DNA of 64,000 nucleotides, from positions 10,272 to 74,271 of the forward strand of contig SYHW01000068.1 of the NCBI GenBank assembly GCA_005799065.1. Reading direction: 5' to 3'. The notes below the pieces were generated by a model, which saw nothing but the letters and a program-made list of their open reading frames with translations, did no database searches and had not been told where the DNA came from. The position numbers and the translations under genes are program-made. Every line of letters begins with the position of its first letter. Within the stretch, counting starts at the first letter, position 1. Source of the stretch: Bacteroidota bacterium. GTDB taxonomy: Bacteria; Bacteroidota; Bacteroidia; UBA7662. Shown here piece after piece: positions 1 to 64,000 of this stretch.

Positions 1-55
1 TGATGTCTGCTTTGTTCGAATGATGATGATTTTCCGCCCCACATACACTTTTTAG

Positions 56-63
56 TAATTTTG
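56..63 (+). promoter_or_regulatory. candidate Bacteroidota-type -7 promoter box (TAATTTTG, fits TAnnTTTG) for the mevalonate operon
   Basis: Exact TAnnTTTG match ending 14 nt before the ATG at 78. No clean TTTG -33 element at canonical spacing. Confidence 0.3.
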
Positions 64-77
64 CCCGTATTCGTTCC

Positions 78-1430
78 ATGAAAAAGACCATAGGTTTCTC
101 GCGTCTCACACGTGATGAAAAAATTGAGTTCATCGCCCGTCAGCATTTTTCCCAACCGGAAGAGGCCATTCGGTTGCTGCAAACCTACCAGCACACCGAC
201 CCAGAAGTTCAGAAACGCCATGATGAATTCATCGAAAACAGCCTCACGAACTTCTATATGCCCTATGGCGTGGCGCCTAACTTTCTCATCAATGGCACCA
301 ACTATACCATTCCCATGGTGATCGAGGAAAGCTCAGTGGTGGCCGCTGCAGCCAAGAGCGCCTCATTTTGGTTTGACCGAGGAGGTTTTCAGGCCCAAGT
401 GTTGTCGACACGCAAAATCGGTCATGTTCATTTCCTGTGGAACGGCAACGAAATTGAACTCAGGGAGCGGATGCCCGGAATTGACGCGCAATTACGTGCG
501 GCTACAGAACGTCTTGGTGCCCAGATGAAAGCCCGAGGGGGCGGCATTATCCAATTGGAACTCCTGGCCAAGCCGGAAATAGAGCCCGGTTATTACCAAC
601 TCAAAGCCACTTTTGAGACCTGCGATGCGATGGGAGCCAACTTCATCAACAGTCACCTCGAATGCTTCGCACGAGAACTTCGTACCTATATCGAAAGCGA
701 TCATTCGCTACCCGAAGCACACCGAAGCCTCACGGTGGTCATGAGCATTCTCAGCAACTACACCCCCGAATGCCTGGTACGTGCCGAGGTGACCTGTGCG
801 ATTGAGGCCTTGGCAGACGGCGACGACTACACCAATGAGCAGTTTGTTGATCGGTTCCTTCAGGCCTTACATATTGCTCGAGAGGAGCCCTACCGTGCCG
901 TTACCCACAATAAAGGAATCATGAACGGTATAGACGCAGTTGTGCTGGCTACAGGAAACGATTTTCGTGCCGTTGAGGCTTGCGCACATGCCTATGCCGC
1001 CCGCGATGGTCAGTACCGCAGCCTCACGCAAGCGGAAGTGGTTGATGGGCATTTCCGGTTTTGGCTCGACATCCCACTGGCGCTTGGAACAGTGGGTGGA
1101 CTCACCAGCCTTCACCCGATGGTGCGTACGTCCCTCGAAATGCTCAACAATCCCCACGCAGGTCAACTCATGGAAATCGTGGCCTGCGTCGGATTGGCCC
1201 AAAACTTTTCGGCCGTCAAATCCCTTGTCACCACAGGGATTCAAAAGGGTCATATGAAAATGCATCTGCTCAATATTCTGAATCAGTTGGGTGCCACAGA
1301 AATGGAAAAAGAGCGAACCAAAACCTACTTCAGCGATAAGTCGATCAGCTTCCAAGCGGTGGGTGAGTATCTGAAAAAACTGCGTGGACAATCCGCTGTT
1401 CAGGTTATGAGTCACATTCACCCCAATTAA
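78..1430 (+). CDS. hydroxymethylglutaryl-CoA reductase, class II type
   Basis: 450-aa ORF with the motifs EESSVVAAA, DAMGANFIN, NKGIMNGIDAVVLATGND and GTVGG. First gene of a tightly spaced 5-gene operon. Confidence 0.93.
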   Translation: MKKTIGFSRLTRDEKIEFIARQHFSQPEEAIRLLQTYQHTDPEVQKRHDEFIENSLTNFYMPYGVAPNFLINGTNYTIPMVIEESSVVAAAAKSASFWFDRGGFQAQVLSTRKIGHVHFLWNGNEIELRERMPGIDAQLRAATERLGAQMKARGGGIIQLELLAKPEIEPGYYQLKATFETCDAMGANFINSHLECFARELRTYIESDHSLPEAHRSLTVVMSILSNYTPECLVRAEVTCAIEALADGDDYTNEQFVDRFLQALHIAREEPYRAVTHNKGIMNGIDAVVLATGNDFRAVEACAHAYAARDGQYRSLTQAEVVDGHFRFWLDIPLALGTVGGLTSLHPMVRTSLEMLNNPHAGQLMEIVACVGLAQNFSAVKSLVTTGIQKGHMKMHLLNILNQLGATEMEKERTKTYFSDKSISFQAVGEYLKKLRGQSAVQVMSHIHPN

Positions 1431-1435
1431 TTCGG

Positions 1436-2491
1436 GTGGTCCGCGACTACCACGCCCGCGGCAAACTGCTTCTGACGGGGGAATATGTTGTGATGCACGG
1501 TGCGCTCGCTTTGGCTTGCCCCACCCGTCGCGGTCAATCCATGTTCATTAGCCCTTATCGGCCGGCCCGCATTCATTGGAAGGCATTCACCCCACGGGGC
1601 GAAGTATGGTTAGAAGCAGAATGGAACTGGTTGGGGATGATCCAGGAGAAAACGAAAGAACCAGTCATTCAATTTTTGGAACCGGAAGGGTTAATACCTT
1701 CGAAACTATTGGTCCTCCAAAATAAGGGAGCAGGCACCGAAGCAGCCGTTTCCCGCTTGGAATCATGGATTACTCATGCTATGTTGCTGTCGCATCAAAC
1801 CAACCCGGAGTACTTCCATGAGCAGATAGAACGGGTGAAGGCGGAAGGCATTTCGGTAGACACTTATCTAGAATTTGAACGCGATTGGGGGCTAGGTAGC
1901 AGCAGCAGCCTCATTTCTTTGTTGGCGCAATGGTGGGGTTGTAGGCCAATGGAACTTCACGCTGCGACCCAAGGTGGCAGTGGTTATGATCAGGCGTGTG
2001 CCACCGCCAGCGGGCCGATCCACTACCAACTTTTGGCACCCGCTCTTAGTCCGAACGCCCGGCCGATCGCATTCCAGCCGGACTTTCACGAGCATCTACT
2101 ATTCGTCTACACCGGCAAGAAGCAGTCGACCGATCATTCCATCCGGCAGTTCGGGCAGCGATCAACTGCAGCCGAAACCTGCCTGCAGGAAATTTCTGAG
2201 TGTACCCATCAATTAACGTTTGCCACCGATTTAATGACCTTTATGGAGATCATGCATCGGCACGAACGCATCATGTCGGGCTTATTAGGTGAAGAGCCGA
2301 TACAGTCAGCGAGATTCATCGGTTTTCCCGGACAAACCAAATCACTTGGTGCATGGGGGGGCGATTTTATCCTTGCAGCAACAACCGAACCCGAACAAGC
2401 CAAGAAATTTTTAACCAACAATGGGTTTTCGGTGATCTTCGCCTTCCATGAGTTGTTGCTTTGTCCACGCATAAACAATCCACAGACTTGA
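1436..2491 (+). CDS. GHMP-family kinase of the GYDIA type (candidate phosphomevalonate or mevalonate kinase)
   Basis: GTG start 5 nt after the HMGR stop. GHMP N-terminal motif GKLLLTGEYVVMHG, ATP loop GLGSSSS, and a GSGYDQA signature resembling the GYDIA GHMP-kinase family. Confidence 0.8.
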   Translation: MVRDYHARGKLLLTGEYVVMHGALALACPTRRGQSMFISPYRPARIHWKAFTPRGEVWLEAEWNWLGMIQEKTKEPVIQFLEPEGLIPSKLLVLQNKGAGTEAAVSRLESWITHAMLLSHQTNPEYFHEQIERVKAEGISVDTYLEFERDWGLGSSSSLISLLAQWWGCRPMELHAATQGGSGYDQACATASGPIHYQLLAPALSPNARPIAFQPDFHEHLLFVYTGKKQSTDHSIRQFGQRSTAAETCLQEISECTHQLTFATDLMTFMEIMHRHERIMSGLLGEEPIQSARFIGFPGQTKSLGAWGGDFILAATTEPEQAKKFLTNNGFSVIFAFHELLLCPRINNPQT

Positions 2492-2498
2492 CGAGCTT

Positions 2499-3821
2499 GT
2501 GCAACCACCTATGAAATCTGAGAAAAAAAAGGAAATCGATGGCCTAACCGATGGCGTTTCCGATTCCACCAAGTGTGCCGCTGGTTTATCTCCCCAGTCC
2601 CAAGGCCTCCCTCTTTCCGATCGGTTCCCCCAGTCCCAAGGCCTCCCTCTTTCCGATCGGTTCCCCCAATCCCAAAGCCTCCCTCTGTCCCAAAGCCTCC
2701 CTCTTTCCGATCGGCTTCCCCTAAAGGAAACACCCGCGCTGGAAGGCAGCGTAGCCTGGGAGGCGCCATCCAACATTGCACTCATCAAATACTGGGGAAA
2801 ATATGGGCAACAAATGCCAGCTAACCCCTCCATCAGTTTCAGCCTAAAAGCCTGTGTATCCCAAACCAAAGTCCATTTTAAACCCCAATCCGGCGGCGGG
2901 GTTCGGTTTTCACTGAGTGGGCAACAGAATCCAGATTTTCAGACCAGAATTGAGAAATTCCTCAACAGCGTGGAACTGCACTATCCTTGGCTCAGAGAAT
3001 ATGCCTTAGATATTGCGTCGACCAACAGCTTCCCCCACAGCAGTGGCATCGCCTCCTCAGCATCGGGTTTTGCCGCCTTGGCCCTGTGCGTCGAACAAAT
3101 CGACCAGCATCTACGCCTTACGGCTGAACAGGGGTCGGCTGTTCATCATCCCGAGCCGTCGGCCCACCTGGCCGATGCACATTTTTTAAACCGGGCATCC
3201 CAGTTGGCTCGTTTGGGATCGGGGTCAGCCTGCCGTTCGGTTTATGGTGGATGGGTACAGTGGGGAATGCACCCTGCCACGCCCGAAAGTCGAAATGAGT
3301 ATGCTATCGCCCACCAATCGGCCATTCACCCCGTGTTCACCGATTATCGCGACACCATCTTGCTCATTCACAAAGGAGTCAAGCAAACCGGGAGCACCGC
3401 CGGGCACAAATTGATGGAGGGTAACCCCTATGCAGATGCCCGATATCGACAGGCAAACGAGCGGATCCCCCGGCTGTTGTCGATTTTGGCATCGGGCGAT
3501 TTAACGGAATTCGGTTTATTGGTGGAGTCGGAGGCCCTCACCCTTCATGCATTGATGATGGCTTCGGAGCCCTCGTTTATGCTGATGATGCCCAATACAC
3601 TGGCCGCCATTCGCGAAATTCAGGCATTTCGCAAACAAAATGGGCTTCCCGTGCATTATACTCTGGATGCAGGTGCCAATCTGCATCTATTGTATCCCGC
3701 ACAACACGAAACGGAGGTCATGTTACTCATTAACAATAGCCTAATGCAATATTGCGAAAATCAGGCGTATATTTGTGATTCTGTGGGAACAGGTCCTCGG
3801 CCCATTAATCCCTTAGTATGA
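2499..3821 (+). CDS. mvaD: diphosphomevalonate decarboxylase with a repeat-containing N-terminal extension
   Basis: Conserved core starts at WEAPSNIALIKYWGK (about aa 87), with GIASSASG and GSGSACRS motifs. The ORF opens at GTG 2499 (ATG at 2511), so roughly the first 80 aa are low-complexity repeats. The true start is uncertain. Confidence 0.88.
   Translation: MQPPMKSEKKKEIDGLTDGVSDSTKCAAGLSPQSQGLPLSDRFPQSQGLPLSDRFPQSQSLPLSQSLPLSDRLPLKETPALEGSVAWEAPSNIALIKYWGKYGQQMPANPSISFSLKACVSQTKVHFKPQSGGGVRFSLSGQQNPDFQTRIEKFLNSVELHYPWLREYALDIASTNSFPHSSGIASSASGFAALALCVEQIDQHLRLTAEQGSAVHHPEPSAHLADAHFLNRASQLARLGSGSACRSVYGGWVQWGMHPATPESRNEYAIAHQSAIHPVFTDYRDTILLIHKGVKQTGSTAGHKLMEGNPYADARYRQANERIPRLLSILASGDLTEFGLLVESEALTLHALMMASEPSFMLMMPNTLAAIREIQAFRKQNGLPVHYTLDAGANLHLLYPAQHETEVMLLINNSLMQYCENQAYICDSVGTGPRPINPLV
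2592..2722 (+). repeat. 36-bp in-frame tandem repeat (two perfect units plus a degenerate third), encoding PQSQGLPLSDRF
   Basis: Units at 2592-2627 and 2628-2663 are identical. 2664-2722 is a degenerate continuation (PQSQSLPLSQSLPLSDRL). Confidence 0.95.
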
Positions 3822-4756
3822 TTAAAAACTCACTCTACTACGCCAAAATTTTGTTGTTCGGGGAGTATGGCATCATTGAAGATGCTCAAGGTCTTTCGAT
3901 TCCCTACGACGACTATAAAGCCCGCTTTTCCTTTGAGCAAGTAGAAAGCGAGTCGGCAAAAGACAGCAACCAAAAACTCAAGGCATACGCCCTTCACCTG
4001 CATGAAAGTTGTAGCGCAGGCCGCCTCACCGTGGCCATCGATACGGAGCGGATGCTAGCAGATATTGAAATAGGGATGCACTTCGATTCCAGTATCCCAC
4101 AAGGATATGGTGTTGGCAGTTCAGGGGCGCTGGTGGCAGCAACCTACGCCCGATATGCTGCCAAGCCTATAAAAGCCGAAACCGATCATACCCCCGAGCA
4201 ACTACAACAACTCAAATCGGAATTAGCTGCGCTGGAGTGTTTTTTCCACGGACGGTCATCAGGGATGGATCCACTCATCTGCTACTTGCAAATTCCTATT
4301 CTCTTTAATGGAAAGAGCGATTTGGGGGCTGTTCAACTCCCGCAGGAGCAACAAGGAGCAGGCGCCATTTTTCTGTTGAACACCGGTGAGGCGGGCGAAA
4401 CGCAGCCTCTGGTGAACCTCTTTATGGAGCGACTCAAACAGGACGGTTTCCGTCGAATGATTCGTACAGAATTCAGGAAATACAACAACGCTTGCATAAA
4501 AAGCTTTCTCAAGGGCGATGTTCAGCCGCTGTTTCGTAATCTTCGCAAGTTGTCGCAACTGGCCCTCGATAATTTCAAACCCATGATTCCCGACCTTTTC
4601 CATCAATTGTGGAAGCAAGGCATCGAAACCGAAGCCTATTACCTCAAGCTATGCGGCTCGGGTGGCGGAGGGTACATCCTCGGTTTCACGAAGGATTATG
4701 AACGGGCGCGTCAATTGCTGGTTGATTACGACCTCAAAGTGGTCTATCGGTTCTAA
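3818..4756 (+). CDS. GHMP-family kinase, mevalonate kinase-like
   Basis: 312 aa with an ATGA overlap with the decarboxylase. Motifs KILLFGEYGI, PQGYGVGSSGALVAA and CGSGGGG. I cannot tell by eye which kinase step (mevalonate or phosphomevalonate) it performs. Confidence 0.8.
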   Translation: MIKNSLYYAKILLFGEYGIIEDAQGLSIPYDDYKARFSFEQVESESAKDSNQKLKAYALHLHESCSAGRLTVAIDTERMLADIEIGMHFDSSIPQGYGVGSSGALVAATYARYAAKPIKAETDHTPEQLQQLKSELAALECFFHGRSSGMDPLICYLQIPILFNGKSDLGAVQLPQEQQGAGAIFLLNTGEAGETQPLVNLFMERLKQDGFRRMIRTEFRKYNNACIKSFLKGDVQPLFRNLRKLSQLALDNFKPMIPDLFHQLWKQGIETEAYYLKLCGSGGGGYILGFTKDYERARQLLVDYDLKVVYRF

Positions 4757-5658
4757 TGGTCCGTTCGTCGCTTCGGATGGGAAACGGAAACGATGCCCGG
4801 CGACTGCAATTCGTGCGCTTTTTGGCCTTTTTATCACTCATTCGGTGGTATAACTTGTTTTTAGTGCTCATGGCCCAGTTCCTCGCGGCACGGTTCGTTT
4901 TGGTGGGTCAATCAGAACAGTGGAATTGGCTGCTCGACAGGGGCTTATGGGGTCTAGCCCTGGCTGGAAGCATCTTGTTGGCAGGGGGCTACGTCATCAA
5001 TGCATTCTATGATATGGAAACAGACCTTGCGAACCGACCTCAGGAAGTGATCGTGGGCCGGGTCATCTCCAAAAAACATGCACTTCAAGCCTGGTTGGTG
5101 TTAAACGGGGTCGGACTCACGCTCAGTGCCTTTTTATCGCCCCGGCTTCTGCTCTTCTACTTCCTTTATAGTGGTTCCTTATGGCTCTATTCACATAAAT
5201 TGCGAAAGTTTCCACTCATAGGAGAAATAGCCGCAGCTTTTCTGAGCGTTTCTGCATTTTTTACCATCTGCGTGCATTATCAATCGGTGAATGCCGGGCT
5301 GCTGATCCTCGCAGCCTTGTTTTGGGTTCTGGTTTTGGCCCGTGAAATGGTTAAAAAATTGATCAACATGAAAGGCGATCTTGTGTTTGGCTACAGAACC
5401 TTCCCCATCGAATATGGACTTAAAAAAACACGACGGCTACTCGTGATTTTGCACACAACGGCGCTTTTACCCCTATTGGCATTCACCCTATTAAACCACA
5501 GTGCATCAACGTACCTATTTGCCGGACTCGTAGGCTCTGGGGTCTGGGCATCCTTGTATTTAACGTTCAAAGCCGTTCGTCCTGCAGACCACCACCGAAT
5601 CAACACAGCGCTAAAATTCATCCTTTTGATGTGCATTGGGGGAATTATTTTGATTTAA
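4756..5658 (+). CDS. UbiA-family polyprenyltransferase (archaeal DGGGP-synthase-like type)
   Basis: 300 aa with a TAATG overlap with the upstream kinase. Multiple hydrophobic helices. First Asp-rich motif NAFYDMETD (NxxxDxxxD). The second motif is degenerate (NMKGD). Confidence 0.8.
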   Translation: MVRSSLRMGNGNDARRLQFVRFLAFLSLIRWYNLFLVLMAQFLAARFVLVGQSEQWNWLLDRGLWGLALAGSILLAGGYVINAFYDMETDLANRPQEVIVGRVISKKHALQAWLVLNGVGLTLSAFLSPRLLLFYFLYSGSLWLYSHKLRKFPLIGEIAAAFLSVSAFFTICVHYQSVNAGLLILAALFWVLVLAREMVKKLINMKGDLVFGYRTFPIEYGLKKTRRLLVILHTTALLPLLAFTLLNHSASTYLFAGLVGSGVWASLYLTFKAVRPADHHRINTALKFILLMCIGGIILI

Positions 5659-5679
5659 TGCCGCATTGAATGACATGAT

Positions 5680-7110
5680 ATGTGTAGAATCATTCAAATA
5701 ATCATGATATTCATGGGATGCGTCATTGGTACTGGGCTTAAGGCGCAAACGATCACGGGCCGACTGAGTGAAATGCCTGGCCAGCGTATTCGTTTAGAGG
5801 GGTTCGCGGGATTTAAGACGTATACCATTTTGGAAACCCAAACAGATTCTATCGGGCAGTTTATGCTGACCTTTGGCAGAGCCGACCATGGTATGGCGTA
5901 CCTGCTGGCAGAGGATGAAAAACCTCTTTTGATCATTCTCAACGAGGAGAATGTCGAGATCAGCGGGCAGACTTTGGGCCGTCCCGAATCCATCAAGGTT
6001 CTCCATGGAGAAGAAAATCAAGTCTTTGAGCGATTCGCACAGGAGCATCCCAAACGCGAACAAGCACTGAGCGCATGGAGGTATTTGGAACGGTTATATA
6101 CCCAAGATCCCGTTTTCACACCGCAGCTAGACTCTAGGGCGGTGATTGATCGAGAGATGAAACGGATTTCCCAAGAGGACCATGATTTTATTGACCGATT
6201 GCCGGCCGATAGTTACACCCGCTGGTATCTTCCCGTGCGCCGCTTGGTGGGCAGTACTTCATCCTTGGCGCAACATCAAGTGGAGGAGATTCCCGCAGCC
6301 TTGGCTGCTTTTCGTCGACTCAACTATGCAGCCAATCGCCTATATAAAAGCGGGCTCTATAAGGAGTCTCTGGAGAACCACTTTTGGCTCATTGAGAACA
6401 GCGGCCGTTCGATCGATTCGGTTTTTTTGGAAATGCAACGTTCCATCGACTCATTGCTGCCTGGACTGAGTGCCCATGAGGAACGGTTCAATCAAGTTGT
6501 CGATTTTCTATTTGATCTACTCGAGCGCCATAGCCTCTTTGCAGCCTCTGAGTACCTGGCCATAAGTGTGCTTAATCAAAACCGTTGCACATTAAATGGC
6601 GACTTGGCTCGCCAGCTCGAAACTTATCGAGCCATGAAGAAGGGCAATATTGCCCCAGACATCATTTTTGGTGATCATATCCGACTGCCTTTGGATCGTC
6701 AGAACGACCAAACAACCATCCAGGTGCAGCCCAAAAGATTATCAGAAGTCAAGGCTAAATACTATGCAGTAGCCTTTGGCGCGAGTTGGTGCCCAAAATG
6801 CCGTTCCGAGCTGCCTGAGCTGCTGGGCGCATATTCTAAATGGAAATCACATGGCCTAGAAGTCATTTATATTTCACTCGACGATCGAAAGGAAGATTTT
6901 GAAAAATTCACAATCGATTGGCCATTTTCATCGTATTGCGATTAACAAAAATGGGAAAGTCGGGCTGCGGTTGATTATTACGTATATGCTACCCCAAGCT
7001 TGTTTCTACTCAATGAAAACCGACAAATTTTACTTAGACCGCAGTCGGTGAAACAGCTCGATGCATGGGTCGACTGGTACCTTGCGCGGGCTAACCCCGT
7101 CCGCCATTGA
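5680..7110 (+). pseudogene. TlpA/thioredoxin-fold thiol:disulfide oxidoreductase-like gene interrupted by an in-frame TAA
   Basis: Signal peptide, long helical N-domain, and WCPKC active site. TAA at 6943-6945, but the same frame stays open to TGA 7108-7110 and encodes QKWESRAAVDYYVYATPSLFLLNENRQILL, the expected cis-Pro end of the Trx fold. The extended frame ends 3 nt before the next gene. Confidence 0.7.
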
Positions 7111-7113
7111 TCT

Positions 7114-7860
7114 TCACTTTGGCGGCTGAATGCGTGGCATACGAAACTCATAGATCAGTGGCTTATCCCCACGCAGCATCAACAAATTTCCCTCCTTGTC
7201 GAAGCAAAAGGAGCGCAATTTTTTGGTTTTTACACGCCATGAGCGGACAATAGTGTAGGTCTCGGGGTGCAATCGAAACAGCATACGTTCATCCGAAGAA
7301 AACCCCCAGAGGGCGCCATCAAACCAAGCTAAAGCAGACAACGAAGCAATTGGAAGCCGATGCTCATGAATCTGCTGGAAATCCGTGTCAAATTCGGCTA
7401 AAATCATTCTTTTGTTTTGCATGCCCGCCGTCAGCACAAAAGCCTTACGCGCCGAATTCCAGATGAGTCCGCTTCCATAGCTTGAAGGCTGAATGGAAGC
7501 CGGAAGATCGAAGGTGTATTGGGGCAGCAATGTGCCGGCGTCATAAGCCACTACCTTTTTGACTCCAGCATCGCGAACATACACCACCTTTTCATGCGCA
7601 CATACGGCCTGGTAATCACTGCCTTCCCGTTCACTGCTTCGGATGGGCGACCAAAGTTGACTAAAGCTATACACCCTCCCCCGATCGCCAGTAAGGTAGA
7701 ATCGTTTAAGACGTAAATCAAATGTTATACATTGCGGCGAAGGTACGTCTACCGTAAAAAAGCGTTCAGGCTTTAGTACTGCGGACTTTTGTGCGTAGAG
7801 TGTACCTTGTAACAACAGGCTGATTAAGCCGCATAAGGCCATACGCTTGAACCAGCGCAT
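7114..7860 (-). CDS. hypothetical secreted protein (possible beta-propeller)
   Basis: The ORF opens at 7899. A signal-peptide-like MRWFKRMALCGLISLLLQGTLYAQ begins at 7860. No catalytic motif recognised. Confidence 0.6.
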   Translation of the reverse strand: MRWFKRMALCGLISLLLQGTLYAQKSAVLKPERFFTVDVPSPQCITFDLRLKRFYLTGDRGRVYSFSQLWSPIRSSEREGSDYQAVCAHEKVVYVRDAGVKKVVAYDAGTLLPQYTFDLPASIQPSSYGSGLIWNSARKAFVLTAGMQNKRMILAEFDTDFQQIHEHRLPIASLSALAWFDGALWGFSSDERMLFRLHPETYTIVRSWRVKTKKLRSFCFDKEGNLLMLRGDKPLIYEFRMPRIQPPK

Positions 7861-7906
7861 GGGATGGGCAAACCGTTTAGGGGGCTGACACTTTGGCATA
7901 TTTTTA

Positions 7907-7938
7907 TTGATGGCAGGGCATTTGTAGCCCTATATTTG
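7907..7938 (+). promoter_or_regulatory. candidate promoter of grpE-dnaJ (-33-like TTG, -7 TATATTTG)
   Basis: TATATTTG (TAnnTTTG) at 7931-7938, and TTG at 7907-7909 with 21-nt spacing. Lies 41 nt upstream of the grpE ATG. Confidence 0.35.
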
Positions 7939-7978
7939 AAACCGAAAATACGATACAAAACGAACCATCAGCAAACCT

Positions 7979-8674
7979 ATGACAGCCGAATTCGAAAATA
8001 ATCCAAACCGAGACGACAATTCGTCTGCCGAATACTCTTTTCAAGAGCCGCAAGCAGGCGCAGCATCAGCAACGAATCGAGAGCCGCAAGCAGGCGCAGC
8101 ATCAGAAGGAACGAATGAACAGCATGCGGAGGGAGCCGCTTCCTCCGAAACCGCTTCCTCCGAAACCGCTTCCTCCGAAACCGCTTCCTCCGAAACCGCT
8201 TCCTCAGAAACCGCTTCCTCAGAAACCGCTTCTGTCGAATCAGGTGGTGAATTAGAAGAAATGCAAAAGAAATATCTGTATCTACTTTCCGAATTTGAGA
8301 ATTTCAAAAGGCGGAGCGCGCGCGAGCGGCTCGATTTGTTTAAGAATGCATCCAAAGACTTATTGGTCGACCTGCTCCCCGTACTGGACGATTTTGAGCG
8401 CGGATTGGCGGCCATGGAACAAGCCAAAGAAGTCTCGGCCGTGAAAACCGGCGTAGATCTGGTTTACCAAAAATTCCGGGGTATTCTTCAGTCGCGCGGC
8501 CTGCAACCCATTGCTGCAGTTGGTGAGGCCTTCGATACTGAGTTCCATGAAGCAATTTCCCAAGCCCCGGCGGCCAATGATGCCAAGAGGAATACGGTGT
8601 TGGTGGAGGTCGAAAAGGGGTATAAGCTCAACGAACAAGTCGTTCGGTATGCGAAAGTGATTGTAGCCGTTTAA
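7979..8674 (+). CDS. grpE: nucleotide exchange factor GrpE with a repeat-rich acidic N-terminal extension
   Basis: C-terminal two thirds matches GrpE ([13 protein letters not shown]-type helix [19 protein letters not shown], then [10 protein letters not shown] ... VVRYAKVIV). The first ~90 aa are low-complexity repeats. Confidence 0.92.
8045..8105 (+). repeat. 36-bp-period direct repeat (EPQAGAAS) in the grpE 5' region
   Basis: gagccgcaagcaggcgcagcatcag occurs at 8045-8069 and again at 8081-8105. Confidence 0.9.
8135..8236 (+). repeat. 15-bp in-frame tandem repeat, six copies (ETASS) in grpE
   Basis: gaaaccgcttcctcc units at 8147, 8162, 8177, 8192, 8207 and 8222, with single-base variants in the last units, preceded by a partial unit. 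Confidence 0.95.
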
Positions 8675-8678
8675 CGAT

Positions 8679-9806
8679 ATGAGTAAGCGCGACTATTACG
8701 AGGTGTTGGGCGTCGCCAAGAATGCGGGCGACGACGAAATCAAAAAAGCCTACCGCAAGGCAGCCATCAAGTACCATCCCGATAAAAATCCGGGCGATGC
8801 GCAAGCCGAAGAATCCTTCAAAGAGGCTGCAGAAGCCTATGAAGTGCTCAGCAACGCCGATAAGCGCGCTCGTTATGACCGATTTGGTCACCAGGGGATG
8901 AATATGGGTGGCGGTCCGGGCGGAGGAGGCGGATTCTCCATGGAGGATATATTCAGTCAGTTCGGCGACATATTTAATGATGGCAGTCCATTCGAAGGAT
9001 TCTTCGGCGGACAAAGGGGTGGGGGTGCCAGACAAAATAGAGGATCAAACCTGCGCATTAGGGTAAAGATAACCCTCGAGGACGTGGCCAATGGAGTCGA
9101 AAAAAAGTTGAAGGTCACGCGTGCGGTTCCGGCCGATGGTGTCACCTACAAATCTTGCCCAACCTGCAACGGATCCGGACAAATCAACAAAGTTACCCAA
9201 ACTTTTTTGGGGCAGATGCGCATGGCCTCTACTTGCCCGCATTGTGAAGGCAGCGGAAAGGTGGTAGACCGAAAGCCTCCGGGTGTGGATCCTGATGGAT
9301 TGCAAAGAAAGGAAGAGATCATCAACATTCGCATTCCACCCGGTGTGGCAGAGGGTATGCAAATCAATATGTCGGGGAAGGGAAATTGCGGGCGAAATGG
9401 CGGTCCGGCAGGCGATCTATTGGTGGTGGTGGAAGAAGAGGAGCATGAGCATTTCCGTCGTGATGGCCATAATATCCTGTATGATTTGGATGTGAGTTTT
9501 GCGGATGCTGCATTGGGCGCACAAATCGATGTGCCAGCACTCGAAGGAAAGGTCAGAATTAAACTCGATGCAGGCACACAGCCGGGTAAGTTATTGCGGT
9601 TAAAAGGCAAGGGGCTTCCCATTTTGCAAAGCCACGGTAAAGGCGATTTGATCATTCTGGTGAATGTTCATGTACCCACCAAATTATCGCGCGAGGAACG
9701 GGAAATCCTCGAAAAACTCCGCGATTCATCCAACTTTAAACCAGAAGAGACCACCGGCCGGAGACAGGGCTTTTTTGAGCGGATGCGCGAATTTTTTACC
9801 GAATAG
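8679..9806 (+). CDS. dnaJ: molecular chaperone DnaJ (only two CxxCxGxG motifs retained)
   Basis: J-domain with KYHPDKNP, a G/F-rich linker, CPTCNGSG and CPHCEGSG, and a C-terminal substrate-binding/dimerisation region. Starts 4 nt after the grpE stop. Confidence 0.93.
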
Positions 9807-9809
9807 GGA

Positions 9810-11189
9810 TCATTTTTTCACAAATCCAAGATTTTCACAGTCGCGGTAGGAGGGGTGAACCCGAACGAAGGTCTTTTGGCGAGCTGTAGCGTACCAAGCT
9901 TCCATTTTCCGGAGTTTTTTCATGCCCAGGGCCGTTGCCTGGATGCGTGGATAGTCTTGCTTCATATTGGTGAGGTGCGCTTCCGAGCGAGACTTTAAAA
10001 AAAGGATCCGGTAGCCTTGTCTGCCGTCCCTCGAGGAATAGGGTTGGGGTTCGCTGTATTCACCAGGCTTTAACTTCTCAATGCCGAAATAAATTTCCGG
10101 GCTCAACTGTTCTGGGGTAAATCTACTCGTAGCATTTTCCTCATTCATCAGCATACCGCCACTGCTGCGGGTTTCGTCGTCCTGTGAATAAAGCCGAACA
10201 GCATCGCCAAAGGGTGTATTTTCGATTGTAATGCGCGAACGGAGGGAGTCAAGTCGTTTACGCGCATCTTCCATTTCCCGACTTCCAGTGGGTATTTTAA
10301 TAAGGATATGTCTGCACATCAATCGCTCACCCCGACGTTCCATCAACTCAATGATGTGGTATCCAAACTTGGTTTTCACCACCGTTGAGATCTCCCCAGG
10401 TTTTAATCGGAATGCGGCCGCCTCAAACTCAGGCACCATCTCGCCACGTCCAAAAAAGCCGAGCGAACCACCCTCTTGCTTCGACCCTGGATCCTCCGAG
10501 TAGAGCGTTGCTAGGGTAGAAAAGCGTTCTCCCTTCAGTATTCGCTCCCGAATCCCGTTGATTTTGTCGAGCGTTAGCTCCTTTTGAAGGGCACCAACTT
10601 CCGGGAACACCACAATTTGGCCAATCTCCAATTCAGCATCGAGGTACGGGATGGAATCGCGGGGAACGCTTTCAAAATACTGACGCACCTCTTGGGGTGA
10701 TATACTGACATCGCCCGATAATTTATCCTGCATCCGCTGAACCAATATTTGCTCTTTAATTTGTGGGCGAAACTCCTCCCGAATTTCCGCCAAGGTTTTC
10801 CCGTAAAACTCTTCTAGTTTCTCGCGTCCACCCACCATAGAAGAGAAATAGCGTACACGGCGCTCCAATTGATCGGCCACCTCCTCATCACTCACCACAA
10901 TAGAATCCACCTCCGCTTGCCGGAGCAATAATTTGTTGTTGATTAACTGTTCCAGGATTACACATTTCATTCTGGGATCAGGGAGGTTGTCTTGGCCCAG
11001 CCAATTGCTGTACTCGGCTTCAATTTCCGATTTGAGGATGATTTTATCGGCCACTACCGCCATGATTCCCTCTGCCACCTCTTGGGGCAAAGTTTGTGCA
11101 TGTACCATCCATGTAGAAGAGGCCCATAGGACGGTGCTGACCACCGATGAACAAAAAAACAAGCGAATTCGACGCAAAAGCAAGGACAT
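9810..11189 (-). CDS. SurA-like periplasmic chaperone / parvulin-type peptidyl-prolyl isomerase
   Basis: Signal peptide, SurA-like N-domain, and parvulin motifs (FSTLATLYSEDPGSKQEGGSLGFF ... FGYHIIEL). Confidence 0.85.
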   Translation of the reverse strand: MSLLLRRIRLFFCSSVVSTVLWASSTWMVHAQTLPQEVAEGIMAVVADKIILKSEIEAEYSNWLGQDNLPDPRMKCVILEQLINNKLLLRQAEVDSIVVSDEEVADQLERRVRYFSSMVGGREKLEEFYGKTLAEIREEFRPQIKEQILVQRMQDKLSGDVSISPQEVRQYFESVPRDSIPYLDAELEIGQIVVFPEVGALQKELTLDKINGIRERILKGERFSTLATLYSEDPGSKQEGGSLGFFGRGEMVPEFEAAAFRLKPGEISTVVKTKFGYHIIELMERRGERLMCRHILIKIPTGSREMEDARKRLDSLRSRITIENTPFGDAVRLYSQDDETRSSGGMLMNEENATSRFTPEQLSPEIYFGIEKLKPGEYSEPQPYSSRDGRQGYRILFLKSRSEAHLTNMKQDYPRIQATALGMKKLRKMEAWYATARQKTFVRVHPSYRDCENLGFVKK

Positions 11190-11198
11190 AAAAAGAAG

Positions 11199-12044
11199 TT
11201 AAGGTGCGAATTCTACGATCTGGTCTTCAATGGCTTTCAGTTTGAGGTCTTCGTAGTAGGCCTGCAAAAAACGATTTCTTCGATCGGCGCGAACCATTTC
11301 GCGGATACCCTCCAGGGCATAAGAAAGGGGGGCGGTTTCTCCAGCGGGCTTCCATTCCCGAACCATTAAATAATGCACAGCCGAATCTTGACGCACCATC
11401 TGGGTTTGGTTGAGGGCACTATAAGTAAACGCATTTCGGGTAGCCTCTGGTACATCAGCGAGCAAATCAAGCGGATTACGCCAAACCGTATCGTTCAGGT
11501 GACTCATCCAAGCAAACTGCAGGCAATACTCATCGAGAAGCTCCAGACGCTTAGAGGCCCGCTCGCGCATCAATAAGGGTAGCTGAGCCTGTCGCGGTGC
11601 ACTGGCATCCACACGCACATATCGTCCTTTAATCAGCGGATGAGAAAGCCGAAACAAATCGGCATTTTCGCGATAGAAGCGCGCAATTGAGGCGCTGTCA
11701 GGCTCTAATTCCGTTGCCTTAGCCTCCAATAATTTGTCTTCGAGGCGGTGGCGCAATAATGTTCTACGGTATTGCTCCAATTCTACGGTAAAATCACGTT
11801 CCCTTCCACTGAGTTCATCGTCGGCTGCCCGTGCGATCAGTTGTTCACGAATCCAGAAATCGACAGCAGCAATACTATCACCGGTATTGTAGATTTCGGG
11901 AAGTAAATCGATGAGCTCATCCTCAAACAGTGCCGCATCGCCTACCCGCACCAAGAGCTGCCGGCCCTGCTGCTCTTCTGCGCCGCATCCAGTCAATACC
12001 TCAAGCAACAGACCGATCCAGATGAAATATCGTGTACCAATCAA
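11199..12044 (-). CDS. lipoprotein with SurA N-terminal-like chaperone domain (no rotamase motif seen)
   Basis: Lipobox LTGC. The helical domain resembles PPIase-associated chaperone modules. Its start overlaps the stop of the upstream PPIase by 4 nt. Confidence 0.6.
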   Translation of the reverse strand: MIGTRYFIWIGLLLEVLTGCGAEEQQGRQLLVRVGDAALFEDELIDLLPEIYNTGDSIAAVDFWIREQLIARAADDELSGRERDFTVELEQYRRTLLRHRLEDKLLEAKATELEPDSASIARFYRENADLFRLSHPLIKGRYVRVDASAPRQAQLPLLMRERASKRLELLDEYCLQFAWMSHLNDTVWRNPLDLLADVPEATRNAFTYSALNQTQMVRQDSAVHYLMVREWKPAGETAPLSYALEGIREMVRADRRNRFLQAYYEDLKLKAIEDQIVEFAP

Positions 12045-14071
12045 CGCGGAAGAATGCTTTGGAAGACATCGCGACGGATGTCGATTTTGTATTTATTCTC
12101 GAGCGATTTGACCCACTCCGTTTCCAATTGCTGTTGGTAGTCGGACGTCACCAACCCCCTGATTTCTGAAAGTTCCTTATAGCCTGGAGGGATCAGTCGG
12201 TTGATTCGCACGAATACTTTTTGTCCGTTGTACACCAAGTCTGCACTAAGGCCTTTTTTCCATTCCACCAATGAGAGTGCCTCATGCGCCTGTTTCTCAA
12301 GCTTGCCTTCGATGATGCGTAAACTCAAAGGATCAGCAGCGTTAAAGGTTTTCAAAAGAACGGCAGATGTGTTCTTTTTGCTTTTAATGGCCTTGCGGAC
12401 GGCTAGGGCAACAGAGTCATCGCGACAAACATATACAGCACCTTCAATTCGATCGCCATATCGATAACGCTCTCGGCGTCCCTCGAAAAATGCTTTCAGA
12501 CCCGTTGTGTCATTCACCGCCTTCGACCAAACCAATTCGTCGGTCAGGTCAAAAAGCAGGATGCCTTCGCGGTACTCTTTCACGAGTGATCTGAATTCGG
12601 GGTATTTGCGTTCCAATTGAGCATTTTCATAGGCCAAAAGCCGTTCATCAGCCCACTCGCGGTAGGTGTTGCGGAGATACATGCCAAAATCGCCACTGCC
12701 CGGCGCCCCCTTATTCTCATTGAGGTATTGAGCGAAATCCAATTGACGAATTACAGTATCCGCAAAATGGCATAAAACAGGATCGTTTGGACCAGGAACT
12801 GGTGGTTCCCAAGACTTATCCCGGTAACTGTTTTCTGAAATGGTGTTGATGAATTGGGTTAAAGCCGCATCATTTTCTTTCCAACTGTACTCTTTCTTTA
12901 ATTTGGCCAGCAAAGTCGATTTGTTCCGGTTCGCGCGACTATCACGAGCGATTTTTGCCTCTAAATCTGCTTTCGACTCTTCTAAGTTTGGAATAGCCTT
13001 CAAATCAACCCTTTTCATGATGTGCCAGCCGTATGCAGTCTGTATGGGCTCGCTGATGTCTCCATTCGCCTTAAGCGCATAAGCCGTATTTTCAAATTCT
13101 GGCACCATGCGACCGGTGCCAAAATAGGGCAGTAAACCCTTACTGCCCGATGAAGATGGATCTTCGCTGTACTGTTTCACCAGACTATCAAACGACTCAC
13201 CCGCCTTGATGCGCCGGTCAATCTCAAAAATTCGTCTGCGGGCCGACTCCTTCAGCGAGTCACTATCGGCCGTTCTGCTCAACAGCATTAAATGGGCAAC
13301 CCGTATTTCCCCTCTTGCCGGGCGTTCGTCGGTCACCTTCAACACATGGTAGCCAAATTGCGTGCGGAAAACCGGGCTAACCCCACCAATCCGCGTGTTG
13401 TAGGCCATGTTTTCAAATGGATAGATCATGCGAAATGCGGAAAAATAGCCTAAATCACCCCCGTTCTCCTTGGCAGAAGGGTCCTCCGATTTTTCACGAG
13501 CCAACGATTCGAAATCGGCCCCGGATATCAATTGCTTATGAATTTCTACTGCTTTATTATAGGCCACAAGACTATCGGCTGGGGAGGCATTTTCTTCAAT
13601 CCGGATCATGATGTGGCTGGCACGGCGTTCGATTTGGCTTCTTTCGAAAGCCTCCCGCAGAAGTTCTTCCCCCGTATCCTTATCGCGCAAATAAGGTTGC
13701 GCCAGCTGGTCGCGGTAGTTGTCAAACTCTCGGCGAAATTTGGCCGTGGTATCCATCCCGCGCGCATAGGCTTCCCGTACCTTCAGCTTAAACTTCACAT
13801 ACAGACCCAGGTATTCCTCCAATTCCTCGCGCGTTGCTGCCTTCTTGCTGTAATTGTTCTTGTTGAAGACCGATAGGAATTCATCGACCGTCACATCTGC
13901 TTGGTCGACTGTAAACAGCACCCGAGCATCGTCTTGACCGGGTTTTTGGGATAGGACAGGCGATGACGCCAAAATGACCATCAAGCCCGCAAAAAGCAGA
14001 GCCCGGAGGCGATGTTGGCACAGAATGCTGCGAAGAGTGATCGATTGAAGTGTGTGCGACATCATAATCAT
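12041..14071 (-). CDS. large PpiC/parvulin-type peptidyl-prolyl isomerase with two rotamase domains
   Basis: 676 aa. Two parvulin units (FGYHVLKV and YGWHIMK, each preceded by SEDPS..GG.LG.F). Confidence 0.85.
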   Translation of the reverse strand: MIMMSHTLQSITLRSILCQHRLRALLFAGLMVILASSPVLSQKPGQDDARVLFTVDQADVTVDEFLSVFNKNNYSKKAATREELEEYLGLYVKFKLKVREAYARGMDTTAKFRREFDNYRDQLAQPYLRDKDTGEELLREAFERSQIERRASHIMIRIEENASPADSLVAYNKAVEIHKQLISGADFESLAREKSEDPSAKENGGDLGYFSAFRMIYPFENMAYNTRIGGVSPVFRTQFGYHVLKVTDERPARGEIRVAHLMLLSRTADSDSLKESARRRIFEIDRRIKAGESFDSLVKQYSEDPSSSGSKGLLPYFGTGRMVPEFENTAYALKANGDISEPIQTAYGWHIMKRVDLKAIPNLEESKADLEAKIARDSRANRNKSTLLAKLKKEYSWKENDAALTQFINTISENSYRDKSWEPPVPGPNDPVLCHFADTVIRQLDFAQYLNENKGAPGSGDFGMYLRNTYREWADERLLAYENAQLERKYPEFRSLVKEYREGILLFDLTDELVWSKAVNDTTGLKAFFEGRRERYRYGDRIEGAVYVCRDDSVALAVRKAIKSKKNTSAVLLKTFNAADPLSLRIIEGKLEKQAHEALSLVEWKKGLSADLVYNGQKVFVRINRLIPPGYKELSEIRGLVTSDYQQQLETEWVKSLENKYKIDIRRDVFQSILPR

Positions 14072-14154
14072 AGAGATAAATTAAAGAATCATTTCGGTGG
14101 ATGAACGCCGAAAAACAGGCGATTTTTTTAAAGAAAGTGCAAAAATAAGAAATA

Positions 14155-14928
14155 GTGCATTCATTGGGGCAAAATCGGAGCCTCATGTCAAATAACCCAT
14201 CCGGTTCGAGCAACCCATCCGGTTCGAGCAACCTTTTCAGTTCAAACAACCCTTTCCGTTTTTTGGCCGATATGTTATATCCACGCCTGTGCGGTGGTTG
14301 CCGTCGAGATCTTTACACCGGTGAAAACTATGTGTGTACGCACTGCCTTTTGGAAATGCCGTTTACCAATTACCACCAGATGCCTGACAATCCGCTTGAG
14401 CGCATGTTTCGCGGCCGAATCCCAGTGTATGGGGTCACTTCCCTATTATTTTTCAACCGTGGGGGCATTGCGCGCCAGTTATTGCATCGGGTAAAATACT
14501 TCGGAGATACCCAAACGGCTGTTGCTATGGGTCGACTGCTGGGTGTGGCACTGCGCGACTCGCCTTTCAATGAATGCGGTGCAGTAGTGCCTGTGCCCCT
14601 GCATCCATCCAGGCAAAGGACTCGGGGGTTCAATCAAAGTAGCCTCATCGCTCAAGGCGTACATGAGGTCATGGGAATTCCCTTCCATGACGATTGGCTG
14701 CAACGCGTGGAGGCTACCGAATCGCAAACACGAAAATCACGTGAAGCGCGTTGGGCGAATGTGGCAACGGCTTTTTCCGTAGGAGCTTCTGTCTCGGGCT
14801 GTGCCGGCAGGGTGCTGCTCATCGACGATGTCATCACCACGGGAGCAACCTTAGAGGCAGCCGCACGCGTCCTGATCGCCGCTGGTGCAGGGGTCATGCT
14901 CGCGACCTTAGCTTGTTCCAACCGATGA
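14155..14928 (+). CDS. comF: ComF-family phosphoribosyltransferase-like protein
   Basis: N-terminal Cys cluster CGGC...CTHC and C-terminal PRTase motif VLLIDDVITTGATLEAA. The start is uncertain (ATG 14155 or 14185). Confidence 0.85.
   Translation: MHSLGQNRSLMSNNPSGSSNPSGSSNLFSSNNPFRFLADMLYPRLCGGCRRDLYTGENYVCTHCLLEMPFTNYHQMPDNPLERMFRGRIPVYGVTSLLFFNRGGIARQLLHRVKYFGDTQTAVAMGRLLGVALRDSPFNECGAVVPVPLHPSRQRTRGFNQSSLIAQGVHEVMGIPFHDDWLQRVEATESQTRKSREARWANVATAFSVGASVSGCAGRVLLIDDVITTGATLEAAARVLIAAGAGVMLATLACSNR
14194..14233 (+). repeat. 18-bp in-frame tandem repeat (NPSGSS x2 plus a partial unit) at the comF 5' end
   Basis: aacccatccggttcgagc at 14194-14211 and 14212-14229, followed by a partial aacc. 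Confidence 0.9.
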
Positions 14929-14943
14929 AGTAATTATATTTGT

Positions 14944-15978
14944 ATGATGATTGGAGTGAACAATGCGATGAATGGAGTGAACAATGCAAAGTCCAGAAGC
15001 AGCATCATTAATTTGAGGCTGATGATTTTGGGGGCTTTGTTGACCCCGAGTTGTTTGCCGGCATCGTCCAAGCCATTGCCCGCATTCCCCAAGCCATTGC
15101 CCGCATTCCCCAAGCCATTGCCCGCATTCCCCAAGCCATTGCCCGCATTCCCCAAGCCATTGCCCGCATTCCCCAAGCCATTGCTTGCATTCCCCAAGCC
15201 ATTGCCCGCATCGTCCAAGCCATCGCCGGCATTGCCAGCGGTCGTTTTGGAGGCACCCCCTTCAAATCAACCCGTAAAGGCGGTTTTTGCTGTTGGTGAG
15301 TATCTTCGCTATCGATTGCATTATGGTTTTGTTGATGCCGGGGTGGGTGAACTCAAAGTCATGGATGAGCCTGTTGTATTGAGGGGTCAGCCCTGCTACC
15401 ACATCGTGGCCACCGGATCAACAACCCGTTCTTTTGATTGGATATATAAAGTGAGGGACCGCTACGAGAGTTATGTGACCATTGGGACTATGGTTCCACT
15501 GCTCTTCAAACGCGATATTTATGAGGGCGGCTTTTCCTACCGCGATTCCTACGCATTCGATCACTCCACCCGGCGTGCCACCTCAGATGGCAATCAGTAT
15601 GTGGTACCAGAATATGTCCAAGACATCGTATCCGCGTTTTATGCGGCTCGCTCGCTCGACTTTTCACAAGCGGTGGTTGGACAAGTATTCGAGCTTCCGC
15701 TGTTTCTCGATCACGAAACCCACCGATTTATTTTCCGATTTAAGGGCCGAAGAACAGTATCAACAGACGCAGGCAGCTTCCGGGCCTTAGTTTTTATGCC
15801 GGTTGTCATGAAAGGACGCGTATTTTCGAGTCAGGATGACCTCGTTGTGTACATATCAGACGACGAAAACAAAATTCCCTTGCAAATCAAGGCCAATATC
15901 TTGGTAGGATCAGTTAAAATGACATTAACAGAACACCGGGGGTTGCGTCACCCCTTAAGTTCAAAGGTATCCCGTTGA
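14944..15978 (+). CDS. DUF3108-like protein with a proline-rich repeat linker
   Basis: The C-terminal ~230 aa (YLRYRLHYGFVDAGVGELKV ...) fit the DUF3108 pattern as I recall it. The N-terminus has a hydrophobic signal-like segment followed by KPLPAFP repeats. Confidence 0.7.
   Translation: MMIGVNNAMNGVNNAKSRSSIINLRLMILGALLTPSCLPASSKPLPAFPKPLPAFPKPLPAFPKPLPAFPKPLPAFPKPLLAFPKPLPASSKPSPALPAVVLEAPPSNQPVKAVFAVGEYLRYRLHYGFVDAGVGELKVMDEPVVLRGQPCYHIVATGSTTRSFDWIYKVRDRYESYVTIGTMVPLLFKRDIYEGGFSYRDSYAFDHSTRRATSDGNQYVVPEYVQDIVSAFYAARSLDFSQAVVGQVFELPLFLDHETHRFIFRFKGRRTVSTDAGSFRALVFMPVVMKGRVFSSQDDLVVYISDDENKIPLQIKANILVGSVKMTLTEHRGLRHPLSSKVSR
15068..15236 (+). repeat. 21-bp in-frame tandem repeat, about eight copies (KPLPAFP)
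   Basis: ccaagccattgcccgcattcc units start at 15068, with five perfect copies then three diverging ones. A separate 21-bp duplication (GVNNA) lies at 14953-14987. Confidence 0.95.
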
Positions 15979-16052
15979 ACTTTTTTGACCCACTAAGGTT
16001 TCATTAGGTAGAAAATCAATAACCCAAACTTTCAACTTAAAAATAAACACCC

Positions 16053-16472
16053 ATGCCTTATCCCGAATTCATGGTAACGCCCATGCGCAAGGACCTCACA
16101 GAAGTAGGATTTCGTGAATTGAGAACCCTAGAAGAAGTTGAAGCAGAATTCAAAGAGGCCCAAGATACCCTGTTGGTTGTTGTTAATTCTGTGTGCGGAT
16201 GTGCGGCAGCGAATGCACGACCTGCTGTTAAAAAGGCCATTCAAAACGAAAGACGCCCGTCGCGGCTCACTACAGTGTTTGCTGGTATGGAACTCGATGC
16301 AGTGACGCGTGCTCGTGAATATATGTTTCCCTATCCCCCATCTTCACCCTGTATCGCTTTGTTCAAAGGTGGAAATCTTGTTCATATGCTGGAGCGACAC
16401 CACATAGAAGGGCGTTCTGCTGAGCTCATCGCTGAAAATTTGGTAGGGGCCTTTGAGCAACACTGCGCTTAG
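16053..16472 (+). CDS. BrxA/BrxB-type bacilliredoxin (YphP/YqiW family)
   Basis: 139 aa with the characteristic VVVNSVCGCAA redox motif and overall family pattern. Confidence 0.85.
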   Translation: MPYPEFMVTPMRKDLTEVGFRELRTLEEVEAEFKEAQDTLLVVVNSVCGCAAANARPAVKKAIQNERRPSRLTTVFAGMELDAVTRAREYMFPYPPSSPCIALFKGGNLVHMLERHHIEGRSAELIAENLVGAFEQHCA

Positions 16473-16514
16473 CAAGCCCAAAACAAGAAGGCAGCAAGCC
16501 CAATACAAGAAAGT
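16471..16514. repeat. 22-bp tandem duplication in a convergent intergenic region
   Basis: agcaagcccaaaacaagaaggc / agcaagcccaatacaagaaagt, directly after the bacilliredoxin stop. Confidence 0.85.
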
Positions 16515-16550
16515 ATGCCGTTCGTTCGGCCACCTGGCTTCAACTCAGGA

Positions 16551-17297
16551 TTATGGGCATTGATCGAGCTGGCGAAGCGCACTGTTGTAGCCAGCGTCGA
16601 ACATTCGATCGCCCATTCCTAGAGAGAATAGGTGAAATTCTTGCATGCCTTCAGGAACTATATACACATCACATAAGCCGATCTCAGGCTCAATATTCGA
16701 TTGAATAGCGATATTCAGTACACGCTCCAAACTTTGGAGCCAACTGTCTGATTCTCCCGTTTCGTAAACCGGATTAACATTCACGCCCACAAGTCGGCTA
16801 CACCTGGGTCGTATGAGATGGGCTGGGAGATTGCAGGTGATCCCTCCGTCTATGAAAAGTCGATTGCCCATATTGACCGGTTCAAAAAGCAGTGGGATGG
16901 CACTGGAGGCCAAAAGCGCAGGAATGAGCTCGCCACTATGGAATACTTGGTTTTTGCCGCTGTTCAAATCTGTAGTTGATACGAACAATGGCAAACCAAG
17001 CTCCTCAAAACGACGAGCCTTTAGATGACGGGTGAGGGCACGCCTAAGACCCGATTGACTGAGAATTCCGGAAGTTTGCCAGGAAAAGCGCAACAAATTG
17101 ATGTTCTTCTCTCGATCAAATATATTCTTAATGTCTGCCGGTTCACGACCTTCGGCCAGTAAGGCACCAATAATGGCGCCGATACTGGTTCCGGCCACAC
17201 AGTCAAATTGCCAACCACGTTCAAAGAAGGCCTGGAGCACGCCCAAGTGAGCATATCCCTTCGCCGCTCCCCCCGATAACACCAAGCCAGTCGACAT
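16551..17297 (-). CDS. patatin-like phospholipase
   Basis: Oxyanion motif LSGGAAKGYAHLGVL, nucleophile GTSIGA and catalytic DGG. Confidence 0.88.
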   Translation of the reverse strand: MSTGLVLSGGAAKGYAHLGVLQAFFERGWQFDCVAGTSIGAIIGALLAEGREPADIKNIFDREKNINLLRFSWQTSGILSQSGLRRALTRHLKARRFEELGLPLFVSTTDLNSGKNQVFHSGELIPALLASSAIPLLFEPVNMGNRLFIDGGITCNLPAHLIRPRCSRLVGVNVNPVYETGESDSWLQSLERVLNIAIQSNIEPEIGLCDVYIVPEGMQEFHLFSLGMGDRMFDAGYNSALRQLDQCP

Positions 17298-17303
17298 GAG
17301 TAT

Positions 17304-18329
17304 TTAGGATACTTGTTCGACGGGCTGACTCGCTAGTTTTTCCTTCAGTTTTTCGCGGATTCGTTCTTCAAGTTCCATCGACAAATCGGGGTTATCGCCC
17401 AGAAGTTGCCGAACCCCATCGCGACCCTGGCCCAATTTGGTTTCTCCATAGCTATACCAAGAGCCACTTTTCTTGATGATGTTGAGTTCAGTCCCCAGGT
17501 CAATAATCTCACCATCTTTGGAAACCCCGCTGCCATAAACAATGTCAAATTCGCATTGGCGGAAAGGGGGGGCCACTTTGTTTTTCACCACTTTGATCCG
17601 AACCCGGTTACCAGTCACTTCCATTCCATCTTTGAGCTGACCAATCCGCCGGATATCTAGTCGAACCGAAGCATAAAATTTGAGCGCATTGCCACCCGTT
17701 GTTGTTTCAGGGTTTCCAAACATAACCCCGATTTTCTCACGCAACTGGTTGATGAAAATACAGACACAGCCCGTCTTATTGATGCTGCCCGTTAACTTCC
17801 GAAGTGCTTGTGACATCAGGCGTGCTTGCAGCCCCATAGATGAATCGCCCATTTCACCCTCTATTTCCGCTTTAGGAACCAGCGCAGCTACACTATCGAT
17901 AACTAATATATCGATCGCGCCTGAACGAATAAGGTTATCGGCAATTTCCAACGCCTGTTCACCATTATCGGGTTGAGAAATGAGCAAGTTTTCCGTGTCG
18001 ATTCCTAAATTCTCTGCGTAGACCTTATCGAATGCGTGTTCTGCGTCGATAAATGCAGCTATTCCTCCCTTTTTTTGAGCCTCAGCAATGGCGTGCAGCG
18101 CTATGGTCGTTTTGCCAGATGATTCTGGGCCGTAAATTTCGATGACTCGGCCTTTAGGGAACCCACCTATGCCCAATGCGATATCGAGGCCCAAAGATCC
18201 GGATGGTATGACATCTACCGGTACTACGCGGGCATCGCCCATTTTCATTACGACACCCTTGCCGAATGATTTCTCCAGCTTTTCCATGGCCAACTGAAGG
18301 GCCTTTTGCTTTTCATTAATTGCGTTCAT
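17304..18329 (-). CDS. recA: recombinase RecA
   Basis: Walker [10 protein letters not shown] and full-length RecA pattern ([34 protein letters not shown]). Confidence 0.97.
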
Positions 18330-18476
18330 AAAAATGTGGTTGGGTTTTAAGATTCAAAAATAGGGGTAAATGAGCAGGGGAAGTGAACCGATATGCGTCA
18401 ATTATTAGCACAAATCAACGAGGCCGTAGTGACATCTTTTGACACATGAAATGCAATATTTCATGGCCAACGTCCA

Positions 18477-19289
18477 CTACCAACTTCCACTGGCGCCGCC
18501 ACCACCCGACATTCCCCCGCCGAAGCCGCCCCATCCTCCACCAGAACCTCCTCCAAAACCCCCTCCGAATCCACCTCCGCCTGTTGGGAAGAATATTGGT
18601 CCCCCCATACTACGGCCGCGACCCGAATAGGTAGCTCGTCCGCCCCCGCCCCCTCCTCCAGCGCCACGGGCAATCAAGAGCAACAGTATCACCAAGATGG
18701 TAAGAGAAAAGGGCAAACTCCTTTTGAGATCAGCCCACAAATCGGATCCTGAACCTTCCTTTGCTTGGTATGCGCCCGAAAGTACCTCAGTGACCCGATA
18801 TATTCCCGCAGTTATTCCACCTTCCACATCTCCTTTGCGGAAAAGGGGCAGGATATCTTGTTCAATAATTCGGCGAGACAACGCATCTGTTAACCGTTCC
18901 TCCAAGCCATAACCTGTTTCCAGTCGGATTTTTCGATCATCGCGCGCGACCAAAATCAGAAGACCGTTGTTGGTGCCTTTTTGCCCAATATTCCATTGCT
19001 CGAATATTCTACTGGCGTAATCGGCCACTTCATAGCCCTCTAAATTCTCTACAAAAACGACAGCAATTTGAGTCGAAGTGCTGTCTTCATAAGCGGCAAG
19101 CAGCGATTCGATTCGGCTGCTTCCCTCCGGCCCAAGCATTCCAGCGAAGTCGTTCACCCTTCGCGGGGGCTGAGGAGGTTCCGGGATCCCCCATGTGGGC
19201 AGCGCACTGAATAAGAGTAAAAAAGAGAGTACCCAAACCCGACGCATAAGGTATTGAGCCAATTTAAACCGCCTATCCATCATGCCCAT
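18477..19289 (-). CDS. TPM-domain protein (YgcG-like) with TM helix and Gly-rich tail
   Basis: VNDFAGML...IAVVFV TPM pattern, a TM segment, and a C-terminal GGGFGGG tail. Confidence 0.85.
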   Translation of the reverse strand: MGMMDRRFKLAQYLMRRVWVLSFLLLFSALPTWGIPEPPQPPRRVNDFAGMLGPEGSSRIESLLAAYEDSTSTQIAVVFVENLEGYEVADYASRIFEQWNIGQKGTNNGLLILVARDDRKIRLETGYGLEERLTDALSRRIIEQDILPLFRKGDVEGGITAGIYRVTEVLSGAYQAKEGSGSDLWADLKRSLPFSLTILVILLLLIARGAGGGGGGGRATYSGRGRSMGGPIFFPTGGGGFGGGFGGGSGGGWGGFGGGMSGGGGASGSW

Positions 19290-19292
19290 ACC

Positions 19293-19739
19293 CTAGGACC
19301 CAAAAGAAACATCATTCGACAATTCATCAGGATTGGCAGAATTCAAAACCGGATAAAAGCGCGCCAAAATCCTGCCGGCCTCTTCAATCGCGCGTGAAAG
19401 ACCACCTCCATAATCACCAAGGGCAAAATGTTGCTTCATCAAGTCTACCTCTTTTTGCCAGAAAAGCGCACCTGCTTTTTCATGAATGCCTGCGTCGGCA
19501 AATACAGCCATTTTGTGGCTTTGAACCGCGACATAAATCAACACGCCATTTCGCTCAGCGGTTTTGTGCATTTTCAGCTGGGCAAATACCGCGGAAGCTC
19601 GTTTTAGGGCATCACCATGGCAAACATCCTCCAAATGCACCCGAATTTCGGCTGTACAACAACGTTCAGCGGCCTGAATGGCTTTCACAACCTGTTCCTG
19701 TCCGGCCTCGTTGAGCAACTGTCGTGCTGTCTCTTTCAA
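19293..19739 (-). CDS. TPM-domain protein (small, soluble type)
   Basis: 148 aa. The pattern AIQAAERCCTAEIRVHLE ... NGVLIYV is typical of the second TPM gene in lemA operons. Confidence 0.8.
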   Translation of the reverse strand: MKETARQLLNEAGQEQVVKAIQAAERCCTAEIRVHLEDVCHGDALKRASAVFAQLKMHKTAERNGVLIYVAVQSHKMAVFADAGIHEKAGALFWQKEVDLMKQHFALGDYGGGLSRAIEEAGRILARFYPVLNSANPDELSNDVSFGS

Positions 19740-20341
19740 AACTCCACTTTTGGCGCCTTGTCACTGCCCGCGTCTGCTTTGAAATACCCCTTTTTTTCGA
19801 AGCCGAACATACCCGAAATCAAGTTGTTGGGGAATTTTCTGATGTAGGCGTTGTAGTCCTGCACGAGTTCATTAAAACGACGGCGCTCCACACTGATTCT
19901 GTTTTCCGTGCCCTCGAGTTGCGATTGCAATTCAAGGAAGTTCTGATTGGCCTTTAAATCAGGGTATTTTTCAACAACCACTAAGAGGCGTGATAGTGCG
20001 CCGCTCAGCGCGGCTTGACTTTCCTGAAATTTCTGAATGCTGGCCTCGTCGAGTTTGTCGGCGTTTACCTGCACGCCTGTGGCCTTACTACGGGCCTCCA
20101 CGACCCCTAAAAGCGTTTCCTGCTCGAATTGCGCGTAGCCTTTGACGGTGCTCACCAAATTCGGGATGAGATCGGCTCTGCGCTGGTAAGCGGTTTCCAC
20201 ATTGGCCCATTGGCCCCCCACGGCTTCTTCTTTACTCACCATTTGGTTGTATCCACAACTATTCAAGAGCAGTGGTATAAAGAGAAACAGCAAAATCTGC
20301 AGTCGAGAAAATCGCTTACTCGGTACCTTGTATGTTTTCAT
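19736..20341 (-). CDS. lemA: LemA family protein
   Basis: N-terminal anchor plus the LemA pattern (QWANVETAYQRRADLIPNLV, YPDLKANQNFLELQ, YNAYIRKFPNN). Overlaps the downstream TPM gene by 4 nt. Confidence 0.9.
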   Translation of the reverse strand: MKTYKVPSKRFSRLQILLFLFIPLLLNSCGYNQMVSKEEAVGGQWANVETAYQRRADLIPNLVSTVKGYAQFEQETLLGVVEARSKATGVQVNADKLDEASIQKFQESQAALSGALSRLLVVVEKYPDLKANQNFLELQSQLEGTENRISVERRRFNELVQDYNAYIRKFPNNLISGMFGFEKKGYFKADAGSDKAPKVEF

Positions 20342-20482
20342 GGTTTATTGGTTTATTGCGGTTTAGATTTTGGGTGAATGAATGACTCTCAATGAATGAC
20401 TTTCAATAATTTCAATATCCAGAGATTAGAATGAAGAACGATTCACAAACAAAATAGACGGGTAATAAGTTCCGTTAGCGTG

Positions 20483-20490
20483 TATCTTTG
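20483..20490 (+). promoter_or_regulatory. candidate -7 box (TATCTTTG) for the fnr operon
   Basis: Exact TAnnTTTG match 8 nt upstream of an in-frame TTG at 20498 that gives the typical N-terminus MIETDICIIGAGPVG. Implies a near-leaderless transcript. Confidence 0.35.
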
Positions 20491-20497
20491 CGCTGCC

Positions 20498-21502
20498 TTG
20501 ATCGAAACGGATATTTGCATAATTGGAGCGGGGCCCGTGGGGCTTTTTACCGTATTTGAAGCGGGTCTGTTGCGGATGCGCTGCCACCTCATCGACGCTC
20601 TTCCCAAAGTAGGCGGTCAATTAACCGAAATCTACCCCCGCAAGCCCATCTATGACATTCCCGGATACCCTTCTGTCTTGGCCGGCGACTTAGTCGATCG
20701 ACTCATGGAGCAAATCGCCCCCTTTCAACCCACTTTTAGCTTAGCCCAACGCGTGGAAACCATCAAGCGCCAAGAAGACGGCAGCTTTCTATTGGTGACC
20801 TCCACGGGAACCCAATGTAAGGCCAAAGTAATCGCCATAGCGGCAGGCCTCGGTTGTTTCGAACCAAGGAAGCCTGAACTGCCTGGGCTAGATCGCTATG
20901 AGGAAAAGAGCATTCGCTATATGATCATCGATCCAGAGGCCTATCGCGGTAAGAAGTTGGTCCTTGCTGGCGGAGGCGATTCCGCCCTCGACTGGACCAT
21001 CATTTTGGCCGATATAGCGTCTGAGTTGACCTTGGTGCACCGAAATGCAGAATTCCGGGGGGCGCCCGACAGCGCGCATAAAGTCAATCAAATGGCCAAA
21101 GAAGGCCGAATTCGCCTGATGTTGAGCAGTACCCTGCGCGAATTGAAGGGCGAGGTCGATTTGGAAGCGGTGGTGGTGACCGACATCAACCAGCAGGAGC
21201 AGGTCTTGCCCGCCGATTACCTAATCCCCCTCTACGGATTAAGTCCACGCCTTGGACCCATTGCAGAATGGGGTCTCCATTTAGAGAAACAAGCAATTGT
21301 GGTGAATACATTCGATTACAGTACCTCGGTAGAGGGCATATATGCGATAGGAGATATCAATACCTACCCCGGAAAACTCAAGCTCATACTGTGCGGCTTT
21401 CATGAGGCCACGCTGATGTGCCAAAGTGCTTTCGCTCGCGTCAAACCGGGCGAAAAATTGAGTTTCAAATACACCACAGTACAGGGGATCAATCCGTTCT
21501 GA
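20498..21502 (+). CDS. ferredoxin-NADP(+) reductase, thioredoxin-reductase-like type
   Basis: FAD motif IIGAGPVGLF, second dinucleotide motif LAGGGDSALDW, and YAIGDI. The ORF track opens at GTG 20480. TTG 20498 is preferred because of the promoter box. Confidence 0.88.
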   Translation: MIETDICIIGAGPVGLFTVFEAGLLRMRCHLIDALPKVGGQLTEIYPRKPIYDIPGYPSVLAGDLVDRLMEQIAPFQPTFSLAQRVETIKRQEDGSFLLVTSTGTQCKAKVIAIAAGLGCFEPRKPELPGLDRYEEKSIRYMIIDPEAYRGKKLVLAGGGDSALDWTIILADIASELTLVHRNAEFRGAPDSAHKVNQMAKEGRIRLMLSSTLRELKGEVDLEAVVVTDINQQEQVLPADYLIPLYGLSPRLGPIAEWGLHLEKQAIVVNTFDYSTSVEGIYAIGDINTYPGKLKLILCGFHEATLMCQSAFARVKPGEKLSFKYTTVQGINPF

Positions 21503-21855
21503 TGGCCGACAAGCAGTTTTGGGTCGAATTACCCGATGGTTCCCGAACCCCACATGAGGTGCCGTCCGACATGGGGCTCAGTCTCATGGAAGCGCTGAAA
21601 GCGTTGGACTACCCCATTGAGGCCACTTGCGGCGGTATGGCCCTGTGCGCAACATGCAGAATCGAATGGCAAGACGGAAACCTATCCGAACCCAGCGATG
21701 CGGAACTCGACATGCTCGATACCCTTCCCGATGTCCGCAGTACCAGCCGACTCAGCTGCCAGATTCGACTCACCGATATCAGTGATGGGAGTACTTTTCG
21801 GGTGCATGCCCTGGAATGGAACCAAGGCAACGCGCCAACCGGACAGCAGGCATGA
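21502..21855 (+). CDS. [2Fe-2S] ferredoxin, adrenodoxin/putidaredoxin-like
   Basis: ATG overlaps the fnr stop (TGATG). Cys ligand pattern CGGMALCATC ... SRLSC. Confidence 0.85.
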   Translation: MADKQFWVELPDGSRTPHEVPSDMGLSLMEALKALDYPIEATCGGMALCATCRIEWQDGNLSEPSDAELDMLDTLPDVRSTSRLSCQIRLTDISDGSTFRVHALEWNQGNAPTGQQA

Positions 21856-22328
21856 GCAGGATAGTGGCCATCGATTTCGGATTGAAGCGCGTTGGACTCG
21901 CTGTGACCGATCCATTGGGTATGTTCGCCACGGCGCTCGATACTGTGGCCCGAAAGGAGGTGAGATCCTACCTCAAAAAGTACCATCAAGAGCACACCAT
22001 AAGCGCCTTCGTTATAGGCGATCCCCGAACATTAGCCAATCAGCCCTCCTCGGTGGCCGGTGCCATCGCCGCTTTCAGACGCGAATTGCTGGCCGATTTT
22101 CCCGATATTTCCCAACACGGGGTGGATGAACGTTTCACCTCACGCATAGCCTTGCAGACCATCGCCGGGAGCGATTTACCGCGACTCAAGCGACGCGACA
22201 AAGGACTAGCAGACCGCATTAGTGCGGTACTTCTTTTGCAGTCGTATCTGGAAACCGTTCAACATCGAGCAGAACAAGGAGCCGCTGAAGGTGTTGATAA
22301 CCCCATTAAACCTATCGATCAACCATGA
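21852..22328 (+). CDS. ruvX: YqgF/RuvX putative pre-16S rRNA nuclease
   Basis: MSRIVAIDFGLKRVGLAVTD N-terminus. ATGA overlap with the ferredoxin stop. Confidence 0.9.
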   Translation: MSRIVAIDFGLKRVGLAVTDPLGMFATALDTVARKEVRSYLKKYHQEHTISAFVIGDPRTLANQPSSVAGAIAAFRRELLADFPDISQHGVDERFTSRIALQTIAGSDLPRLKRRDKGLADRISAVLLLQSYLETVQHRAEQGAAEGVDNPIKPIDQP

Positions 22329-22897
22329 TTCTTCCCATCTATCTCTACGGGCATCCCGTGCTCACGACACCCGCTTTGGAGGTGGACCCCTTAGACCCGA
22401 TCCTCCCAGGCTTGATCCAGGATATGTTTGAGACCATGTATGCCGCGGGTGGGGTAGGTTTAGCGGCTCCGCAAATCGGGCGCTCCATGAATTTGTTTGT
22501 GATGGATGCCTCAGGCTTCGATGAAAAGCGATTTGCCCATGAAAAGCGGGTGTTCATCAATCCCGTCATCTTACAAGAAGAAGGGGATCCCTGGCCATTT
22601 AATGAGGGCTGTCTCAGCATTCCGGATGTTCGGGGCGACGTCCTTCGTAAGCCACGGATCCATGTAGAATGGATGGATCAGGATGGCAAAAAGCAGCTGC
22701 AGTGGTTCGATGATATGCCGGCCCGCATCATTCAACACGAATACGATCACCTCATGGGAAAGCTATTTGTAGGGTATTTTAGCCCACTGCGCCGACAAAT
22801 GATGCAAAGGCGGCTCGAATCCATAAAGAAGGGAATGACCAAAGCAGAATATCCTGTCTTCGCCGCTTCACCGCAGGGCGGACGCCACAAGCGTTAG
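22325..22897 (+). CDS. def: peptide deformylase
   Basis: GVGLAAPQ, EGCLS and QHEYDHL motifs. ATGA overlap with ruvX. Confidence 0.95.
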   Translation: MILPIYLYGHPVLTTPALEVDPLDPILPGLIQDMFETMYAAGGVGLAAPQIGRSMNLFVMDASGFDEKRFAHEKRVFINPVILQEEGDPWPFNEGCLSIPDVRGDVLRKPRIHVEWMDQDGKKQLQWFDDMPARIIQHEYDHLMGKLFVGYFSPLRRQMMQRRLESIKKGMTKAEYPVFAASPQGGRHKR

Positions 22898-22898
22898 G

Positions 22899-22926
22899 CG
22901 TCAAAGAAGACAACGTCAAAGAAGAC
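22899..22926. repeat. 13-bp direct repeat (period 15) just after the def stop
   Basis: cgtcaaagaagac at 22899-22911 and 22914-22926, between convergent genes. Confidence 0.85.
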
Positions 22927-22943
22927 GGCGCCACCAGAATCGA

Positions 22944-24617
22944 TTATCGTTTGTATTCTGCCATTTGTCCGGGATAGCGTTCCTGGGCATACTTCAGGGC
23001 TCTTTCCAAATTGACCATACCACCGCTCCTGCAGATTTCGTGCGCGCTTGATGTTTTCCGGTCACCAAAAGTTTTCTTTCGAGACTGGGCAATTTTCGCT
23101 GCGGTGCCATCGGCCACCGGCACAATCATCTCATCAGGAAATGGTTTCACAGAGGAAACGATGATATCGCGGATTTCGGGCGCCGAAAGTTTGGGATACA
23201 ATCCGCGAAGCAGTGCAGCCATACCCGCAACCACCGGCGCCGCCATACTTGTGCCACTTTGCGCCCCATACTTTCCATCCGGTAGGGTAGCATAGATGTC
23301 CTGACCGGGCGCGAATACATCCACCACCGGGCTGCCAAAATTTGAAAACGAGGCAATACGGTTGATGGGGTCGTGGTTTGGGCCAATGGCACCAACCTCA
23401 ATCCAAAACGAGAGCCGGGCGTCATCGATCTGTGGCGCTCGGGGATAGGTAGGCAGGTCGGGCACAAAAAGCGCGTCATTGCCCGCCGCATGCACCATCA
23501 ACACATCGCGCGAGGCCGCATAGCGTATAGCATCTTGCACCAGGGGTTCACTGGGCGAGAATGATTTCCCAAAGCTCATATTGATGACTTTGGCACCCAT
23601 ATCCGCGGCGTATCGAATGGCATTGGCCACATCCTTATCGCGCTCGTCGCCATTGGGTACCGCCCTAAGGCTCATGATGCGGGCATTGGGCGCCACCCCG
23701 TTCATACCCGTTTGGTTGCCATGCGCAGCAGCAATGATGCCCGCTACGTGCGTGCCATGGCCCGCATCGGGACCCGTTACGCGCTTGTCACCATAGAATC
23801 GATCCTTCAGATCCTCATACCGATCCCCTACCAACCCGCGTGGGTCGAACTTAGGATTTAGGTTATATTCATACACATCGCACAGTCGTCTTCCGATCGA
23901 ATTGAGTTCAGTGTGGATATCGGATATGGCCGTTCCGGTCAGTTTCGACATCCAATAAATTCTCTGTACACTTTTGCCCCATCCCTTCACTTTGATCGCA
24001 CCGATATCCGCACTGTCGCCCCCTAAGCGGGCCAGTTGCGCATAAAATTCGTTATTGGCCTTCTGGAGTTTGATTCCCATTTTATGGTTCGCCTTGGCTT
24101 CTTTCCGTTTTGTTTTGTAATGGAATTCGACCTCTTTTTTGTAGGCCTTTTGTGCAGAATCCTTCTTTTGTATTCCGCCATATCTTTTCATTTCACGGAG
24201 TCGAACCCACTCACGTGTCACTTCATAAGTGTCCTGGTTAACTTCACCTCCGCGACCACTGATAAAACTCCATCCCCGCAGGTCGTCGACATAGCCATTA
24301 CCATCGTCGTCGATTCCATTATTCGGGTCTTCACCCCGGTTTTTCCATAGGATTGGCACCAAATCCGGATGTTCGGTATCCACTCCGCCGTCGATGACAG
24401 CTACAATAACATCGAGCGGCCTATAAGTCTTCCCTATGGCCTGCAAAATTCTTTGGGCCGAAATACCGGGTAAACTATCATTATCCTCATCGAGGAGGTG
24501 CCACTGCTGCATTTTTGAGAGATCCTGCGCACGAACTTGGGGCGTCGCGAGGTACAAAAAACAGCAAAAGAAGATGCCCCTAAATTTGGGTTGATGAAGC
24601 GAAAATTTAATCATCAT
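22944..24617 (-). CDS. S8 (subtilisin-family) serine peptidase
   Basis: Signal peptide. Catalytic triad contexts VIDGGVDTEHPDL, HGTHVAGIIAA and GTSMAAPVVAG. Confidence 0.9.
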   Translation of the reverse strand: MMIKFSLHQPKFRGIFFCCFLYLATPQVRAQDLSKMQQWHLLDEDNDSLPGISAQRILQAIGKTYRPLDVIVAVIDGGVDTEHPDLVPILWKNRGEDPNNGIDDDGNGYVDDLRGWSFISGRGGEVNQDTYEVTREWVRLREMKRYGGIQKKDSAQKAYKKEVEFHYKTKRKEAKANHKMGIKLQKANNEFYAQLARLGGDSADIGAIKVKGWGKSVQRIYWMSKLTGTAISDIHTELNSIGRRLCDVYEYNLNPKFDPRGLVGDRYEDLKDRFYGDKRVTGPDAGHGTHVAGIIAAAHGNQTGMNGVAPNARIMSLRAVPNGDERDKDVANAIRYAADMGAKVINMSFGKSFSPSEPLVQDAIRYAASRDVLMVHAAGNDALFVPDLPTYPRAPQIDDARLSFWIEVGAIGPNHDPINRIASFSNFGSPVVDVFAPGQDIYATLPDGKYGAQSGTSMAAPVVAGMAALLRGLYPKLSAPEIRDIIVSSVKPFPDEMIVPVADGTAAKIAQSRKKTFGDRKTSSAHEICRSGGMVNLERALKYAQERYPGQMAEYKR

Positions 24618-24642
24618 CGGAATTTAAAATAGCAAATGTAGT

Positions 24643-25866
24643 TTAGTTCTTGATGATTCTGTGGTAGGAGGTCTGGTCTTTTTGACGAAGGATGAGGAAG
24701 TAATGTCCGCTCGATAAATCACCGAGAGAGATCCTGCCGTCTTGCGATAAGGTTGAAAAAGGCCTTACCCATTGTCCGCTCAAGTCAAGCAAAGCATACG
24801 TCCATGGAGCACCAACTAATACGGTAGGGGAAAATCCCTCGATTTGAAGCCAGTCGGTCGTGGGGTTGGGGAAACACCGTACGGTGGCATTGATTTGCTC
24901 TTTGATATGGCTGGTGCCACCGCCAATTCGGGCATATAAGAACAATTTACTGCGATCGAGTATGAAATTCCAGCGCGCTGTATCTGAAACCAAATCATGT
25001 CCACCCCCTTGAAAAGTATTCATTTCACTGTTGATTTGCAGGTTGCTGAGCCTCTGATGTACTATACTGCTCCCGTCGACTGTCAGAATGTTTAGTCCCA
25101 TTGCGCGCACCGGCCCTCGTGCATATGGAACGGTTTGGTCGTCCGTTCCATGAAAGTGAATGGCGGGTACATGTCCTGGTTGAATAATGAGTGTGTCTAG
25201 TGCTGCCCCTGCCAAATTCACTACAGCCTCAACCCCTGAGTGGTAACCCGGGTTTCCCGACAGACCCTCCAGTCCGGCGTTTAAAACAGCAAGGTTGTTT
25301 TGCACTTGTTGAGAGGTTAGGGCAGGATTTTTAAGCCAGGCGAGGTGAATGGCAGTAATTGCACCAGCAGAATAACCACCCGCGAAGATCCGCGCGGTGT
25401 CGATGCCATAAGGGTTGTTGTTCTCCACAAAGGATTTACGGAAGAATCGGGCAGCAGCTTTGGCATCATGTGTGGCCCGAATGGCTGCCCGAATGAATTC
25501 ATCTTGCAGACCGGCCACATTGCCGACATTCACCCCCAATCGGTAGCCAACGCTGGCTGCAACGTAGCCCCGAGTGGCAAAGTAGGCGCACATATTCTGC
25601 ATATAGCCGTCCGTACGCGAGCCGCCCACAAAGCTGCCGCCATGAAACAACAGCAATAAAGGTCTTCGGGTGGCAGTATCTCCGGCGGGCATATATACAT
25701 CCAGCAGTAAGGGGGCACTGTTGCCGTTCCAGGAAATGGATTCGCCGTAGGGAACGGCAGATTCAACGATCTGACCAAACATGGGCTGCAAATAGCGCTG
25801 GGCGTTGGCTGAATTGGACATAAGCCCCAATGCCATGTACACGAAGAGGCGGGATAACTGTTTCAT
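24643..25866 (-). CDS. alpha/beta-hydrolase (carboxylesterase-like) with T9SS C-terminal sorting domain
   Basis: Signal peptide, LLLFHGGSFVGG, nucleophile elbow GGYSAGA, and a C-terminal ~80 aa VRCFPNPTTDWLQIEG...LSSGHYFLILR. Confidence 0.85.
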   Translation of the reverse strand: MKQLSRLFVYMALGLMSNSANAQRYLQPMFGQIVESAVPYGESISWNGNSAPLLLDVYMPAGDTATRRPLLLLFHGGSFVGGSRTDGYMQNMCAYFATRGYVAASVGYRLGVNVGNVAGLQDEFIRAAIRATHDAKAAARFFRKSFVENNNPYGIDTARIFAGGYSAGAITAIHLAWLKNPALTSQQVQNNLAVLNAGLEGLSGNPGYHSGVEAVVNLAGAALDTLIIQPGHVPAIHFHGTDDQTVPYARGPVRAMGLNILTVDGSSIVHQRLSNLQINSEMNTFQGGGHDLVSDTARWNFILDRSKLFLYARIGGGTSHIKEQINATVRCFPNPTTDWLQIEGFSPTVLVGAPWTYALLDLSGQWVRPFSTLSQDGRISLGDLSSGHYFLILRQKDQTSYHRIIKN

Positions 25867-25973
25867 GCGATAAAAGCTTGTTTTTTAAAGTCTTTGATTC
25901 TGCATCTGAAGGAAATGCATTCGATTCAGTTGGTTTATGATTGCTGCGGATGGAAAGTTAACCAATTCTGTGT

Positions 25974-27155
25974 TTATTCTGGTTTGATCAACACGATGGC
26001 CATCAACAAAAAAATGCCTGCTGCAAACGAAAGGGCTTGACCAGAGCGCTGAACACTTCTGTTCCGATCGGCTATATGCTTTTGCCACTGTGTCCTACCA
26101 TCTTCATAAATGCGATTCCTAATCACAGCGCTCTGGGCCTCCTCCGCACGTTTCTTGTTTAATGCCGCACGTTTTGCAATGATTGCCAAATCGGTATGTG
26201 CATCGGATGAATGAGTCCCAAGCAGTTGAATACGCCACCAAAGAGAATCTGATGGCATTGAAATTTGAACCGCATTTTGAAGTAGAGCCAAGCTATCTGC
26301 TTGGTTTAGATATAGCAGCGCTTTTATTTGATCTCTTCTGGAATTAGAAGCGCTCAAAAGCTCAGCCAATAAGTAGGCTGCAGATGATGCGGAGCCGAAT
26401 TGATGGTTGTTTTTCGACCATTCAAAATCGAGAGCGAGGTACTTTTTTGCGTCGTTCAAACGGCCTTGCTGTGCATAGACATGGCCTAAATTCCCATATA
26501 AGAACCCATATTGCTCTTGATTAAGGTGTTTGCTGATGTCTAATGCGGATAGAAAGTGAATTTCAGCTTCATAAAGGTCGCCCGCTTTTCCCCTGCTCAA
26601 CCCGGCAAGATTATGGAAGTGGATGGCATTTTTTAGAGAAATGGCCCTAGAATCCTGAAGCCTGTTTTCAATCAGTTGATAGACAAGTTCATATTCTCGA
26701 CGACCGTATAAATTTGTTGCCAAAAGGTATGCAGTCTCGGCCTTATACTCCTCAGAACCCAATCGTTCGGCGAGGGTAGCACTTCGGTCAATTTCTTCTT
26801 TGGCAGCGTCAAATTCCTTCAATTCATGCAACATACGAGCGCGCATACAATGAACGCGCGCCAAAAATTCCAGTCGGTTGTGTTTTCGGTATACATCTTC
26901 CGCGTTCAAAAGAGTATTCCAGGCATCCAGGTGTCGTTCTCGGTTAACTTGCTGTTCTGCAGTGTCCAGAAGCGCATCGGTGATCTGGGTAGATTGAGGA
27001 TCATTGAGCGGAAGCTGCTTGATTTCGCTTACAAGGTGTTGCATGAATTGAAGATCGTAAGCGATGACGAGAATGGCAACCAGAAGAACGAATACGAAAC
27101 TACTCCAAATGGCGGATTGGGGGTGAATGGAGGAGCGCATCATGCTTGGAGACAC
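25974..27155 (-). CDS. membrane-anchored TPR-repeat protein
   Basis: N-terminal TM helix, several TPR-like helical pairs, a coiled-coil segment and a C-terminal TM helix. No output domain. Confidence 0.7.
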   Translation of the reverse strand: MSPSMMRSSIHPQSAIWSSFVFVLLVAILVIAYDLQFMQHLVSEIKQLPLNDPQSTQITDALLDTAEQQVNRERHLDAWNTLLNAEDVYRKHNRLEFLARVHCMRARMLHELKEFDAAKEEIDRSATLAERLGSEEYKAETAYLLATNLYGRREYELVYQLIENRLQDSRAISLKNAIHFHNLAGLSRGKAGDLYEAEIHFLSALDISKHLNQEQYGFLYGNLGHVYAQQGRLNDAKKYLALDFEWSKNNHQFGSASSAAYLLAELLSASNSRRDQIKALLYLNQADSLALLQNAVQISMPSDSLWWRIQLLGTHSSDAHTDLAIIAKRAALNKKRAEEAQSAVIRNRIYEDGRTQWQKHIADRNRSVQRSGQALSFAAGIFLLMAIVLIKPE

Positions 27156-27280
27156 CCCAAAAATAATGGTAATGGTTCACGTATATTCAACTTTTTTTCA
27201 CATTATATGATTATTATTGCAGTGATTTTACGCAGTTCCTCGAACTACACCTTTTAGTTTTTCAATTTCAATTTGACTTT

Positions 27281-29332
27281 ATGACAACGACAATTCTGCG
27301 TTTTTGCTCAACCCTAATCATTGTCTTATCTGTGTGGAATCCACTTTCATCATTTGCACAGCCATGTGCTCCCGGATCAGATGTTCAGTCTCCTCAGGTA
27401 TTGCTTCAACAAACGAATGTTTACTTGAATGGGAATGGCATAGCGGTGGTGAGCCCTGCAACCGTAATCGATACATTAATCGATAATTGCAGTAATTTCT
27501 CCTACTTACTGTCCAACGCCGCAGTGAGTCAGCAATTTTTCAATTGCACCAACATCGGGGTGAACCAGCTGGCTGTTCAGGTTCGGGATCAGGCCGGTAA
27601 TGTAAATACATCATACACCCAAATAAATGTTATAGATAGCATTATTCCGGAAGTTTTTACCCGCCCCGTTACCCTTGCATTAAATCAGGCTGGATTGGCA
27701 TTTCTTTCGGTGGCTCAGGTCAACAATGGATCACGCGACAACTGTGGTATTGCTTCTATGACTTTGAGTCGTACACATTTTTCTTGTGCCGATTTGGGCA
27801 TGCAACAGATTCAGTTACTGATCACCGATTACTCGGGTAATTCTGCTACAGCGACATCAAACATTACCATCATTGATACTACGCCTCCGCAACTAACTGC
27901 ACGTTCTATTACCATTGAGCTCAATGAATTTGGGGTGGCAACGATTCAGCCTTCCGACATAGACAACGGTTCCTACGACAATTGTTCGCTCACATTATCG
28001 GTTTCCCCTTCAACCTTCTCTTGCGGACAGATTGGATCAAATACAGTTTTTCTGACGGGCAGTGATGGAGTGAATACCCGGTTTATTTCGACCTCCGTTC
28101 AAATAGTCGACAATCGCGCTCCGCGCGTTGTTACGCGAAACGTGCTTGCCTATTTGAATAGCTCAGGAGAGGCATTTATTACGCCCGCTATGGTAGACAG
28201 CGCGTCTATCGATAATTGTGGCATCACCAATCGAAGCTTGAGCACGAATTACTTCAATTGTCAAACTTCAGCGGGCAACAATACTGTTACCCTTTTCGTG
28301 CGTGATGCCGCAGGAAATCTTGGATCAGGAACCGCAACGATCACCTTGCTTGATACTTTCGCGCCTTTTGTTCTGCCTGCCAATATGCCTTCCGATGTGG
28401 TATTGGGCGAATGCCAGGCTACCTATTTCTACGATTTGCCCATCCCGACCGACAATTGTTTAGGAACAACGGTCCGTCTCATCTCAGGGCTGCCTCCTGG
28501 AAGCACTTTCCCAATCGGCGTTCGATCGAATGTTTTTGAAATAAGGGATGTATTTGGCAATACAGATACCGTTCGTTTTAACGTTACGGTGGTTGAATCG
28601 GCACTTCTTGTGCCTTATGTGCCACCCGGGCGGACGTTTTGTGCTTCTGACGCCCCATTTGATCTGACTTCATTGACCGGCATTCCTGGTACGGGTCGTC
28701 CTGGATACAATATTAGTGGTGGAGGCATGCGCAACCCCACTGTTTTTGATCCCGCTCAAGCTCCTTTGGGTAATTTCAATTTGCGCTACGACTACACGGA
28801 CTCATTTGGTTGCGTTACAACGGGCTACATTCCCATGGAGGTGCTTCCCGCCCCTTCAGAGCCCCTTATTGAACGGGTCACCGCCACTTTGCTCAAGGCC
28901 CCATCCGGCTACAGTGCCTACCAATGGTACCGCTATGGTGGTGCGATTCCCGGAGCCACCTCTTCCACCTATGACGTGGTGCTGACTGGTGTTTATGAAG
29001 TACGGGTGATGAATGGTGCTGGATGTTTCCGCATGAGCCCGCCTTATGGATTTGGGGTAGGAGTTGGGGTCGATGAACTCAACCCAGGCGCATTGAATAT
29101 TTATCCCAATCCGTCAGGTGGGGTGTTCCAGCTAGATTACACAGGCCGTGATCAGGAATCTGCTGAAATTCAGGTTTTTGACATGAGTGGTCGTAGAATG
29201 AATGTCACACAAATGGCTCCTGGTACGGCTGTGATGGATTTGTCGCACCTTGCACCCGGCCGCTACCTGGTGCACCTGAGGGCCAGCGACAAGAGCTCGT
29301 TTCAATCAATCGTTATCAACTCCAACCGCTGA
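27281..29332 (+). CDS. repetitive HYR/Ig-like adhesin-type protein with T9SS C-terminal sorting domain
   Basis: Signal peptide. About 75-aa repeats each carrying a D/N-NC motif (DNCSN, DNCGIAS, DNCSL, DNCGIT, DNCLG). C-terminus LNIYPNPSGGVFQLDY...LAPGRYLVHLR. Confidence 0.8.
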   Translation: MTTTILRFCSTLIIVLSVWNPLSSFAQPCAPGSDVQSPQVLLQQTNVYLNGNGIAVVSPATVIDTLIDNCSNFSYLLSNAAVSQQFFNCTNIGVNQLAVQVRDQAGNVNTSYTQINVIDSIIPEVFTRPVTLALNQAGLAFLSVAQVNNGSRDNCGIASMTLSRTHFSCADLGMQQIQLLITDYSGNSATATSNITIIDTTPPQLTARSITIELNEFGVATIQPSDIDNGSYDNCSLTLSVSPSTFSCGQIGSNTVFLTGSDGVNTRFISTSVQIVDNRAPRVVTRNVLAYLNSSGEAFITPAMVDSASIDNCGITNRSLSTNYFNCQTSAGNNTVTLFVRDAAGNLGSGTATITLLDTFAPFVLPANMPSDVVLGECQATYFYDLPIPTDNCLGTTVRLISGLPPGSTFPIGVRSNVFEIRDVFGNTDTVRFNVTVVESALLVPYVPPGRTFCASDAPFDLTSLTGIPGTGRPGYNISGGGMRNPTVFDPAQAPLGNFNLRYDYTDSFGCVTTGYIPMEVLPAPSEPLIERVTATLLKAPSGYSAYQWYRYGGAIPGATSSTYDVVLTGVYEVRVMNGAGCFRMSPPYGFGVGVGVDELNPGALNIYPNPSGGVFQLDYTGRDQESAEIQVFDMSGRRMNVTQMAPGTAVMDLSHLAPGRYLVHLRASDKSSFQSIVINSNR

Positions 29333-29337
29333 TCATT

Positions 29338-30759
29338 ATGCTTCGGAACTTATCTATTTCTTTTGCAACCATCGTATTGGTTGTTTTATTAGGCTCTTTC
29401 TCAGCTTCGGCCCAGTGGTTTAAAACCCTTACCGATTCGAACCGTCTGAGTCTTGGGCTCTATGGAACCCACTACCGTGACCTTTTGAATACCCGATTGG
29501 ATCGTCAGGAATTTGGCTATGAAGGCGCCGATATGGCTGCTCTGAAGGGAAACAACACACGATTTGACATGGGTTTCGGGGTCGATGTCCTGTATTTCAT
29601 AAGTCCCACCTTGAGTCTTGAATACAGCGGGAGCAAGGGTAAAATGACAGGTGCCAATGCGGTGCAATACTATGAATCGGATGTTCGTTTTAATGGCTTA
29701 GCCCTCAATGTAGCCCTAAAAAGATGGATAACGATCAAATCCGATAAATGGACGCCGTACATGCGCTTTGGTTGGGATCGGGCTTCATTTTCTACCACAC
29801 GCTTTTTCGAGCAGGAGCCAGGTGTGCCGAGTTACTTGGGCGAAGAGAAGACACTATCAGATGTGGTGGATCGATTATCACTGGGTTTGGGAACCCGCTA
29901 CCACCTCAATAACCATTGGCATCTGTTCGGATCACTTCAATTTGCTTCAATGGCCTCAGATGGGTGGGATGGGTACAATTACGCCTATGGCAGCATGAGG
30001 GGTCGTGATGATATGCTTCAAGGGCAAGTGGGTTTACGCTTTACCCCAGGTAAAACGACCCATATGGATCGTAAGCCTCATGCCCGGTCTGGGGGTGCAG
30101 TACGTGATGCCTTGATGGACAGCGTGGTGAAGGCCAACACCAACGGACTTAAGCGCCTGCGTGAACATGTCGATTCACTCGGTAGCACAACCAGCCGCTT
30201 ATTGGGGATTAAACAGGATTCAATTAATCGTTTGAAAGATGACCTTCGTAGGGTAGAGGCAGATCTTCGCCAAAAGGATGCATTGCTGGCCGAGGTGGAA
30301 CGGCAAAAACAAGAGGAGAAAAGTGCCGCTCAATTAGTTCGTAATGACTTAACCAAAGCGCTTGAGGCCTATGCCAAATTGGGTATTGTGGTTAAGGAAT
30401 TAGAAGGAAAGGTAAATATTGTATTGCCAAGTGAATTGTTATTCACTACCGGGAGTTCTGTGGTTAACGCTAAGGGGAAGGCAGCGCTGCTCGCAATGGT
30501 TCCCATATTTAAGGAAAAGACGGATATGGGTATTATGGTTGAAGGGCATACTGATAACAAAGGAAAACCAGCATCGAATTGGAAACTCAGCGTCGATCGC
30601 GCGAATTCTGTAGTTCAAATCCTAACCTCGACAGGTCAAGTCAAGCCAGAGCGCCTAATTGCGGCTGGTAGAGGCCAATATAGATCCGTAAATACGGGTT
30701 CAGCACCATCAGATTTGGCTCAAAACCGCAGGGTGGAGATCATCCTAACCCCTCAATAG
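29338..30759 (+). CDS. OmpA-family protein (N-terminal barrel-like domain, coiled coil, OmpA C-terminal domain)
   Basis: Signal peptide, a central heptad-rich segment, and a C-terminal GHTDN...LSVDRA...NRRVEIIL peptidoglycan-binding motif. Confidence 0.85.
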   Translation: MLRNLSISFATIVLVVLLGSFSASAQWFKTLTDSNRLSLGLYGTHYRDLLNTRLDRQEFGYEGADMAALKGNNTRFDMGFGVDVLYFISPTLSLEYSGSKGKMTGANAVQYYESDVRFNGLALNVALKRWITIKSDKWTPYMRFGWDRASFSTTRFFEQEPGVPSYLGEEKTLSDVVDRLSLGLGTRYHLNNHWHLFGSLQFASMASDGWDGYNYAYGSMRGRDDMLQGQVGLRFTPGKTTHMDRKPHARSGGAVRDALMDSVVKANTNGLKRLREHVDSLGSTTSRLLGIKQDSINRLKDDLRRVEADLRQKDALLAEVERQKQEEKSAAQLVRNDLTKALEAYAKLGIVVKELEGKVNIVLPSELLFTTGSSVVNAKGKAALLAMVPIFKEKTDMGIMVEGHTDNKGKPASNWKLSVDRANSVVQILTSTGQVKPERLIAAGRGQYRSVNTGSAPSDLAQNRRVEIILTPQ

Positions 30760-31225
30760 GTCGGGCCTCGAATTGATGAGCGGCTTCGCAATAGGCCATG
30801 GGAATGATGGCCGACTTTTGTGTCCGATAATCGAATCCAACCAGTGTAGATCGAGCTATGGCGTAAATTTTGGCGGTCATTGTCGATAAATCCGCAACCG
30901 CATACTCCATATCGAAGCTTTTTGATCCCCATCTAGTTACCCTGGCCAGCACCTCCACGTTTTGTGGATGAGTCAGGGGTAGTAGGTAGTCGATTTCGGT
31001 TCGGGCAAGGATCATGCCGACTTGCTCCCATTCCCATTTCATCACATCTCTTGCATAAAGGATCCGAATTTGCTCAAAATAGGATAAGTAAATGGCGTTA
31101 TTGGTGTGACCCATGCTGTCCAGGTCGGCCCACCTAAAGGGGACCGGTTTTCTGAAACGGAAGTTATGAACATCAAATGCATTAAAAAGGCGACTGCTCG
31201 ACATCGGCATCAAATTGAAGGTCAA
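30740..31225 (-). CDS. acyl-CoA thioesterase (4HBT/YbgC-like hotdog fold)
   Basis: RWADLDSMGHTNNAIYLSYFE pattern. Its 3' end overlaps the convergent ompA-family gene by 20 nt. Confidence 0.8.
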   Translation of the reverse strand: MTFNLMPMSSSRLFNAFDVHNFRFRKPVPFRWADLDSMGHTNNAIYLSYFEQIRILYARDVMKWEWEQVGMILARTEIDYLLPLTHPQNVEVLARVTRWGSKSFDMEYAVADLSTMTAKIYAIARSTLVGFDYRTQKSAIIPMAYCEAAHQFEARPIEGLG

Positions 31226-31270
31226 AAATAGGCGTAGATAGGCAGTGAATATTCATGTTATTTTTGCAGC

Positions 31271-31630
31271 ATGAAATTATCGAAGAGACAGCTGCGTGTT
31301 GGGAGTCTTGTTCAGCAAGAATTGGCTGAAGTTTTGTTAAGGGAAATGGATTGGGCCCATTCAGGCACGTTGCTCACGGTTACCCAGGTCAGGGTAAGCC
31401 CGGACTTGGCGATTGCCCGCTGCTCGGTCAGTCTTTTCGGCGGCAAGACCGACGATTTATTTGCCCGGATTGAGTCATCTACGCCCGAAATTAGAATGCG
31501 TTTGGGGCGTCGTATGGGTAAAAATATGAGAATTATACCGCAATTAATTTGGCAGCGTGATGATTCGCTTGATGCCTCTGACCGCATAGACGCCCTGCTG
31601 CAGTCTGTGCGCACTTCCCATGAACCCTAA
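31271..31630 (+). CDS. rbfA: ribosome-binding factor A
   Basis: 119 aa. RVGSLVQQELAEVLL ... LTVTQVRVSPDLAIARC pattern. Confidence 0.9.
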   Translation: MKLSKRQLRVGSLVQQELAEVLLREMDWAHSGTLLTVTQVRVSPDLAIARCSVSLFGGKTDDLFARIESSTPEIRMRLGRRMGKNMRIIPQLIWQRDDSLDASDRIDALLQSVRTSHEP

Positions 31631-31641
31631 AGCAGCATTGC

Positions 31642-32463
31642 ATGCACCACAAAGCGTTACGAATGCGTTTGGCCAACGTTTTTCATGACCAGCCAACCTT
31701 GCGGACACTCTTCTATGTGCTCACCGACGGCTTAGTTGTGACTTTCTGGCATATGCGCCGTTCAATTCACACTTTCGCTTGGCGTCGCAAAGGATCTGCG
31801 CACGTATTGGATGCCGGCACCGGAATGGGTCAATATGTGCATTACCTTTCGCTCCGTCATCCCGATTGGAATATTTATGCAGTAGACCGCAACCCCGATG
31901 AAATTTCAGCATGCAATGAGTACTTTCATAGAAAACACTATGAAAGGGTACTTTTTAGAACAGAAAATGTGCTGGAGATTCATCGAAATGAGGTCTACGA
32001 CCTGATACTGGCCGTCAATGTCATTGAGTATATCGAGGAAGATGTTCAAGCCATATCCAATCTTTATTCCGCACTCAAGCCGGGCGGTCAACTGTTGCTT
32101 TCGGTACGATCCGATAAGAATTTCCCCTTACAGCCCAATCTCTCCAATAAGCTCACTTCAAACCAGGAGGTTGTTCACCGCTACAATAACTTCGACCTCA
32201 AGAAATTGCTTAGAGACGGAGGCTTTAAACACTATAAGGCTCATTACTCATATGGAATTTCAGGACGACTTTCTACATTTTTAGGCATTTCCGTGCCCAA
32301 TAATATGTTGCGTCGACATGAGAATTACCTTTATACACTGCCTTTATATTTTTTATTGATGTATCCCCTCATCATCATATTAAACGCCATTGATGCCTAT
32401 ATTGGTCACTCGGAAGGTGCTGAAGTTGTGGCAGTAGCCACCAAAAGCATGGAAGGCACATGA
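31642..32463 (+). CDS. class I SAM-dependent methyltransferase with C-terminal hydrophobic tail
   Basis: Motif I VLDAGTGMGQY. Post-I and motif III-like LKPGGQLLLSV. Confidence 0.8.
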   Translation: MHHKALRMRLANVFHDQPTLRTLFYVLTDGLVVTFWHMRRSIHTFAWRRKGSAHVLDAGTGMGQYVHYLSLRHPDWNIYAVDRNPDEISACNEYFHRKHYERVLFRTENVLEIHRNEVYDLILAVNVIEYIEEDVQAISNLYSALKPGGQLLLSVRSDKNFPLQPNLSNKLTSNQEVVHRYNNFDLKKLLRDGGFKHYKAHYSYGISGRLSTFLGISVPNNMLRRHENYLYTLPLYFLLMYPLIIILNAIDAYIGHSEGAEVVAVATKSMEGT

Positions 32464-33680
32464 AGTTCGCCCTGCTGTTGGCCCGTAGATATCTGTTTGC
32501 AGGCCGAAAAACGCACTTCGTTAACTTGATCACAGGCGTATCGTTTTTGGGGGTATTCGTAGGAACAGCGGCCTTGGTTGTCGTTTTGAGTGTCTACAAC
32601 GGATTAGAAGACCTCACACGCAGCCTGTACAGTCATTTTCATCCTGAGTTGTTGATCCGCTCCACAGATGGAAAGTACCTAAACGTCGATTCATTGCGCC
32701 CATTGTGGACCACCGAGCGACGTGTTTTGAAATACTCCTATACAATAGAGGAGAACGCTTTGGTTCGTTGTAAGGATCGGGAAGAAGTCGCCATATTAAA
32801 GGGGGTCGATGAGCACTTCGCTGAGGTAACCGGCGTAGGCCAGCAAATGAGCTATGGCCAATATGGCTTTTTTGATGATTTTGGGATGAGTTATGGGGTA
32901 ATAGGGCAAGAGTTGGGCGCCCAGCTGCAGGTCAAATTGCAGGATGTACATTCCGGAATTGAGGTAATTCTACCCCGTAGGGGCGCACATTTCGACCCCA
33001 TGCTGCCCGAGAAGTCCCTTGCAAGAGGTAATTTGATGGTTGCCGGTTTGTTTAACGTACAACCTGAAATCAACCGCAAATATGTTTTGGTATCAAAAGA
33101 GTGGATGCATGAACTCATCCAACTGCCGAAGGACTGGTCGTCGAGGGTAGAGATTAAACTTCAGCCAGGTGTCAAACCGGAAGCCATCCAAAAGGAATGG
33201 GCTAATCTTCTGGGTCCCAGATACGAAGTAGCAGACCGTATGCGGCAGGAACAGGCCATTTATAAGATTTTTCAGTCGGAGAAGTGGTGGACCTTTGCAC
33301 TATTGCTGTTGATTGTTGGCATAGCTTCATTGAGCCTCATTGGAAGCTTGTCGATGCTGGTTTTGGAAAAACAAAAAGAAATCAAGATTCTGCGACAATT
33401 GGGGGCAGAACGCACGAAGATATCTGCAATATTTCTGATGGCTGGATCTGGGGTATCCGTCTTGGGTGCTGTAGCAGGTGTTGTAGCCGGCGCATCACTG
33501 GCATGGATGCAAATGAAATATGGGTGGCTAAAGTTGGGGGGCGAATCTGCGCAGTTTATCGTTGAAAGCTACCCTGTTCGGGTCGACGCAACCGACTTGG
33601 TCGTTGTGTTTCTGTCGGTAGTGAGCATTGGTCTCGTCAGCAGTCTCTATCCTGCGATTCAAGCAGGAAAAGACGCTTAA
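32460..33680 (+). CDS. LolC/LolE-like FtsX-family ABC transporter permease
   Basis: MKFALLLARRYLF...THFVNLITGVSFLGV N-terminus, a large periplasmic loop and three C-terminal TM helices. ATGA overlap with the upstream gene. Confidence 0.85.
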   Translation: MKFALLLARRYLFAGRKTHFVNLITGVSFLGVFVGTAALVVVLSVYNGLEDLTRSLYSHFHPELLIRSTDGKYLNVDSLRPLWTTERRVLKYSYTIEENALVRCKDREEVAILKGVDEHFAEVTGVGQQMSYGQYGFFDDFGMSYGVIGQELGAQLQVKLQDVHSGIEVILPRRGAHFDPMLPEKSLARGNLMVAGLFNVQPEINRKYVLVSKEWMHELIQLPKDWSSRVEIKLQPGVKPEAIQKEWANLLGPRYEVADRMRQEQAIYKIFQSEKWWTFALLLLIVGIASLSLIGSLSMLVLEKQKEIKILRQLGAERTKISAIFLMAGSGVSVLGAVAGVVAGASLAWMQMKYGWLKLGGESAQFIVESYPVRVDATDLVVVFLSVVSIGLVSSLYPAIQAGKDA

Positions 33681-33681
33681 T

Positions 33682-33838
33682 GACGAGACTTGAATGACGA
33701 GACTTGAATTACGGTGCTAGAATAACTGGCCTAGAATAACTGGCCTAGAATGACGGCGATAGAATTACTGGCGATAGAATGACGGCGATGGAATGACGGC
33801 GATGGAATGACGGCGATGGAATTACAGGCCCCAGAAAT
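33682..33838. repeat. array of about 11 degenerate 14-bp tandem units ending in GAAT, between convergent genes
   Basis: Units: gacgagacttgaat x2, tacggtgctagaat, aactggcctagaat x2, gacggcgatagaat, tactggcgatagaat, gacggcgatggaat x3, then a degenerate last unit. Starts 2 nt after the lolE-like stop. Confidence 0.95.
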
Positions 33839-33869
33839 TCCACATCAATTGGGACAGTCTTGATGTCGA

Positions 33870-34868
33870 TTAGTCGCGTACGCAACGAACTGAATAACCA
33901 GTTTTTTGCTCTCCCGTCCATGCCTGCATACCTGGACCATACGAGTTCACGATCTTAACAGGGCGTGTGGCGTTATTGCTCCACCAATAGGCATTCGATC
34001 CGAAATTGAAAAACTCTCCAGTAGGAGCTCGGTAGCCCGCGGGATATCCTGTGAATTGAATGGCATCAGTGGCACCTGTGTTCGGGGCCTTCCAAATGCC
34101 TGTTCCTGTTGTTTTAAGCGCTCCACCCGCCTCAAACAGACCTCCGTTGTTGTTGATAAGGTCGTTCCAGTCATCCTCGTCGGCAACACGCCAGCCACAT
34201 GGACAAACATTCCTGGGGTCGAGCATAGCAGAACCATTGTACAGCAGGCCCATCATGGGTGCCAGAGCAGGGTCGTTGTTGTAGGCCGATTGGGCAGATG
34301 TATCAGAGGTAGACCATGCACCAGCACTCGATTTTTGGGGGATGGTATCACCATTACAGAACCGAACCGAGCGGAGGTTTTGCGCCATCCAGTCGAGCGT
34401 TCCAATGGTTTTATAGGAATATAGGTTTCCAGAAGCATCCGAAACTGTGTCGGCGTTGTTTGTCCAAGGGGCGGCCGATGTGGTGAATGAAACCTCATTT
34501 CCATAACCAACACCGCCAATGTTTGAGGCGAATGACCTCAGGTAGTAGGTTCTTCCGGGTTCGAGTCCTAACAATGAAACCGAAAATGAGCCGACCCCTC
34601 CGCCAGAACGGGCCACCGACGAGGCTGTAGTAGGCCCCGGATTGGTCGACCAACATACCCCACGATCACCCACGATATCGCCCCCATCTGACGTTACTTC
34701 AGCGCTCACCCGAATGCTAAAGGGAGAGGTGATTTCAGCGCCTCCAGTGGTTAGGGCAGGAGCATCAACGATTTTCAAGTCAACACCCTCCTCGCAAGAG
34801 GACAGCGCAACGCCAGTCAGGACAAGTGCGGCGATGATAAAATGGCGGGTAGTGTAGATGAAACGCAT
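33870..34868 (-). CDS. FISUMP-domain lipoprotein (Fibrobacter succinogenes major paralogous domain)
   Basis: Lipobox ALSSC, Ig/Fn3-like N-domain, then WMAQNL...LYN...CPCGWRVADEDDWNDL...GYSVRCVRD, typical of TIGR02145-type domains. Confidence 0.8.
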   Translation of the reverse strand: MRFIYTTRHFIIAALVLTGVALSSCEEGVDLKIVDAPALTTGGAEITSPFSIRVSAEVTSDGGDIVGDRGVCWSTNPGPTTASSVARSGGGVGSFSVSLLGLEPGRTYYLRSFASNIGGVGYGNEVSFTTSAAPWTNNADTVSDASGNLYSYKTIGTLDWMAQNLRSVRFCNGDTIPQKSSAGAWSTSDTSAQSAYNNDPALAPMMGLLYNGSAMLDPRNVCPCGWRVADEDDWNDLINNNGGLFEAGGALKTTGTGIWKAPNTGATDAIQFTGYPAGYRAPTGEFFNFGSNAYWWSNNATRPVKIVNSYGPGMQAWTGEQKTGYSVRCVRD

Positions 34869-34985
34869 AGATTTTGGGTAGTGTAGAGAGATTCAAAAAT
34901 GAAAGGGACGAAACTAAACAATTTTTTTTGTCGAAGGAAAACAAGTGAGGAAAAAATATCGTTTTTTGATTTGTAAATAACCGCG

Positions 34986-35111
34986 ATGTCTTCCAAAATG
35001 ATGACCTGGCTGAAGAGAATTGGTTGGTGGGGGTTTTTGTTCTTTTTTTTAAAAGGCCTCATTTGGCTGGCCATTTTCTTTGGGCTGTTTGAATGGATAC
35101 AAAATCTATGA
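34986..35111 (+). CDS. unlisted small ORF encoding a 41-aa single-pass membrane peptide
   Basis: ATG at 34986 and TGA at 35109-35111. MSSKMMTWLKRIGWWGFLFFFLKGLIWLAIFFGLFEWIQNL has a basic N-terminus plus one aromatic-rich TM helix. Lies in an otherwise empty 320-nt gap. Confidence 0.35.
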   Translation: MSSKMMTWLKRIGWWGFLFFFLKGLIWLAIFFGLFEWIQNL

Positions 35112-35190
35112 TCGTTCGATGGGATTTATAAACGCTGATTTTCGAGTGGAGGCAAAAACGCCGATCGGAAATGACCCCTGTTCAGGGGCA

Positions 35191-36240
35191 TCAGCAGTTC
35201 TTTGAGCCGGATTTGCTGAAGATCAGGCCATCATCGAGGGTGGCGGCGAATGACCGGTATTGAAAATCCGGTAGAGCCGCGAGCACAGCGCCCCCATCAT
35301 ATTGCGTGTGTGAACAGGCGGCCCTGACGGTTTCGCGGGTGAGCGGAAAACGTTTGCGCAGTAAACGGGAAAGCCATTCCAAGCCCGTAGCCAGGAATAA
35401 AGCTGGAAGATAGGGAAGAGCAAAGCGGGGCTGAGGCGATCCGGTGAGCTCAGCCATGCGCTGAAAAAAAGCCCTATACGATACGTTCGTCGAATTCAAT
35501 ACGAATTTTTTTCCGATTAGGCCCTCGTGATCGAGTCGGTATAACACCTCCGCCACATCACGTACATCAACAAAACCCACAGAACCGGTCGGGTAAATAG
35601 GCATCCCCTGTCGCCCCATCTGGTAGAAACGGTTGCTTCCCCTATGATCAATCTTACCAGGGCCAATGACTATGCTGGGATGCGCCATGGCTACCTCCAA
35701 GCCTTCTTCCTGACCGCGCCAAACCTCCAATTCAGCCAAAAACTTGCTGCGCGCATAGTTGGTGGGATTGTTTTTTTCGTCCCACTCCGCAAACTCATCC
35801 ACCATCCCATCATCGCGTGTTGACCGGCCCAGGGCAGCTACGCTGCTCAAGTGTATGAAGCGCTTCACACCCGTTTCCAAACACGCATCGACCAGGCGAG
35901 CAGTGCCAGAGACATTTGTAGAGTAGAGTGTTTCGCGATCCAAGGCGTGAAAAGAAATCCGAGCCGCGCAATGAAAGACAACGTCTACATCATTAAGGCA
36001 TGCTTCGATCTGCTCATGATCGGCGAGGGAGGCCCCAATCCATTCCACGCTACTGACTTGCTCCGTAGTTAGTTGTCGGTGCTCGTTGTTTCGTTCGGGA
36101 TGCCGAGCCATCACCCGCACAAGGTAGCCCGCCTCCAATAATCGACGGACCAAATGGCTGCCTATAAATCCGGTCCCGCCTGTGACCAATGCACGGCGCT
36201 TAGGCATTTCTTCGGGTAGACATCCTGCTGGGTTTTTCAT
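35191..36240 (-). CDS. NAD-dependent epimerase/dehydratase (extended SDR family)
   Basis: Rossmann motif VTGGTGFIGSHLVRRL and a YARSK catalytic-type motif. Confidence 0.85.
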   Translation of the reverse strand: MKNPAGCLPEEMPKRRALVTGGTGFIGSHLVRRLLEAGYLVRVMARHPERNNEHRQLTTEQVSSVEWIGASLADHEQIEACLNDVDVVFHCAARISFHALDRETLYSTNVSGTARLVDACLETGVKRFIHLSSVAALGRSTRDDGMVDEFAEWDEKNNPTNYARSKFLAELEVWRGQEEGLEVAMAHPSIVIGPGKIDHRGSNRFYQMGRQGMPIYPTGSVGFVDVRDVAEVLYRLDHEGLIGKKFVLNSTNVSYRAFFQRMAELTGSPQPRFALPYLPALFLATGLEWLSRLLRKRFPLTRETVRAACSHTQYDGGAVLAALPDFQYRSFAATLDDGLIFSKSGSKNC

Positions 36241-36301
36241 TAAGGGTAGTCGATGGTCGCCTGTGAATCAAAAAGACCAATCGGCATCAAAAGTAGGGCA
36301 T

Positions 36302-37453
36302 TTATGGGAATGGATGATAAACGCATCCTGCGCTGTGGGTGGCCGCCGAACCCGTGTAACACCCATCCAAATTTGGGAGCCCTAAGTAGCGAAGTAGACC
36401 GAAAAAACCGAAGAGCAGCGCCTCTTTATGGGAAATGAGGGCCTCGGATCCTGTTTCCCAATGGCATTGAGCATCTGTAGAAGAGCTTGCCCGAAGGCAG
36501 TCCATGAGAAATTGGTTGAAAGCGCCACCGCCAGTCACCAATATTCGTCCTTTGATTCCCTTGAATTGGAGGTAGTGAGAAACGCATTGAGCGATATGCG
36601 CACACCAGGCCCAAAGCAAATCGTCAGATGACAAATTGGTTGCAGTCAACCGTGGTAAGATGTCTGTTTCGAGTGTTTCTCGGCCCAATGAAGGGGGGGG
36701 AAAGGGACGTAAAAAGTCAATGTCGGCCCATTCTGAAAGGGCGCTGGCCACTCGGGAGCGCTTGGTTTCATCGGCAGCGTTTCTGGCGTTGGCCGCCAGA
36801 GATCCTCCCTGATCGAAGGGGAGTCCAAGGTTCTGGGCGAGCCGATTGAGTACCTGGTTGGCAAAACAGACATCGAATCCAATCCGTTTTCCCTGCTCGT
36901 CGAAGGATAAATTGGCGATTCCACCGAGATTGAGGCAGGCAGCATATTCGGAAAAAAGCAAGGCGTCTCCGTAGGGCACAAGCGGTGCTCCTTGTCCACC
37001 CAAGGCCACATCAACGCGGCGGAAATCGCCCACGACCGGAACGCGAAAGCAGGCCGCGAGCATGGGAGCCGCGGTCATTTGCCAGGTGTAGCCCAATTCG
37101 GGGCGGTGCACCAGGGTATGGCCATGTTCTGCAATCAATAGGGGTTCCCCGAATTGTTCGATGCCCGCTTGAGCGGCGGCTGTGCTGATCTTGCCGAAAT
37201 CATGTTGCAGCAACATGGCCTCGTGAACAGGCAGCAAATGGGCGCGGGTGAGGCGTTCCACCAGTTCTGAAGAGTAGGGCAGGAAGCCACATCCCTCAAT
37301 TTGAAATGACCACTTCGCGTTGAACACTTCAAAATTGGTCATGCACCAGTCTATACCATCGAGTGAACTGCCCGACATCAGCCCCAGAACACGGTAAACT
37401 ACACCATGGTCTTTGCTGTTTATTTGGGGTTTCATGGAAATAAACGGGACCAA
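36302..37453 (-). CDS. anmK: anhydro-N-acetylmuramic acid kinase
   Basis: LGLMSGSSLDGID N-terminal motif and overall AnmK length and pattern. Alternative start at 37435. Confidence 0.88.
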   Translation of the reverse strand: MVPFISMKPQINSKDHGVVYRVLGLMSGSSLDGIDWCMTNFEVFNAKWSFQIEGCGFLPYSSELVERLTRAHLLPVHEAMLLQHDFGKISTAAAQAGIEQFGEPLLIAEHGHTLVHRPELGYTWQMTAAPMLAACFRVPVVGDFRRVDVALGGQGAPLVPYGDALLFSEYAACLNLGGIANLSFDEQGKRIGFDVCFANQVLNRLAQNLGLPFDQGGSLAANARNAADETKRSRVASALSEWADIDFLRPFPPPSLGRETLETDILPRLTATNLSSDDLLWAWCAHIAQCVSHYLQFKGIKGRILVTGGGAFNQFLMDCLRASSSTDAQCHWETGSEALISHKEALLFGFFGLLRYLGLPNLDGCYTGSAATHSAGCVYHPFP

Positions 37454-38404
37454 TCAGCGCGTTTCCAGCCACTGAAAGAGTAAATCGAGTTGGGGCGTAA
37501 GGATAATCTCGGTGCGGCGGTTTCGGGTGCGGGCCTCGGCCGATTTGCCCAACTCAAGCGGTAGATGTTTGCCGCGTCCCGCTGCGGTGATTCGAGCAGG
37601 CGCGATTTGAGGATTATCGACCAGTATTTTAACAATGCTGGTGGCCCTTCGTACGCTTAAATCCCAGTTCAGGGCATCGCCACCCTGGTCGTCGGTGTGT
37701 CCCTCCACCATGATGTTGATGTCTGGGTTGCCCGCCAGTACCTTGCCCAACTCCTGTATGGCTTGTCGACCCCGTGGATCCACCTCGGCACTGCCCACCT
37801 TAAACATGAGTTTTTCAGATAACGATACGTAAACCCTGCCGTTCTGCTCCCGAACAGAGAGTCCGCTCTCCTCAAAGCCGAGGAGGGCCTTACTTATCGT
37901 CTGCCTCAAGTTATTCAGTGTTTGGGCCTGAGCATCCATCATGCCTTGCATTTCTTGAATGCGTGTTTCGCGACTGCGAACATCTCTTTCGAGCAGGATC
38001 AAGTCCTCTTCCCTTTTTCTCAGTTTGGATTCAGTTTCCCTGAGCTCCTTGAGCAATTGGTCCTGTTCGGCTGCGCTGCCTTTCCGTAGAATTTCAGAGG
38101 TGCGGGCCAGTTCAGCATTTTGTTGGTCGAGCTGTTCGATGCGCTCACGGGCCGACCTGAGGTCATGGTTGAACCGAGCGGTGTCGCGCATCAGGCCTTG
38201 GTTGATTTTCTGTGCTGAACTGTAGCGTTGTTCCGATACATCCAATTGGCTCATGAGCCGGGTCTGTTTGGCCTGGCAGCTGTCGTTCAGCGCGTTGACC
38301 GCTTGGTGGCGGTGCTCCAATTCTTTGTGTCGTTTTAGACTAACACAGGACGTCGTTGATCCAAAAATAAACAAATTAATGACTAAAAACCACAATTTAT
38401 TCAT
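37454..38404 (-). CDS. OmpA-family lipoprotein with long coiled coil
   Basis: Lipobox STTSC, about 170 aa of heptad-rich sequence, and a C-terminal GHTDD...LSVRRA...NRRTEIIL OmpA_C motif. The stop abuts the anmK start with no gap. Confidence 0.85.
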   Translation of the reverse strand: MNKLWFLVINLFIFGSTTSCVSLKRHKELEHRHQAVNALNDSCQAKQTRLMSQLDVSEQRYSSAQKINQGLMRDTARFNHDLRSARERIEQLDQQNAELARTSEILRKGSAAEQDQLLKELRETESKLRKREEDLILLERDVRSRETRIQEMQGMMDAQAQTLNNLRQTISKALLGFEESGLSVREQNGRVYVSLSEKLMFKVGSAEVDPRGRQAIQELGKVLAGNPDINIMVEGHTDDQGGDALNWDLSVRRATSIVKILVDNPQIAPARITAAGRGKHLPLELGKSAEARTRNRRTEIILTPQLDLLFQWLETR

Positions 38405-38478
38405 AATAAACTATAATATAATACTAAAAAATACTAATATGATCTAGAGAATTTTGAGGCAAGGCCATGCGATCTTTG

Positions 38479-39687
38479 TCAATAAAAATCGTGCTGGTGG
38501 GGGTAGCGGATGATCCAGGCCTCTTTTACCATGCGCACCAACTCAGCGCGGAGTACATCCATACCCATACGCTTTCGTACGGATACGGAAACAACAGGGC
38601 CATTGTTGGTGTGTTGATGAGGATCAGCCACTTCTCGACCATCTGGCCACTCAGCCTCCCTTTCCTGAACACTAGGGATTAAATCTATTTTATTCATGAC
38701 CGTGAGCATCGGTTTGTCGCGCACCCCTAAATCATGAAGCGTTTGTTGAACCACATGCATCTGAGCAACGTGTCCAGGATGAGAAGCATCCACCACATGC
38801 ACCAAAATATCCGATTCTCTGACTTCATCGAGCGTGCTTTTAAAAGACTCTATGAGGTGATGCGGGAGTTTACGGATGAAACCGACGGTGTCGGATAGTA
38901 GAAATGGTGTGTAGTCGATGACCACTTTTCGAACGGTTGCATCGAGGGTGGCGAACAACAAGTTTTCCGCCAAAACCTCCGATTTGCTAAGTTCTTTCAT
39001 TAACGATGATTTTCCTACATTCGTATAGCCAACGAGGGCCACTCGGATGATTTTTCCCCGGTTTTTCCGTTGGGTGACGTGCTGCCGTTCGATTTCTACC
39101 AGTTTCTCTTTGAGTAAGGTGATTCGATATCGGATGTTGCGCCGGTCTGTTTCAATCTCTTTCTCACCAGGGCCCTTCATGCCAATGCCACCTTTTTGCT
39201 TGCTGAGGTGGGTCCACATCCGGGTAAGTCGCGGGAGCAAATACTCATGCTGGGCCAGCTCTACTTGTGTGCGGCTTTGCGCTGAACGGGCGCGTGAGGC
39301 GAAAATATCCAGGATTAAGGTGCTTCGGTCGAGTATTTTGACGCGCGCCTCGAGGAGGTCGGGGTTGAACAAACGTTCCAGATTTCTGAGTTGGGCAGGA
39401 CTCAACTCATCATCGACCAAAACCAAGTCAATTTGCTCTATCCGCACATACTCTTCTACCTCTTTAATTTTCCCCGAACCGAGGTAGGTGCGGGAATCGG
39501 GAGCAGGCAATCGTTGAACAAAGCGTTTTTGAACCGTTGCGCCAGCCGTTTTGGCCAAAAACTCCAACTCATCGAGGTGCTCGCTGCATAATGTCTCGCC
39601 CAGCGATGGAATTATGATGCCGAGCATCACAGCGCGTTCGGGCCCTGTCGATGATGTAGGCAAAGGGGAGGCCTGCTTTGCCATCAA
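38479..39687 (-). CDS. hflX: GTPase HflX
   Basis: HflX N-domain and G-domain motifs GYTNVGKSS, DTVGF and NKID. Confidence 0.93.
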   Translation of the reverse strand: MMAKQASPLPTSSTGPERAVMLGIIIPSLGETLCSEHLDELEFLAKTAGATVQKRFVQRLPAPDSRTYLGSGKIKEVEEYVRIEQIDLVLVDDELSPAQLRNLERLFNPDLLEARVKILDRSTLILDIFASRARSAQSRTQVELAQHEYLLPRLTRMWTHLSKQKGGIGMKGPGEKEIETDRRNIRYRITLLKEKLVEIERQHVTQRKNRGKIIRVALVGYTNVGKSSLMKELSKSEVLAENLLFATLDATVRKVVIDYTPFLLSDTVGFIRKLPHHLIESFKSTLDEVRESDILVHVVDASHPGHVAQMHVVQQTLHDLGVRDKPMLTVMNKIDLIPSVQEREAEWPDGREVADPHQHTNNGPVVSVSVRKRMGMDVLRAELVRMVKEAWIIRYPHQHDFY

Positions 39688-41561
39688 TCGACTTTCAATG
39701 CGTCGCCCCGCAGTTCTCTGAACCGCCTGCGGGCATCTACGGTGAATAAGCTATCCGGGTATTCCTCGAGCATTTTTTGATACAATCCGAGGGCATCCTC
39801 TGATTTGCCCTCCCGTTCACAAAGCCTTGCTAATGCGATTAGGGCATCATCCGCTAGTATGTCTTTGGGGTGATCTTTGAGCAGCGACTCATAACTGAAA
39901 CGTGCTCCGGCTAAATCACCGGTTTTTTCTTGAATGGAGGCCTTTCGGAACCAGATTTCATCGCGTAGACTATGATCAGGCAGTTCAAGCAGCATAGCAT
40001 CGAAGGCGCGAAGAGCCGAGTCAAATTGTTGACGCTTCATCATTAACTCAGCTCGGGCAAAATTCATGAGTGGTAATTGACTGGTGTCGAGGTTAAAATT
40101 ATCGGCGATGAGCAGCGATAACTCCATGGCGTCATTCGAAATTTTATGGGTGGTGCCTGCCTTCAAAATGTCGAGCTGTGCCTGGGCCCATTCAAATTCA
40201 AAACGGAAATAGGAAAGACGGGCGTTGCGCAAACGGGCCTCCTGGCCAATAACGTCTTCAATATAATCTTTATCGACCTGACCATAAAGCAATTGTGCCT
40301 CCCAGAGTTCGTCGGTCAACAAGAATAAATCGGCCAGTTCCAACTTAGCTTCAGCGCGTTTGCGGGCATCACCCGGCCCGGCAATGGCTTCTTCCAGTAG
40401 TTGAATTCCTTCATCAAAGCTACCCAATTCATAGGCTAGAATGTGGGCCAAGCCCTTTTTGAGGGGTAGAGCAAGGTTGGGATGACGTACATCTGTGATC
40501 ACAAGCCTGTATTGATCGGCTAGTTGCGACCACGATTCGCGACCCGCACGATCTCGTTCCAACATCAACTGTTTGTTGTGTAAGCGGTTCATGCGGGCAT
40601 CGAACCATACAGGTAAAGCCGGACCTGCATCTATGAGGTATTGATAGATCTCATCGGCTGCGGCATAATCCCGATTTTCGGTGGCCGTTGTGGCCAAAGC
40701 AAGAAGGCGCGTACCGCCTTCTTTTTTGCGGGTATCCAGGGCACGAGCCTGCACAAATGCCAAACTGAAGTCCTTCTGTTGAACGAAATACCAAACGGCC
40801 AGTTCAGGAAGAAGAAGGTCATCGGGGTATTTCTGCAATGCGGCCATCAATTTTTCTCGAAAAACTTCGAAATCCTCCACAGCGATGTTGCTCTGTAATT
40901 GCTTTTGAATGTGCCCCATCTGCTGGGGGTTCTTAACTAGATACTCCAGGTAATTCTCAACCATCCGAGCTTTTTGACCAGTTGCCCGATACAACTCAGC
41001 CAATTCAAGAACAAAAGCGTCGGGCTTATTCATTTGTTGGGCTCCTTGTTCATAAACCCGAATGGCATAGTCATTTTCAGCCCTGATCTGGAAACTGAAA
41101 GCATAGGAAAGCAAGCGATTGCGGTCGGTGGGGAGTTTTTTGAAGATTTCCTCGAATGCGGCCAAAGCCTTGGCTTCCTTGTTTTGTTGGCGGAGCGACA
41201 CCGCCTGGTCGATCACAAATTGGATGTCCTCAGGAAATTTTTTACTTAGAAAAGCAGCCATGCTTTCGGCACGTTTAAAATCACTTAAGCGCGTGTAGGC
41301 TGCATATAGATAGTTGTAGGCGTTTCGCTCACCGGGATTGGTTTTTAACAACTGTTCTAAAACTTCCGCTGCTTTATCGAATTCCTCCTGTTGAAAATAA
41401 TTGATCCCCAATTGCATTTGGGATTTGGGGTCCTGTTGGGCATGGGCATACGAGCCGAAGAAACAGGATAGTACCAGATAAAATCCCACAAAAAGGGTTG
41501 AAACAGCGTCAAATTGAGCCCGCGAAAAAGGCGCTTTTGAAAAGACGGGAGTAGCGGTCAT
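39684..41561 (-). CDS. large TPR-repeat protein (secreted/periplasmic)
   Basis: 625 aa. N-terminal hydrophobic segment and TPR-like helical repeats throughout. 4-nt overlap with hflX. Confidence 0.75.
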   Translation of the reverse strand: MTATPVFSKAPFSRAQFDAVSTLFVGFYLVLSCFFGSYAHAQQDPKSQMQLGINYFQQEEFDKAAEVLEQLLKTNPGERNAYNYLYAAYTRLSDFKRAESMAAFLSKKFPEDIQFVIDQAVSLRQQNKEAKALAAFEEIFKKLPTDRNRLLSYAFSFQIRAENDYAIRVYEQGAQQMNKPDAFVLELAELYRATGQKARMVENYLEYLVKNPQQMGHIQKQLQSNIAVEDFEVFREKLMAALQKYPDDLLLPELAVWYFVQQKDFSLAFVQARALDTRKKEGGTRLLALATTATENRDYAAADEIYQYLIDAGPALPVWFDARMNRLHNKQLMLERDRAGRESWSQLADQYRLVITDVRHPNLALPLKKGLAHILAYELGSFDEGIQLLEEAIAGPGDARKRAEAKLELADLFLLTDELWEAQLLYGQVDKDYIEDVIGQEARLRNARLSYFRFEFEWAQAQLDILKAGTTHKISNDAMELSLLIADNFNLDTSQLPLMNFARAELMMKRQQFDSALRAFDAMLLELPDHSLRDEIWFRKASIQEKTGDLAGARFSYESLLKDHPKDILADDALIALARLCEREGKSEDALGLYQKMLEEYPDSLFTVDARRRFRELRGDALKVD

Positions 41562-41620
41562 GGAATCAACAACGCAGAAGTTGGTTAAAAGTGTAAAAAT
41601 ACGGCGATTTCGCCACCGCT

Positions 41621-41665
41621 GAAACGTCTATTTTGAAGCCTATGAAACGCCTATTTTTGAAGCCT
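41621..41665 (+). repeat. tandem duplication (about 22 bp x2) immediately upstream of the radA start, containing a TAnnTTTG box
   Basis: gaaacgtctattttgaagcct (41621-41641) and gaaacgcctatttttgaagcct (41644-41665). The second copy carries TATTTTTG at 41652-41659, 7 nt before the ATG at 41667. Confidence 0.8.
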
Positions 41666-41666
41666 C

Positions 41667-43025
41667 ATGGCAGCACGCATCAAAACAGAGTGGATATGCA
41701 CAGAATGCGGTTCAGTGCAACCCAAATGGTCGGGTCGATGTCCATCCTGCAGCGCTTGGAATACATTGGAAGAGGAATTGAAATCGGCAACAGTCGACTC
41801 AGCAGCGCGTGGATCGGCCACAACTTCTCAACCCATACTGCTTTCCGAGGTTCCTCAAACAGAATTTCAGAGGGTAGTTTGTCAGGATAAAGAACTCAAC
41901 CGCGTATTGGGAGGCGGCATCGTACCCGGAGCCGTCATGCTCATGGGGGGCGAACCCGGAATTGGTAAGTCGACTCTATTGCTCCAATTGGCCTTAGAAG
42001 AAATAGGTCCCGCTCCTATATTATATGCCTGTGGTGAAGAAAGTGCTGCTCAAGTTCGTCAACGTGCCTTGCGATTGGGCGGGAATTTGAATCGGTGCTA
42101 CTTATTGGCCGAAACCTCTGTGCCCATCATTTTGGAAGCAGCAGACCGCCTGAAGGCACGCATGATCATCATCGATTCTATTCAAACCATGTCGGATCCC
42201 CATATCGACGCGGTGGCGGGGAGCGTTGCCCAGATCCGTTATGCAGCAGCGCAGTTCACCGATTTTGCGAAAGAGCGGAATGTGCCCTTGTGGCTCATCG
42301 GGCATATCACTAAGGAGGGACAGCTAGCGGGACCCAAGTTGTTGGAGCATTTGGTCGACACCGTACTTCAATTTGAGGGCGATCGGCACCTTAATCTCCG
42401 ATTGGTGCGCTGCCTGAAAAATAGATTTGGGAGTACGCTTGAGTTGGGAATCTATGAGATGGCTTCGGCCGGACTACAGCCTGTGGCCGATCCCGCACTT
42501 TGGTTTTCAGGCCGCACGATGCCCGGTTTATCCGGCATGGCCACCGGATCGAGTCGGGAGGGTAATCGAGCCCTGCTGGTGGAAGTTCAAGCATTGGTAA
42601 CCCCCTCAGTTTTTGGCGTACCCCAGCGGGGTGGAACAGGAATGGACAGCCGTCGACTCGCTATGCTGCTGGCGGTCCTCGAAAAAAGATGTGGCCTAAG
42701 AATGGGCCCGAGCGACGTGTTTTTGAACATCACAGGTGGACTCAAAACCGAGGATCCTGCCATGGACTTGGCGGTTTGTGTGGCTCTAGCGGGTTCTGCC
42801 AAAGATCGGGTGATCGATGCACCGATGTTGTTTGCCGCAGAAATTGGATTAGGCGGTGAACTTCGTCCGGTTACCGCAATAGAAGCGCGCCTGGGCGAGG
42901 CTTCCCGCCTAGGATACAACCTAGCTTGCGTGGCCGATCAGCAGCCCATCGCACAGATACCCAAGGGCATGCGCATCCTCAAACACACCCTTCTTCGAGG
43001 ACTGTTAGAAGAAGTTCTGGCCTGA
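41667..43025 (+). CDS. radA: DNA repair protein RadA/Sms
   Basis: Zinc ribbon CTECGSVQPKWSGRCPSC, Walker A GGEPGIGKST, KNRFG motif and a Lon-like C-domain. Confidence 0.95.
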   Translation: MAARIKTEWICTECGSVQPKWSGRCPSCSAWNTLEEELKSATVDSAARGSATTSQPILLSEVPQTEFQRVVCQDKELNRVLGGGIVPGAVMLMGGEPGIGKSTLLLQLALEEIGPAPILYACGEESAAQVRQRALRLGGNLNRCYLLAETSVPIILEAADRLKARMIIIDSIQTMSDPHIDAVAGSVAQIRYAAAQFTDFAKERNVPLWLIGHITKEGQLAGPKLLEHLVDTVLQFEGDRHLNLRLVRCLKNRFGSTLELGIYEMASAGLQPVADPALWFSGRTMPGLSGMATGSSREGNRALLVEVQALVTPSVFGVPQRGGTGMDSRRLAMLLAVLEKRCGLRMGPSDVFLNITGGLKTEDPAMDLAVCVALAGSAKDRVIDAPMLFAAEIGLGGELRPVTAIEARLGEASRLGYNLACVADQQPIAQIPKGMRILKHTLLRGLLEEVLA

Positions 43026-43103
43026 TTAAGATGCGGATTAGATAATCTGCGGATTGGGTAATGTGCGAAACAGAGACAAGACGGCGCGAGAAGACCCAAA
43101 ATC

Positions 43104-44045
43104 CTATTCGCACATGCGTGCCTTGGTTTGTAGAAACTCATCCCATATGCGGCGCACCAACGCCCCGGCGGGCAGAATTTCGTCGATACCCGCCGAAACC
43201 TGTCCGATTTCCAATTCACCGTAGATCAAATCCCCTTCGAACATGCCTTTTTTGGCACGACCCCTTCCCAGCAGTGCCGATAAGGCCGCTGCGTCGGCTC
43301 CTTGAGCCTCAGCAGCCACAACTTGATCGAAAAAGGGGTTTTTTAACAAGCGAACAGGGGTGAGCGCCTTCAGCGACAATCGGGTGTCGCCCTCACTCGC
43401 CTTGAGCACTGCTTCTTTGAAGGATTGATGGGCCGAAGATTCGTGTGTGGCCACAAAACGACTCCCCAGTTGTGCGGCGTCGGCCCCCAAGGCCATTACC
43501 GCGTAGACTGCGGAACCCGATGCAATTCCGCCTGCAGCAATCAGGGGCAAAGCGGTGGCCTTTCTTACCTGAGGAATTAAACATAAGGTGGTAGTTTCTT
43601 CGCGACCATTGTGACCGCCTGCCTCGAAACCTTCGGCTACCACGGCGTCTACACCCGCTCGTTCGGCCTTTTGGGCAAAGGCAGCGCTCGAAACCACATG
43701 CACCACTTTAATGCCGTGCTCCTTGAGGGTGGATGTATATTTGGCCGGATTGCCTGCCGAAGTAAAAACAATCGGCACCTTATTTTCGATAATCAGATGG
43801 AGATGCTCGTCGATCTGGGGGTATAAGAGTGGAAGATTCACAGCAAAAGGAGCGCTGGTGGCCTCTCGACAACGCTTCAACTGCAACGCCAAAACATCAG
43901 GATACATTGAGCCCGCTCCTATGATGCCCAAACCACCCGCCTCGCTTACAGCTGAGGCCAATTCCCATCCACTGCACCAGATCATGCCGGCCTGTATGAT
44001 GGGGTATGAGATATTGAATAGCTGACAAATTCTATTTTCTGTCAT
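43104..44045 (-). CDS. NAD(P)H-dependent flavin oxidoreductase (nitronate monooxygenase / FabK-like family)
   Basis: YPIIQAGMIWCSGWELASAVSEAGGLGIIG N-terminus and a TIM-barrel FMN pattern (AAGGIASG). Confidence 0.85.
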   Translation of the reverse strand: MTENRICQLFNISYPIIQAGMIWCSGWELASAVSEAGGLGIIGAGSMYPDVLALQLKRCREATSAPFAVNLPLLYPQIDEHLHLIIENKVPIVFTSAGNPAKYTSTLKEHGIKVVHVVSSAAFAQKAERAGVDAVVAEGFEAGGHNGREETTTLCLIPQVRKATALPLIAAGGIASGSAVYAVMALGADAAQLGSRFVATHESSAHQSFKEAVLKASEGDTRLSLKALTPVRLLKNPFFDQVVAAEAQGADAAALSALLGRGRAKKGMFEGDLIYGELEIGQVSAGIDEILPAGALVRRIWDEFLQTKARMCE

Positions 44046-44235
44046 TGGGGAATAGGAATAGTTGAAATCTTATGGGTTCTTGTTGAAATCGATTGGGCGT
44101 TAATCACTGCAAACTACGAAAATCAAGCACATCTTGCTGATGTATTCCTAAAGATTAATTTAGTGTGAATTGGCACTTGCATAAGTTCGTTCTCCTTGCT
44201 ATGTTGCACCTCGATTTTACTTTAAGCCGATTTGT

Positions 44236-47200
44236 ATGAAAAAAACGCTCTACGCTGGATTTTTCCTGTTTTTTGCTTGCATCGCCACGGCCTTCGGACA
44301 GGCCGGTACGGGTACCCTGCAAGGAAAAGTGGTGGATGACCTCAAGCCCAAGGAAGGGATTCCCTTCGCCAACGTGATTTTGGAGCAAAATGGTGCCCAA
44401 AAATCGGGTACCACCACAGACATTAACGGAGCCTATAAATTCGGTGCGGTACCTCCCGGAAAATATGATGTAAAGGTGTCTTATGTGGGCTACAACACCC
44501 GTGAAATCAAGGGTGTGTTGGTAACAGCCGACAAATCCAATTTTTTGGACATTCGCATGACGTCAGGGGTCGATTTGAGTGTCATTGACGTGGTCGATTA
44601 CGAGGTTCCACTGATCTCCAAAGACGAAACCTCAACTGGAGGCACAGTAACCCGTGAGGAGATCGCCGCTCTGCCAACCCGCGACGTAAACTCCATTGCG
44701 GCCACCACAGCGGGTGTTTTCCAGCAAGACGAAGGCAGTGCATTGAACATTAGGGGTTCTCGTTCGTCATCCACAGAATATTTTATTGATGGTATTCGTG
44801 TTCGGGGAACGACCAACTTGCCCAACGCTGCGATTGAACAAACTACAGTTATTACCGGGGGTATTCCTGCCCAATACGGAGACGCCACGGGCGGTATCAT
44901 CAACATCACAACCCGCGGCCCTTCGGGTCAATTCTATGGTGGAGCCGAGGTATTGAGTTCTTTTAAGGTGTTGGAGCCATATGGGTATAATTTGTATGCG
45001 CTCAACTTTTCCGGTCCACTGGCTAAGTCCAAAGACCGTTCCGTACTGGGGTACTTTCTTTCGGCAGAATACGAAACGCAAGTCGATCCCCGTCCATCTG
45101 CCGTCGGTGTTTGGTCGCTCAGGCCTGAAGTCCTCGACTCAATCAGCAATAATCCCTACAGGGCCTCCATTTTTGGCAGCGGCGTAAACCGCAACTCAGA
45201 ATTTGTGACCCGAGATGACATGGTATTGGGCCAGGTTCGCCCCAATGCCAACCGCGACCGTTTATCGGTTGCTGGAAAAATTGATTTCCAGCCTACACCC
45301 TTAATCGGATTTACGGTAGGTGGTAACTATGATTATGTGGATTTTCGCAACTACAGCCGTGCGAATCTGTTGTTTAGTCCAAACAACATGGGCTTCAACA
45401 CAGAGACCACAACCCGTATGTATGCACGATACAAGCAGAATTTTGCATCCTCCCAAGATGCAACGATTAAGAACGCTTACTACACGTTGCAGTTCGACTA
45501 TACCAATTCAGGTACTACCCAAGATGGTGGTGATGCGTTGGGAAGGAATCCCTTTAACTACGGCCATATTGGTAAGTTCGACTACAGCCAATTGCCCATT
45601 TTCCTGAGCGGTTCATTCGTAGATTCGGCGTCTGGCCTGCCGGTGCGCTACGATGATGTTCAGATCCTTCAGGGATTTGGTGATCGTAATCTTCGTTTCA
45701 CGCCCAGCACCATCGACCCGGGTTTATCGGTTTGGGGCACAAGCTTTTTCAATGTGCTCAGTGCAACTGAGTTCAATAGCCTGAGCGATGTGCGCTTGTT
45801 CGGCGGCTTGGTGAATGGTCTTCGTCCAGGATCAGCCTATGGTATTTGGCAAGATCCAGGCCGGCAATTTGGAGGCTATAGCTACTCGAATAACGACCTT
45901 TTCCGCTTCACCGGATTTTTCTCGGCTGATATTGGCAAGCATGCACTCAAATTCGGTTTTGAGTACGATCAACGCATCGACCGGGGGTATTCTGTGAGCG
46001 CCTATGCCGGTGGTATTGGTTTGTGGGGGATTGCCAGGGCATTAACAAACCGACACATTCTCGAATTAGATTTGGACAACCCGCTGATCGACCGTGATGA
46101 ATTTGGTTTTATGCTGGGGGATACAGTTCGCTACAACCGACTCTACAATGCGGCCAATCAATCGACCTTCGACCGCAATCTTCGTCGCTCGCTGGGCTAT
46201 GCAGACAATGATTTGAGATTCATCAATGTTGATAATTTGGATCCTGACCAATTGAAGCTGAGCTTCTTCTCTGCTGAGGAGTTGTTGAACCAAGGTAATT
46301 CTTTCGTGTCGTATAATGGATATGACTACCTCGGAAACCGTCTGGCTAAAAATCCTGGGTTCTTGGATTTCTTCAACGACCGAATCAATCGCCCGATTCC
46401 TGCTTTTCAACCCATTTATATGGCGGGCTTTATTGAGGATAAGTTTGCCTTCGATGACCTCGTGTTTCGTGTAGGTGTGCGGGTTGACCGTTTTGATGCC
46501 AATCAGCCTGTTTTGGCCGACCGTTTCCTGCTTTATCCGGCGAGAACTTTGGCCGAGGTTGATGGAGCCCTTAATTCATCGGGTGCTCACCCCAGCATTG
46601 TGCCCACCAATGCTGTTGTGTATGTTAATGATGTCAACACACCGAACCCTACGATTCTGGGTTATCGTTCTGGGGTACAGTGGTACACCGCCCAAGGAAC
46701 TGAAGTGCGGAATGCATCGGGAATTGCCGCCGCCTCTGCATCGGGTAGGGTAACCCCTTATCTTCGTGATACTAGACAAAATGAAGTCCGTGCCGATGCC
46801 TTTGTCGATTACACTCCGCAAATTAATTTCATGCCCCGCGTGGCGTTTTCATTCCCTATTTCCGATGAGGCACAGTTTTTTGCCCATTACGACGTCTTGA
46901 CCCAGCGCCCCAGTGATTTCTTCCGTTTCGATCCTCGACAGTATTTCTTTTTACAACAAATCGGAGGAACGATCAACAACCCTGACCTCAAGCCAGAGCG
47001 CACGATCGACTATCAGTTGGGTTTCAAGCAGAGATTGAATAAGTCCTCAGCCCTCACCATCAGTGCTTTCTACCGCGAGTTGCGCAATATGATCCAAATC
47101 ATCAATGTTCCTTTTGCTTTTCCATTGGACTACCGCACTTATGGTAACATTGACTTCGGAACAGTTAAAGGCTTAACATTAAGTTATGACCTCCGCAGAA

Positions 47201-47895
47201 CGGGCAATGTGCGCATCAATGCAAGCTATACCCTACAGTTTGCGGATGGAACAGGTTCAGCACCGGAGCAGGCAACGAATATTATTCAAGCGGGTATCGA
47301 CAACCTCCGTACGCCCATTCCGTTAGACTTTGATGCACGCCACCGATTAGTGGGAACGCTTGATTTCCGCTTTGGTGAAGGAAAAGATTACAGTGGTCCC
47401 CGCATAGCTGGATTCGGTTTGCTCGAGGGTATTGGCTTTAATTTGGTAGCCAATGCCATTTCTGGCACTCCTTTTTCGAGGCAGACCATTCCCACACCAG
47501 ATGGAGCAGTGGTGGGTGGACTCCAGGGAAGAACGACTTTGAAAGGTGGAATTAACGGATCAAGGCTCCCATGGCAGTTCCGAATGAATCTGCGGGTCGA
47601 TAAGGACATTAATTTCAAGATGGGTTCCGACCGCAACGACAAGCCAAGGGAGGCAACGGTGAATGTGTTTCTTCAGGTCTTGAATCTATTCAACAACATG
47701 AATGTAATCAATGTGTATCAGTTCACCGGGGATCCCTTGGATGATGGATATCTCACAAGTGATCTGGGTCGCCAGCAGGCGCAGGGTGTACTCAACCAAC
47801 AGGCTTTCTTGGACTTGTATAGAGCATCAATGGATTCTCCAGGTAATTTCAGTATTCCACGACGCACCCGTTTAGGCGTTCGCTTTAACTTCTAA
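44236..47895 (+). CDS. oversized TonB-dependent-receptor-type outer-membrane barrel with carboxypeptidase-regulatory-like N-domain
   Basis: Signal peptide. GTLQGKVVD...PPGKYDVKVSYVGY (CarboxypepD_reg-like). Plug motifs NIRGSRS, YFIDGIRV and GGIPAQYGDATGGIINITTRG. About 1000 aa of barrel-like sequence ending ...GVRFNF. Confidence 0.85.
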   Translation: MKKTLYAGFFLFFACIATAFGQAGTGTLQGKVVDDLKPKEGIPFANVILEQNGAQKSGTTTDINGAYKFGAVPPGKYDVKVSYVGYNTREIKGVLVTADKSNFLDIRMTSGVDLSVIDVVDYEVPLISKDETSTGGTVTREEIAALPTRDVNSIAATTAGVFQQDEGSALNIRGSRSSSTEYFIDGIRVRGTTNLPNAAIEQTTVITGGIPAQYGDATGGIINITTRGPSGQFYGGAEVLSSFKVLEPYGYNLYALNFSGPLAKSKDRSVLGYFLSAEYETQVDPRPSAVGVWSLRPEVLDSISNNPYRASIFGSGVNRNSEFVTRDDMVLGQVRPNANRDRLSVAGKIDFQPTPLIGFTVGGNYDYVDFRNYSRANLLFSPNNMGFNTETTTRMYARYKQNFASSQDATIKNAYYTLQFDYTNSGTTQDGGDALGRNPFNYGHIGKFDYSQLPIFLSGSFVDSASGLPVRYDDVQILQGFGDRNLRFTPSTIDPGLSVWGTSFFNVLSATEFNSLSDVRLFGGLVNGLRPGSAYGIWQDPGRQFGGYSYSNNDLFRFTGFFSADIGKHALKFGFEYDQRIDRGYSVSAYAGGIGLWGIARALTNRHILELDLDNPLIDRDEFGFMLGDTVRYNRLYNAANQSTFDRNLRRSLGYADNDLRFINVDNLDPDQLKLSFFSAEELLNQGNSFVSYNGYDYLGNRLAKNPGFLDFFNDRINRPIPAFQPIYMAGFIEDKFAFDDLVFRVGVRVDRFDANQPVLADRFLLYPARTLAEVDGALNSSGAHPSIVPTNAVVYVNDVNTPNPTILGYRSGVQWYTAQGTEVRNASGIAAASASGRVTPYLRDTRQNEVRADAFVDYTPQINFMPRVAFSFPISDEAQFFAHYDVLTQRPSDFFRFDPRQYFFLQQIGGTINNPDLKPERTIDYQLGFKQRLNKSSALTISAFYRELRNMIQIINVPFAFPLDYRTYGNIDFGTVKGLTLSYDLRRTGNVRINASYTLQFADGTGSAPEQATNIIQAGIDNLRTPIPLDFDARHRLVGTLDFRFGEGKDYSGPRIAGFGLLEGIGFNLVANAISGTPFSRQTIPTPDGAVVGGLQGRTTLKGGINGSRLPWQFRMNLRVDKDINFKMGSDRNDKPREATVNVFLQVLNLFNNMNVINVYQFTGDPLDDGYLTSDLGRQQAQGVLNQQAFLDLYRASMDSPGNFSIPRRTRLGVRFNF

Positions 47896-47898
47896 GAA

Positions 47899-50800
47899 AT
47901 GATGATCAACATGAATATTTTCAAGCATATGAAGAAAATTGGCTTAGCACTACTGTTAATTAGTGTACTTTTTACAACGGTTCAGGCACGTGAGGATCTT
48001 TCTGTGGGTAGGAGAACCGACCAGAATAACCGAAATTTTATTGCGCGCTTGGCCTCCACCTGTACGCCACCTTCTGCCAAAATCAATCTCGACATTAATA
48101 ATGTGCGTACCATGATTTTGCGTGGGAACGATATGTGGTGGGATTTGGCCAGTAATCCACGCTATGAAATTCCGAAATTGGATGACCCCAGCTTGCCGAA
48201 AAAGCACTCCTTATTTGCTGGTTCGGTTTGGGTGGGTGGTATAGATGCTGTAGGTACGCTGAAAGTGGCCGCACAAACTTATCGTCAAACGACTGTGCTC
48301 GGCGTGGGTTGGTGGGCAGGTCCATTAACCCTCGACTCAGCTACTATCTCGAAAGCTGAGTGTGACCGTTGGGATACCCATTGGAAAGTAGAACGCAAAC
48401 AGATCCAGGATCACATTGCGGGTATTGAATCGGGCGACCCGAATTATGTGGTTCCTGATGCCATTCGCAACTGGCCTGCTAGTGGCGATGTGACATTGCT
48501 TCAAGACCCCAAATTGGCACCATTCGTTGATGTTGATGCGGATGATATTTACAACCCGAGTGCGGGCGATTATCCATTCATTTATGGCGACCAATCCATT
48601 TGGTTTGTTACGAATGATAAAGGAAATGCTCCAGGATCGGGTGGTACACCGATTGGTATGGAAATTCAGACCCAGGCATTTGGATATCGATCCAATGATG
48701 AATTGAACAATATGACGTTCTATTCGAATAAAATCATCAACAGGTCGTCCATCACCCTTAATAATTGCTTTATGGCACAGTGGGTCGATCCCGATCTTGG
48801 CCAAGCTACGGATGACTTTGTGGGATGTGATGTACCTCGTGGTTTAGGAATTTGTTACAATGGAGATGATGATGATGAGGGTATTCAGGGATATGGTGTC
48901 AATCCGCCTTCCATTGGTATTGACTTTTTTGAAGGTCCATTTTCTGACTTAAATGATGATATTGATAATGATCGTGATGGAACGGTTGATGAAATCGCTG
49001 CAACGGGTTGTGATCCAGAGCCGCGAACAGAGCGTATCATAATGGCGAAGTTTCTGTACTTCAACAATGACGGTACGCCTATCGGTAACCCTTCTACTGC
49101 TGAGCATGCGTATAATTATATGATTGGAAAATGGAAGGACAACAGTCAGATGGTTTATGGTGGTACGGGTTACCCGGGCTCTGTAGGTGCAACCACCACC
49201 CCAGCGGGATTGATGTTCCCTGGTGCTTCAGATCGCGCATATGGGTGGTCTATTGGTGGCTCGGTTCAAAATCCGATTGCCCCACCCTTTGATTGGGATG
49301 AAAATAATCCAGGGCCCGGTGCTCAGGCGAATGTTCCGGCAGACCGTCGGTTTGTTCAGTCTGCGGGTCCGTTCACTTTAGTGCCCGGGGCTGTGAATTA
49401 CATCACCATTGGAGTGGTTTGGGCTCGTGCCTCCTCAGGGGGTGCGCGCGGCTCCTTCAACCAGTTGTTGCGGGCAGATTCTAAGGCTCAGGCATTGTTT
49501 GATGCCTGTTTCAAAACCATCGATGGTCCTGATGCTCCAGATGTTTCTATTACTGAGTTGGATCAGGAACTCATTCTAAGTTTCTCTTATCGGCCTACCA
49601 GCAATAACTACAATCTCGGGTACCGTGAAATAGACCCGGTTATTCAGGCTTTGAATCGTGATCTTCCGCCCGGAACGCCTTTATATGATTCGGTGTACAA
49701 GTTCGAGGGTTTTAAGGTGTACCAATTGTCGGCCTCTAATGTTTCGACCGGTGAATTAGATGATCCGAGTCGCGCTCGTCTCTTGTATCAAGGTGATCTG
49801 AACAATGGTGTATCGAGAATCATCAATTGGAATTATGATTTGGATATGGAGCAATCGGTCCCATTCATTGCTGTGGATGGCGCCAATGAGGGTGTTCGGA
49901 TGACCTTGCGTGTTACCCGCGATCTGTTTGCCGAGGGTAGTGATCGTTTGGTGAACTTCAAACGCTATTATTATTTGGTAGTGGCCTATGCTTACAACCA
50001 ATATCAAGAATTTGATCCAGTTGCGCTGACTGGTCAACAGCTTCCGTATTTGGCTGGACGTAACAACGTCTCTACCTACACGGGGATTCCTCATAAGTGG
50101 GAGCCAACCTTCAATGGCTTGATTTTGAATTCTGCCTATGGCGATGGTCCGGAAATCACCCAATTGGAAGGGCGTGGTAATGGTGGAAGGAACCTTGAAC
50201 TCACGGATGAAACGCTTGTTGAGATTCTAAATAATGGATACGCGGTAGCGCCACAGTTTGAGAGGAGTTTTGGTCCCATCGACATAAAGGTCATTGATCC
50301 TACCTTGGTGCCTCGTGCAAAAATGCAGCTCGCCATGTACAAAGGAACACCAAGTGGTACAGCAGCAGTCGATAACAGCGCCCGTTGGTATATTTTGTAC
50401 AACAACGACACGATTTTCTCTGACACGACCATTGCATTAGCTAATGAGCAGATTCTCGGTTATTACGAGTCAACGGCTATTTTCCGTCGTTTGGGATTGA
50501 GTGCCACCATTCGGAATGTTGCCCCTCCGGGAGATGCAGCAGTCCTTGAAACGGGCAATGGTTTGATTACATCCGGTTATCGTTTTTCTGAGCCATCGCG
50601 TGAGTGGATGTTTGGTTTGCCTGATGGTTTTGGCTTGTTCGATTGGATTAAAGCGGGCCCGGCTAATGTTGGCGGTGGCGATGGGTTTATCGTTGATGGT
50701 GATCCAAAACGGGCTTACGAGGGAGTAGTGCGTATGACTATTCCCGGAACGGATGTGCAAGGAGGGACTTGGTCGCCCATGCGATTCGCTATGCCATCAG

Positions 50801-51870
50801 CCATCACGCCTGGGGTTTTCGTGGATGATGTTCCACAAGCCACACCTTTCCGTTTGGCCGCTCGTCTGGATAGCTTGAAGAGTGTTGATATTGTCATTAC
50901 TCCTGATAAATCGAAATGGACGCGTTGTGTTGTCTTAGAAATGTGTGAGGCCAGTGCCGAAGCACAGGGGGGACGTCGCAGAAATCACATTCGTGATGCA
51001 GCCTCAGTGGATAAGGATGGCAATGTTGATGCCAATGAAAGCCGTCGTGGTTTGGGCTGGTTCCCTGGTTACGCCATCAGTCTGGAAACGGGCGTGCGTT
51101 TGAACATAGCCTTTGGTGAGGACAGCCGCGCTTCCCTTTCTAATGGCCGCGACATGATTTGGAACCCAAATGACACTTTATTTGGTGATGTTGGTCGTGG
51201 TCAACCCCAAATTACCATGGGGGGCAAGCATTTTATCTATGTCTTTGGCTCGCGATATGATACAGCGAATTATGTATATAATCAATTGGCTGGCCCTGGG
51301 GTGAATGTCAATAATCTTGGTAATAGCCTATTGCGCAACGTATACCGAGAGGTGTTGTGGACCTCCATTCCACTGTTGTCTCCCGGTAAGCGACTACTTG
51401 ATAATGAGGTAAAGTTTAGCATACGTGTAAATAATTCCTATGGAAAGTTTCTGGCTCCTAGTGTTCAGGCCATTAACGCAGGGAATCCTCGTTATGAGTT
51501 CGACTTAACAGATTTGGCTCCCATTAAGAATGATTTGCCTACTGCTCAAAAGGCACTCGATTTGATTAGGGTTGTGCCCAATCCGTATTATGGTGCATCA
51601 CGCTATGAGACGAGCCAGATCGACAATCGGGTGCGCATTACCAACTTACCCATTCAATGCGTGATTAAAATCTACACCTTAAACGGCACCCTGATCCGTA
51701 CCCTGAGGAAGGACGATGCCAGTACATTTGTTGACTGGGATTTATTGAATCAGGAGCGTATTCCTATTGCTAGTGGGATGTATTTGCTTCATGTGAATGC
51801 CCCGGGCATTGGTGAGAAAGTGGTGAAGTGGTTTGGGGTTACCCGGCCTATCGACTTAGATACATTCTAA
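47899..51870 (+). CDS. 1323-aa uncharacterised secreted protein with acidic Ca-binding-like loop and T9SS-like C-terminal domain
   Basis: Starts 3 nt after the barrel gene (likely signal peptide MKKIGLALLLISVLFTTVQA from ATG 47929). DDIDNDRDGTVDE loop. Last ~90 aa are VVPNPYYG...IKIYTLNGTLIRTL...ASGMYLLHV. No catalytic motif recognised. Confidence 0.8.
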   Translation: MMINMNIFKHMKKIGLALLLISVLFTTVQAREDLSVGRRTDQNNRNFIARLASTCTPPSAKINLDINNVRTMILRGNDMWWDLASNPRYEIPKLDDPSLPKKHSLFAGSVWVGGIDAVGTLKVAAQTYRQTTVLGVGWWAGPLTLDSATISKAECDRWDTHWKVERKQIQDHIAGIESGDPNYVVPDAIRNWPASGDVTLLQDPKLAPFVDVDADDIYNPSAGDYPFIYGDQSIWFVTNDKGNAPGSGGTPIGMEIQTQAFGYRSNDELNNMTFYSNKIINRSSITLNNCFMAQWVDPDLGQATDDFVGCDVPRGLGICYNGDDDDEGIQGYGVNPPSIGIDFFEGPFSDLNDDIDNDRDGTVDEIAATGCDPEPRTERIIMAKFLYFNNDGTPIGNPSTAEHAYNYMIGKWKDNSQMVYGGTGYPGSVGATTTPAGLMFPGASDRAYGWSIGGSVQNPIAPPFDWDENNPGPGAQANVPADRRFVQSAGPFTLVPGAVNYITIGVVWARASSGGARGSFNQLLRADSKAQALFDACFKTIDGPDAPDVSITELDQELILSFSYRPTSNNYNLGYREIDPVIQALNRDLPPGTPLYDSVYKFEGFKVYQLSASNVSTGELDDPSRARLLYQGDLNNGVSRIINWNYDLDMEQSVPFIAVDGANEGVRMTLRVTRDLFAEGSDRLVNFKRYYYLVVAYAYNQYQEFDPVALTGQQLPYLAGRNNVSTYTGIPHKWEPTFNGLILNSAYGDGPEITQLEGRGNGGRNLELTDETLVEILNNGYAVAPQFERSFGPIDIKVIDPTLVPRAKMQLAMYKGTPSGTAAVDNSARWYILYNNDTIFSDTTIALANEQILGYYESTAIFRRLGLSATIRNVAPPGDAAVLETGNGLITSGYRFSEPSREWMFGLPDGFGLFDWIKAGPANVGGGDGFIVDGDPKRAYEGVVRMTIPGTDVQGGTWSPMRFAMPSAITPGVFVDDVPQATPFRLAARLDSLKSVDIVITPDKSKWTRCVVLEMCEASAEAQGGRRRNHIRDAASVDKDGNVDANESRRGLGWFPGYAISLETGVRLNIAFGEDSRASLSNGRDMIWNPNDTLFGDVGRGQPQITMGGKHFIYVFGSRYDTANYVYNQLAGPGVNVNNLGNSLLRNVYREVLWTSIPLLSPGKRLLDNEVKFSIRVNNSYGKFLAPSVQAINAGNPRYEFDLTDLAPIKNDLPTAQKALDLIRVVPNPYYGASRYETSQIDNRVRITNLPIQCVIKIYTLNGTLIRTLRKDDASTFVDWDLLNQERIPIASGMYLLHVNAPGIGEKVVKWFGVTRPIDLDTF

Positions 51871-51884
51871 AAGACCGTCTATTT

Positions 51885-52937
51885 ATGAAACTGATGAATA
51901 TTTCAAGATTTTTTTTGTGTTTCGGTATCGGGGCTCTGATCAGCACGCCTGTTTGGGCCGGTAACCCTGATCGTAGAGGACAAGCGGGCGCCACTGAACT
52001 GTTGATTATGCCCTGGGCAAGAAGTTCCGGTTGGGTCGGTGTAAATTCTTCGTGTATTCGTGGCATTGAAGCAGAGCGCATGAATATTGCGGGATTGGCT
52101 TTTACCCAAAAAACTGAATTGAATTTTGCTCGAACTACCTGGTTGAGTGGTAGTGATGTGTATGTTAATGGTTTTGGTTTGGCTCAGCGTATCAACGAGT
52201 CGAGTGTTCTTGGTGTATCTGTGATGTCGCTCGATGTGGGTGCTGTGGATATCACAACCGTCGAAAGTCCGGATGGTGGTTTAGGAACGTTTAAACCTTC
52301 ATTCTCGAATATTGGATTGTCTTATGCGAAGTCTTTTTCGGATCGGATCCACGGAGGAGTAACGCTGCGGATTATATCTCAAAGTATATCCGACGTGTCC
52401 GCTCAAGGCGTGGCTTTCGATGCGGGTATCCAATACGTTACCGGTAAAAAGGAAGAAATGAAGTTCGGTATAGCCCTCCGAAACGTGGGTACACCTATGG
52501 TTTTTGGTGGGGATGGTTTATCCGCCCGTGGTACCATGCAAGGCAGTACGGTGCCTCTTACCTTGAGCCAGCGTTCTCAGGGCTTTGAATTGCCTTCCTT
52601 AATGAATATTGGTGCGTCTTATGATATTTATCTGACCGACGACGACAATTACCGCCTTACGCTTGCGGGTAATTTCGCGTCCAATTCGTTTACCAATGAT
52701 CAATATGGCTTTGGCGCAGAATTGAGTTTCAAGAATATCATCGCTCTTCGTACGGGTTATCAGGTGGAGGATAATCTCTCCGATCAGTCATTGGTTCAAA
52801 ATGTGTACACGGGCATGAATTACGGCATTTCAATCGACGCCCCCAGTGGTAAAAGTCGCTTTGGCTTCGACTACGCTTACCGGGCCAGTAACCCTTTCAG
52901 CGGCACCCACGTTATTGGTGTGCGTTACGGATTGTAA
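51885..52937 (+). CDS. PorV/PorQ-family (FadL-like) outer-membrane barrel protein
   Basis: Signal peptide MKLMNISRFFLCFGIGALISTPVWA. N-terminal GATELLIMPWARSSGW...NIAGLAF resembles the PorV-family entry motif. Alternating beta-strand pattern. Ends ...GVRYGL. The ORF track start at 51828 overlaps the upstream gene, so ATG 51885 is preferred. Confidence 0.7.
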   Translation: MKLMNISRFFLCFGIGALISTPVWAGNPDRRGQAGATELLIMPWARSSGWVGVNSSCIRGIEAERMNIAGLAFTQKTELNFARTTWLSGSDVYVNGFGLAQRINESSVLGVSVMSLDVGAVDITTVESPDGGLGTFKPSFSNIGLSYAKSFSDRIHGGVTLRIISQSISDVSAQGVAFDAGIQYVTGKKEEMKFGIALRNVGTPMVFGGDGLSARGTMQGSTVPLTLSQRSQGFELPSLMNIGASYDIYLTDDDNYRLTLAGNFASNSFTNDQYGFGAELSFKNIIALRTGYQVEDNLSDQSLVQNVYTGMNYGISIDAPSGKSRFGFDYAYRASNPFSGTHVIGVRYGL

Positions 52938-52961
52938 GGAATTTTTAATAATTTTACCTGT

Positions 52962-52993
52962 GAACGCCCCAATACGGGGCGTTCCTTTGTTTT
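52962..52993 (+). terminator. rho-independent terminator after the three-gene module
   Basis: Perfect 9-bp GC-rich stem gaacgcccc / ggggcgttc with loop aatac, followed by ctttgtttt. Confidence 0.8.
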
Positions 52994-53007
52994 AATAGTC
53001 TGAGTTC

Positions 53008-53481
53008 ATGAGCGAAACATCATATTTTACACAAACCGGTCTCGATAAGTTAAAGGATGAGTTAACCGATTTAAAAACGCGCGGAAGGGCCGAAATGGCC
53101 AAAGCCATCCAAGAAGCGCGCGACAAAGGCGATCTTTCCGAAAATGCAGAATACGACGCGGCTAAGGATGCCCAAGGTCTTTTGGAAATGCGTATTGCTA
53201 AGTTGGAAAATGTTTTGGCAAGCGCTCGTGTTTTGGACGAGAGTACCATTGATTTGTCGCGCGTTCAAGTGCTGACGAAAGTAAAGATTCGGAACCTGGC
53301 CAACAATGCAGAAATGACATACAGCATTGTTTCTGAGAAGGAGGCGGATTTAAAGGCGGGTAAGATTTCCAGTACTTCACCCATTGGAAAAGGACTTGTG
53401 GGCAAAGCGAAGGGAGAAATAGCAGAAATTCAGGTGCCATCCGGGATCATGACATTTGAGATATTGGATATCAGTATTTAA
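53008..53481 (+). CDS. greA: transcription elongation factor GreA
   Basis: 157 aa. LSENAEYDAAKDAQ coiled-coil motif and a C-terminal FKBP-like domain. Confidence 0.95.
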   Translation: MSETSYFTQTGLDKLKDELTDLKTRGRAEMAKAIQEARDKGDLSENAEYDAAKDAQGLLEMRIAKLENVLASARVLDESTIDLSRVQVLTKVKIRNLANNAEMTYSIVSEKEADLKAGKISSTSPIGKGLVGKAKGEIAEIQVPSGIMTFEILDISI

Positions 53482-53485
53482 TAGT

Positions 53486-53896
53486 ATGCCCTCACTGTTT
53501 ACACGCATCATAAAAGGGGAGATTCCATGTCATTTTATTGCTGAGGATGATCGGTTTTTCGCTTTTCTTGACATCCAGCCGCTTACAATGGGTCATGTGC
53601 TGGTGGTTCCCAAGGTTGAGGCTGATTATGTTTTTGATTTGGATGCTGATACCTACACGGGATTGTTTGAATTTGCACGATTGGTTGCCCCTGCCATTGA
53701 AGCGGTTATTTCTTGTAAACGAATCGGACTTGCAATCGTAGGATTAGAAGTGCCCCATGTGCATATTCACCTGATTCCGATGAATCAAGGAAGTGATATG
53801 GATTTTGGCAAACGGAAACTTAATCCGTCGTCTGAAGATTTGGCCGGTACGTCAGAGGCAATAAGAGCCCAGTTCCTTAAGCGAACTGCATCTTAA
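53486..53896 (+). CDS. HIT-family hydrolase
   Basis: FTRIIKGEIPC N-terminus and histidine triad HVHIHLIP. ATG 53486 preferred over the upstream ORF start at 53456. Confidence 0.9.
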   Translation: MPSLFTRIIKGEIPCHFIAEDDRFFAFLDIQPLTMGHVLVVPKVEADYVFDLDADTYTGLFEFARLVAPAIEAVISCKRIGLAIVGLEVPHVHIHLIPMNQGSDMDFGKRKLNPSSEDLAGTSEAIRAQFLKRTAS

Positions 53897-54447
53897 CCGC
53901 CTCTTACCCGATTCGGATTGTTTTTGATAAAGGAGGACCAGTTTGTTGGGCCTGAGCGTGATGCAGCACCTTTACGCAATCCGAAAGCATGACAAAGTGA
54001 TACGGCAACGGCATCGGTGGCGTCGGTAGGTAAATGATCGGTGATCGAATTCTTGAGTAAAATGGGCAACATCGCGGCGACTTGTTCCTTTCCAGCATTG
54101 CCGTTGCCCGTGATGGCTTGTTTTACCCTGCGCGGGGCATATTCAAATACCGGTATATCCAATTGCAGTGCAGCCGCTATCACTACCCCCTGAGCTCTTC
54201 CGAGCTTCAGGGTACTTTGAATATTCTTTCCATAAAATGGTGCTTCGATGGCCATCGCTTCAGGACGATGAAGGCGCATGAATGCCATGGCCGAATGAAG
54301 GATGTGTTTCAGTCGGTCTGCTGAATCTTCCTCTACGCTTTTCCAAATGCCCGCTTCCAAGAGCTCGTGATCAGAGCCGGAGCATCGAATGAGCCCATAG
54401 CCCGTAACACGCGACCCAGGGTCGATGCCCAAAATTAGTGTTTCCAC
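53893..54447 (-). CDS. ruvC: crossover junction endodeoxyribonuclease RuvC
   Basis: LILGIDPGSRVTGYGLI N-terminus. The ORF is open to ATG 54513, but GTG 54447 gives the canonical N-terminus, so the start is uncertain. 4-nt convergent overlap with the HIT gene. Confidence 0.88.
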   Translation of the reverse strand: METLILGIDPGSRVTGYGLIRCSGSDHELLEAGIWKSVEEDSADRLKHILHSAMAFMRLHRPEAMAIEAPFYGKNIQSTLKLGRAQGVVIAAALQLDIPVFEYAPRRVKQAITGNGNAGKEQVAAMLPILLKNSITDHLPTDATDAVAVSLCHAFGLRKGAASRSGPTNWSSFIKNNPNRVRGG

Positions 54448-54638
54448 CAGCAAGAAAATTGACCAGAAAAATGAAAGTACATGCACAAATATAGAGCGAA
54501 TGCAAGGCCACATCCCCTAAATTGCAAGCGCATCGGGTCGTTGATTTTGCTGATACGGTTAGGAATAGACTCTAAGCTCCTAACTGCGCTGATCCTAAAC
54601 CCTCGGAACCCACCCATCGTGTCAAAGAAATGTAAAAT

Positions 54639-55694
54639 ATGTTCTTGAAAATGCGATTATGGAACATCATAGGTCGATTGTCTGTTGCATCGCGCTTGAG
54701 CCTTTGGATATTATTCGCCCTTGGATTATTGTCGGTTTTGGCTCCGTGGGTTTCACCGGATTCAACCCCCGATGCCAATAGACAAGATGTGCGCATCCGA
54801 ACCCTAGAACCGGCCCGATCGGTTGATTTTCTGATAGAACCGCGTTCGTCTGTGGAACCGCGTTCGTCTGTGGAACCGCGTCATAGCCAAAGTCGAATTC
54901 CGCTAAGCTGGTATGAGCCCAACCAAACCGGTTTTCGCTATGTAGTCTGGGACCAGCCTTATGACACTTTAAGTGTATCTCCATCAGCGGGCCACAGCAT
55001 TTCTATTGAATCTCAGACATTTTGGTTCGGTACAGATTTAATGGGTCGCGATTTATTGAGCCGTCTGCTCCTGGGGATGCGGAGCACATTAAAAATCGGC
55101 GTGTTTGCCGTATTGGTGAGTCTATTGGTCGGGATTTTCATAGGAATTCTGGCAGGTTATTTTGGGGGAAAGGTCGACCAAATCCTGACTTGGCTCATGC
55201 AAGTGGTGTGGTCGGTGCCCTCGATTATGCTGGTCATCGCTTTTTCTCTCGCATTGGGCAGAGGCGCTTGGCAGATCTATCTCGCAGTAGGTCTTACATT
55301 ATGGGTAGATGTAGCACGCCTGGTTCGGGGTGAGGCTCGTCGGCTGCGTGAACAGGAATTTGTGCAGGCGGCCCAGGTGTTGGGGTATAGTTCAATTCGG
55401 ATCATGATGCATCATCTTCTGCCCAATATGCTCGGCCCCATACTCATTATGGCCGCAGCGCAATTTGCCAGTGCCATCTTGGTGGAGTCTGGCCTCAGCT
55501 TCTTGGGCCTGGGCATTCAACCGCCTGCGCCGAGTCTGGGGATGATGATTCGCGAGCATTATCCCTATATTCTGACGCGATCCGCGTGGTTAGCCATCGC
55601 GCCAGGTGTTGTCATTTCATTGATGGTGTTGACCTGCAACTTGCTCAGCACAGGAATGAGCGACCTGTTAGGAAGAGTCGAGAAAAAATCTTAA
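54639..55694 (+). CDS. ABC transporter permease, DppC/OppC-like
   Basis: N-terminal TM helix, a ~110-aa periplasmic insert, then GTDLMGRDLLSRLL and the EAA-loop region (FVQAAQVLGYSSIRIMMHHLLPN). Confidence 0.85.
   Translation: MFLKMRLWNIIGRLSVASRLSLWILFALGLLSVLAPWVSPDSTPDANRQDVRIRTLEPARSVDFLIEPRSSVEPRSSVEPRHSQSRIPLSWYEPNQTGFRYVVWDQPYDTLSVSPSAGHSISIESQTFWFGTDLMGRDLLSRLLLGMRSTLKIGVFAVLVSLLVGIFIGILAGYFGGKVDQILTWLMQVVWSVPSIMLVIAFSLALGRGAWQIYLAVGLTLWVDVARLVRGEARRLREQEFVQAAQVLGYSSIRIMMHHLLPNMLGPILIMAAAQFASAILVESGLSFLGLGIQPPAPSLGMMIREHYPYILTRSAWLAIAPGVVISLMVLTCNLLSTGMSDLLGRVEKKS
54837..54883 (+). repeat. 18-bp in-frame tandem repeat (EPRSSV x2 plus a partial unit) in the permease periplasmic insert
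   Basis: gaaccgcgttcgtctgtg at 54837-54854 and 54855-54872, with a partial third unit. Confidence 0.9.
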
Positions 55695-55703
55695 GTTGCC
55701 TTG

Positions 55704-56573
55704 ATGAATGTGGATCCACTGGATGTGTCTAAATTAGGTGACTATACCCCTACACGGGTCACAGCGCTTCGGCATCAGGTCGAATTACTCAACCGGCAAC
55801 TGGAGCGAATGCTCGAGAACCGATTGGTGCAAGAACGTATGAAGCAGGAATTGTCGCTGGCGTCGCAGGTACAGGGATTCCTCATCCCGGATCAACTACC
55901 GAATACTTCGAGCCTATCCATGTCGGCCATTTACGTGCCCCACCATGATGTTGGCGGCGATTACTATGATGTTGTAGAAATGGCACTCGGCAAATGGTTG
56001 TTTTGTGTGGCCGACGTGGCCGGAAAAGGGGTTTCGGCGGCCTTGCTGATGGCCCATTTGCAGGCCAGCATGAGAGCGCTTGCAAGGTCATACACAGATC
56101 TAAACAACTTGGTACTCGACATCAATGAGTTATTGGGACATGCCACCCGTTCTGAACGTTTTGTGACCTTGTTTTTGGGCACTTTAGACGAGCGAAGTGG
56201 CGAATTAGAGTATGTGTGCGCTGGTCATATCCCCGCTATTCGTTTTGGAGCTGGGCGCCATGAATACCTTGATCAGGGTACGACCTTGTTGGGGATGTTT
56301 CAGCCCTTGCCCTTCATGGACTTGGGTAGATGTGTTTTAGATCCAGGCGATGTGCTGATGATCTGTACGGATGGAGTCGTAGAGGCTCAAGGCGACCGTA
56401 AAGAGCCCTTTGGATTGGATCGACTGGTAGAACGCATGGACGAAACAACGGATTTAAGTCCGGATGTATTGAACAGTAGACTACTCGATCGGTTGATTGC
56501 CCATCGGGGCGGTTGGAATTTTGCCGACGATTTGACCCTGCTCACCATTCGGTATACTGGGGGTCGAGCCTAA
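55704..56573 (+). CDS. PP2C/SpoIIE-family serine phosphatase
   Basis: Coiled-coil N-terminus and PP2C motifs GGDYYDV, VADVAGKGVSAALLMA and ICTDGVVEA. Confidence 0.88.
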   Translation: MNVDPLDVSKLGDYTPTRVTALRHQVELLNRQLERMLENRLVQERMKQELSLASQVQGFLIPDQLPNTSSLSMSAIYVPHHDVGGDYYDVVEMALGKWLFCVADVAGKGVSAALLMAHLQASMRALARSYTDLNNLVLDINELLGHATRSERFVTLFLGTLDERSGELEYVCAGHIPAIRFGAGRHEYLDQGTTLLGMFQPLPFMDLGRCVLDPGDVLMICTDGVVEAQGDRKEPFGLDRLVERMDETTDLSPDVLNSRLLDRLIAHRGGWNFADDLTLLTIRYTGGRA

Positions 56574-57989
56574 GACTTTTGCTGGATGGTAGACTTCTAA
56601 TCCGACCATCATGGCCATGAATCCCCAAAACAAAACGGTCGTTTTGTCGAAGTCGAGATAATTGTTCAGCGCACCGTGCGTGAGATAGGTCACCATACCC
56701 AGTAATGCCATCAGGCAGGTGTAGCGGAGAAATTCATCGGACTGTAAACGGAAGTACCGCATCCCCCTTTGGATGCTGAATGAAATCAGCAAAAGAAACA
56801 ATCCCATGCCTGGAAGGCCCATTTCCACCAGGGGGTTAAAATATTCGCTGTGAATTCCCCCGACGTCGGCCTGATTGGTGCTGATGATGGTCTTCTCACC
56901 GGGCTTTTGAAAGGGAGCATATTGAAACATATAGGTGCCAGGCCCCCAACCCATCAAGGGTCGCTCTTGAAACATCCTGAATCCACTGGCCCAACGATTC
57001 AACCGCTCCAAATTAGAGGCATCCGTGCGAACATTGGATATCGAGCGAAGGTGTTTGCCCAGGTCATCATGCGAATCCGTTTTGTTGCGCATCAATTTCA
57101 TCGTGATGTCGGTTTGAAACACAAAAAACAAGGCAACCAACACACCGGCTAAGCCCATGAGCATGCGGAATCGCAGGCCCAAGCGCAGTAAAATATAAAA
57201 TACCAAGGCGGCAGCCGTGCCCAACCAAGCCGCCCTTGTATAGCTGAGAATCAGCCCCGCTAAAAAAACAACGAATAAAATAGAAATGGGCAGCAGCAGC
57301 GAACGTTTGTTGAGAAACAACTTTGACTGCAGCATATAGATGGCCAGCACGGGTATGAAAAAGGCGACCATAGCACCGTAGATGCCATGGTTGATGACGA
57401 AGGGTTCGCTTGCCCAGTAGGATGCCTGTTTGGTGAAGCCGAAAGTACTGTGGCGTAAAATACTCCATATGATGAGAAAGGCAAGCGGAAGGATGTAAAG
57501 CCAAATAAACTGATGGGGTTTGCTGCGGTTTTTGAAAATGAGCAGGGGTAAAAAGTAGAAGCCTACAACAAACCAAAGATTCGAGAGCAGAAATTTGAAT
57601 GATACCAAAGGAATGGAGCTGTTGATCGAGCAGAGCAACATCCATCCCAAATAGGCCAATAGGCTGAGGGTTACCGGATGGCGAAAAACGGCGGGATCGT
57701 ATCGTCCATCGATCATGAGTTTGAGGCCAAACCACAGCAGCAGGCCCATAAGAAGTGGTTCAGTGGGCAGAGAAATGGCAGCACCGAGCGGCTTTACATC
57801 AACCAAGATGCTGAGGGGTGTGCAAAAAACGACGCCCAGAACCACCCGGTCGGGGTATTGGAAAATGAGATAGCCAGCCCACAACGCGAGCGGAATCAGT
57901 GCGATGAGCCAAAGCTCGAGGGCCACAGCAGCTGCCATAAGCCCGACAAAGCTGAGCGATAAAAACCAAATGATGGGTCGGGCAAACAT
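56481..57989 (-). CDS. O-antigen ligase (Wzy_C) family membrane protein
   Basis: About 12 TM helices with a large loop and the typical pattern ...LSYTRAAWLG.... The 3' end overlaps the convergent phosphatase gene by 93 nt. Confidence 0.75.
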   Translation of the reverse strand: MFARPIIWFLSLSFVGLMAAAVALELWLIALIPLALWAGYLIFQYPDRVVLGVVFCTPLSILVDVKPLGAAISLPTEPLLMGLLLWFGLKLMIDGRYDPAVFRHPVTLSLLAYLGWMLLCSINSSIPLVSFKFLLSNLWFVVGFYFLPLLIFKNRSKPHQFIWLYILPLAFLIIWSILRHSTFGFTKQASYWASEPFVINHGIYGAMVAFFIPVLAIYMLQSKLFLNKRSLLLPISILFVVFLAGLILSYTRAAWLGTAAALVFYILLRLGLRFRMLMGLAGVLVALFFVFQTDITMKLMRNKTDSHDDLGKHLRSISNVRTDASNLERLNRWASGFRMFQERPLMGWGPGTYMFQYAPFQKPGEKTIISTNQADVGGIHSEYFNPLVEMGLPGMGLFLLLISFSIQRGMRYFRLQSDEFLRYTCLMALLGMVTYLTHGALNNYLDFDKTTVLFWGFMAMMVGLEVYHPAKVLGSTPSIPNGEQGQIVGKIPTAPMGNQPIE

Positions 57990-58002
57990 GCTTGAGGGCG
58001 GT

Positions 58003-59124
58003 TCAAGACTCCGCTCGGCGCCATATTTTCCACTGCTCGGCCACCACGATCAACAGAAGACACAACAGTAGACTGGAAACGGTGGAAATCAATACAATGA
58101 GCGACCGGAGGGGGTAGGTTTTTTTCTCCGCAGGTGCCGCGTCGTTCACGATGAATTTCACAGGCAACACTTCATCAACGTCTACCCTTGTTTGGTCGCG
58201 CTTCTGCCTCAGCTTCACCAGTTCTTCATTTTCTTTTTCGAGTTGTTCCTTGAGGCTGTTGTGGGCACCACCATATTGCCCAAGAAGGTTTAATTGTTCT
58301 TGCAGGCGTTTACCGCTGGCCTCGTATCCCCTTAATCGGGCCAGATTATTCAAAACAGCGGTATCACTAGCCGGCATATTCATGTCTTTATACACCTCAG
58401 CTTTTGCCCGAGCGTCGGAAACGCCGGCCATGGCTTGCACAAACAAATCGGTCGTATGGTCGATTTGCATGTCGTAGTCAAAAATGCCCAGGCCACGCAG
58501 AAGATTGAGTGAATCGTTCAGCGAACGAATGTATGACTCCTTCTTGTTGTATTGAGTTTCAACAATTTCGAGCGCCTTGCGGGCTTGTCCGAGTTGAATG
58601 GAGTTTTTGGTTTCATCCAAAAGGGCGGCAATATCGTTGGCTATCTGGGCAGCTGTTTCTGGATCGGTATCTAAAACTGAAATTTCTACCGACATATATT
58701 CCGTACGACGGAATTTGATGTTGCTCTCATAGCGCTTGTAGAGTTTGGTTTGGCGAAAGGGATCATCTGCTTTAATATCATAATGCTCCATCAGCTTATA
58801 CTTTTCAATAATCCGATTGCGAATCATATCGGAGTAGAGCAATTGAAGCAGTTGCTCAGCCTCTTCTTCTTCGCCGAATGCGAGTGGATCGCTTCGGTCA
58901 TAGGCATTTTCGCTGAGCAGCGCTTTTGAAATCGAGTTGGTGGTGGCTGGATAAAGGATGACCGTCGATTTATAGAGTGGTTTGATGAAGGTAGGTCCTG
59001 AAAACAGCACCGAGGCTAGGGCGGCCGTCAACCCTGTTACAATGAGAAGCTTGCGCCAACGCATTAAATACGTCCACATGCCCTGGCTCGTGAAGGCGTC
59101 ATTCGATGGGGTTATTTCGGTCAT
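58003..59124 (-). CDS. Wzz/GumC-like polysaccharide chain-length determinant protein
   Basis: N-terminal TM helix (LLIVTGLTAALASVLF), a coiled-coil periplasmic domain and a C-terminal TM helix. The ORF is open to 59220. ATG 59124 (MTEITPS) is preferred, so the start is uncertain. Confidence 0.7.
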   Translation of the reverse strand: MTEITPSNDAFTSQGMWTYLMRWRKLLIVTGLTAALASVLFSGPTFIKPLYKSTVILYPATTNSISKALLSENAYDRSDPLAFGEEEEAEQLLQLLYSDMIRNRIIEKYKLMEHYDIKADDPFRQTKLYKRYESNIKFRRTEYMSVEISVLDTDPETAAQIANDIAALLDETKNSIQLGQARKALEIVETQYNKKESYIRSLNDSLNLLRGLGIFDYDMQIDHTTDLFVQAMAGVSDARAKAEVYKDMNMPASDTAVLNNLARLRGYEASGKRLQEQLNLLGQYGGAHNSLKEQLEKENEELVKLRQKRDQTRVDVDEVLPVKFIVNDAAPAEKKTYPLRSLIVLISTVSSLLLCLLLIVVAEQWKIWRRAES

Positions 59125-59226
59125 TTTTGGGGTAGGTGAGTTTGAAGAACTGGATGAAAGCCATGTGCCGCTCCTAAAGGCCAGGCGCCGTATGCACCGT
59201 TTTCGCCGTATGCGTCGCAAAAATAG

Positions 59227-60699
59227 TCAATTGTTGGTTTTTTGACGGTTGCCTAGAATGGTTGGCCACTGGCGGGGATACATACCATCAGCTGTAAGCA
59301 GGATGATGGGCCAGAGAGCAGTGAGCCCAATTCTCAGGGCCAGCGGGCTTGATGGGCTTGTGCTCGAAGCTGCGCCAATCAACAAGATGAGGGTGGCCAC
59401 AGCGACCCACCAACGTCGACCTGCGATGGCAGAAGAAAAATGTCTCATGCAAACCAGGCCCTGACCCACACACAAAACCAGCTGGGTGATGAGGGTAGCT
59501 TGCGCTGCGCCCAGTCCACCCGACTTGGGAATGAGCCAGAAGTTCAGGCATACATTCGCAACCAGTGCCGAAAGGGCGAGTTGATTTAATGTTCTGAGTT
59601 GGCCAGCAGCAGTAAGTAAGGTCCCCCACACATAACTGAGCGAGACTGGGATGCAGCAAAGTCCAATCCAAAAAAGCGTATCCGTTTGGGAATCTGATTG
59701 GTGTTTATAGAGGTAGCCCATTATTTCATGTCGAAAGGCTATTAATCCCCAAGAAAGGCACAGCCCGATGGAAAGCATCAGGTAGGTCACTGACCGAATC
59801 CACCCCGATTTGAGGGTGTTGTTCGACAGATGATGGGCAAATTGAGGGAGCAATATGCCACTCAACAGAACAGGGATCATGTTGGTGGCGTCGAGCAAGC
59901 GATAGGAAGATGCATACAGCCCCGCCTGGAGTTCAGGTTCAAGGTGAAGGGCGCGGATCATCACTAGATCTATTCGGGTATATAAACCGGCCAAAAGTCC
60001 CAGAAGGGCATATGGGAAAATTTGCTTTAGAAGTATCTTTTGTGCTGCCCAAGAAAAGCTTGGCCGAAGATTGAATGTATTGCTCAGCATGAACCCCATA
60101 AGTAGTGTAGGCACTAATGTCGCCAGCAGTTGAATCCAAATGAAAGCCGAAATCGGCTGTTGCCCGCCATAACTCCAGCCCAACCAAATGAACGGGAAGG
60201 CGGCAACCGTCATCAGCCATTTATCAAGGATGCCCATCCAACCCTCCCTCATAAAGCGCATTTGACCGGATAATATCGAACGCAAGAGCAGATTAAACGC
60301 ATGAAAACCTTGTTGAACACCCAGAAGTAGAAGCCAGTAGATCGACTGAGGTGGGTAATCGAGGAATAATCCGATACACAAGGTGCTCAACAGGTACAGC
60401 ACCCAGAGTATTGCCTTTAGTCCCACCATCGAAGGTAGATTCTTGAGCGAACGCTCGCCTTGAGCGGCGATGGTTCGGGTATTGAAATTGGATAAGCCCG
60501 CATCGAGGACGGCGCTGAGCATGAGCGACAAACTGAGTAGGGTGTAGTATGAGCCGTAGGCGACCGGCCCGAGTTGGTTTTGAAGGCCTCGGTCGATCAG
60601 CAGGATCCAAATTGGCTTCACCAACAGGTTCAACAGAACGATATAGCCTCCGTTTGTGAGCAATTGACGGCGCATCCTAACAAAACTGCAAAATAGCAC
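59227..60699 (-). CDS. oligosaccharide flippase (Wzx/MOP family)
   Basis: About 12-14 TM helices and a Wzx-like N-terminus (LLNLLVKPIWILLIDRGLQN). Confidence 0.75.
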   Translation of the reverse strand: MLFCSFVRMRRQLLTNGGYIVLLNLLVKPIWILLIDRGLQNQLGPVAYGSYYTLLSLSLMLSAVLDAGLSNFNTRTIAAQGERSLKNLPSMVGLKAILWVLYLLSTLCIGLFLDYPPQSIYWLLLLGVQQGFHAFNLLLRSILSGQMRFMREGWMGILDKWLMTVAAFPFIWLGWSYGGQQPISAFIWIQLLATLVPTLLMGFMLSNTFNLRPSFSWAAQKILLKQIFPYALLGLLAGLYTRIDLVMIRALHLEPELQAGLYASSYRLLDATNMIPVLLSGILLPQFAHHLSNNTLKSGWIRSVTYLMLSIGLCLSWGLIAFRHEIMGYLYKHQSDSQTDTLFWIGLCCIPVSLSYVWGTLLTAAGQLRTLNQLALSALVANVCLNFWLIPKSGGLGAAQATLITQLVLCVGQGLVCMRHFSSAIAGRRWWVAVATLILLIGAASSTSPSSPLALRIGLTALWPIILLTADGMYPRQWPTILGNRQKTNN

Positions 60700-60722
60700 G
60701 AATTATTGCGGAAATTTGCTTC

Positions 60723-61772
60723 ATGTTTCGGGGAGAACGCGGACTCTTTTTGGCTTCATGGTGTTTGAGCGGGTTGCTTCGCCTACTGTTTCCTCGACCA
60801 CCTCAACAGCCTAAGCGAATATTGATCATACGACTCGACGAAATTGGGGATATGATCACCACGCTGCCTGTGTTTGCGCGCCTAAAAGCAGCGTATCCCC
60901 GAGCAGAAATCACCTTGTGGTGCCGCCCAGCTGTGGTGCCCATGATGCAGTCCTCAGCCCACATTCAGCGAATAATAAGCGAAAGACGTGAATTGAGGGG
61001 TCGCTATGATGTACTGGTGGATTTGCGGGGCACATACCAAAGCTTGTTCTACGCACTCAAACACCCTGCCTTTCGGGTCGACCGGGGTTCGCACCGGTTT
61101 ATGAATCGTCTTAAGCGGCGCGGTCAGCCACACGAGGTGCACATCAATCAAATCATTATTGCCCCCTTGTTGAAGCGCTCCGGACAATCCCTCACGCCAT
61201 TCCATGCCCCACGTCTTCAGATCGCCGCAAGAAACCATGAAAGCGCCACCCTTTTCTTGCAGAGGCATGCCATCGAGCGTTTTATGGTGATTCACACCGG
61301 TGCTCGTTGGGTGTATCGACGATGGGCCTTAGATAAATGGGCAGAGCTGGCTGTGGTGATGCGCCAACGCCACGAATGTGAAATCGTATTCGTGGGAGGT
61401 GCCGATGATGTGGCAGACATCCGAAAAATCATGAGGATACTTCCTTTCGAGGCCTACAGTTGGGCCGGACAATCCTCGCTTTTGGATTATGCCGCATTGG
61501 TTTCGAGAGCAGTGTGTATGATTGGCAATGAAAGCGGCCCAATGCACATCGCTGCAGCCATGGATGTGCCTGTGATTGCCCTTTTTGGCCCGGGTATCCC
61601 ATCAGTCTTTGCACCCTATGGGTCCAAGGCGCAGTTCATTCACCATAAATTACCGTGCAACCCGTGTGCCCAAAAAACCTGTGTGTTGCCCGACAATCCC
61701 TGTATGAATCGAATCAGTGTTCAAGATGTCTTGCGGCTTGTGCAGAACATAGACGGGGTAGTGTTGGGGTAA
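60723..61772 (+). CDS. glycosyltransferase family 9 (heptosyltransferase-like)
   Basis: ILIIRLDEIGDMITTLPVF N-terminal motif and a C-terminal GNESGPMHIAAAMDVPVIALFGP motif. Confidence 0.85.
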   Translation: MFRGERGLFLASWCLSGLLRLLFPRPPQQPKRILIIRLDEIGDMITTLPVFARLKAAYPRAEITLWCRPAVVPMMQSSAHIQRIISERRELRGRYDVLVDLRGTYQSLFYALKHPAFRVDRGSHRFMNRLKRRGQPHEVHINQIIIAPLLKRSGQSLTPFHAPRLQIAARNHESATLFLQRHAIERFMVIHTGARWVYRRWALDKWAELAVVMRQRHECEIVFVGGADDVADIRKIMRILPFEAYSWAGQSSLLDYAALVSRAVCMIGNESGPMHIAAAMDVPVIALFGPGIPSVFAPYGSKAQFIHHKLPCNPCAQKTCVLPDNPCMNRISVQDVLRLVQNIDGVVLG

Positions 61773-61805
61773 ATCAGTTAATTTTACCAGATAAATCACC
61801 GGTTA

Positions 61806-62977
61806 TGTTGAAAAAATGTATCATACTGTTGGGTTTGCTGGCGTTAAGGAGCATGCAGCCCGCTCGATCTCAAAATGATGTGGTATTGTCGCTCGCTGCA
61901 GGTCGAGAAGACGCTGAAAAGTTGATGAGTGCCTACCTAGACCCTTTTGGACAAGCATTTTCGCTCGGACTCGCCCAAAATTGGAATCAAACAGCCAAGC
62001 CATTGAAGCTGCTGCGGTTTAATGTGCAGGGTGGACTCAGCTTGGTGGCCATACCAGGCGAAGACCAGTACTTCTACCCCGAGAATTTAGGGCTTAGTAG
62101 TCTACGTCCACTCGATGCCCGGTCTACCACACTCGCTGGACCATCCAACCTGAGCTCGGCATATGTTGTGCAGGTCTCGGATCCCCTTAACCCCGGTAGT
62201 ACATTAACATTAGATACGCTAAGCGGTTTAACACCCGGCTTGGGTTTGGGACGAGTGCCAGCGCCTTTTGTTCAGTTCAATATTGGTCTTCCCGCGGGAA
62301 CGGAGTTGTCGATTCGATTGCTTCCACGATCGAGTTTATCCGGCATAGCGGGCGACATAAGCGCTTTGCCGGAACAACTTCGTGAGGATGGCAACCTGAC
62401 TTTCTGGGGTGTTGGTGTCAAGCATAGCTTATCGCAGTATCTTCCAAGGCTCCTGAAGGTGGTTCCACTCGATCTCAGCGCTTATGCCAACCATTGTGTG
62501 ATTGAATACAGACAGGACGTGCGCATCGCGGGTCCCACTGCGGCCGATTATCCCCGCGGCGTAAACGGGATGGTCACTGGATTTAGGTATGCAGGTGGGC
62601 AATCACCTGCGGATGTTACGACCCAACAATTGGTTTTAGGCAGCACGGCGAGTAGTGCAGGGCTTATACTTTCCAAGAAAATAGCCTTATTTACGCCCTA
62701 TGTACGGGCTGGTCTGATGCGCAGTAGTTTTTCATTGGCTGCGGAAGGGCAATACGATGTGCCCACTGCCCTGGTGGCGAACACCCAAAACCCAGGCACC
62801 CTCATTCAGGAATACAGCAACATCACCAAGCCCGTAGAAGTTAAAACACAGGTCGACAACTTCGGTCACTATGGCGTTGGTCTCCGTGTCAAATTTTTGG
62901 TTTTTTCAGCCCATGCAGAGATGGTCCAAATGGGTCGCTGGACTGCTTATAACGCGGGCTTATCCGTCGGTTTCTGA
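61806..62977 (+). CDS. hypothetical outer-membrane beta-barrel-like protein
   Basis: Signal peptide MLKKCIILLGLLALRSMQPARSQ from ATG 61806 (the ORF track start at 61655 overlaps GT9). Alternating beta pattern. The C-terminus ...YNAGLSVGF ends in an aromatic residue. Confidence 0.65.
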
Positions 62978-64000
62978 TTGTCCCAACTGCCCCGGGCCTG
63001 TTTTTTGGTGAGCGCGTCCCAAAGTCCAGCCAAAAGCGCCAGGTTCATCCACATAAAGTGCCTGAGGTATCGTATGGGAGGCACATGAACCCCCCATTTG
63101 GATAGGAGGAGGTCGATCCAAGACAGCAAAAGAAGAAGTCCTGCGGCGGCAAGCCCCACCTGATTGACCTTGGTTTCTGGATAGACTATGGCACAAAGTG
63201 CCAGCAACATCAACAGTAAAGGCGTAATCCATCGAATGCCTTTATGTGACCAGAACAGCCATGTGATGCGCCATCCACTTTTACCCGTCCATAAGCCTCG
63301 AAAATGCCAGAGGTTCTGAAAATTACCGCGTCCAATTCTTCTTTTTCGTCGAAATTGTACGCTGCTGTTGGTCGACAAGTGCAAAAGAACTTTGGACTTT
63401 ACGGCAAAAATGGTTTGATATCCTTGAGCGAGTATGTCTGAGAAGGTAAAAAAGTCGTCTACCACGAATCCGCTAGGAACAGGACGAAATAGCTCCTTCC
63501 GAAGGGCATAAGCTGCACCAAATCCACCAATAACGGATCCAAATGTGCTTTCCCCCTCCTTTAAGATCATTTCGCCGCGGGTGTAGGTGCGTTCTTGTGC
63601 GCCCACATCTCCGCCGGGCTCCAATAACACTTCGGCATGCGCTTGCACAGCTCCCACACCTGGGTTTGAAAAGGGCAACATCAACTCCGCCAGCGTGAAC
63701 TCGGTGAAGAGGGCATCAGCATCGGTCACTACAATTATTTGACTTGCTGCCAGGAGGATCAACTCATTGATGATGCTTGGCTTGCCCGTTCGCTCATCAT
63801 AGCGCTTCCATTTAAGCCCAGGGAAAGCAGGGGATAGTCGACTTAAAATATGATCCGTATCGTCGGTAGACGCATCCGAACCCACCCACACCTCAAGCTT
63901 GTGTTTGGGGTAGCGACACCGAAAAATGGATCGGATCTTATCTTCGATTACGCGCTCTTCATTGTGTGCCGCCATAAGTACACTCACGCTGGGAAACTCC
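62947..64000 (-). CDS. glycosyltransferase family 2 with C-terminal TM helices (5' end beyond the window)
   Basis: SVLMAAHNEERVIEDKI, VTDADA and a QxRRW-like FRRKRRIGRG motif. The reading frame remains open to the window edge upstream of ATG 63987. Confidence 0.85.
   Translation of the reverse strand, partial: EFPSVSVLMAAHNEERVIEDKIRSIFRCRYPKHKLEVWVGSDASTDDTDHILSRLSPAFPGLKWKRYDERTGKPSIINELILLAASQIIVVTDADALFTEFTLAELMLPFSNPGVGAVQAHAEVLLEPGGDVGAQERTYTRGEMILKEGESTFGSVIGGFGAAYALRKELFRPVPSGFVVDDFFTFSDILAQGYQTIFAVKSKVLLHLSTNSSVQFRRKRRIGRGNFQNLWHFRGLWTGKSGWRITWLFWSHKGIRWITPLLLMLLALCAIVYPETKVNQVGLAAAGLLLLLSWIDLLLSKWGVHVPPIRYLRHFMWMNLALLAGLWDALTKKQARGSWDNQKPTDKPAL

Follow-up and report, generated by a model that had tools for sequence, protein, structure and literature searches.

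A conserved three-gene operon of uncultured Bacteroidota encodes a TonB-dependent transporter, a large secreted protein with a T9SS-type C-terminal domain and a PorV/PorQ-family barrel

Organization of the locus

A tightly spaced group of three genes was singled out as an outer-membrane module in a first-pass annotation of the window, the 64,000-nucleotide stretch of Bacteroidota DNA analysed here. All three of the open reading frames described there are present on the forward strand (Table 1), and the short gaps reported between them, 3 nucleotides between gene 1 and gene 2 and 14 nucleotides between gene 2 and gene 3, were borne out. The likely start codon of gene 3 lies within a longer frame that opens with GTG, and was chosen because the resulting protein matches its 92-94% identical homologues in length. 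The strong terminator that had been claimed after gene 3 was also recovered, and the hairpin at this location is the strongest terminator-like site within positions 43900-53600. The presence of a terminator after gene 3 only, along with the short gaps, was counted in favor of a single operon, and we conclude that the three genes form one operon, which would encode an outer-membrane assembly. An Rfam scan of the entire window found no riboswitch or other RNA family, and thus provided no hint of a nutrient.

Table 1. Positions of the three genes and associated features in the window
Feature	Position	Strand	Description
Divergent NMO-type gene	43104-44045	minus	Upstream of gene 1
Presumed promoter region	44046-44235	+	190 nt between the NMO-type gene and the start of gene 1
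Gene 1	44236-47895	+	1219-aa ORF, C-terminal end ...RFNF
Candidate TonB-box segment	44542-44600	+	LSVIDVVDYEVPLISKDE; between the N-terminal domain and plug of gene 1
Gene 2	47899-51870	+	1323-aa ORF
Gene 2 signal peptide and body	47899-51573	+	Residues 1-1225; secreted, beta-rich
Gene 2 CTD	51574-51870	+	Residues 1226-1323; type-A-like T9SS CTD with conserved ~10-residue extension ...KWFGVTRPIDLDTF
Gene 3, full ORF	51828-52937	+	GTG-opened, 369 aa; likely ATG at 51885 gives 350 aa
Gene 3, likely coding region	51885-52937	+	350-aa outer-membrane barrel, distinct PorV/PorQ subfamily (NF033709)
Intrinsic-terminator-like hairpin	52962-52994	+	9-bp stem with 7 GC pairs (52962-52984), then T-rich CTTTGTTTTA
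greA and HIT-family gene	53008-53896	+	Conserved downstream neighbours; synteny marker, outside the module

Gene 1 encodes an oversized TonB-dependent transporter

The translation of gene 1 carries a signal peptide (...ATAFG/Q), a terminal Phe and all of the plug motifs that had been quoted for it. The carboxypeptidase-regulatory-like domain and the TonB plug and barrel proposed at first pass were each matched by Pfam above the family cut-offs: CarboxypepD_reg at residues 27-109 (60.5 bits), Plug (PF07715) at residues 137-221 (47.1 bits; cut-off, 23.9) and TonB_dep_Rec_b-barrel, a generic TonB barrel family and the sole Pfam barrel match, at residues 567-1053 (50.4 bits; cut-off, 27). An AlphaFold2 model of the protein (pLDDT 87.4, pTM 0.81) has approximately 22 long strands by manual count and long loop insertions at approximately mature residues 568-705, 734-840 and 1055-1092. 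When this model was compared with the PDB by Foldseek, the best matches were classical TonB-dependent transporters (TBDTs), including PqqU (E 1.5e-25) and BtuB (target-normalised TM 0.80), and XusA was also among the matches. A phmmer search of the PDB with the gene 1 sequence returned nothing beyond a scaffoldin-like match in the N-terminal domain.

The segment between the N-terminal domain and the plug has the consensus L...EV..Y.VPLID and includes a candidate TonB box at the position where SusC-type receptors have theirs. Across 98 homologues, conservation of residues P104, L105 and I106 of this candidate (mature numbering) is at least 90%. Homologues of gene 1 are of similar length (1209-1263 aa). 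By its domains and predicted fold, gene 1 is a genuine TBDT with a plug, approximately 22 strands, an oversized barrel and very long loops.

Assignment of gene 1 to the SusC/RagA family was considered and rejected, since TIGR04056 is absent from the 14 NCBIfam matches in the scan and the downstream gene has neither a SusD domain nor a lipobox. We also considered that the receptor might export gene 2 or a different protein, by analogy with Oar, which exports PopC in Myxococcus. Oar of Myxococcus xanthus resembles gene 1 in its N-terminal carboxypeptidase-regulatory-like domain, plug and oversized TonB-dependent barrel, and a secreted protein is linked to it (PMC6434023). However, Oar is not known to be associated with a PorV-like barrel or a CTD cargo, and the Pfam and NCBIfam scans yield no sequence-level link between Oar and gene 1. 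Moreover, gene 2 has its own T9SS-type export signal, and a folded 140-kDa protein would be unlikely to pass through a plugged 22-strand barrel. Export of this kind is therefore very unlikely.

Gene 3 encodes a distinct member of the PorV/PorQ family

The first-pass description of gene 3 as a PorV/PorQ-like barrel proved correct at the family level. Its product scores 137.6 bits against NF033709 (PorV_fam; cut-off 90), with residues 54-367 of the 369-aa ORF aligned to model positions 3-324 of 326. Searches yielded 3777 homologues of approximately 350 aa, several of which are named 'PorV/PorQ family protein' by NCBI, and phmmer found no match in the PDB at E up to 0.1. Assignment to PorQ, PorV or PorV2 proper was rejected because the protein falls below each of the corresponding equivalog cut-offs (69.5 of 220, 59.5 of 250 and 43.3 of 325 bits, respectively), and the same applies to PorP/SprF (23.2 bits against a TIGR03519 cut-off of 90.55).

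Gene 2 ends in an unusually well conserved CTD-like tail

The product of gene 2 was proposed at first pass to end in a T9SS sorting domain similar to those of two other proteins encoded in the window (24643-25866 and 27281-29332). Both of these proteins pass TIGR04183 (31.9 and 45 bits), and therefore the organism has T9SS cargo. For gene 2 itself the claim holds as a property of the family: at a threshold of E 0.01, TIGR04183 matches 19 of the 27 members scanned (lowest E 6.2e-7), and several members are T9SS sorting-domain proteins by NCBI naming, whereas the tail of the protein in the window is sub-threshold both for this model (18.3 bits, cut-off 23) and for the Pfam sorting-domain model PF18962 (13.9 bits, cut-off 27). 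The signal peptide of gene 2 (...TTVQA/R) is followed by no lipobox Cys. Given this signal peptide, the lack of a lipobox and a CTD that is matched by T9SS models in most members, gene 2 requires a surface route other than that of lipoproteins.

The best match to the tail is the PorZ model (NF052228), of which positions 666-750 of 757 align with residues 1216-1309 of gene 2 (E 1.4e-5), and 21 of the 27 family members match this model as well. Gene 2 is not itself PorZ, since its score of 23.7 bits is far below the cut-off of 260 and only the C-terminal end of the model is matched. Conservation within the gene 2 family is highest in the CTD, where mean pairwise identity is 65% compared with 50% for the body. 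PorZ is a cargo that retains its CTD, and this likeness, together with the greater conservation of the CTD relative to the body, makes the CTD of gene 2 look retained rather than cleaved.

The conservation of the CTD by itself is no proof of pairing with the adjacent barrel, because solo gene 2 paralogues that have neither a receptor nor a barrel beside them also keep it. Their CTDs are equally conserved, with no difference detected between solo and trio-linked copies (Mann-Whitney p 0.55, n=68 vs 6), and the extension of approximately 10 residues beyond the usual CTD end is present in both. NCBIfam scans of receptor-like barrels of ~760-820 aa near solo paralogues (loci L029 and L072) found neither a T9SS-specific family nor a PorF-specific match.

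The sizes of gene 2 and gene 3 are near those of PorU (~1200-1300 aa) and PorV, and the PorU model NF033707 weakly matches 4 of 27 family members (best E 8.7e-5). These observations could be read as an ordinary porU-porV pair located beside an unrelated TonB receptor. We rejected this reading, which is almost certainly wrong. Gene 2 has no Peptidase_C25 domain and is not matched by the PorU equivalog NF033707, the four weakly matching relatives are a minority, and structures of PorU and PorZ are absent among the 50 Foldseek PDB matches listed for gene 2. Furthermore, gene 3 is far from the PorV cut-off, and 72 of 82 loci conserve the receptor gene together with the other two.

The body of gene 2 is beta-rich and represents a large family

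Pfam searches at E up to 10 with gene 2 divided into four segments left the body without any match, a Pfam scan of the complete protein assigned no family, and a profile of the gene 2 family had no match among PDB sequences. An AlphaFold2 model of residues 31-1225 (pLDDT 89.4, pTM 0.73) is mostly beta. Foldseek comparison of the model with the PDB produced partial matches only, to GH94, GH116 and GH15 enzymes at TM <=0.22, and comparison with BFVD returned nothing meaningful. The predicted fold thus points to no clear binding or catalytic function, and its weak resemblance to the beta-sandwich domains of carbohydrate enzymes offers only a hint that the ligand may be a glycan. When a library of 1.84 billion proteins was searched with one trimmed gene 2 sequence, the family amounted to 7213 clusters at 50% identity. 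The family is thus large, and it is without a Pfam model or a structural relative. At some loci a second gene 2 paralogue lies downstream of the barrel gene.

These characteristics bear on the possibility that the locus is a polysaccharide-utilisation-like operon whose products form no stable ternary complex. Gene 2 would then be an ordinary T9SS enzyme or binding cargo that is cleaved and released or anchored to LPS, gene 3 would be its private shuttle, and the receptor would import the products. Cargo genes with linked cognate shuttle genes are known (PMC12618676), nutrient loci often include several surface proteins, as do loci with the second paralogue, and the faint resemblance of the fold to GH94, GH116 and GH15 enzymes is compatible with an enzyme, as are the many invariant acidic and aromatic residues of the family. 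However, Pfam, NCBIfam and PDB profile searches found no catalytic domain in gene 2, the fold matches are very low, and long helices are too scarce in the model to form the helical catalytic barrel found in GH94, GH116 and GH15 enzymes. A CTD that is conserved above the body and carries an additional conserved tail of 10 residues would also be odd for a disposable signal. We consider an operon of this type unlikely.

The trio is conserved across distant genomes

Co-conservation of the three genes had been put forward at first pass as a check on the module. Of 82 related loci, 72 keep the trio adjacent and on the same strand (median gaps, 27 and 22 nucleotides), and neighbour searches started from any of the three genes, including receptor-anchored and barrel-anchored loci, arrive at the identical trio. 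The arrangement, which recurs in this proportion of loci, is far beyond chance, and the adjacency and co-orientation expected of a conserved three-gene operon are seen across distant genomes. The operon is intact in hundreds of uncultured Bacteroidota. At equal evolutionary distances the three proteins diverge to a similar extent (identities of ~45%, ~41% and ~50% for genes 1, 2 and 3, respectively). Of the 82 loci, 69 have greA and 65 have the HIT gene downstream of the trio; Pfam GreA_GreB and HIT were recorded at loci L001, L002 and L083-L087.

The trio locus is single-copy and occupies a core-genome position near greA, HIT and ruvC, in contrast to nutrient loci, which are typically multi-copy and variable. 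This position would also fit a role in envelope biogenesis or secretion. One such explanation is a T9SS accessory module, in which a PorF-like TonB-type barrel and a PorV-family barrel would serve secretion or attachment, gene 2 would be a dedicated substrate or an enzyme like those of the attachment complex, and nothing would be imported. PorF (PG0534), a TonB-receptor-like barrel, is counted as a T9SS component (PMC5445135; PMC8754138), and in Cytophaga hutchinsonii, SprA and the TonB-dependent receptor CHU_1606, which is 32.8% identical to PorF, were co-immunoprecipitated with PorV (PMC8564354). Because PorF is already a T9SS component and a homologue of it co-purifies with PorV, gene 1 may belong to T9SS biology instead of nutrient import. 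The housekeeping-like, single-copy location of the trio and the resemblance of the gene 2 CTD to the CTD portions of both the PorZ and the PorU model point in the same direction. In contrast, PorF is ~92 kDa and is reported to have no Plug domain (PMC8564354), while the 1219-aa product of gene 1 has an evident plug and a conserved TonB-box-like segment, and its only Pfam barrel match is to the generic family. An accessory module is the main alternative to the uptake unit proposed below, but on this evidence it is unlikely. The PorF precedent was overlooked by the first-pass annotation.

A possible tethered uptake unit

Pairing of a TBDT with a surface partner is an established pattern in Bacteroidota, as exemplified by XusA-XusB, and such partnered transporters are central to the way these bacteria feed. 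The T9SS is the signature secretion system of the same phylum. To our knowledge, the two have hitherto been treated as separate subjects.

We propose, with somewhat less than even confidence, that the trio is a TonB-powered uptake unit whose surface partner is delivered by the T9SS and, by means of a CTD that it retains, is tethered to a PorV-like barrel of its own. Gene 1 would be the plugged, TonB-energised transporter with large external loops. Gene 2 would be exported through Sec and receive no lipid anchor; instead, its CTD would be kept and would dock into the dedicated barrel of gene 3, in the manner of PorZ with PorQ and of PorU with PorV. In this way, the beta-rich body of gene 2 (130 kDa) would be held at the surface beside the transporter, where it could act as the capture or lid partner of gene 1, in the role that SusD, BtuG and XusB lipoproteins have elsewhere in Bacteroidota. 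Import would be the direction of transport.

The part of this proposal that concerns anchoring is modelled on PorZ and PorU, the two cargoes with retained CTDs, which are bound to PorQ and PorV, respectively (PMC10202324), and linkage of a cargo gene to the gene for its cognate barrel or shuttle is an established T9SS pattern (PMC12618676). The cargo/anchor pair suggested at first pass, with the gene 2 CTD paired to gene 3, is plausible in view of the PorV/PorQ-family barrel, the PorZ-like tail and the high conservation of the CTD. As a whole, the earlier interpretation of the module is partly supported. It had also been stated that no characterised example is known, and our full-text literature search, which found no description of the trio, agrees.

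The trio shares features with several known systems. Like SusC/SusD, BtuB/BtuG and XusA/XusB, it places a TonB-dependent barrel gene directly beside the gene for a large surface partner, and gene 1 has an N-terminal carboxypeptidase-regulatory-like extension as SusC does. It differs from these systems in that gene 2 is not a lipoprotein, with a T9SS-type CTD in place of a lipobox, and in that the third gene encodes a PorV/PorQ-family barrel; gene 2 is also without a SusD-, BtuG- or XusB-like domain, and gene 1 is without the TIGR04056 match of SusC/RagA. Like PorZ-PorQ and PorU-PorV, the trio pairs a CTD-bearing surface protein with a PorV/PorQ-family barrel, but the gene 2 body has no relationship to the two beta-propellers of PorZ and the C25 peptidase of PorU, gene 3 is under both the PorV and PorQ cut-offs, and the pair is joined to a TonB receptor gene.

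Resemblance to PorF (PG0534, Fjoh_0118, CHU_1606) lies in the link between a TonB-receptor-like barrel and PorV-family proteins (PMC5445135; PMC8564354); gene 1 is set apart by the published description of PorF, in which the plug is absent. In SprB/SprF-type pairs, too, a T9SS cargo gene is linked to the gene for its own FadL/PorV-like barrel (PMC12618676). However, those pairs combine type B CTDs with PorP/SprF barrels, whereas the trio has a type-A-like CTD and a gene 3 product that reaches only 23.2 of the 90.55 bits required of that barrel family. The Bacteroidota BAM complex, of which BamG is a FadL-like barrel, was considered as well and was judged irrelevant to the trio.

If a tethered uptake unit is indeed encoded here, it would provide a concrete, testable example of a retained CTD used as a general means of anchoring, beyond PorU and PorZ, and it would define the large gene 2 family of 7213 clusters at 50% identity. 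More tentatively, a T9SS-delivered protein might serve as the surface partner of a TBDT in many uncultured Bacteroidota. This would be a third route, distinct both from lipoprotein lids (SusD, BtuG, XusB) and from secreted hemophores or siderophores, in the form of a two-barrel, three-protein uptake machine forming a physical link between T9SS and TonB biology. The trio might also help to explain the association of TonB-receptor-like barrels, PorF among them, with components of the T9SS. The module is found in a stable core-genome block of abundant uncultured lineages from freshwater, marine and gut-associated settings, and for this reason its substrate could be ecologically important.

Organization and conservation of the three-gene module

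The first-pass annotation described an adjacent set of genes encoding a TonB-type barrel (gene 1), a protein with a type IX secretion system (T9SS) C-terminal domain (CTD; gene 2) and a PorV/PorQ-like barrel (gene 3), followed by a strong terminator. All three ORFs were located where this annotation had placed them and on the same strand, and the terminator corresponds to a terminator-like hairpin with a T-rich tail, which is the only strong one between positions 43900 and 53600. The ATG listed in the table is most likely the start of gene 3, because homologues with 92-94% identity are 350 aa long and align with full coverage. This start leaves gaps of 3 nt between genes 1 and 2 and 14 nt between genes 2 and 3. 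Given that the upstream gene lies on the other strand, the trio appears, judged from its structure, to be a single transcription unit. A search of the window found no riboswitch or other RNA element.

Features of the window and of related loci (L numbers denote genomic loci compared with the window; other positions are those of the window)
Feature	Position	Strand	Description
Secreted/envelope protein cluster	22944-30759		S8 (mycosin/subtilisin-like) peptidase, esterase-like protein, unassigned 393-aa ORF, 683-aa protein, OmpA-family protein
Esterase or PHA-depolymerase-like protein	24643-25866	-	T9SS tail; in the 22944-30759 cluster
683-aa protein	27281-29332		T9SS tail; in the 22944-30759 cluster
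TPR protein	39684-41561	-	625 aa
Gene upstream of trio	43104-44045	-	Strand opposite to trio
Gene 1	44236-47895	+	1219 aa
Gene 2	47899-51870	+	1323 aa
Gene 2 tail extension	51829-51867		Residues ~1311-1323; ~10 residues, RPIDLDTF, aromatic last residue
Gene 3 ORF	51828-52937	+	Opens at GTG; likely start ATG 51885, giving 350 aa
Terminator-like hairpin	52962-52984		3' of gene 3; 9-bp stem, 7 GC pairs, then T-rich tail
ORF with N-terminal repeat	54639-55694		351 aa
Second gene 2 paralogue	L008 13487-17533; L042 13423-17448; L043 13429-17463; L073 13429-contig end		Four-gene operon
Solo gene 2 paralogues	L018, L029, L030, L060, L072, L079		1306-1344 aa; no adjacent receptor or PorV-like barrel

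When the three window proteins were used as tblastn queries against 82 loci, an intact trio was found in 72, with the receptor directly upstream and the barrel directly downstream of gene 2 on the same strand (median gaps of 27 and 22 nt). The other 10 loci comprise six solo gene 2 paralogues, three loci cut by contig ends, and L004, which was counted outside the 72 because automated start-finding took an upstream ATG. The trio was also recovered when the comparison was anchored on homologues of the receptor or of the barrel. Thus, the co-conservation of the three genes on which the original proposal had been made to depend is clearly observed, and we regard the operon and its conservation as established. 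The trio is followed by greA in 69 of the 82 loci and by a HIT gene in 65, with ruvC coming after in several, and the module thus occupies a stable block of the core genome. At equal distances, the trio proteins retain ~45%, 41% and 50% identity and GreA retains ~60%.

Relatives of gene 2 are abundant, with >4600 matches in a database clustered at 90%. An exhaustive search yielded 7213 clusters (50% identity, E ≤0.001), or 2328 at E ≤1e-30. When one genome was sampled per species, at least 594 species had a relative. Nearly all retained gene 2 loci are Bacteroidota by label, including Cryomorphaceae, Crocinitomicaceae, Schleiferiaceae, Salibacteraceae, Lentimicrobiaceae and Bacteroidales. All 80 of 80 retained loci come from uncultured genomes, and among the matches listed for the trio proteins all are MAGs or unnamed contigs, the top ones being MAGs placed in Crocinitomicaceae, Cryomorphaceae, Schleiferiaceae and Lentimicrobiaceae. 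Contig L003 (VHAX01000003.1), from a Lake Tanganyika MAG and recorded as 'Sphingomonadales bacterium', shows 94-97% protein identity to the window across the trio and greA, and the trio also occurs on contigs L048 and L078, which bear the labels 'Bifidobacterium sp.' and 'Omnitrophica WOR_2'. Mis-binning or mis-assignment seems to lie behind these three names, because every other relative is from Bacteroidota and shares this synteny.

Several further arrangements were noted. In distant Bacteroidota (L001, L083-L087), as in the window (53008-55694), the trio is followed by greA, a HIT-family gene and an opposite-strand ruvC, past which an LPG_synthase_TM protein, a family-2 glycosyltransferase and an OppC-like permease are often encoded; AdoHcyase often lies upstream. 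The window's 351-aa ORF carries an N-terminal tandem peptide repeat (VEPRSS VEPRSS VEPRHS), and OppC-like permease genes occupy a comparable downstream position in related loci. Four loci carry a second gene 2 paralogue between the barrel gene and greA, with 36-42% identity to window gene 2, and in L042 and L043 this copy ends in ...KWFGALSE without the conserved RPxDLxxF tail. Solo paralogues, whose CTD conservation equals that of trio-linked copies, are often beside other T9SS-tail proteins, and the MAG that contains one of them (L018) also carries a full trio (L009).

Gene 1 is a plugged TonB-dependent transporter

Pfam CarboxypepD_reg (residues 27-109), Plug (137-221) and TonB-dependent receptor barrel (567-1053) domains all exceed their gathering scores in gene 1. 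An NCBIfam scan gave weak partial matches to many TonB receptor models and no SusC/RagA match. An AlphaFold2 model built from 98 homologues is confident (pLDDT 87.4, pTM 0.81) and has ~22 long strands by our count; the loops inserted at mature residues ~568-705, 734-840 and 1055-1092 are very long. The top Foldseek matches in the PDB are the classical TonB transporters PqqU, PhuR, FepA and BtuB (E ~1e-25, target-normalised TM ≤0.80), and the matches further include the Bacteroides XusA-XusB complex. Homologues are strikingly uniform in length (1209-1263 aa), and a conserved segment (consensus L...EV..Y.VPLID) lies at the position expected of a TonB box. Together, the domains, model and fold matches establish gene 1 as what it was first annotated to be, a real plugged TonB-dependent transporter, with a predicted extracellular face that is oversized.

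The serious rival to an import function is a PorF-like T9SS accessory module. PorF (PG0534) is a TonB-receptor-like barrel counted as a T9SS component (PMC5445135; PMC8754138), and its Cytophaga hutchinsonii homologue co-purifies with PorV and SprA (PMC8564354), so the adjacency of TonB-type and PorV-type barrel genes could point to a role in the T9SS or the envelope in place of import. However, PorF is ~92 kDa and reportedly plugless, whereas gene 1 (1219 aa) has a clear plug in addition to its TonB-box-like segment.

Gene 3 is a dedicated PorV/PorQ-family barrel

As the first-pass annotation had proposed, gene 3 matches the PorV/PorQ family model from end to end and above its cut-off (137.6 bits versus 90). 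It scores far below the cut-offs of the PorQ (69.5 bits versus 220), PorV (59.5 versus 250) and PorV2 (43.3 versus 325) equivalog models and of PorP/SprF (23.2 versus 90.55), and no match was found among PDB sequences. Its homologues are ~350 aa long, and several are named 'PorV/PorQ family protein' at NCBI. On sequence grounds, gene 3 is a subfamily of its own within the CTD-binding barrels, and its assignment as a dedicated PorV/PorQ-family barrel is established.

Gene 2 is a secreted protein with a T9SS-type tail

Gene 2 begins with a Sec-type signal peptide ending ...TTVQA/R, and has no lipobox cysteine. The T9SS tail originally assigned to it is recovered in the family, where 19 of 27 members match the type A sorting domain TIGR04183 (best 6.2e-7), although gene 2 itself falls below the cut-off (residues 1227-1303, 18.3 bits versus 23; NCBIfam). 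Residues 1216-1309 match positions 666-750 of the 757-position PorZ model (E 1.4e-5; NCBIfam), a model matched by 21 of 27 members (best E 7e-9); the PorU model is matched by four of 27. Several relatives carry the NCBI name 'T9SS type A sorting domain-containing protein'. Two other window proteins to which sorting domains had been attributed do pass the TIGR04183 cut-off, and the organism therefore has T9SS cargo. It is established that gene 2 is secreted, is not a lipoprotein and ends in a T9SS-type tail. Oar-type export is unlikely, because gene 2 carries a T9SS signal of its own.

Within the family, conservation is highest in the CTD, the last ~100 residues (65% mean pairwise identity versus 50% for the remainder, or body). 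Past the end of ordinary CTDs in the same loci, it continues into a nearly invariant extra tail (...KWFGV[MT]RPIDLDTF), and the RPIDLDTF extension could be a barrel-docking peptide. A loose PUL-like unit, with gene 2 as a released or LPS-anchored enzyme, is possible but fits poorly with this hyper-conserved CTD.

No Pfam domain was found in gene 2, using either the whole protein or three body segments (the latter at E ≤10), and a profile of 27 family members found no PDB sequence relative at E ≤1. The AlphaFold2 model of residues 31-1225 (105 sequences; pLDDT 89.4, pTM 0.73) is mainly beta. Foldseek returned only partial matches to GH94, GH116 and GH15-type enzymes (TM ≤0.22, rmsd >10 Å), and no meaningful match in a viral structure library. 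Because long helices are too scarce in the model for the helical catalytic barrel of these enzymes, the likeness most likely extends no further than their beta-sandwich domains, and the fold search offers a weak hint of carbohydrate. Neither a PorU nor a PorZ structure is among the Foldseek matches listed, in keeping with the earlier cargo reading, which required that gene 2 not be PorU; an ordinary PorU-PorV pair beside an unrelated receptor is refuted.

A proposed surface partner for the transporter

In PorZ and PorU the CTD is retained and keeps the protein attached to PorQ and PorV, respectively (PMC10202324), and the genes for T9SS cargo and for its cognate barrel are often linked (PMC12618676). 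Combined with the operon organization, these principles suggest that gene 2 is a tethered surface partner of the TonB transporter. In the model that we find most economical, gene 2 would be exported by the T9SS and would keep its CTD, which would be seated in the gene 3 barrel and hold the protein at the surface. There, gene 2 might act as a capture or lid protein for the adjoining transporter, for which we infer import as the direction of transport. In other Bacteroidota this role is filled by lipoproteins, whereas gene 2 has a T9SS-type tail and no lipobox.

Each single piece of the trio is of a known kind; new are the combination of the three parts, the 1300-residue gene 2 family and the apparent absence from model organisms. 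The first-pass annotation knew of no characterised example, and likewise we found no description of the trio in full-text searches, which cover few subscription journals.

Elsewhere in the window, the 625-aa TPR protein matches the model of the T9SS lipoprotein PorW/SprE weakly and only in part (34 bits, cut-off 250) and YbgF/CpoB-type TPR models more strongly; the former match probably reflects generic TPR similarity.

Follow-up and report, generated by a model that had tools for sequence, protein, structure and literature searches.

The locus studied here raises the question of what a very large secreted protein does when its gene lies between those of a TonB-dependent transporter and a PorV-like outer-membrane barrel. 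The gene lies in a 64,000-nucleotide stretch of a Bacteroidota genome (contig SYHW01000068.1; this whole stretch is the window) and encodes P0001, which a preliminary description had read, with caution, as a surface protein of a family without assigned function. Each element of that reading survived the tests described below. The more specific role that we propose, at a probability of about one half, is that of a surface subunit that leaves the cell by the T9SS, retains its C-terminal domain (CTD), docks on a cognate barrel and helps the transporter to capture substrate.

The P0001 gene is genuine rather than a chance open reading frame, and its product is a member of a very large, unnamed Bacteroidota family. 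A word-indexed search with P0001 gave more than 6,851 matches, those listed being full-length; of the 7,198 representatives (50% identity) recovered by exhaustive searching, 2,322 reached E<=1e-30. The translation bears out both the signal peptide end reported earlier (TTVQA/RED) and the absence of a lipobox; read off the sequence, the signal peptide is MMINMNIFKHMKKIGLALLLISVLFTTVQA, followed by RED. Translation could equally well begin at M11 (MKKIGLALLL...), and the family consensus opens MK.... The strings DMWWDL, VWVGGIDAVG and GVGWWAGPL, quoted in the same description, are all found in the translation. A Pfam-A scan of P0001 returned zero matches even at E<=1, the matches in an NCBIfam scan were weak and confined to the tail, and PDB sequence searches with P0001 itself and with a family profile found nothing significant. 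The profile searches that had been proposed at the outset thus recovered no sequence relative from Pfam, NCBIfam or the PDB outside the tail, and the statement that P0001 has no recognizable catalytic domain held: neither sequence (Pfam, NCBIfam, PDB) nor fold (Foldseek) placed it in a catalytic or adhesin family. The features of the locus are collected in Table 1.

Table 1. Features of the P0001 locus, in window coordinates.
Feature	Position	Strand	Basis
TonB-dependent transporter, 1219 aa, first gene of the module	44236..47895	+	Pfam domains
P0001, predicted secreted protein, 1323 aa, middle gene of the module	47899..51870	+	translation without stops
Sec signal peptide, residues 1-30, without lipobox	47899..47988	+	sequence reading
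N-terminal core, about residues 50-700	48046..49998	+	cross-class homology
Acidic loops, residues 321-364, putative calcium sites	48859..48990	+	DxDxDG-type pattern
CTD, residues 1210-1323, T9SS type-A-like seven-strand beta-sandwich of the PorZ/PorU-like kind	51526..51867	+	AF2, Foldseek, NCBIfam
C-terminal tail RPIDLDTF-COOH, past the usual CTD end	51838..51867	+	comparison with CTDs of the same genome
PorV/PorQ-family (FadL-like) outer-membrane barrel, 350 aa, third gene of the module	51885..52937	+	NF033709
Terminator-like hairpin	52962..52984	+	9-bp stem with 7 G-C pairs and T-rich tail; consensus scan only

The start codon of P0001 lies 3 nt past the stop codon of the transporter gene. 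The transporter matches CarboxypepD_reg (60.5 bits), Plug (47.1 bits) and TonB_dep_Rec_b-barrel (50.4 bits) in Pfam, all above their cut-offs, and its TonB-box-like stretch (V.V..Y.VPLI), plug motifs and C-terminal end (...RLGVxFNF) are conserved in 52 orthologues. By sequence models it thus has the plug, barrel domain, TonB-box-like stretch and terminal Phe of a TonB-dependent transporter, and it looks intact. Its 14 NCBIfam matches at E<=0.01 included no SusC/RagA model and no specific equivalog; assignment to SusC/RagA was rejected on this ground and because P0001, encoded downstream, has no SusD domain. The barrel scores 137.9 bits on the PorV_fam model NF033709 (cut-off 90) and falls below the equivalog cut-offs for PorQ (NF033711, 69.8 of 220 bits), PorV (NF033710, 59.9 of 250) and PorV2 (43.6 of 325). 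It is the fourth PorV/PorQ-family member in the genome; having missed these cut-offs in a genome that encodes a genuine PorV and PorQ elsewhere, it was rejected as PorV or PorQ proper. On the PorP/SprF model TIGR03519 it reaches only E 3.8e-5, over its last third. From the gaps of 3 nt and 14 nt within the trio, and from the hairpin that ends it ahead of greA, the three genes are predicted to form a single transcription unit.

This arrangement is almost invariable. Among 80 genome loci, counting only those with room for the neighbor in question, a transporter homologue lay directly upstream of the P0001 homologue in 60 of 63 and a PorV/PorQ-family barrel homologue directly downstream in 68 of 73. 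A member of the family is therefore nearly always flanked by a TonB-dependent transporter on one side and a PorV/PorQ-type barrel of its own on the other. Our literature search found no paper describing a trio of this type.

The size of P0001 and its PorV-like neighbor recall porU-porV, and its tail is nearest to that of PorZ, so that P0001 could be taken for a divergent PorU/PorZ paralogue acting in the T9SS attachment complex. This explanation is already contradicted and has next to no chance of being right. The genome encodes a genuine PorU (1246.8 bits on NF033707; positions 13777-17103 of contig C55) adjoined by a genuine PorV (483.5 bits), a genuine PorZ on contig C2 (539 bits) and a genuine PorQ on another contig (279.2 bits), each above its curated cut-off, and P0001 is for this reason neither PorU nor PorZ. 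What the PorU and PorZ models cover is limited to the last ~90 residues; NF033707 has no match on P0001 at E<=1, and the PorZ model NF052228 matches residues 1216-1309 only (23.7 bits, E 1.4e-5; cut-off 260). The body has no sortase or C25 peptidase match by sequence, and Foldseek returned no beta-propeller for it. The preliminary description had remarked that size and neighbor mimic PorU while C25 contexts could not be found by eye, and both remarks agree with these results. SprA was not found in the host assembly, which is 85% complete and contains PorU, PorV, PorZ and PorQ; it was present in 78 of 78 family-positive genomes sampled and in 233 of 301 genomes of a phylum sample.

What P0001 does share with PorZ and PorU is its C-terminal domain. 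The CTD-like tail noticed earlier was modeled by AF2 (residues 1190-1323, pLDDT 85.3) as a T9SS-type beta-sandwich of seven strands. Its top Foldseek match was PorZ (5m11; E 6.8e-6, TMq 0.53, 27% identity), followed by the CTDs of the substrates NucA and RemZ in SprA complexes (8glk_D, 8gl8_D) and then by PorU (6za2). Type A CTDs are described as folding into a compact Ig-like beta-sandwich of seven strands, arranged 3+4 (PMC11285876), and this is the fold indicated for P0001 by the AF2 model and the Foldseek matches. The domain also contains the type-A motifs VVPNPYY, GMYLLHV and GEKVVKW. Profile scores were low: 18.3 bits on TIGR04183, below its cut-off of 23, and no PF18962 match in the Pfam-A scan. 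P0001 homologues scored 15.7-26.9 bits on TIGR04183, two of them above the cut-off. Module-linked homologues from other classes reach E 1e-9 to 3e-6 on the PorZ tail; three of the five match the PorU tail as well, and a standalone paralogue (L098) carries a canonical Por_Secre_tail (46 bits).

The domain does not stop where other CTDs of the same genome do. PorU, PorZ and another cargo protein end ...KLVILR, ...KVVVIR and ...KLVIIR, whereas P0001 runs on as ...KVVKWFGVTRPIDLDTF. Conservation mapping, also proposed at the outset, ranked the CTD above the body: homologues are 57-79% identical to P0001 over CTD and tail and about 46% over the body (55% versus 36% across classes), with the last 14 residues forming the best-conserved bin at 79%. 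Of 81 family members whose end is complete and which have room downstream, 57 finish in the motif RPx[DEN][LIVMF]xx[FYW]-COOH. Members from other classes end ...IQEQQILDRF. Since the tail motif also occurs on second copies without an adjoining barrel gene and a sister branch has no such tail, the tail cannot be the sole determinant of docking. PorZ binds PorQ and PorU binds PorV through CTDs that are not cleaved off, and a review proposes that cognate PorV-like barrels may shield CTDs from cleavage (PMC10202324). The CTD of P0001 is probably retained as well, and P0001 would depend on the T9SS for its export. Retention, raised as a possibility in the preliminary description, gains indirect support from the likeness to these two CTDs, from the high conservation and from co-variation with the adjoining barrel (see below). 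The pairing of a predicted large T9SS surface protein with a PorV/PorQ-family barrel resembles PorZ-PorQ and PorU-PorV of Porphyromonas gingivalis, with CTD retention in P0001 our own reading, and the adjacency of the two genes resembles porU-porV in the same genome. Unlike PorZ and PorU, P0001 has an unrelated body with no C25 peptidase or beta-propeller match and an extra conserved tail on its CTD; its barrel is neither equivalog, and its unit includes a TonB-dependent transporter and is multi-copy in other classes.

In a mirror-tree analysis of 52 modules, with partial correlations controlling for greA and the other parts, the CTD correlated with the barrel (partial r 0.41, p 0.001) and not with the transporter (0.08), and the N-terminal core correlated with the transporter (0.43, p 0.001) and not with the barrel (0.09), values to be read bearing in mind that shared rate variation among linked genes can yield correlations, that partial Mantel p-values are optimistic and that the contrast between parts of one protein is the sole internal control. 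A sliding scan of 114-aa windows against the barrel placed the CTD at the top (0.418), the remaining windows having a mean of 0.003, a standard deviation of 0.136 and a maximum of 0.294. The outcome held under ranks, de-duplication and subsampling. The result is a double dissociation, in which the CTD co-varies specifically with the barrel while the transporter is tracked by the N-terminal body.

Co-variation of CTD and barrel is equally expected from a transient, specific interaction. The barrel could be a dedicated export adaptor, like SprF/PorP for SprB, a cargo-specific helper required solely for passage of so large a protein through the T9SS. The CTD would then be cleaved and P0001, in the manner of ordinary cargo, set free or bound to lipopolysaccharide, and its linkage to the transporter would mirror a shared pathway only. 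PorP/SprF-type barrels are described as PorV-like and as serving particular substrates (PMC10202324), and both the type-A motifs of the P0001 CTD and the homologues that pass TIGR04183 count in favor of this reading. We consider this unlikely. Nowhere is P0001 better conserved than in its CTD and tail, which would be unusual for a disposable signal; the nearest matches in structure and sequence are two retained CTDs (PorZ and PorU), and the barrel is a PorV/PorQ-family protein, not one of the PorP/SprF kind. SprB-SprF of Flavobacterium johnsoniae offers a parallel in that a cargo gene adjoins the gene of a dedicated PorV-like barrel; the SprB CTD, too, is thought to remain uncleaved, but it is of type B and its cognate barrel is of the PorP/SprF type (PMC10202324). 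P0001 differs from it in its type-A-like CTD, PorV/PorQ-family barrel, lack of a link to gliding and accompanying transporter.

The body of P0001 (residues 31-1215) was modeled by AF2 as mostly beta (pLDDT 87.1, pTM 0.70). Foldseek comparison of this model with the PDB gave best matches of only E~3e-4 with TM 0.11-0.21, none informative, and a viral fold search likewise gave no informative match. Across classes of the phylum, conservation of the body is confined to the N-terminal core, which was matched in all other-class homologues and whose residues 49-700 share 36% identity with a homologue from another class. Within it lie the acidic loops, NGDDDDEG at residue 321 and DDIDNDRDGTVDE at 352-364, whose consensus DGIDNDRDGxxDE is invariant or nearly so across 61 family sequences; the sister branch also has such a loop (DGxDNDxDGxIDE). 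The loop had been likened to a dockerin or EF-hand. Its DxDxDG pattern is present and conserved, but the likeness did not stand, as no dockerin or EF-hand model in Pfam matched P0001 at E<=1 and the lone match in the PDB sequence search, an EF-hand kinase, was insignificant (E 0.8). Calcium binding at these loops is therefore putative, at the level of the pattern.

The body could instead be a surface hydrolase or lyase of a new family, acting on a polymer whose products enter through the transporter, with anchoring by the barrel optional. T9SS cargo is often degradative, and the family has many invariant residues of catalytic type (D, E, H, R, Y, S), as in the consensus stretches PADRRF, GWFPGYAINLETGERLNIxFGEDS and GGKHxIYV. 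The body also shows a weak Foldseek likeness to GH94, GH116, GH15 and GH65 (E 3e-4 to 1e-2, TM 0.11-0.22). What these matches have in common is a beta-supersandwich domain, an accessory domain type, and their rmsd exceeds 10 A; no catalytic family was found by sequence or fold, and no binding or catalytic site was recognized in the body. Other-class homologues in which the module is kept moreover lack the strongly conserved motifs of the C-terminal half, so that these motifs cannot carry the core function. An enzymatic body is thus distinctly unlikely in our judgment. The faint similarity to carbohydrate-binding supersandwich domains allows at most a weak guess that the substrate is a glycan.

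Outside the class of the host, a first set of loci held the full trio in five of six cases (L091-L094, L097), the sixth being the standalone paralogue mentioned above, and further homologue loci held it in 18 of 20, one of the remaining two being interrupted by a contig end. The trio was also complete in eight of eight loci found only via the CTD; their middle proteins, which form the deep sister branch, align with the family at an hhalign probability of 100% (E 1.3e-49, 884 columns) and are, by this profile comparison, remote P0001 homologues. A phylum-wide three-gene module that includes the upstream TonB-dependent transporter and is multi-copy in other classes goes beyond anything in the preliminary description.

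Copy number bears on whether the trio builds a structural coat or is an outward transport system, its TonB-type barrel working outward, as reported for Oar and PopC, and not as a nutrient importer. In streamlined Bacteroidia genomes the module is single-copy and adjoins greA, which looks like housekeeping. Oar of Myxococcus xanthus presumably has the same CarboxypepD_reg-plug-barrel architecture as the transporter studied here. This TonB-dependent transporter is reported to be required for secretion of the protein PopC (PMC6434023), so that such a role is documented. The likeness of the two systems, a TonB-type barrel linked to a secreted protein, is one of architecture only; Oar belongs to another phylum, and P0001, the secreted partner here, already has an export signal of its own in its T9SS CTD. 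Genomes of other classes, furthermore, carry several divergent modules each, the pattern of substrate-specific uptake loci. Multi-copy modules are easier to reconcile with uptake systems that have diversified by substrate than with one housekeeping structure, and we give a coat or outward transport only a slim chance.

In the uptake system that we favor, P0001 would be exported by Sec to the periplasm and then moved across the outer membrane by the T9SS via its CTD. Unlike in ordinary cargo, the CTD would stay on the protein, as in PorZ and PorU, and would dock, together with the conserved extra tail, on the dedicated PorV/PorQ-family barrel encoded directly downstream; docking would hold the 130-kDa beta-rich body at the cell surface. 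There the N-terminal core of ~650 residues would work with the transporter encoded directly upstream, most likely with P0001 capturing substrate or forming the lid in an uptake machine. We infer the dependence on the T9SS, the retention of the CTD, the docking, the contact with the transporter and the inward direction of transport. In other Bacteroidota transporters, the surface lipoproteins SusD and BtuG fill such a capture or lid role, and the order of a transporter gene followed by that of a proposed extracellular partner is shared with SusC/SusD and BtuB-BtuG, the complex being our proposal in the case of P0001. Unlike SusD and BtuG, P0001 is not a lipoprotein, has a T9SS CTD and comes with its own barrel; it is also 2-3 times the size of SusD, with a different fold that has no structural match, and its transporter has no SusC/RagA match. 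Few SusD genes were found in module-bearing genomes, in a small sample of 16 hand-picked genomes. As with SusC/SusD and BtuB-BtuG loci, the P0001 type of locus has been multiplied and diversified within genomes.

The reading frame of P0001, the 1323-aa protein encoded by the middle gene of a three-gene module, is open throughout. Its translation contains all of the strings quoted in the preliminary description, among them the acidic NGDDDDEG ... DDIDNDRDGTVDE (residues 321-364), and begins with a Sec-type signal peptide that, as had been proposed, lacks a lipobox and ends ...TTVQA/RED; translation may start at M11 instead. The earlier impression that no catalytic domain is recognisable was borne out by Pfam-A, which returned zero matches even at E<=1. 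NCBIfam gave two weak matches only, both in the last ~100 residues: the PorZ model, aligned through its tail (E 1.4e-5; 23.7 bits, cut-off 260), and TIGR04183 (18.3 bits, under the cut-off of 23). A PDB sequence search with P0001 and its 61-sequence profile found nothing significant, and no body domain was detected by Pfam or NCBIfam in P0001, in its homologues from other classes or in the sister branch, a set of remote homologues first found through the C-terminal domain (CTD, residues 1210-1323) alone.

The family to which P0001 belongs is real and very large. More than 6,851 matches came from a word-indexed search; the matches listed were full-length at 41-99% identity, none carried a precomputed Pfam domain, and their names were "hypothetical" or "T9SS C-terminal target domain-containing protein". 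In an exhaustive search with HMMER against 1.84 billion representatives, clustered at 50% identity, 7,198 clusters fell within the family at E<=1e-3, of which 2,322 reached E<=1e-30. Approximately 100 columns are invariant in the 61-sequence alignment, and conservation spans the whole length of the protein.

Features of the module, of the window and of the comparison loci (numbered L; positions are those of the window or of the locus named)
Feature	Location	Strand	Remarks
TonB-dependent transporter	window 44236-47895	+	1219 aa; 3 nt upstream of P0001 gene; CarboxypepD_reg domain, plug, barrel
P0001 gene	window 47899-51870	+	1323 codons
PorV/PorQ-family barrel	window 51885-52937	+	14 nt downstream of P0001 gene; 137.9 bits on family model (cut-off 90)
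Terminator-like hairpin	window 52962-52984		9-bp G+C-rich stem and T tail, ahead of greA
greA	window 53008-53481
Secreted protein, 440 aa	window 61655-62977		DUF6588, 192 bits
Another PorV/PorQ-family barrel	L005 (contig C2 of the window's own assembly, G000) 1447-2454		NF033709, 196.8 bits; no equivalog
Lipoprotein, 410 aa	L005 2451-3683		stop/start codons overlap with barrel; no NCBIfam match
Extra or tandem big-gene copy	L018 11328-15389
Extra or tandem big-gene copy	L075 11171-15316
Extra or tandem big-gene copy	L084
Extra or tandem big-gene copy	L105 2594-10434
Distant paralogue	L098 5327-9322		27% identity over residues 231-701
Sister-branch flanking protein	L119 9103-10971		T9SS CTD
Sister-branch flanking protein	L120 8471-10957		T9SS CTD
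Sister-branch flanking protein	L123 3-2402		T9SS CTD

The AlphaFold2 model of residues 31-1215, built from the 61-sequence alignment (mean pLDDT 87.1, pTM 0.70), is mostly beta with few helices. GH94, GH116 and GH15 enzymes have an N-terminal beta-supersandwich in common. Foldseek against the PDB gave marginal similarity to these three families (E 3e-4 and weaker), in supersandwich-type matches with TM 0.11-0.22 and rmsd >10 A; the query was the whole 1185-residue model, which may mask domain-level relatives. Viral structures gave generic FN3-type matches only. One rival reading, of low probability, takes P0001 for a surface-located enzyme from a new family.

The C-terminal model (residues 1190-1323, pLDDT 85.3) has seven strands, and the published T9SS CTD structures described in PMC11285876 are seven-stranded 3+4 sandwiches. 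Its best PDB match was PorZ (5m11; E 6.8e-6, TMq 0.53, 27% identity), followed by the NucA and RemZ CTDs within SprA translocon complexes and then by PorU, so that the CTD-like tail first noticed by eye is predicted to fold as a T9SS beta-sandwich. The PorZ tail model was consistently the best match of module-linked homologues (E 1e-9 to 3e-6); the PorU tail was matched as well by three of five. A distant paralogue in L098, with no transporter or barrel gene nearby, ends in a canonical Por_Secre_tail (46 bits) and not in a PorZ-like tail.

The size of P0001 and its PorV-like neighbour had raised PorU as an identity, and its tail resembles that of PorZ; both identities were ruled out by the genome itself. 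In the 1.86-Mb assembly (69 contigs, 85% complete), a genuine PorU (1246.8 bits) directly adjoins a genuine PorV (483.5 bits) on another contig than P0001, and genuine PorZ (539.2 bits) and PorQ (279.2 bits) lie on other contigs as well. The rival reading of P0001 as a PorU/PorZ paralogue is effectively excluded. The barrel beside P0001 scored below the PorV, PorQ and PorV2 equivalogs and, since genuine PorV and PorQ are encoded elsewhere, represents a fourth member of the PorV/PorQ family. Another barrel of this family and the lipoprotein gene that overlaps it, both in L005, may form a barrel-partner pair of a different kind. SprA (TIGR04189) was not found in the 85%-complete assembly, which holds PorU, PorV, PorZ and PorQ, and this gap is most likely due to the missing 15%. 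Across the phylum sample SprA was present in 78 of 78 family-positive genomes and in 233 of 301 overall, consistent with T9SS dependence of the module; this is a weak, phylogenetically confounded test because the SprA-less genomes fall almost all within one family that itself lacks the module.

PorU, PorZ and another cargo of this genome terminate in ...K-L/V-V-I/V-I/L-R; P0001 runs on to ...KVVKWFGVTRPIDLDTF. The last 14 residues are its best-conserved stretch (79% identity to homologues, against 57-64% for the CTD overall and ~46% for the body), and the tail pattern is present in 57 of the 81 members whose C-terminus is complete and whose locus extends far enough downstream, second copies with no adjoining barrel gene among them. 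We considered the motif RPxDLxx[F/Y] as a mark of barrel-linked copies only and rejected this, as five of seven copies with room downstream and no adjacent barrel gene have it. Members from other classes end in ...IQEQQILDRF and the sister branch in ...GEKIGKFALIK, without the tail. Taken together, these ends indicate a lineage feature and not a universal determinant. In some genomes the P0001-type gene is repeated just after the module, or occurs twice in tandem; these extra copies bring no second transporter or barrel gene, and most retain the same tail.

Synteny was counted in 80 loci from species-representative genomes, taking for each neighbour only the loci with room for it. A transporter homologue lies directly upstream in 60 of 63 loci and a barrel homologue downstream in 68 of 73. 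Next, greA comes after the module in 63 of 70 loci from several Bacteroidia orders, an order of striking stability for a gene that has no obvious functional link to it; given the terminator-like hairpin that separates it here, greA was taken as conserved gene order outside the unit. In other classes the trio was intact in five of six loci fetched first and in 18 of 20 fetched later (one more met a contig end), and genomes there carry several modules each, in one case two in tandem. Eight matches sharing only the CTD with P0001 proved to be trios without exception (8/8), with Pfam-dark middle proteins of 1046-1287 aa. By hhalign these are homologous to the P0001 family (probability 100%, E 1.3e-49, 884 columns, 17% identity), so the module as a whole is an ancient unit that duplicates and has two or more deep branches. 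Sister-branch modules (L119-L126) are often flanked by a further protein with a canonical T9SS CTD ending ...KKMILLK or ...KKMLYLK, so these loci may also encode T9SS cargo of the ordinary type, which would be expected of a utilisation locus.

To ask which parts of P0001 track which neighbour, we compared pairwise distances in 52 modules with all four genes complete, with partial correlations controlling for greA and the remaining parts. The CTD co-varied with the barrel (partial r 0.41, p 0.001) and not detectably with the transporter (0.08, p 0.17), whereas the N-terminal core (residues ~50-700) co-varied with the transporter (0.43, p 0.001) and not detectably with the barrel (0.09, p 0.105); these p-values are optimistic, and correlation is no proof of contact. 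Shared history is controlled for because parts of one protein are compared. In a scan of 114-residue windows against the barrel the CTD ranked top at 0.418, with the other windows averaging 0.003 (sd 0.136, maximum 0.294 just ahead of the CTD); against the transporter the strongest window was residues 667-780 (0.364). The CTD/core contrast was robust to ranks, to de-duplication to 41 taxa and in >=99.8% of 500 subsamples.

PorU and PorZ are themselves T9SS cargo with unprocessed CTDs, PorU remaining bound to PorV and PorZ to PorQ, and cognate PorV-like barrels have been suggested, as a hypothesis only, to shield CTDs from cleavage (PMC10202324). The same logic fits P0001, with its PorZ-like CTD and adjacent PorV/PorQ-family barrel. 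P0001 would be exported via the T9SS, would retain its CTD, would be held by its own barrel and would act at the cell surface as partner to an uptake system; we give this whole chain a probability of about 0.5. Pairing of the CTD with the barrel is a probable part of it, and we judge a functional partnership with the transporter to be comparably probable; each of these halves is more probable than the whole. Under a rival reading, of low probability, the barrel is a transient export adaptor and the CTD is cleaved. That P0001 is the outer partner of the transporter is suggested by its ancient, tight linkage to the transporter gene, by the way its core co-varies with the transporter and by the several divergent modules carried in other classes. 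A further rival, also of low probability, is a structural or outward-transport role like that of Oar (PMC6434023). The transporter has a conserved TonB-box-like stretch and a C-terminal Phe; NCBIfam gave it no SusC/RagA or other specific assignment, and a search of the entire window with Rfam turned up no riboswitch from which its substrate could be named.

A homologue at E<=1e-20 occurs in 79 of 301 genomes evenly sampled from the phylum (62 of 144 genera). Of the genomes sampled from the class to which the window belongs, only some twelve have one, mostly in one or two copies. Homologues in other classes, at 1000-1270 aa, are shorter; they align with residues ~50-700 and the CTD, with identity across classes of 55% in the CTD and 36% in the core. 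Uncultured Bacteroidota that abound in fresh water, the sea, the gut and groundwater commonly carry the family, for which there is no Pfam or NCBIfam model, structure or functional name. The module is also present in several complete genomes. Among 16 hand-picked genomes, SusD genes numbered 0-6 in the twelve with the module and 8-33 in the four without; we take this as a lead only.

The components are of known kinds (T9SS cargo, PorV-family barrel, TonB-dependent transporter); what is new is their combination, the body fold and, outside Bacteroidia, the presence of multiple copies, and full-text literature searches gave no description of the module. There is a fair likelihood that the trio constitutes a machine class of its own. 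More tentatively, it could be an undescribed, phylum-wide class of outer-membrane uptake machine whose TonB-dependent transporter has, as its partner outside the cell, T9SS cargo and not a lipoprotein. This cargo would be docked permanently on a PorV/PorQ-family barrel of its own by a PorZ-like CTD that stays uncleaved, and the module would be multiplied and diversified like polysaccharide utilisation loci in classes with few SusCD pairs. If so, the phylum would have a second way of capturing nutrients at the surface, one that depends on the T9SS, and PorU-PorV and PorZ-PorQ would be joined by another, third type of CTD-barrel pair; outside Bacteroidia the module could be a counterpart to those loci. 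Two hallmarks of the phylum, type IX secretion and TonB-dependent uptake, would then be physically joined, and protection by a cognate barrel might explain why some CTDs escape cleavage.

Elsewhere in the window, the secreted DUF6588 protein is encoded amid glycosyltransferase and O-antigen-type genes. Among the comparison loci, a module 95% identical to that of the window lies in L011 (VHAX01000003.1), a MAG record titled "Sphingomonadales bacterium", and several further loci stand under placeholder names such as "Chitinophaga pinensis", "Bifidobacterium sp." or "Chryseobacterium gleum"; these labels seem out of place on contigs encoding T9SS modules.
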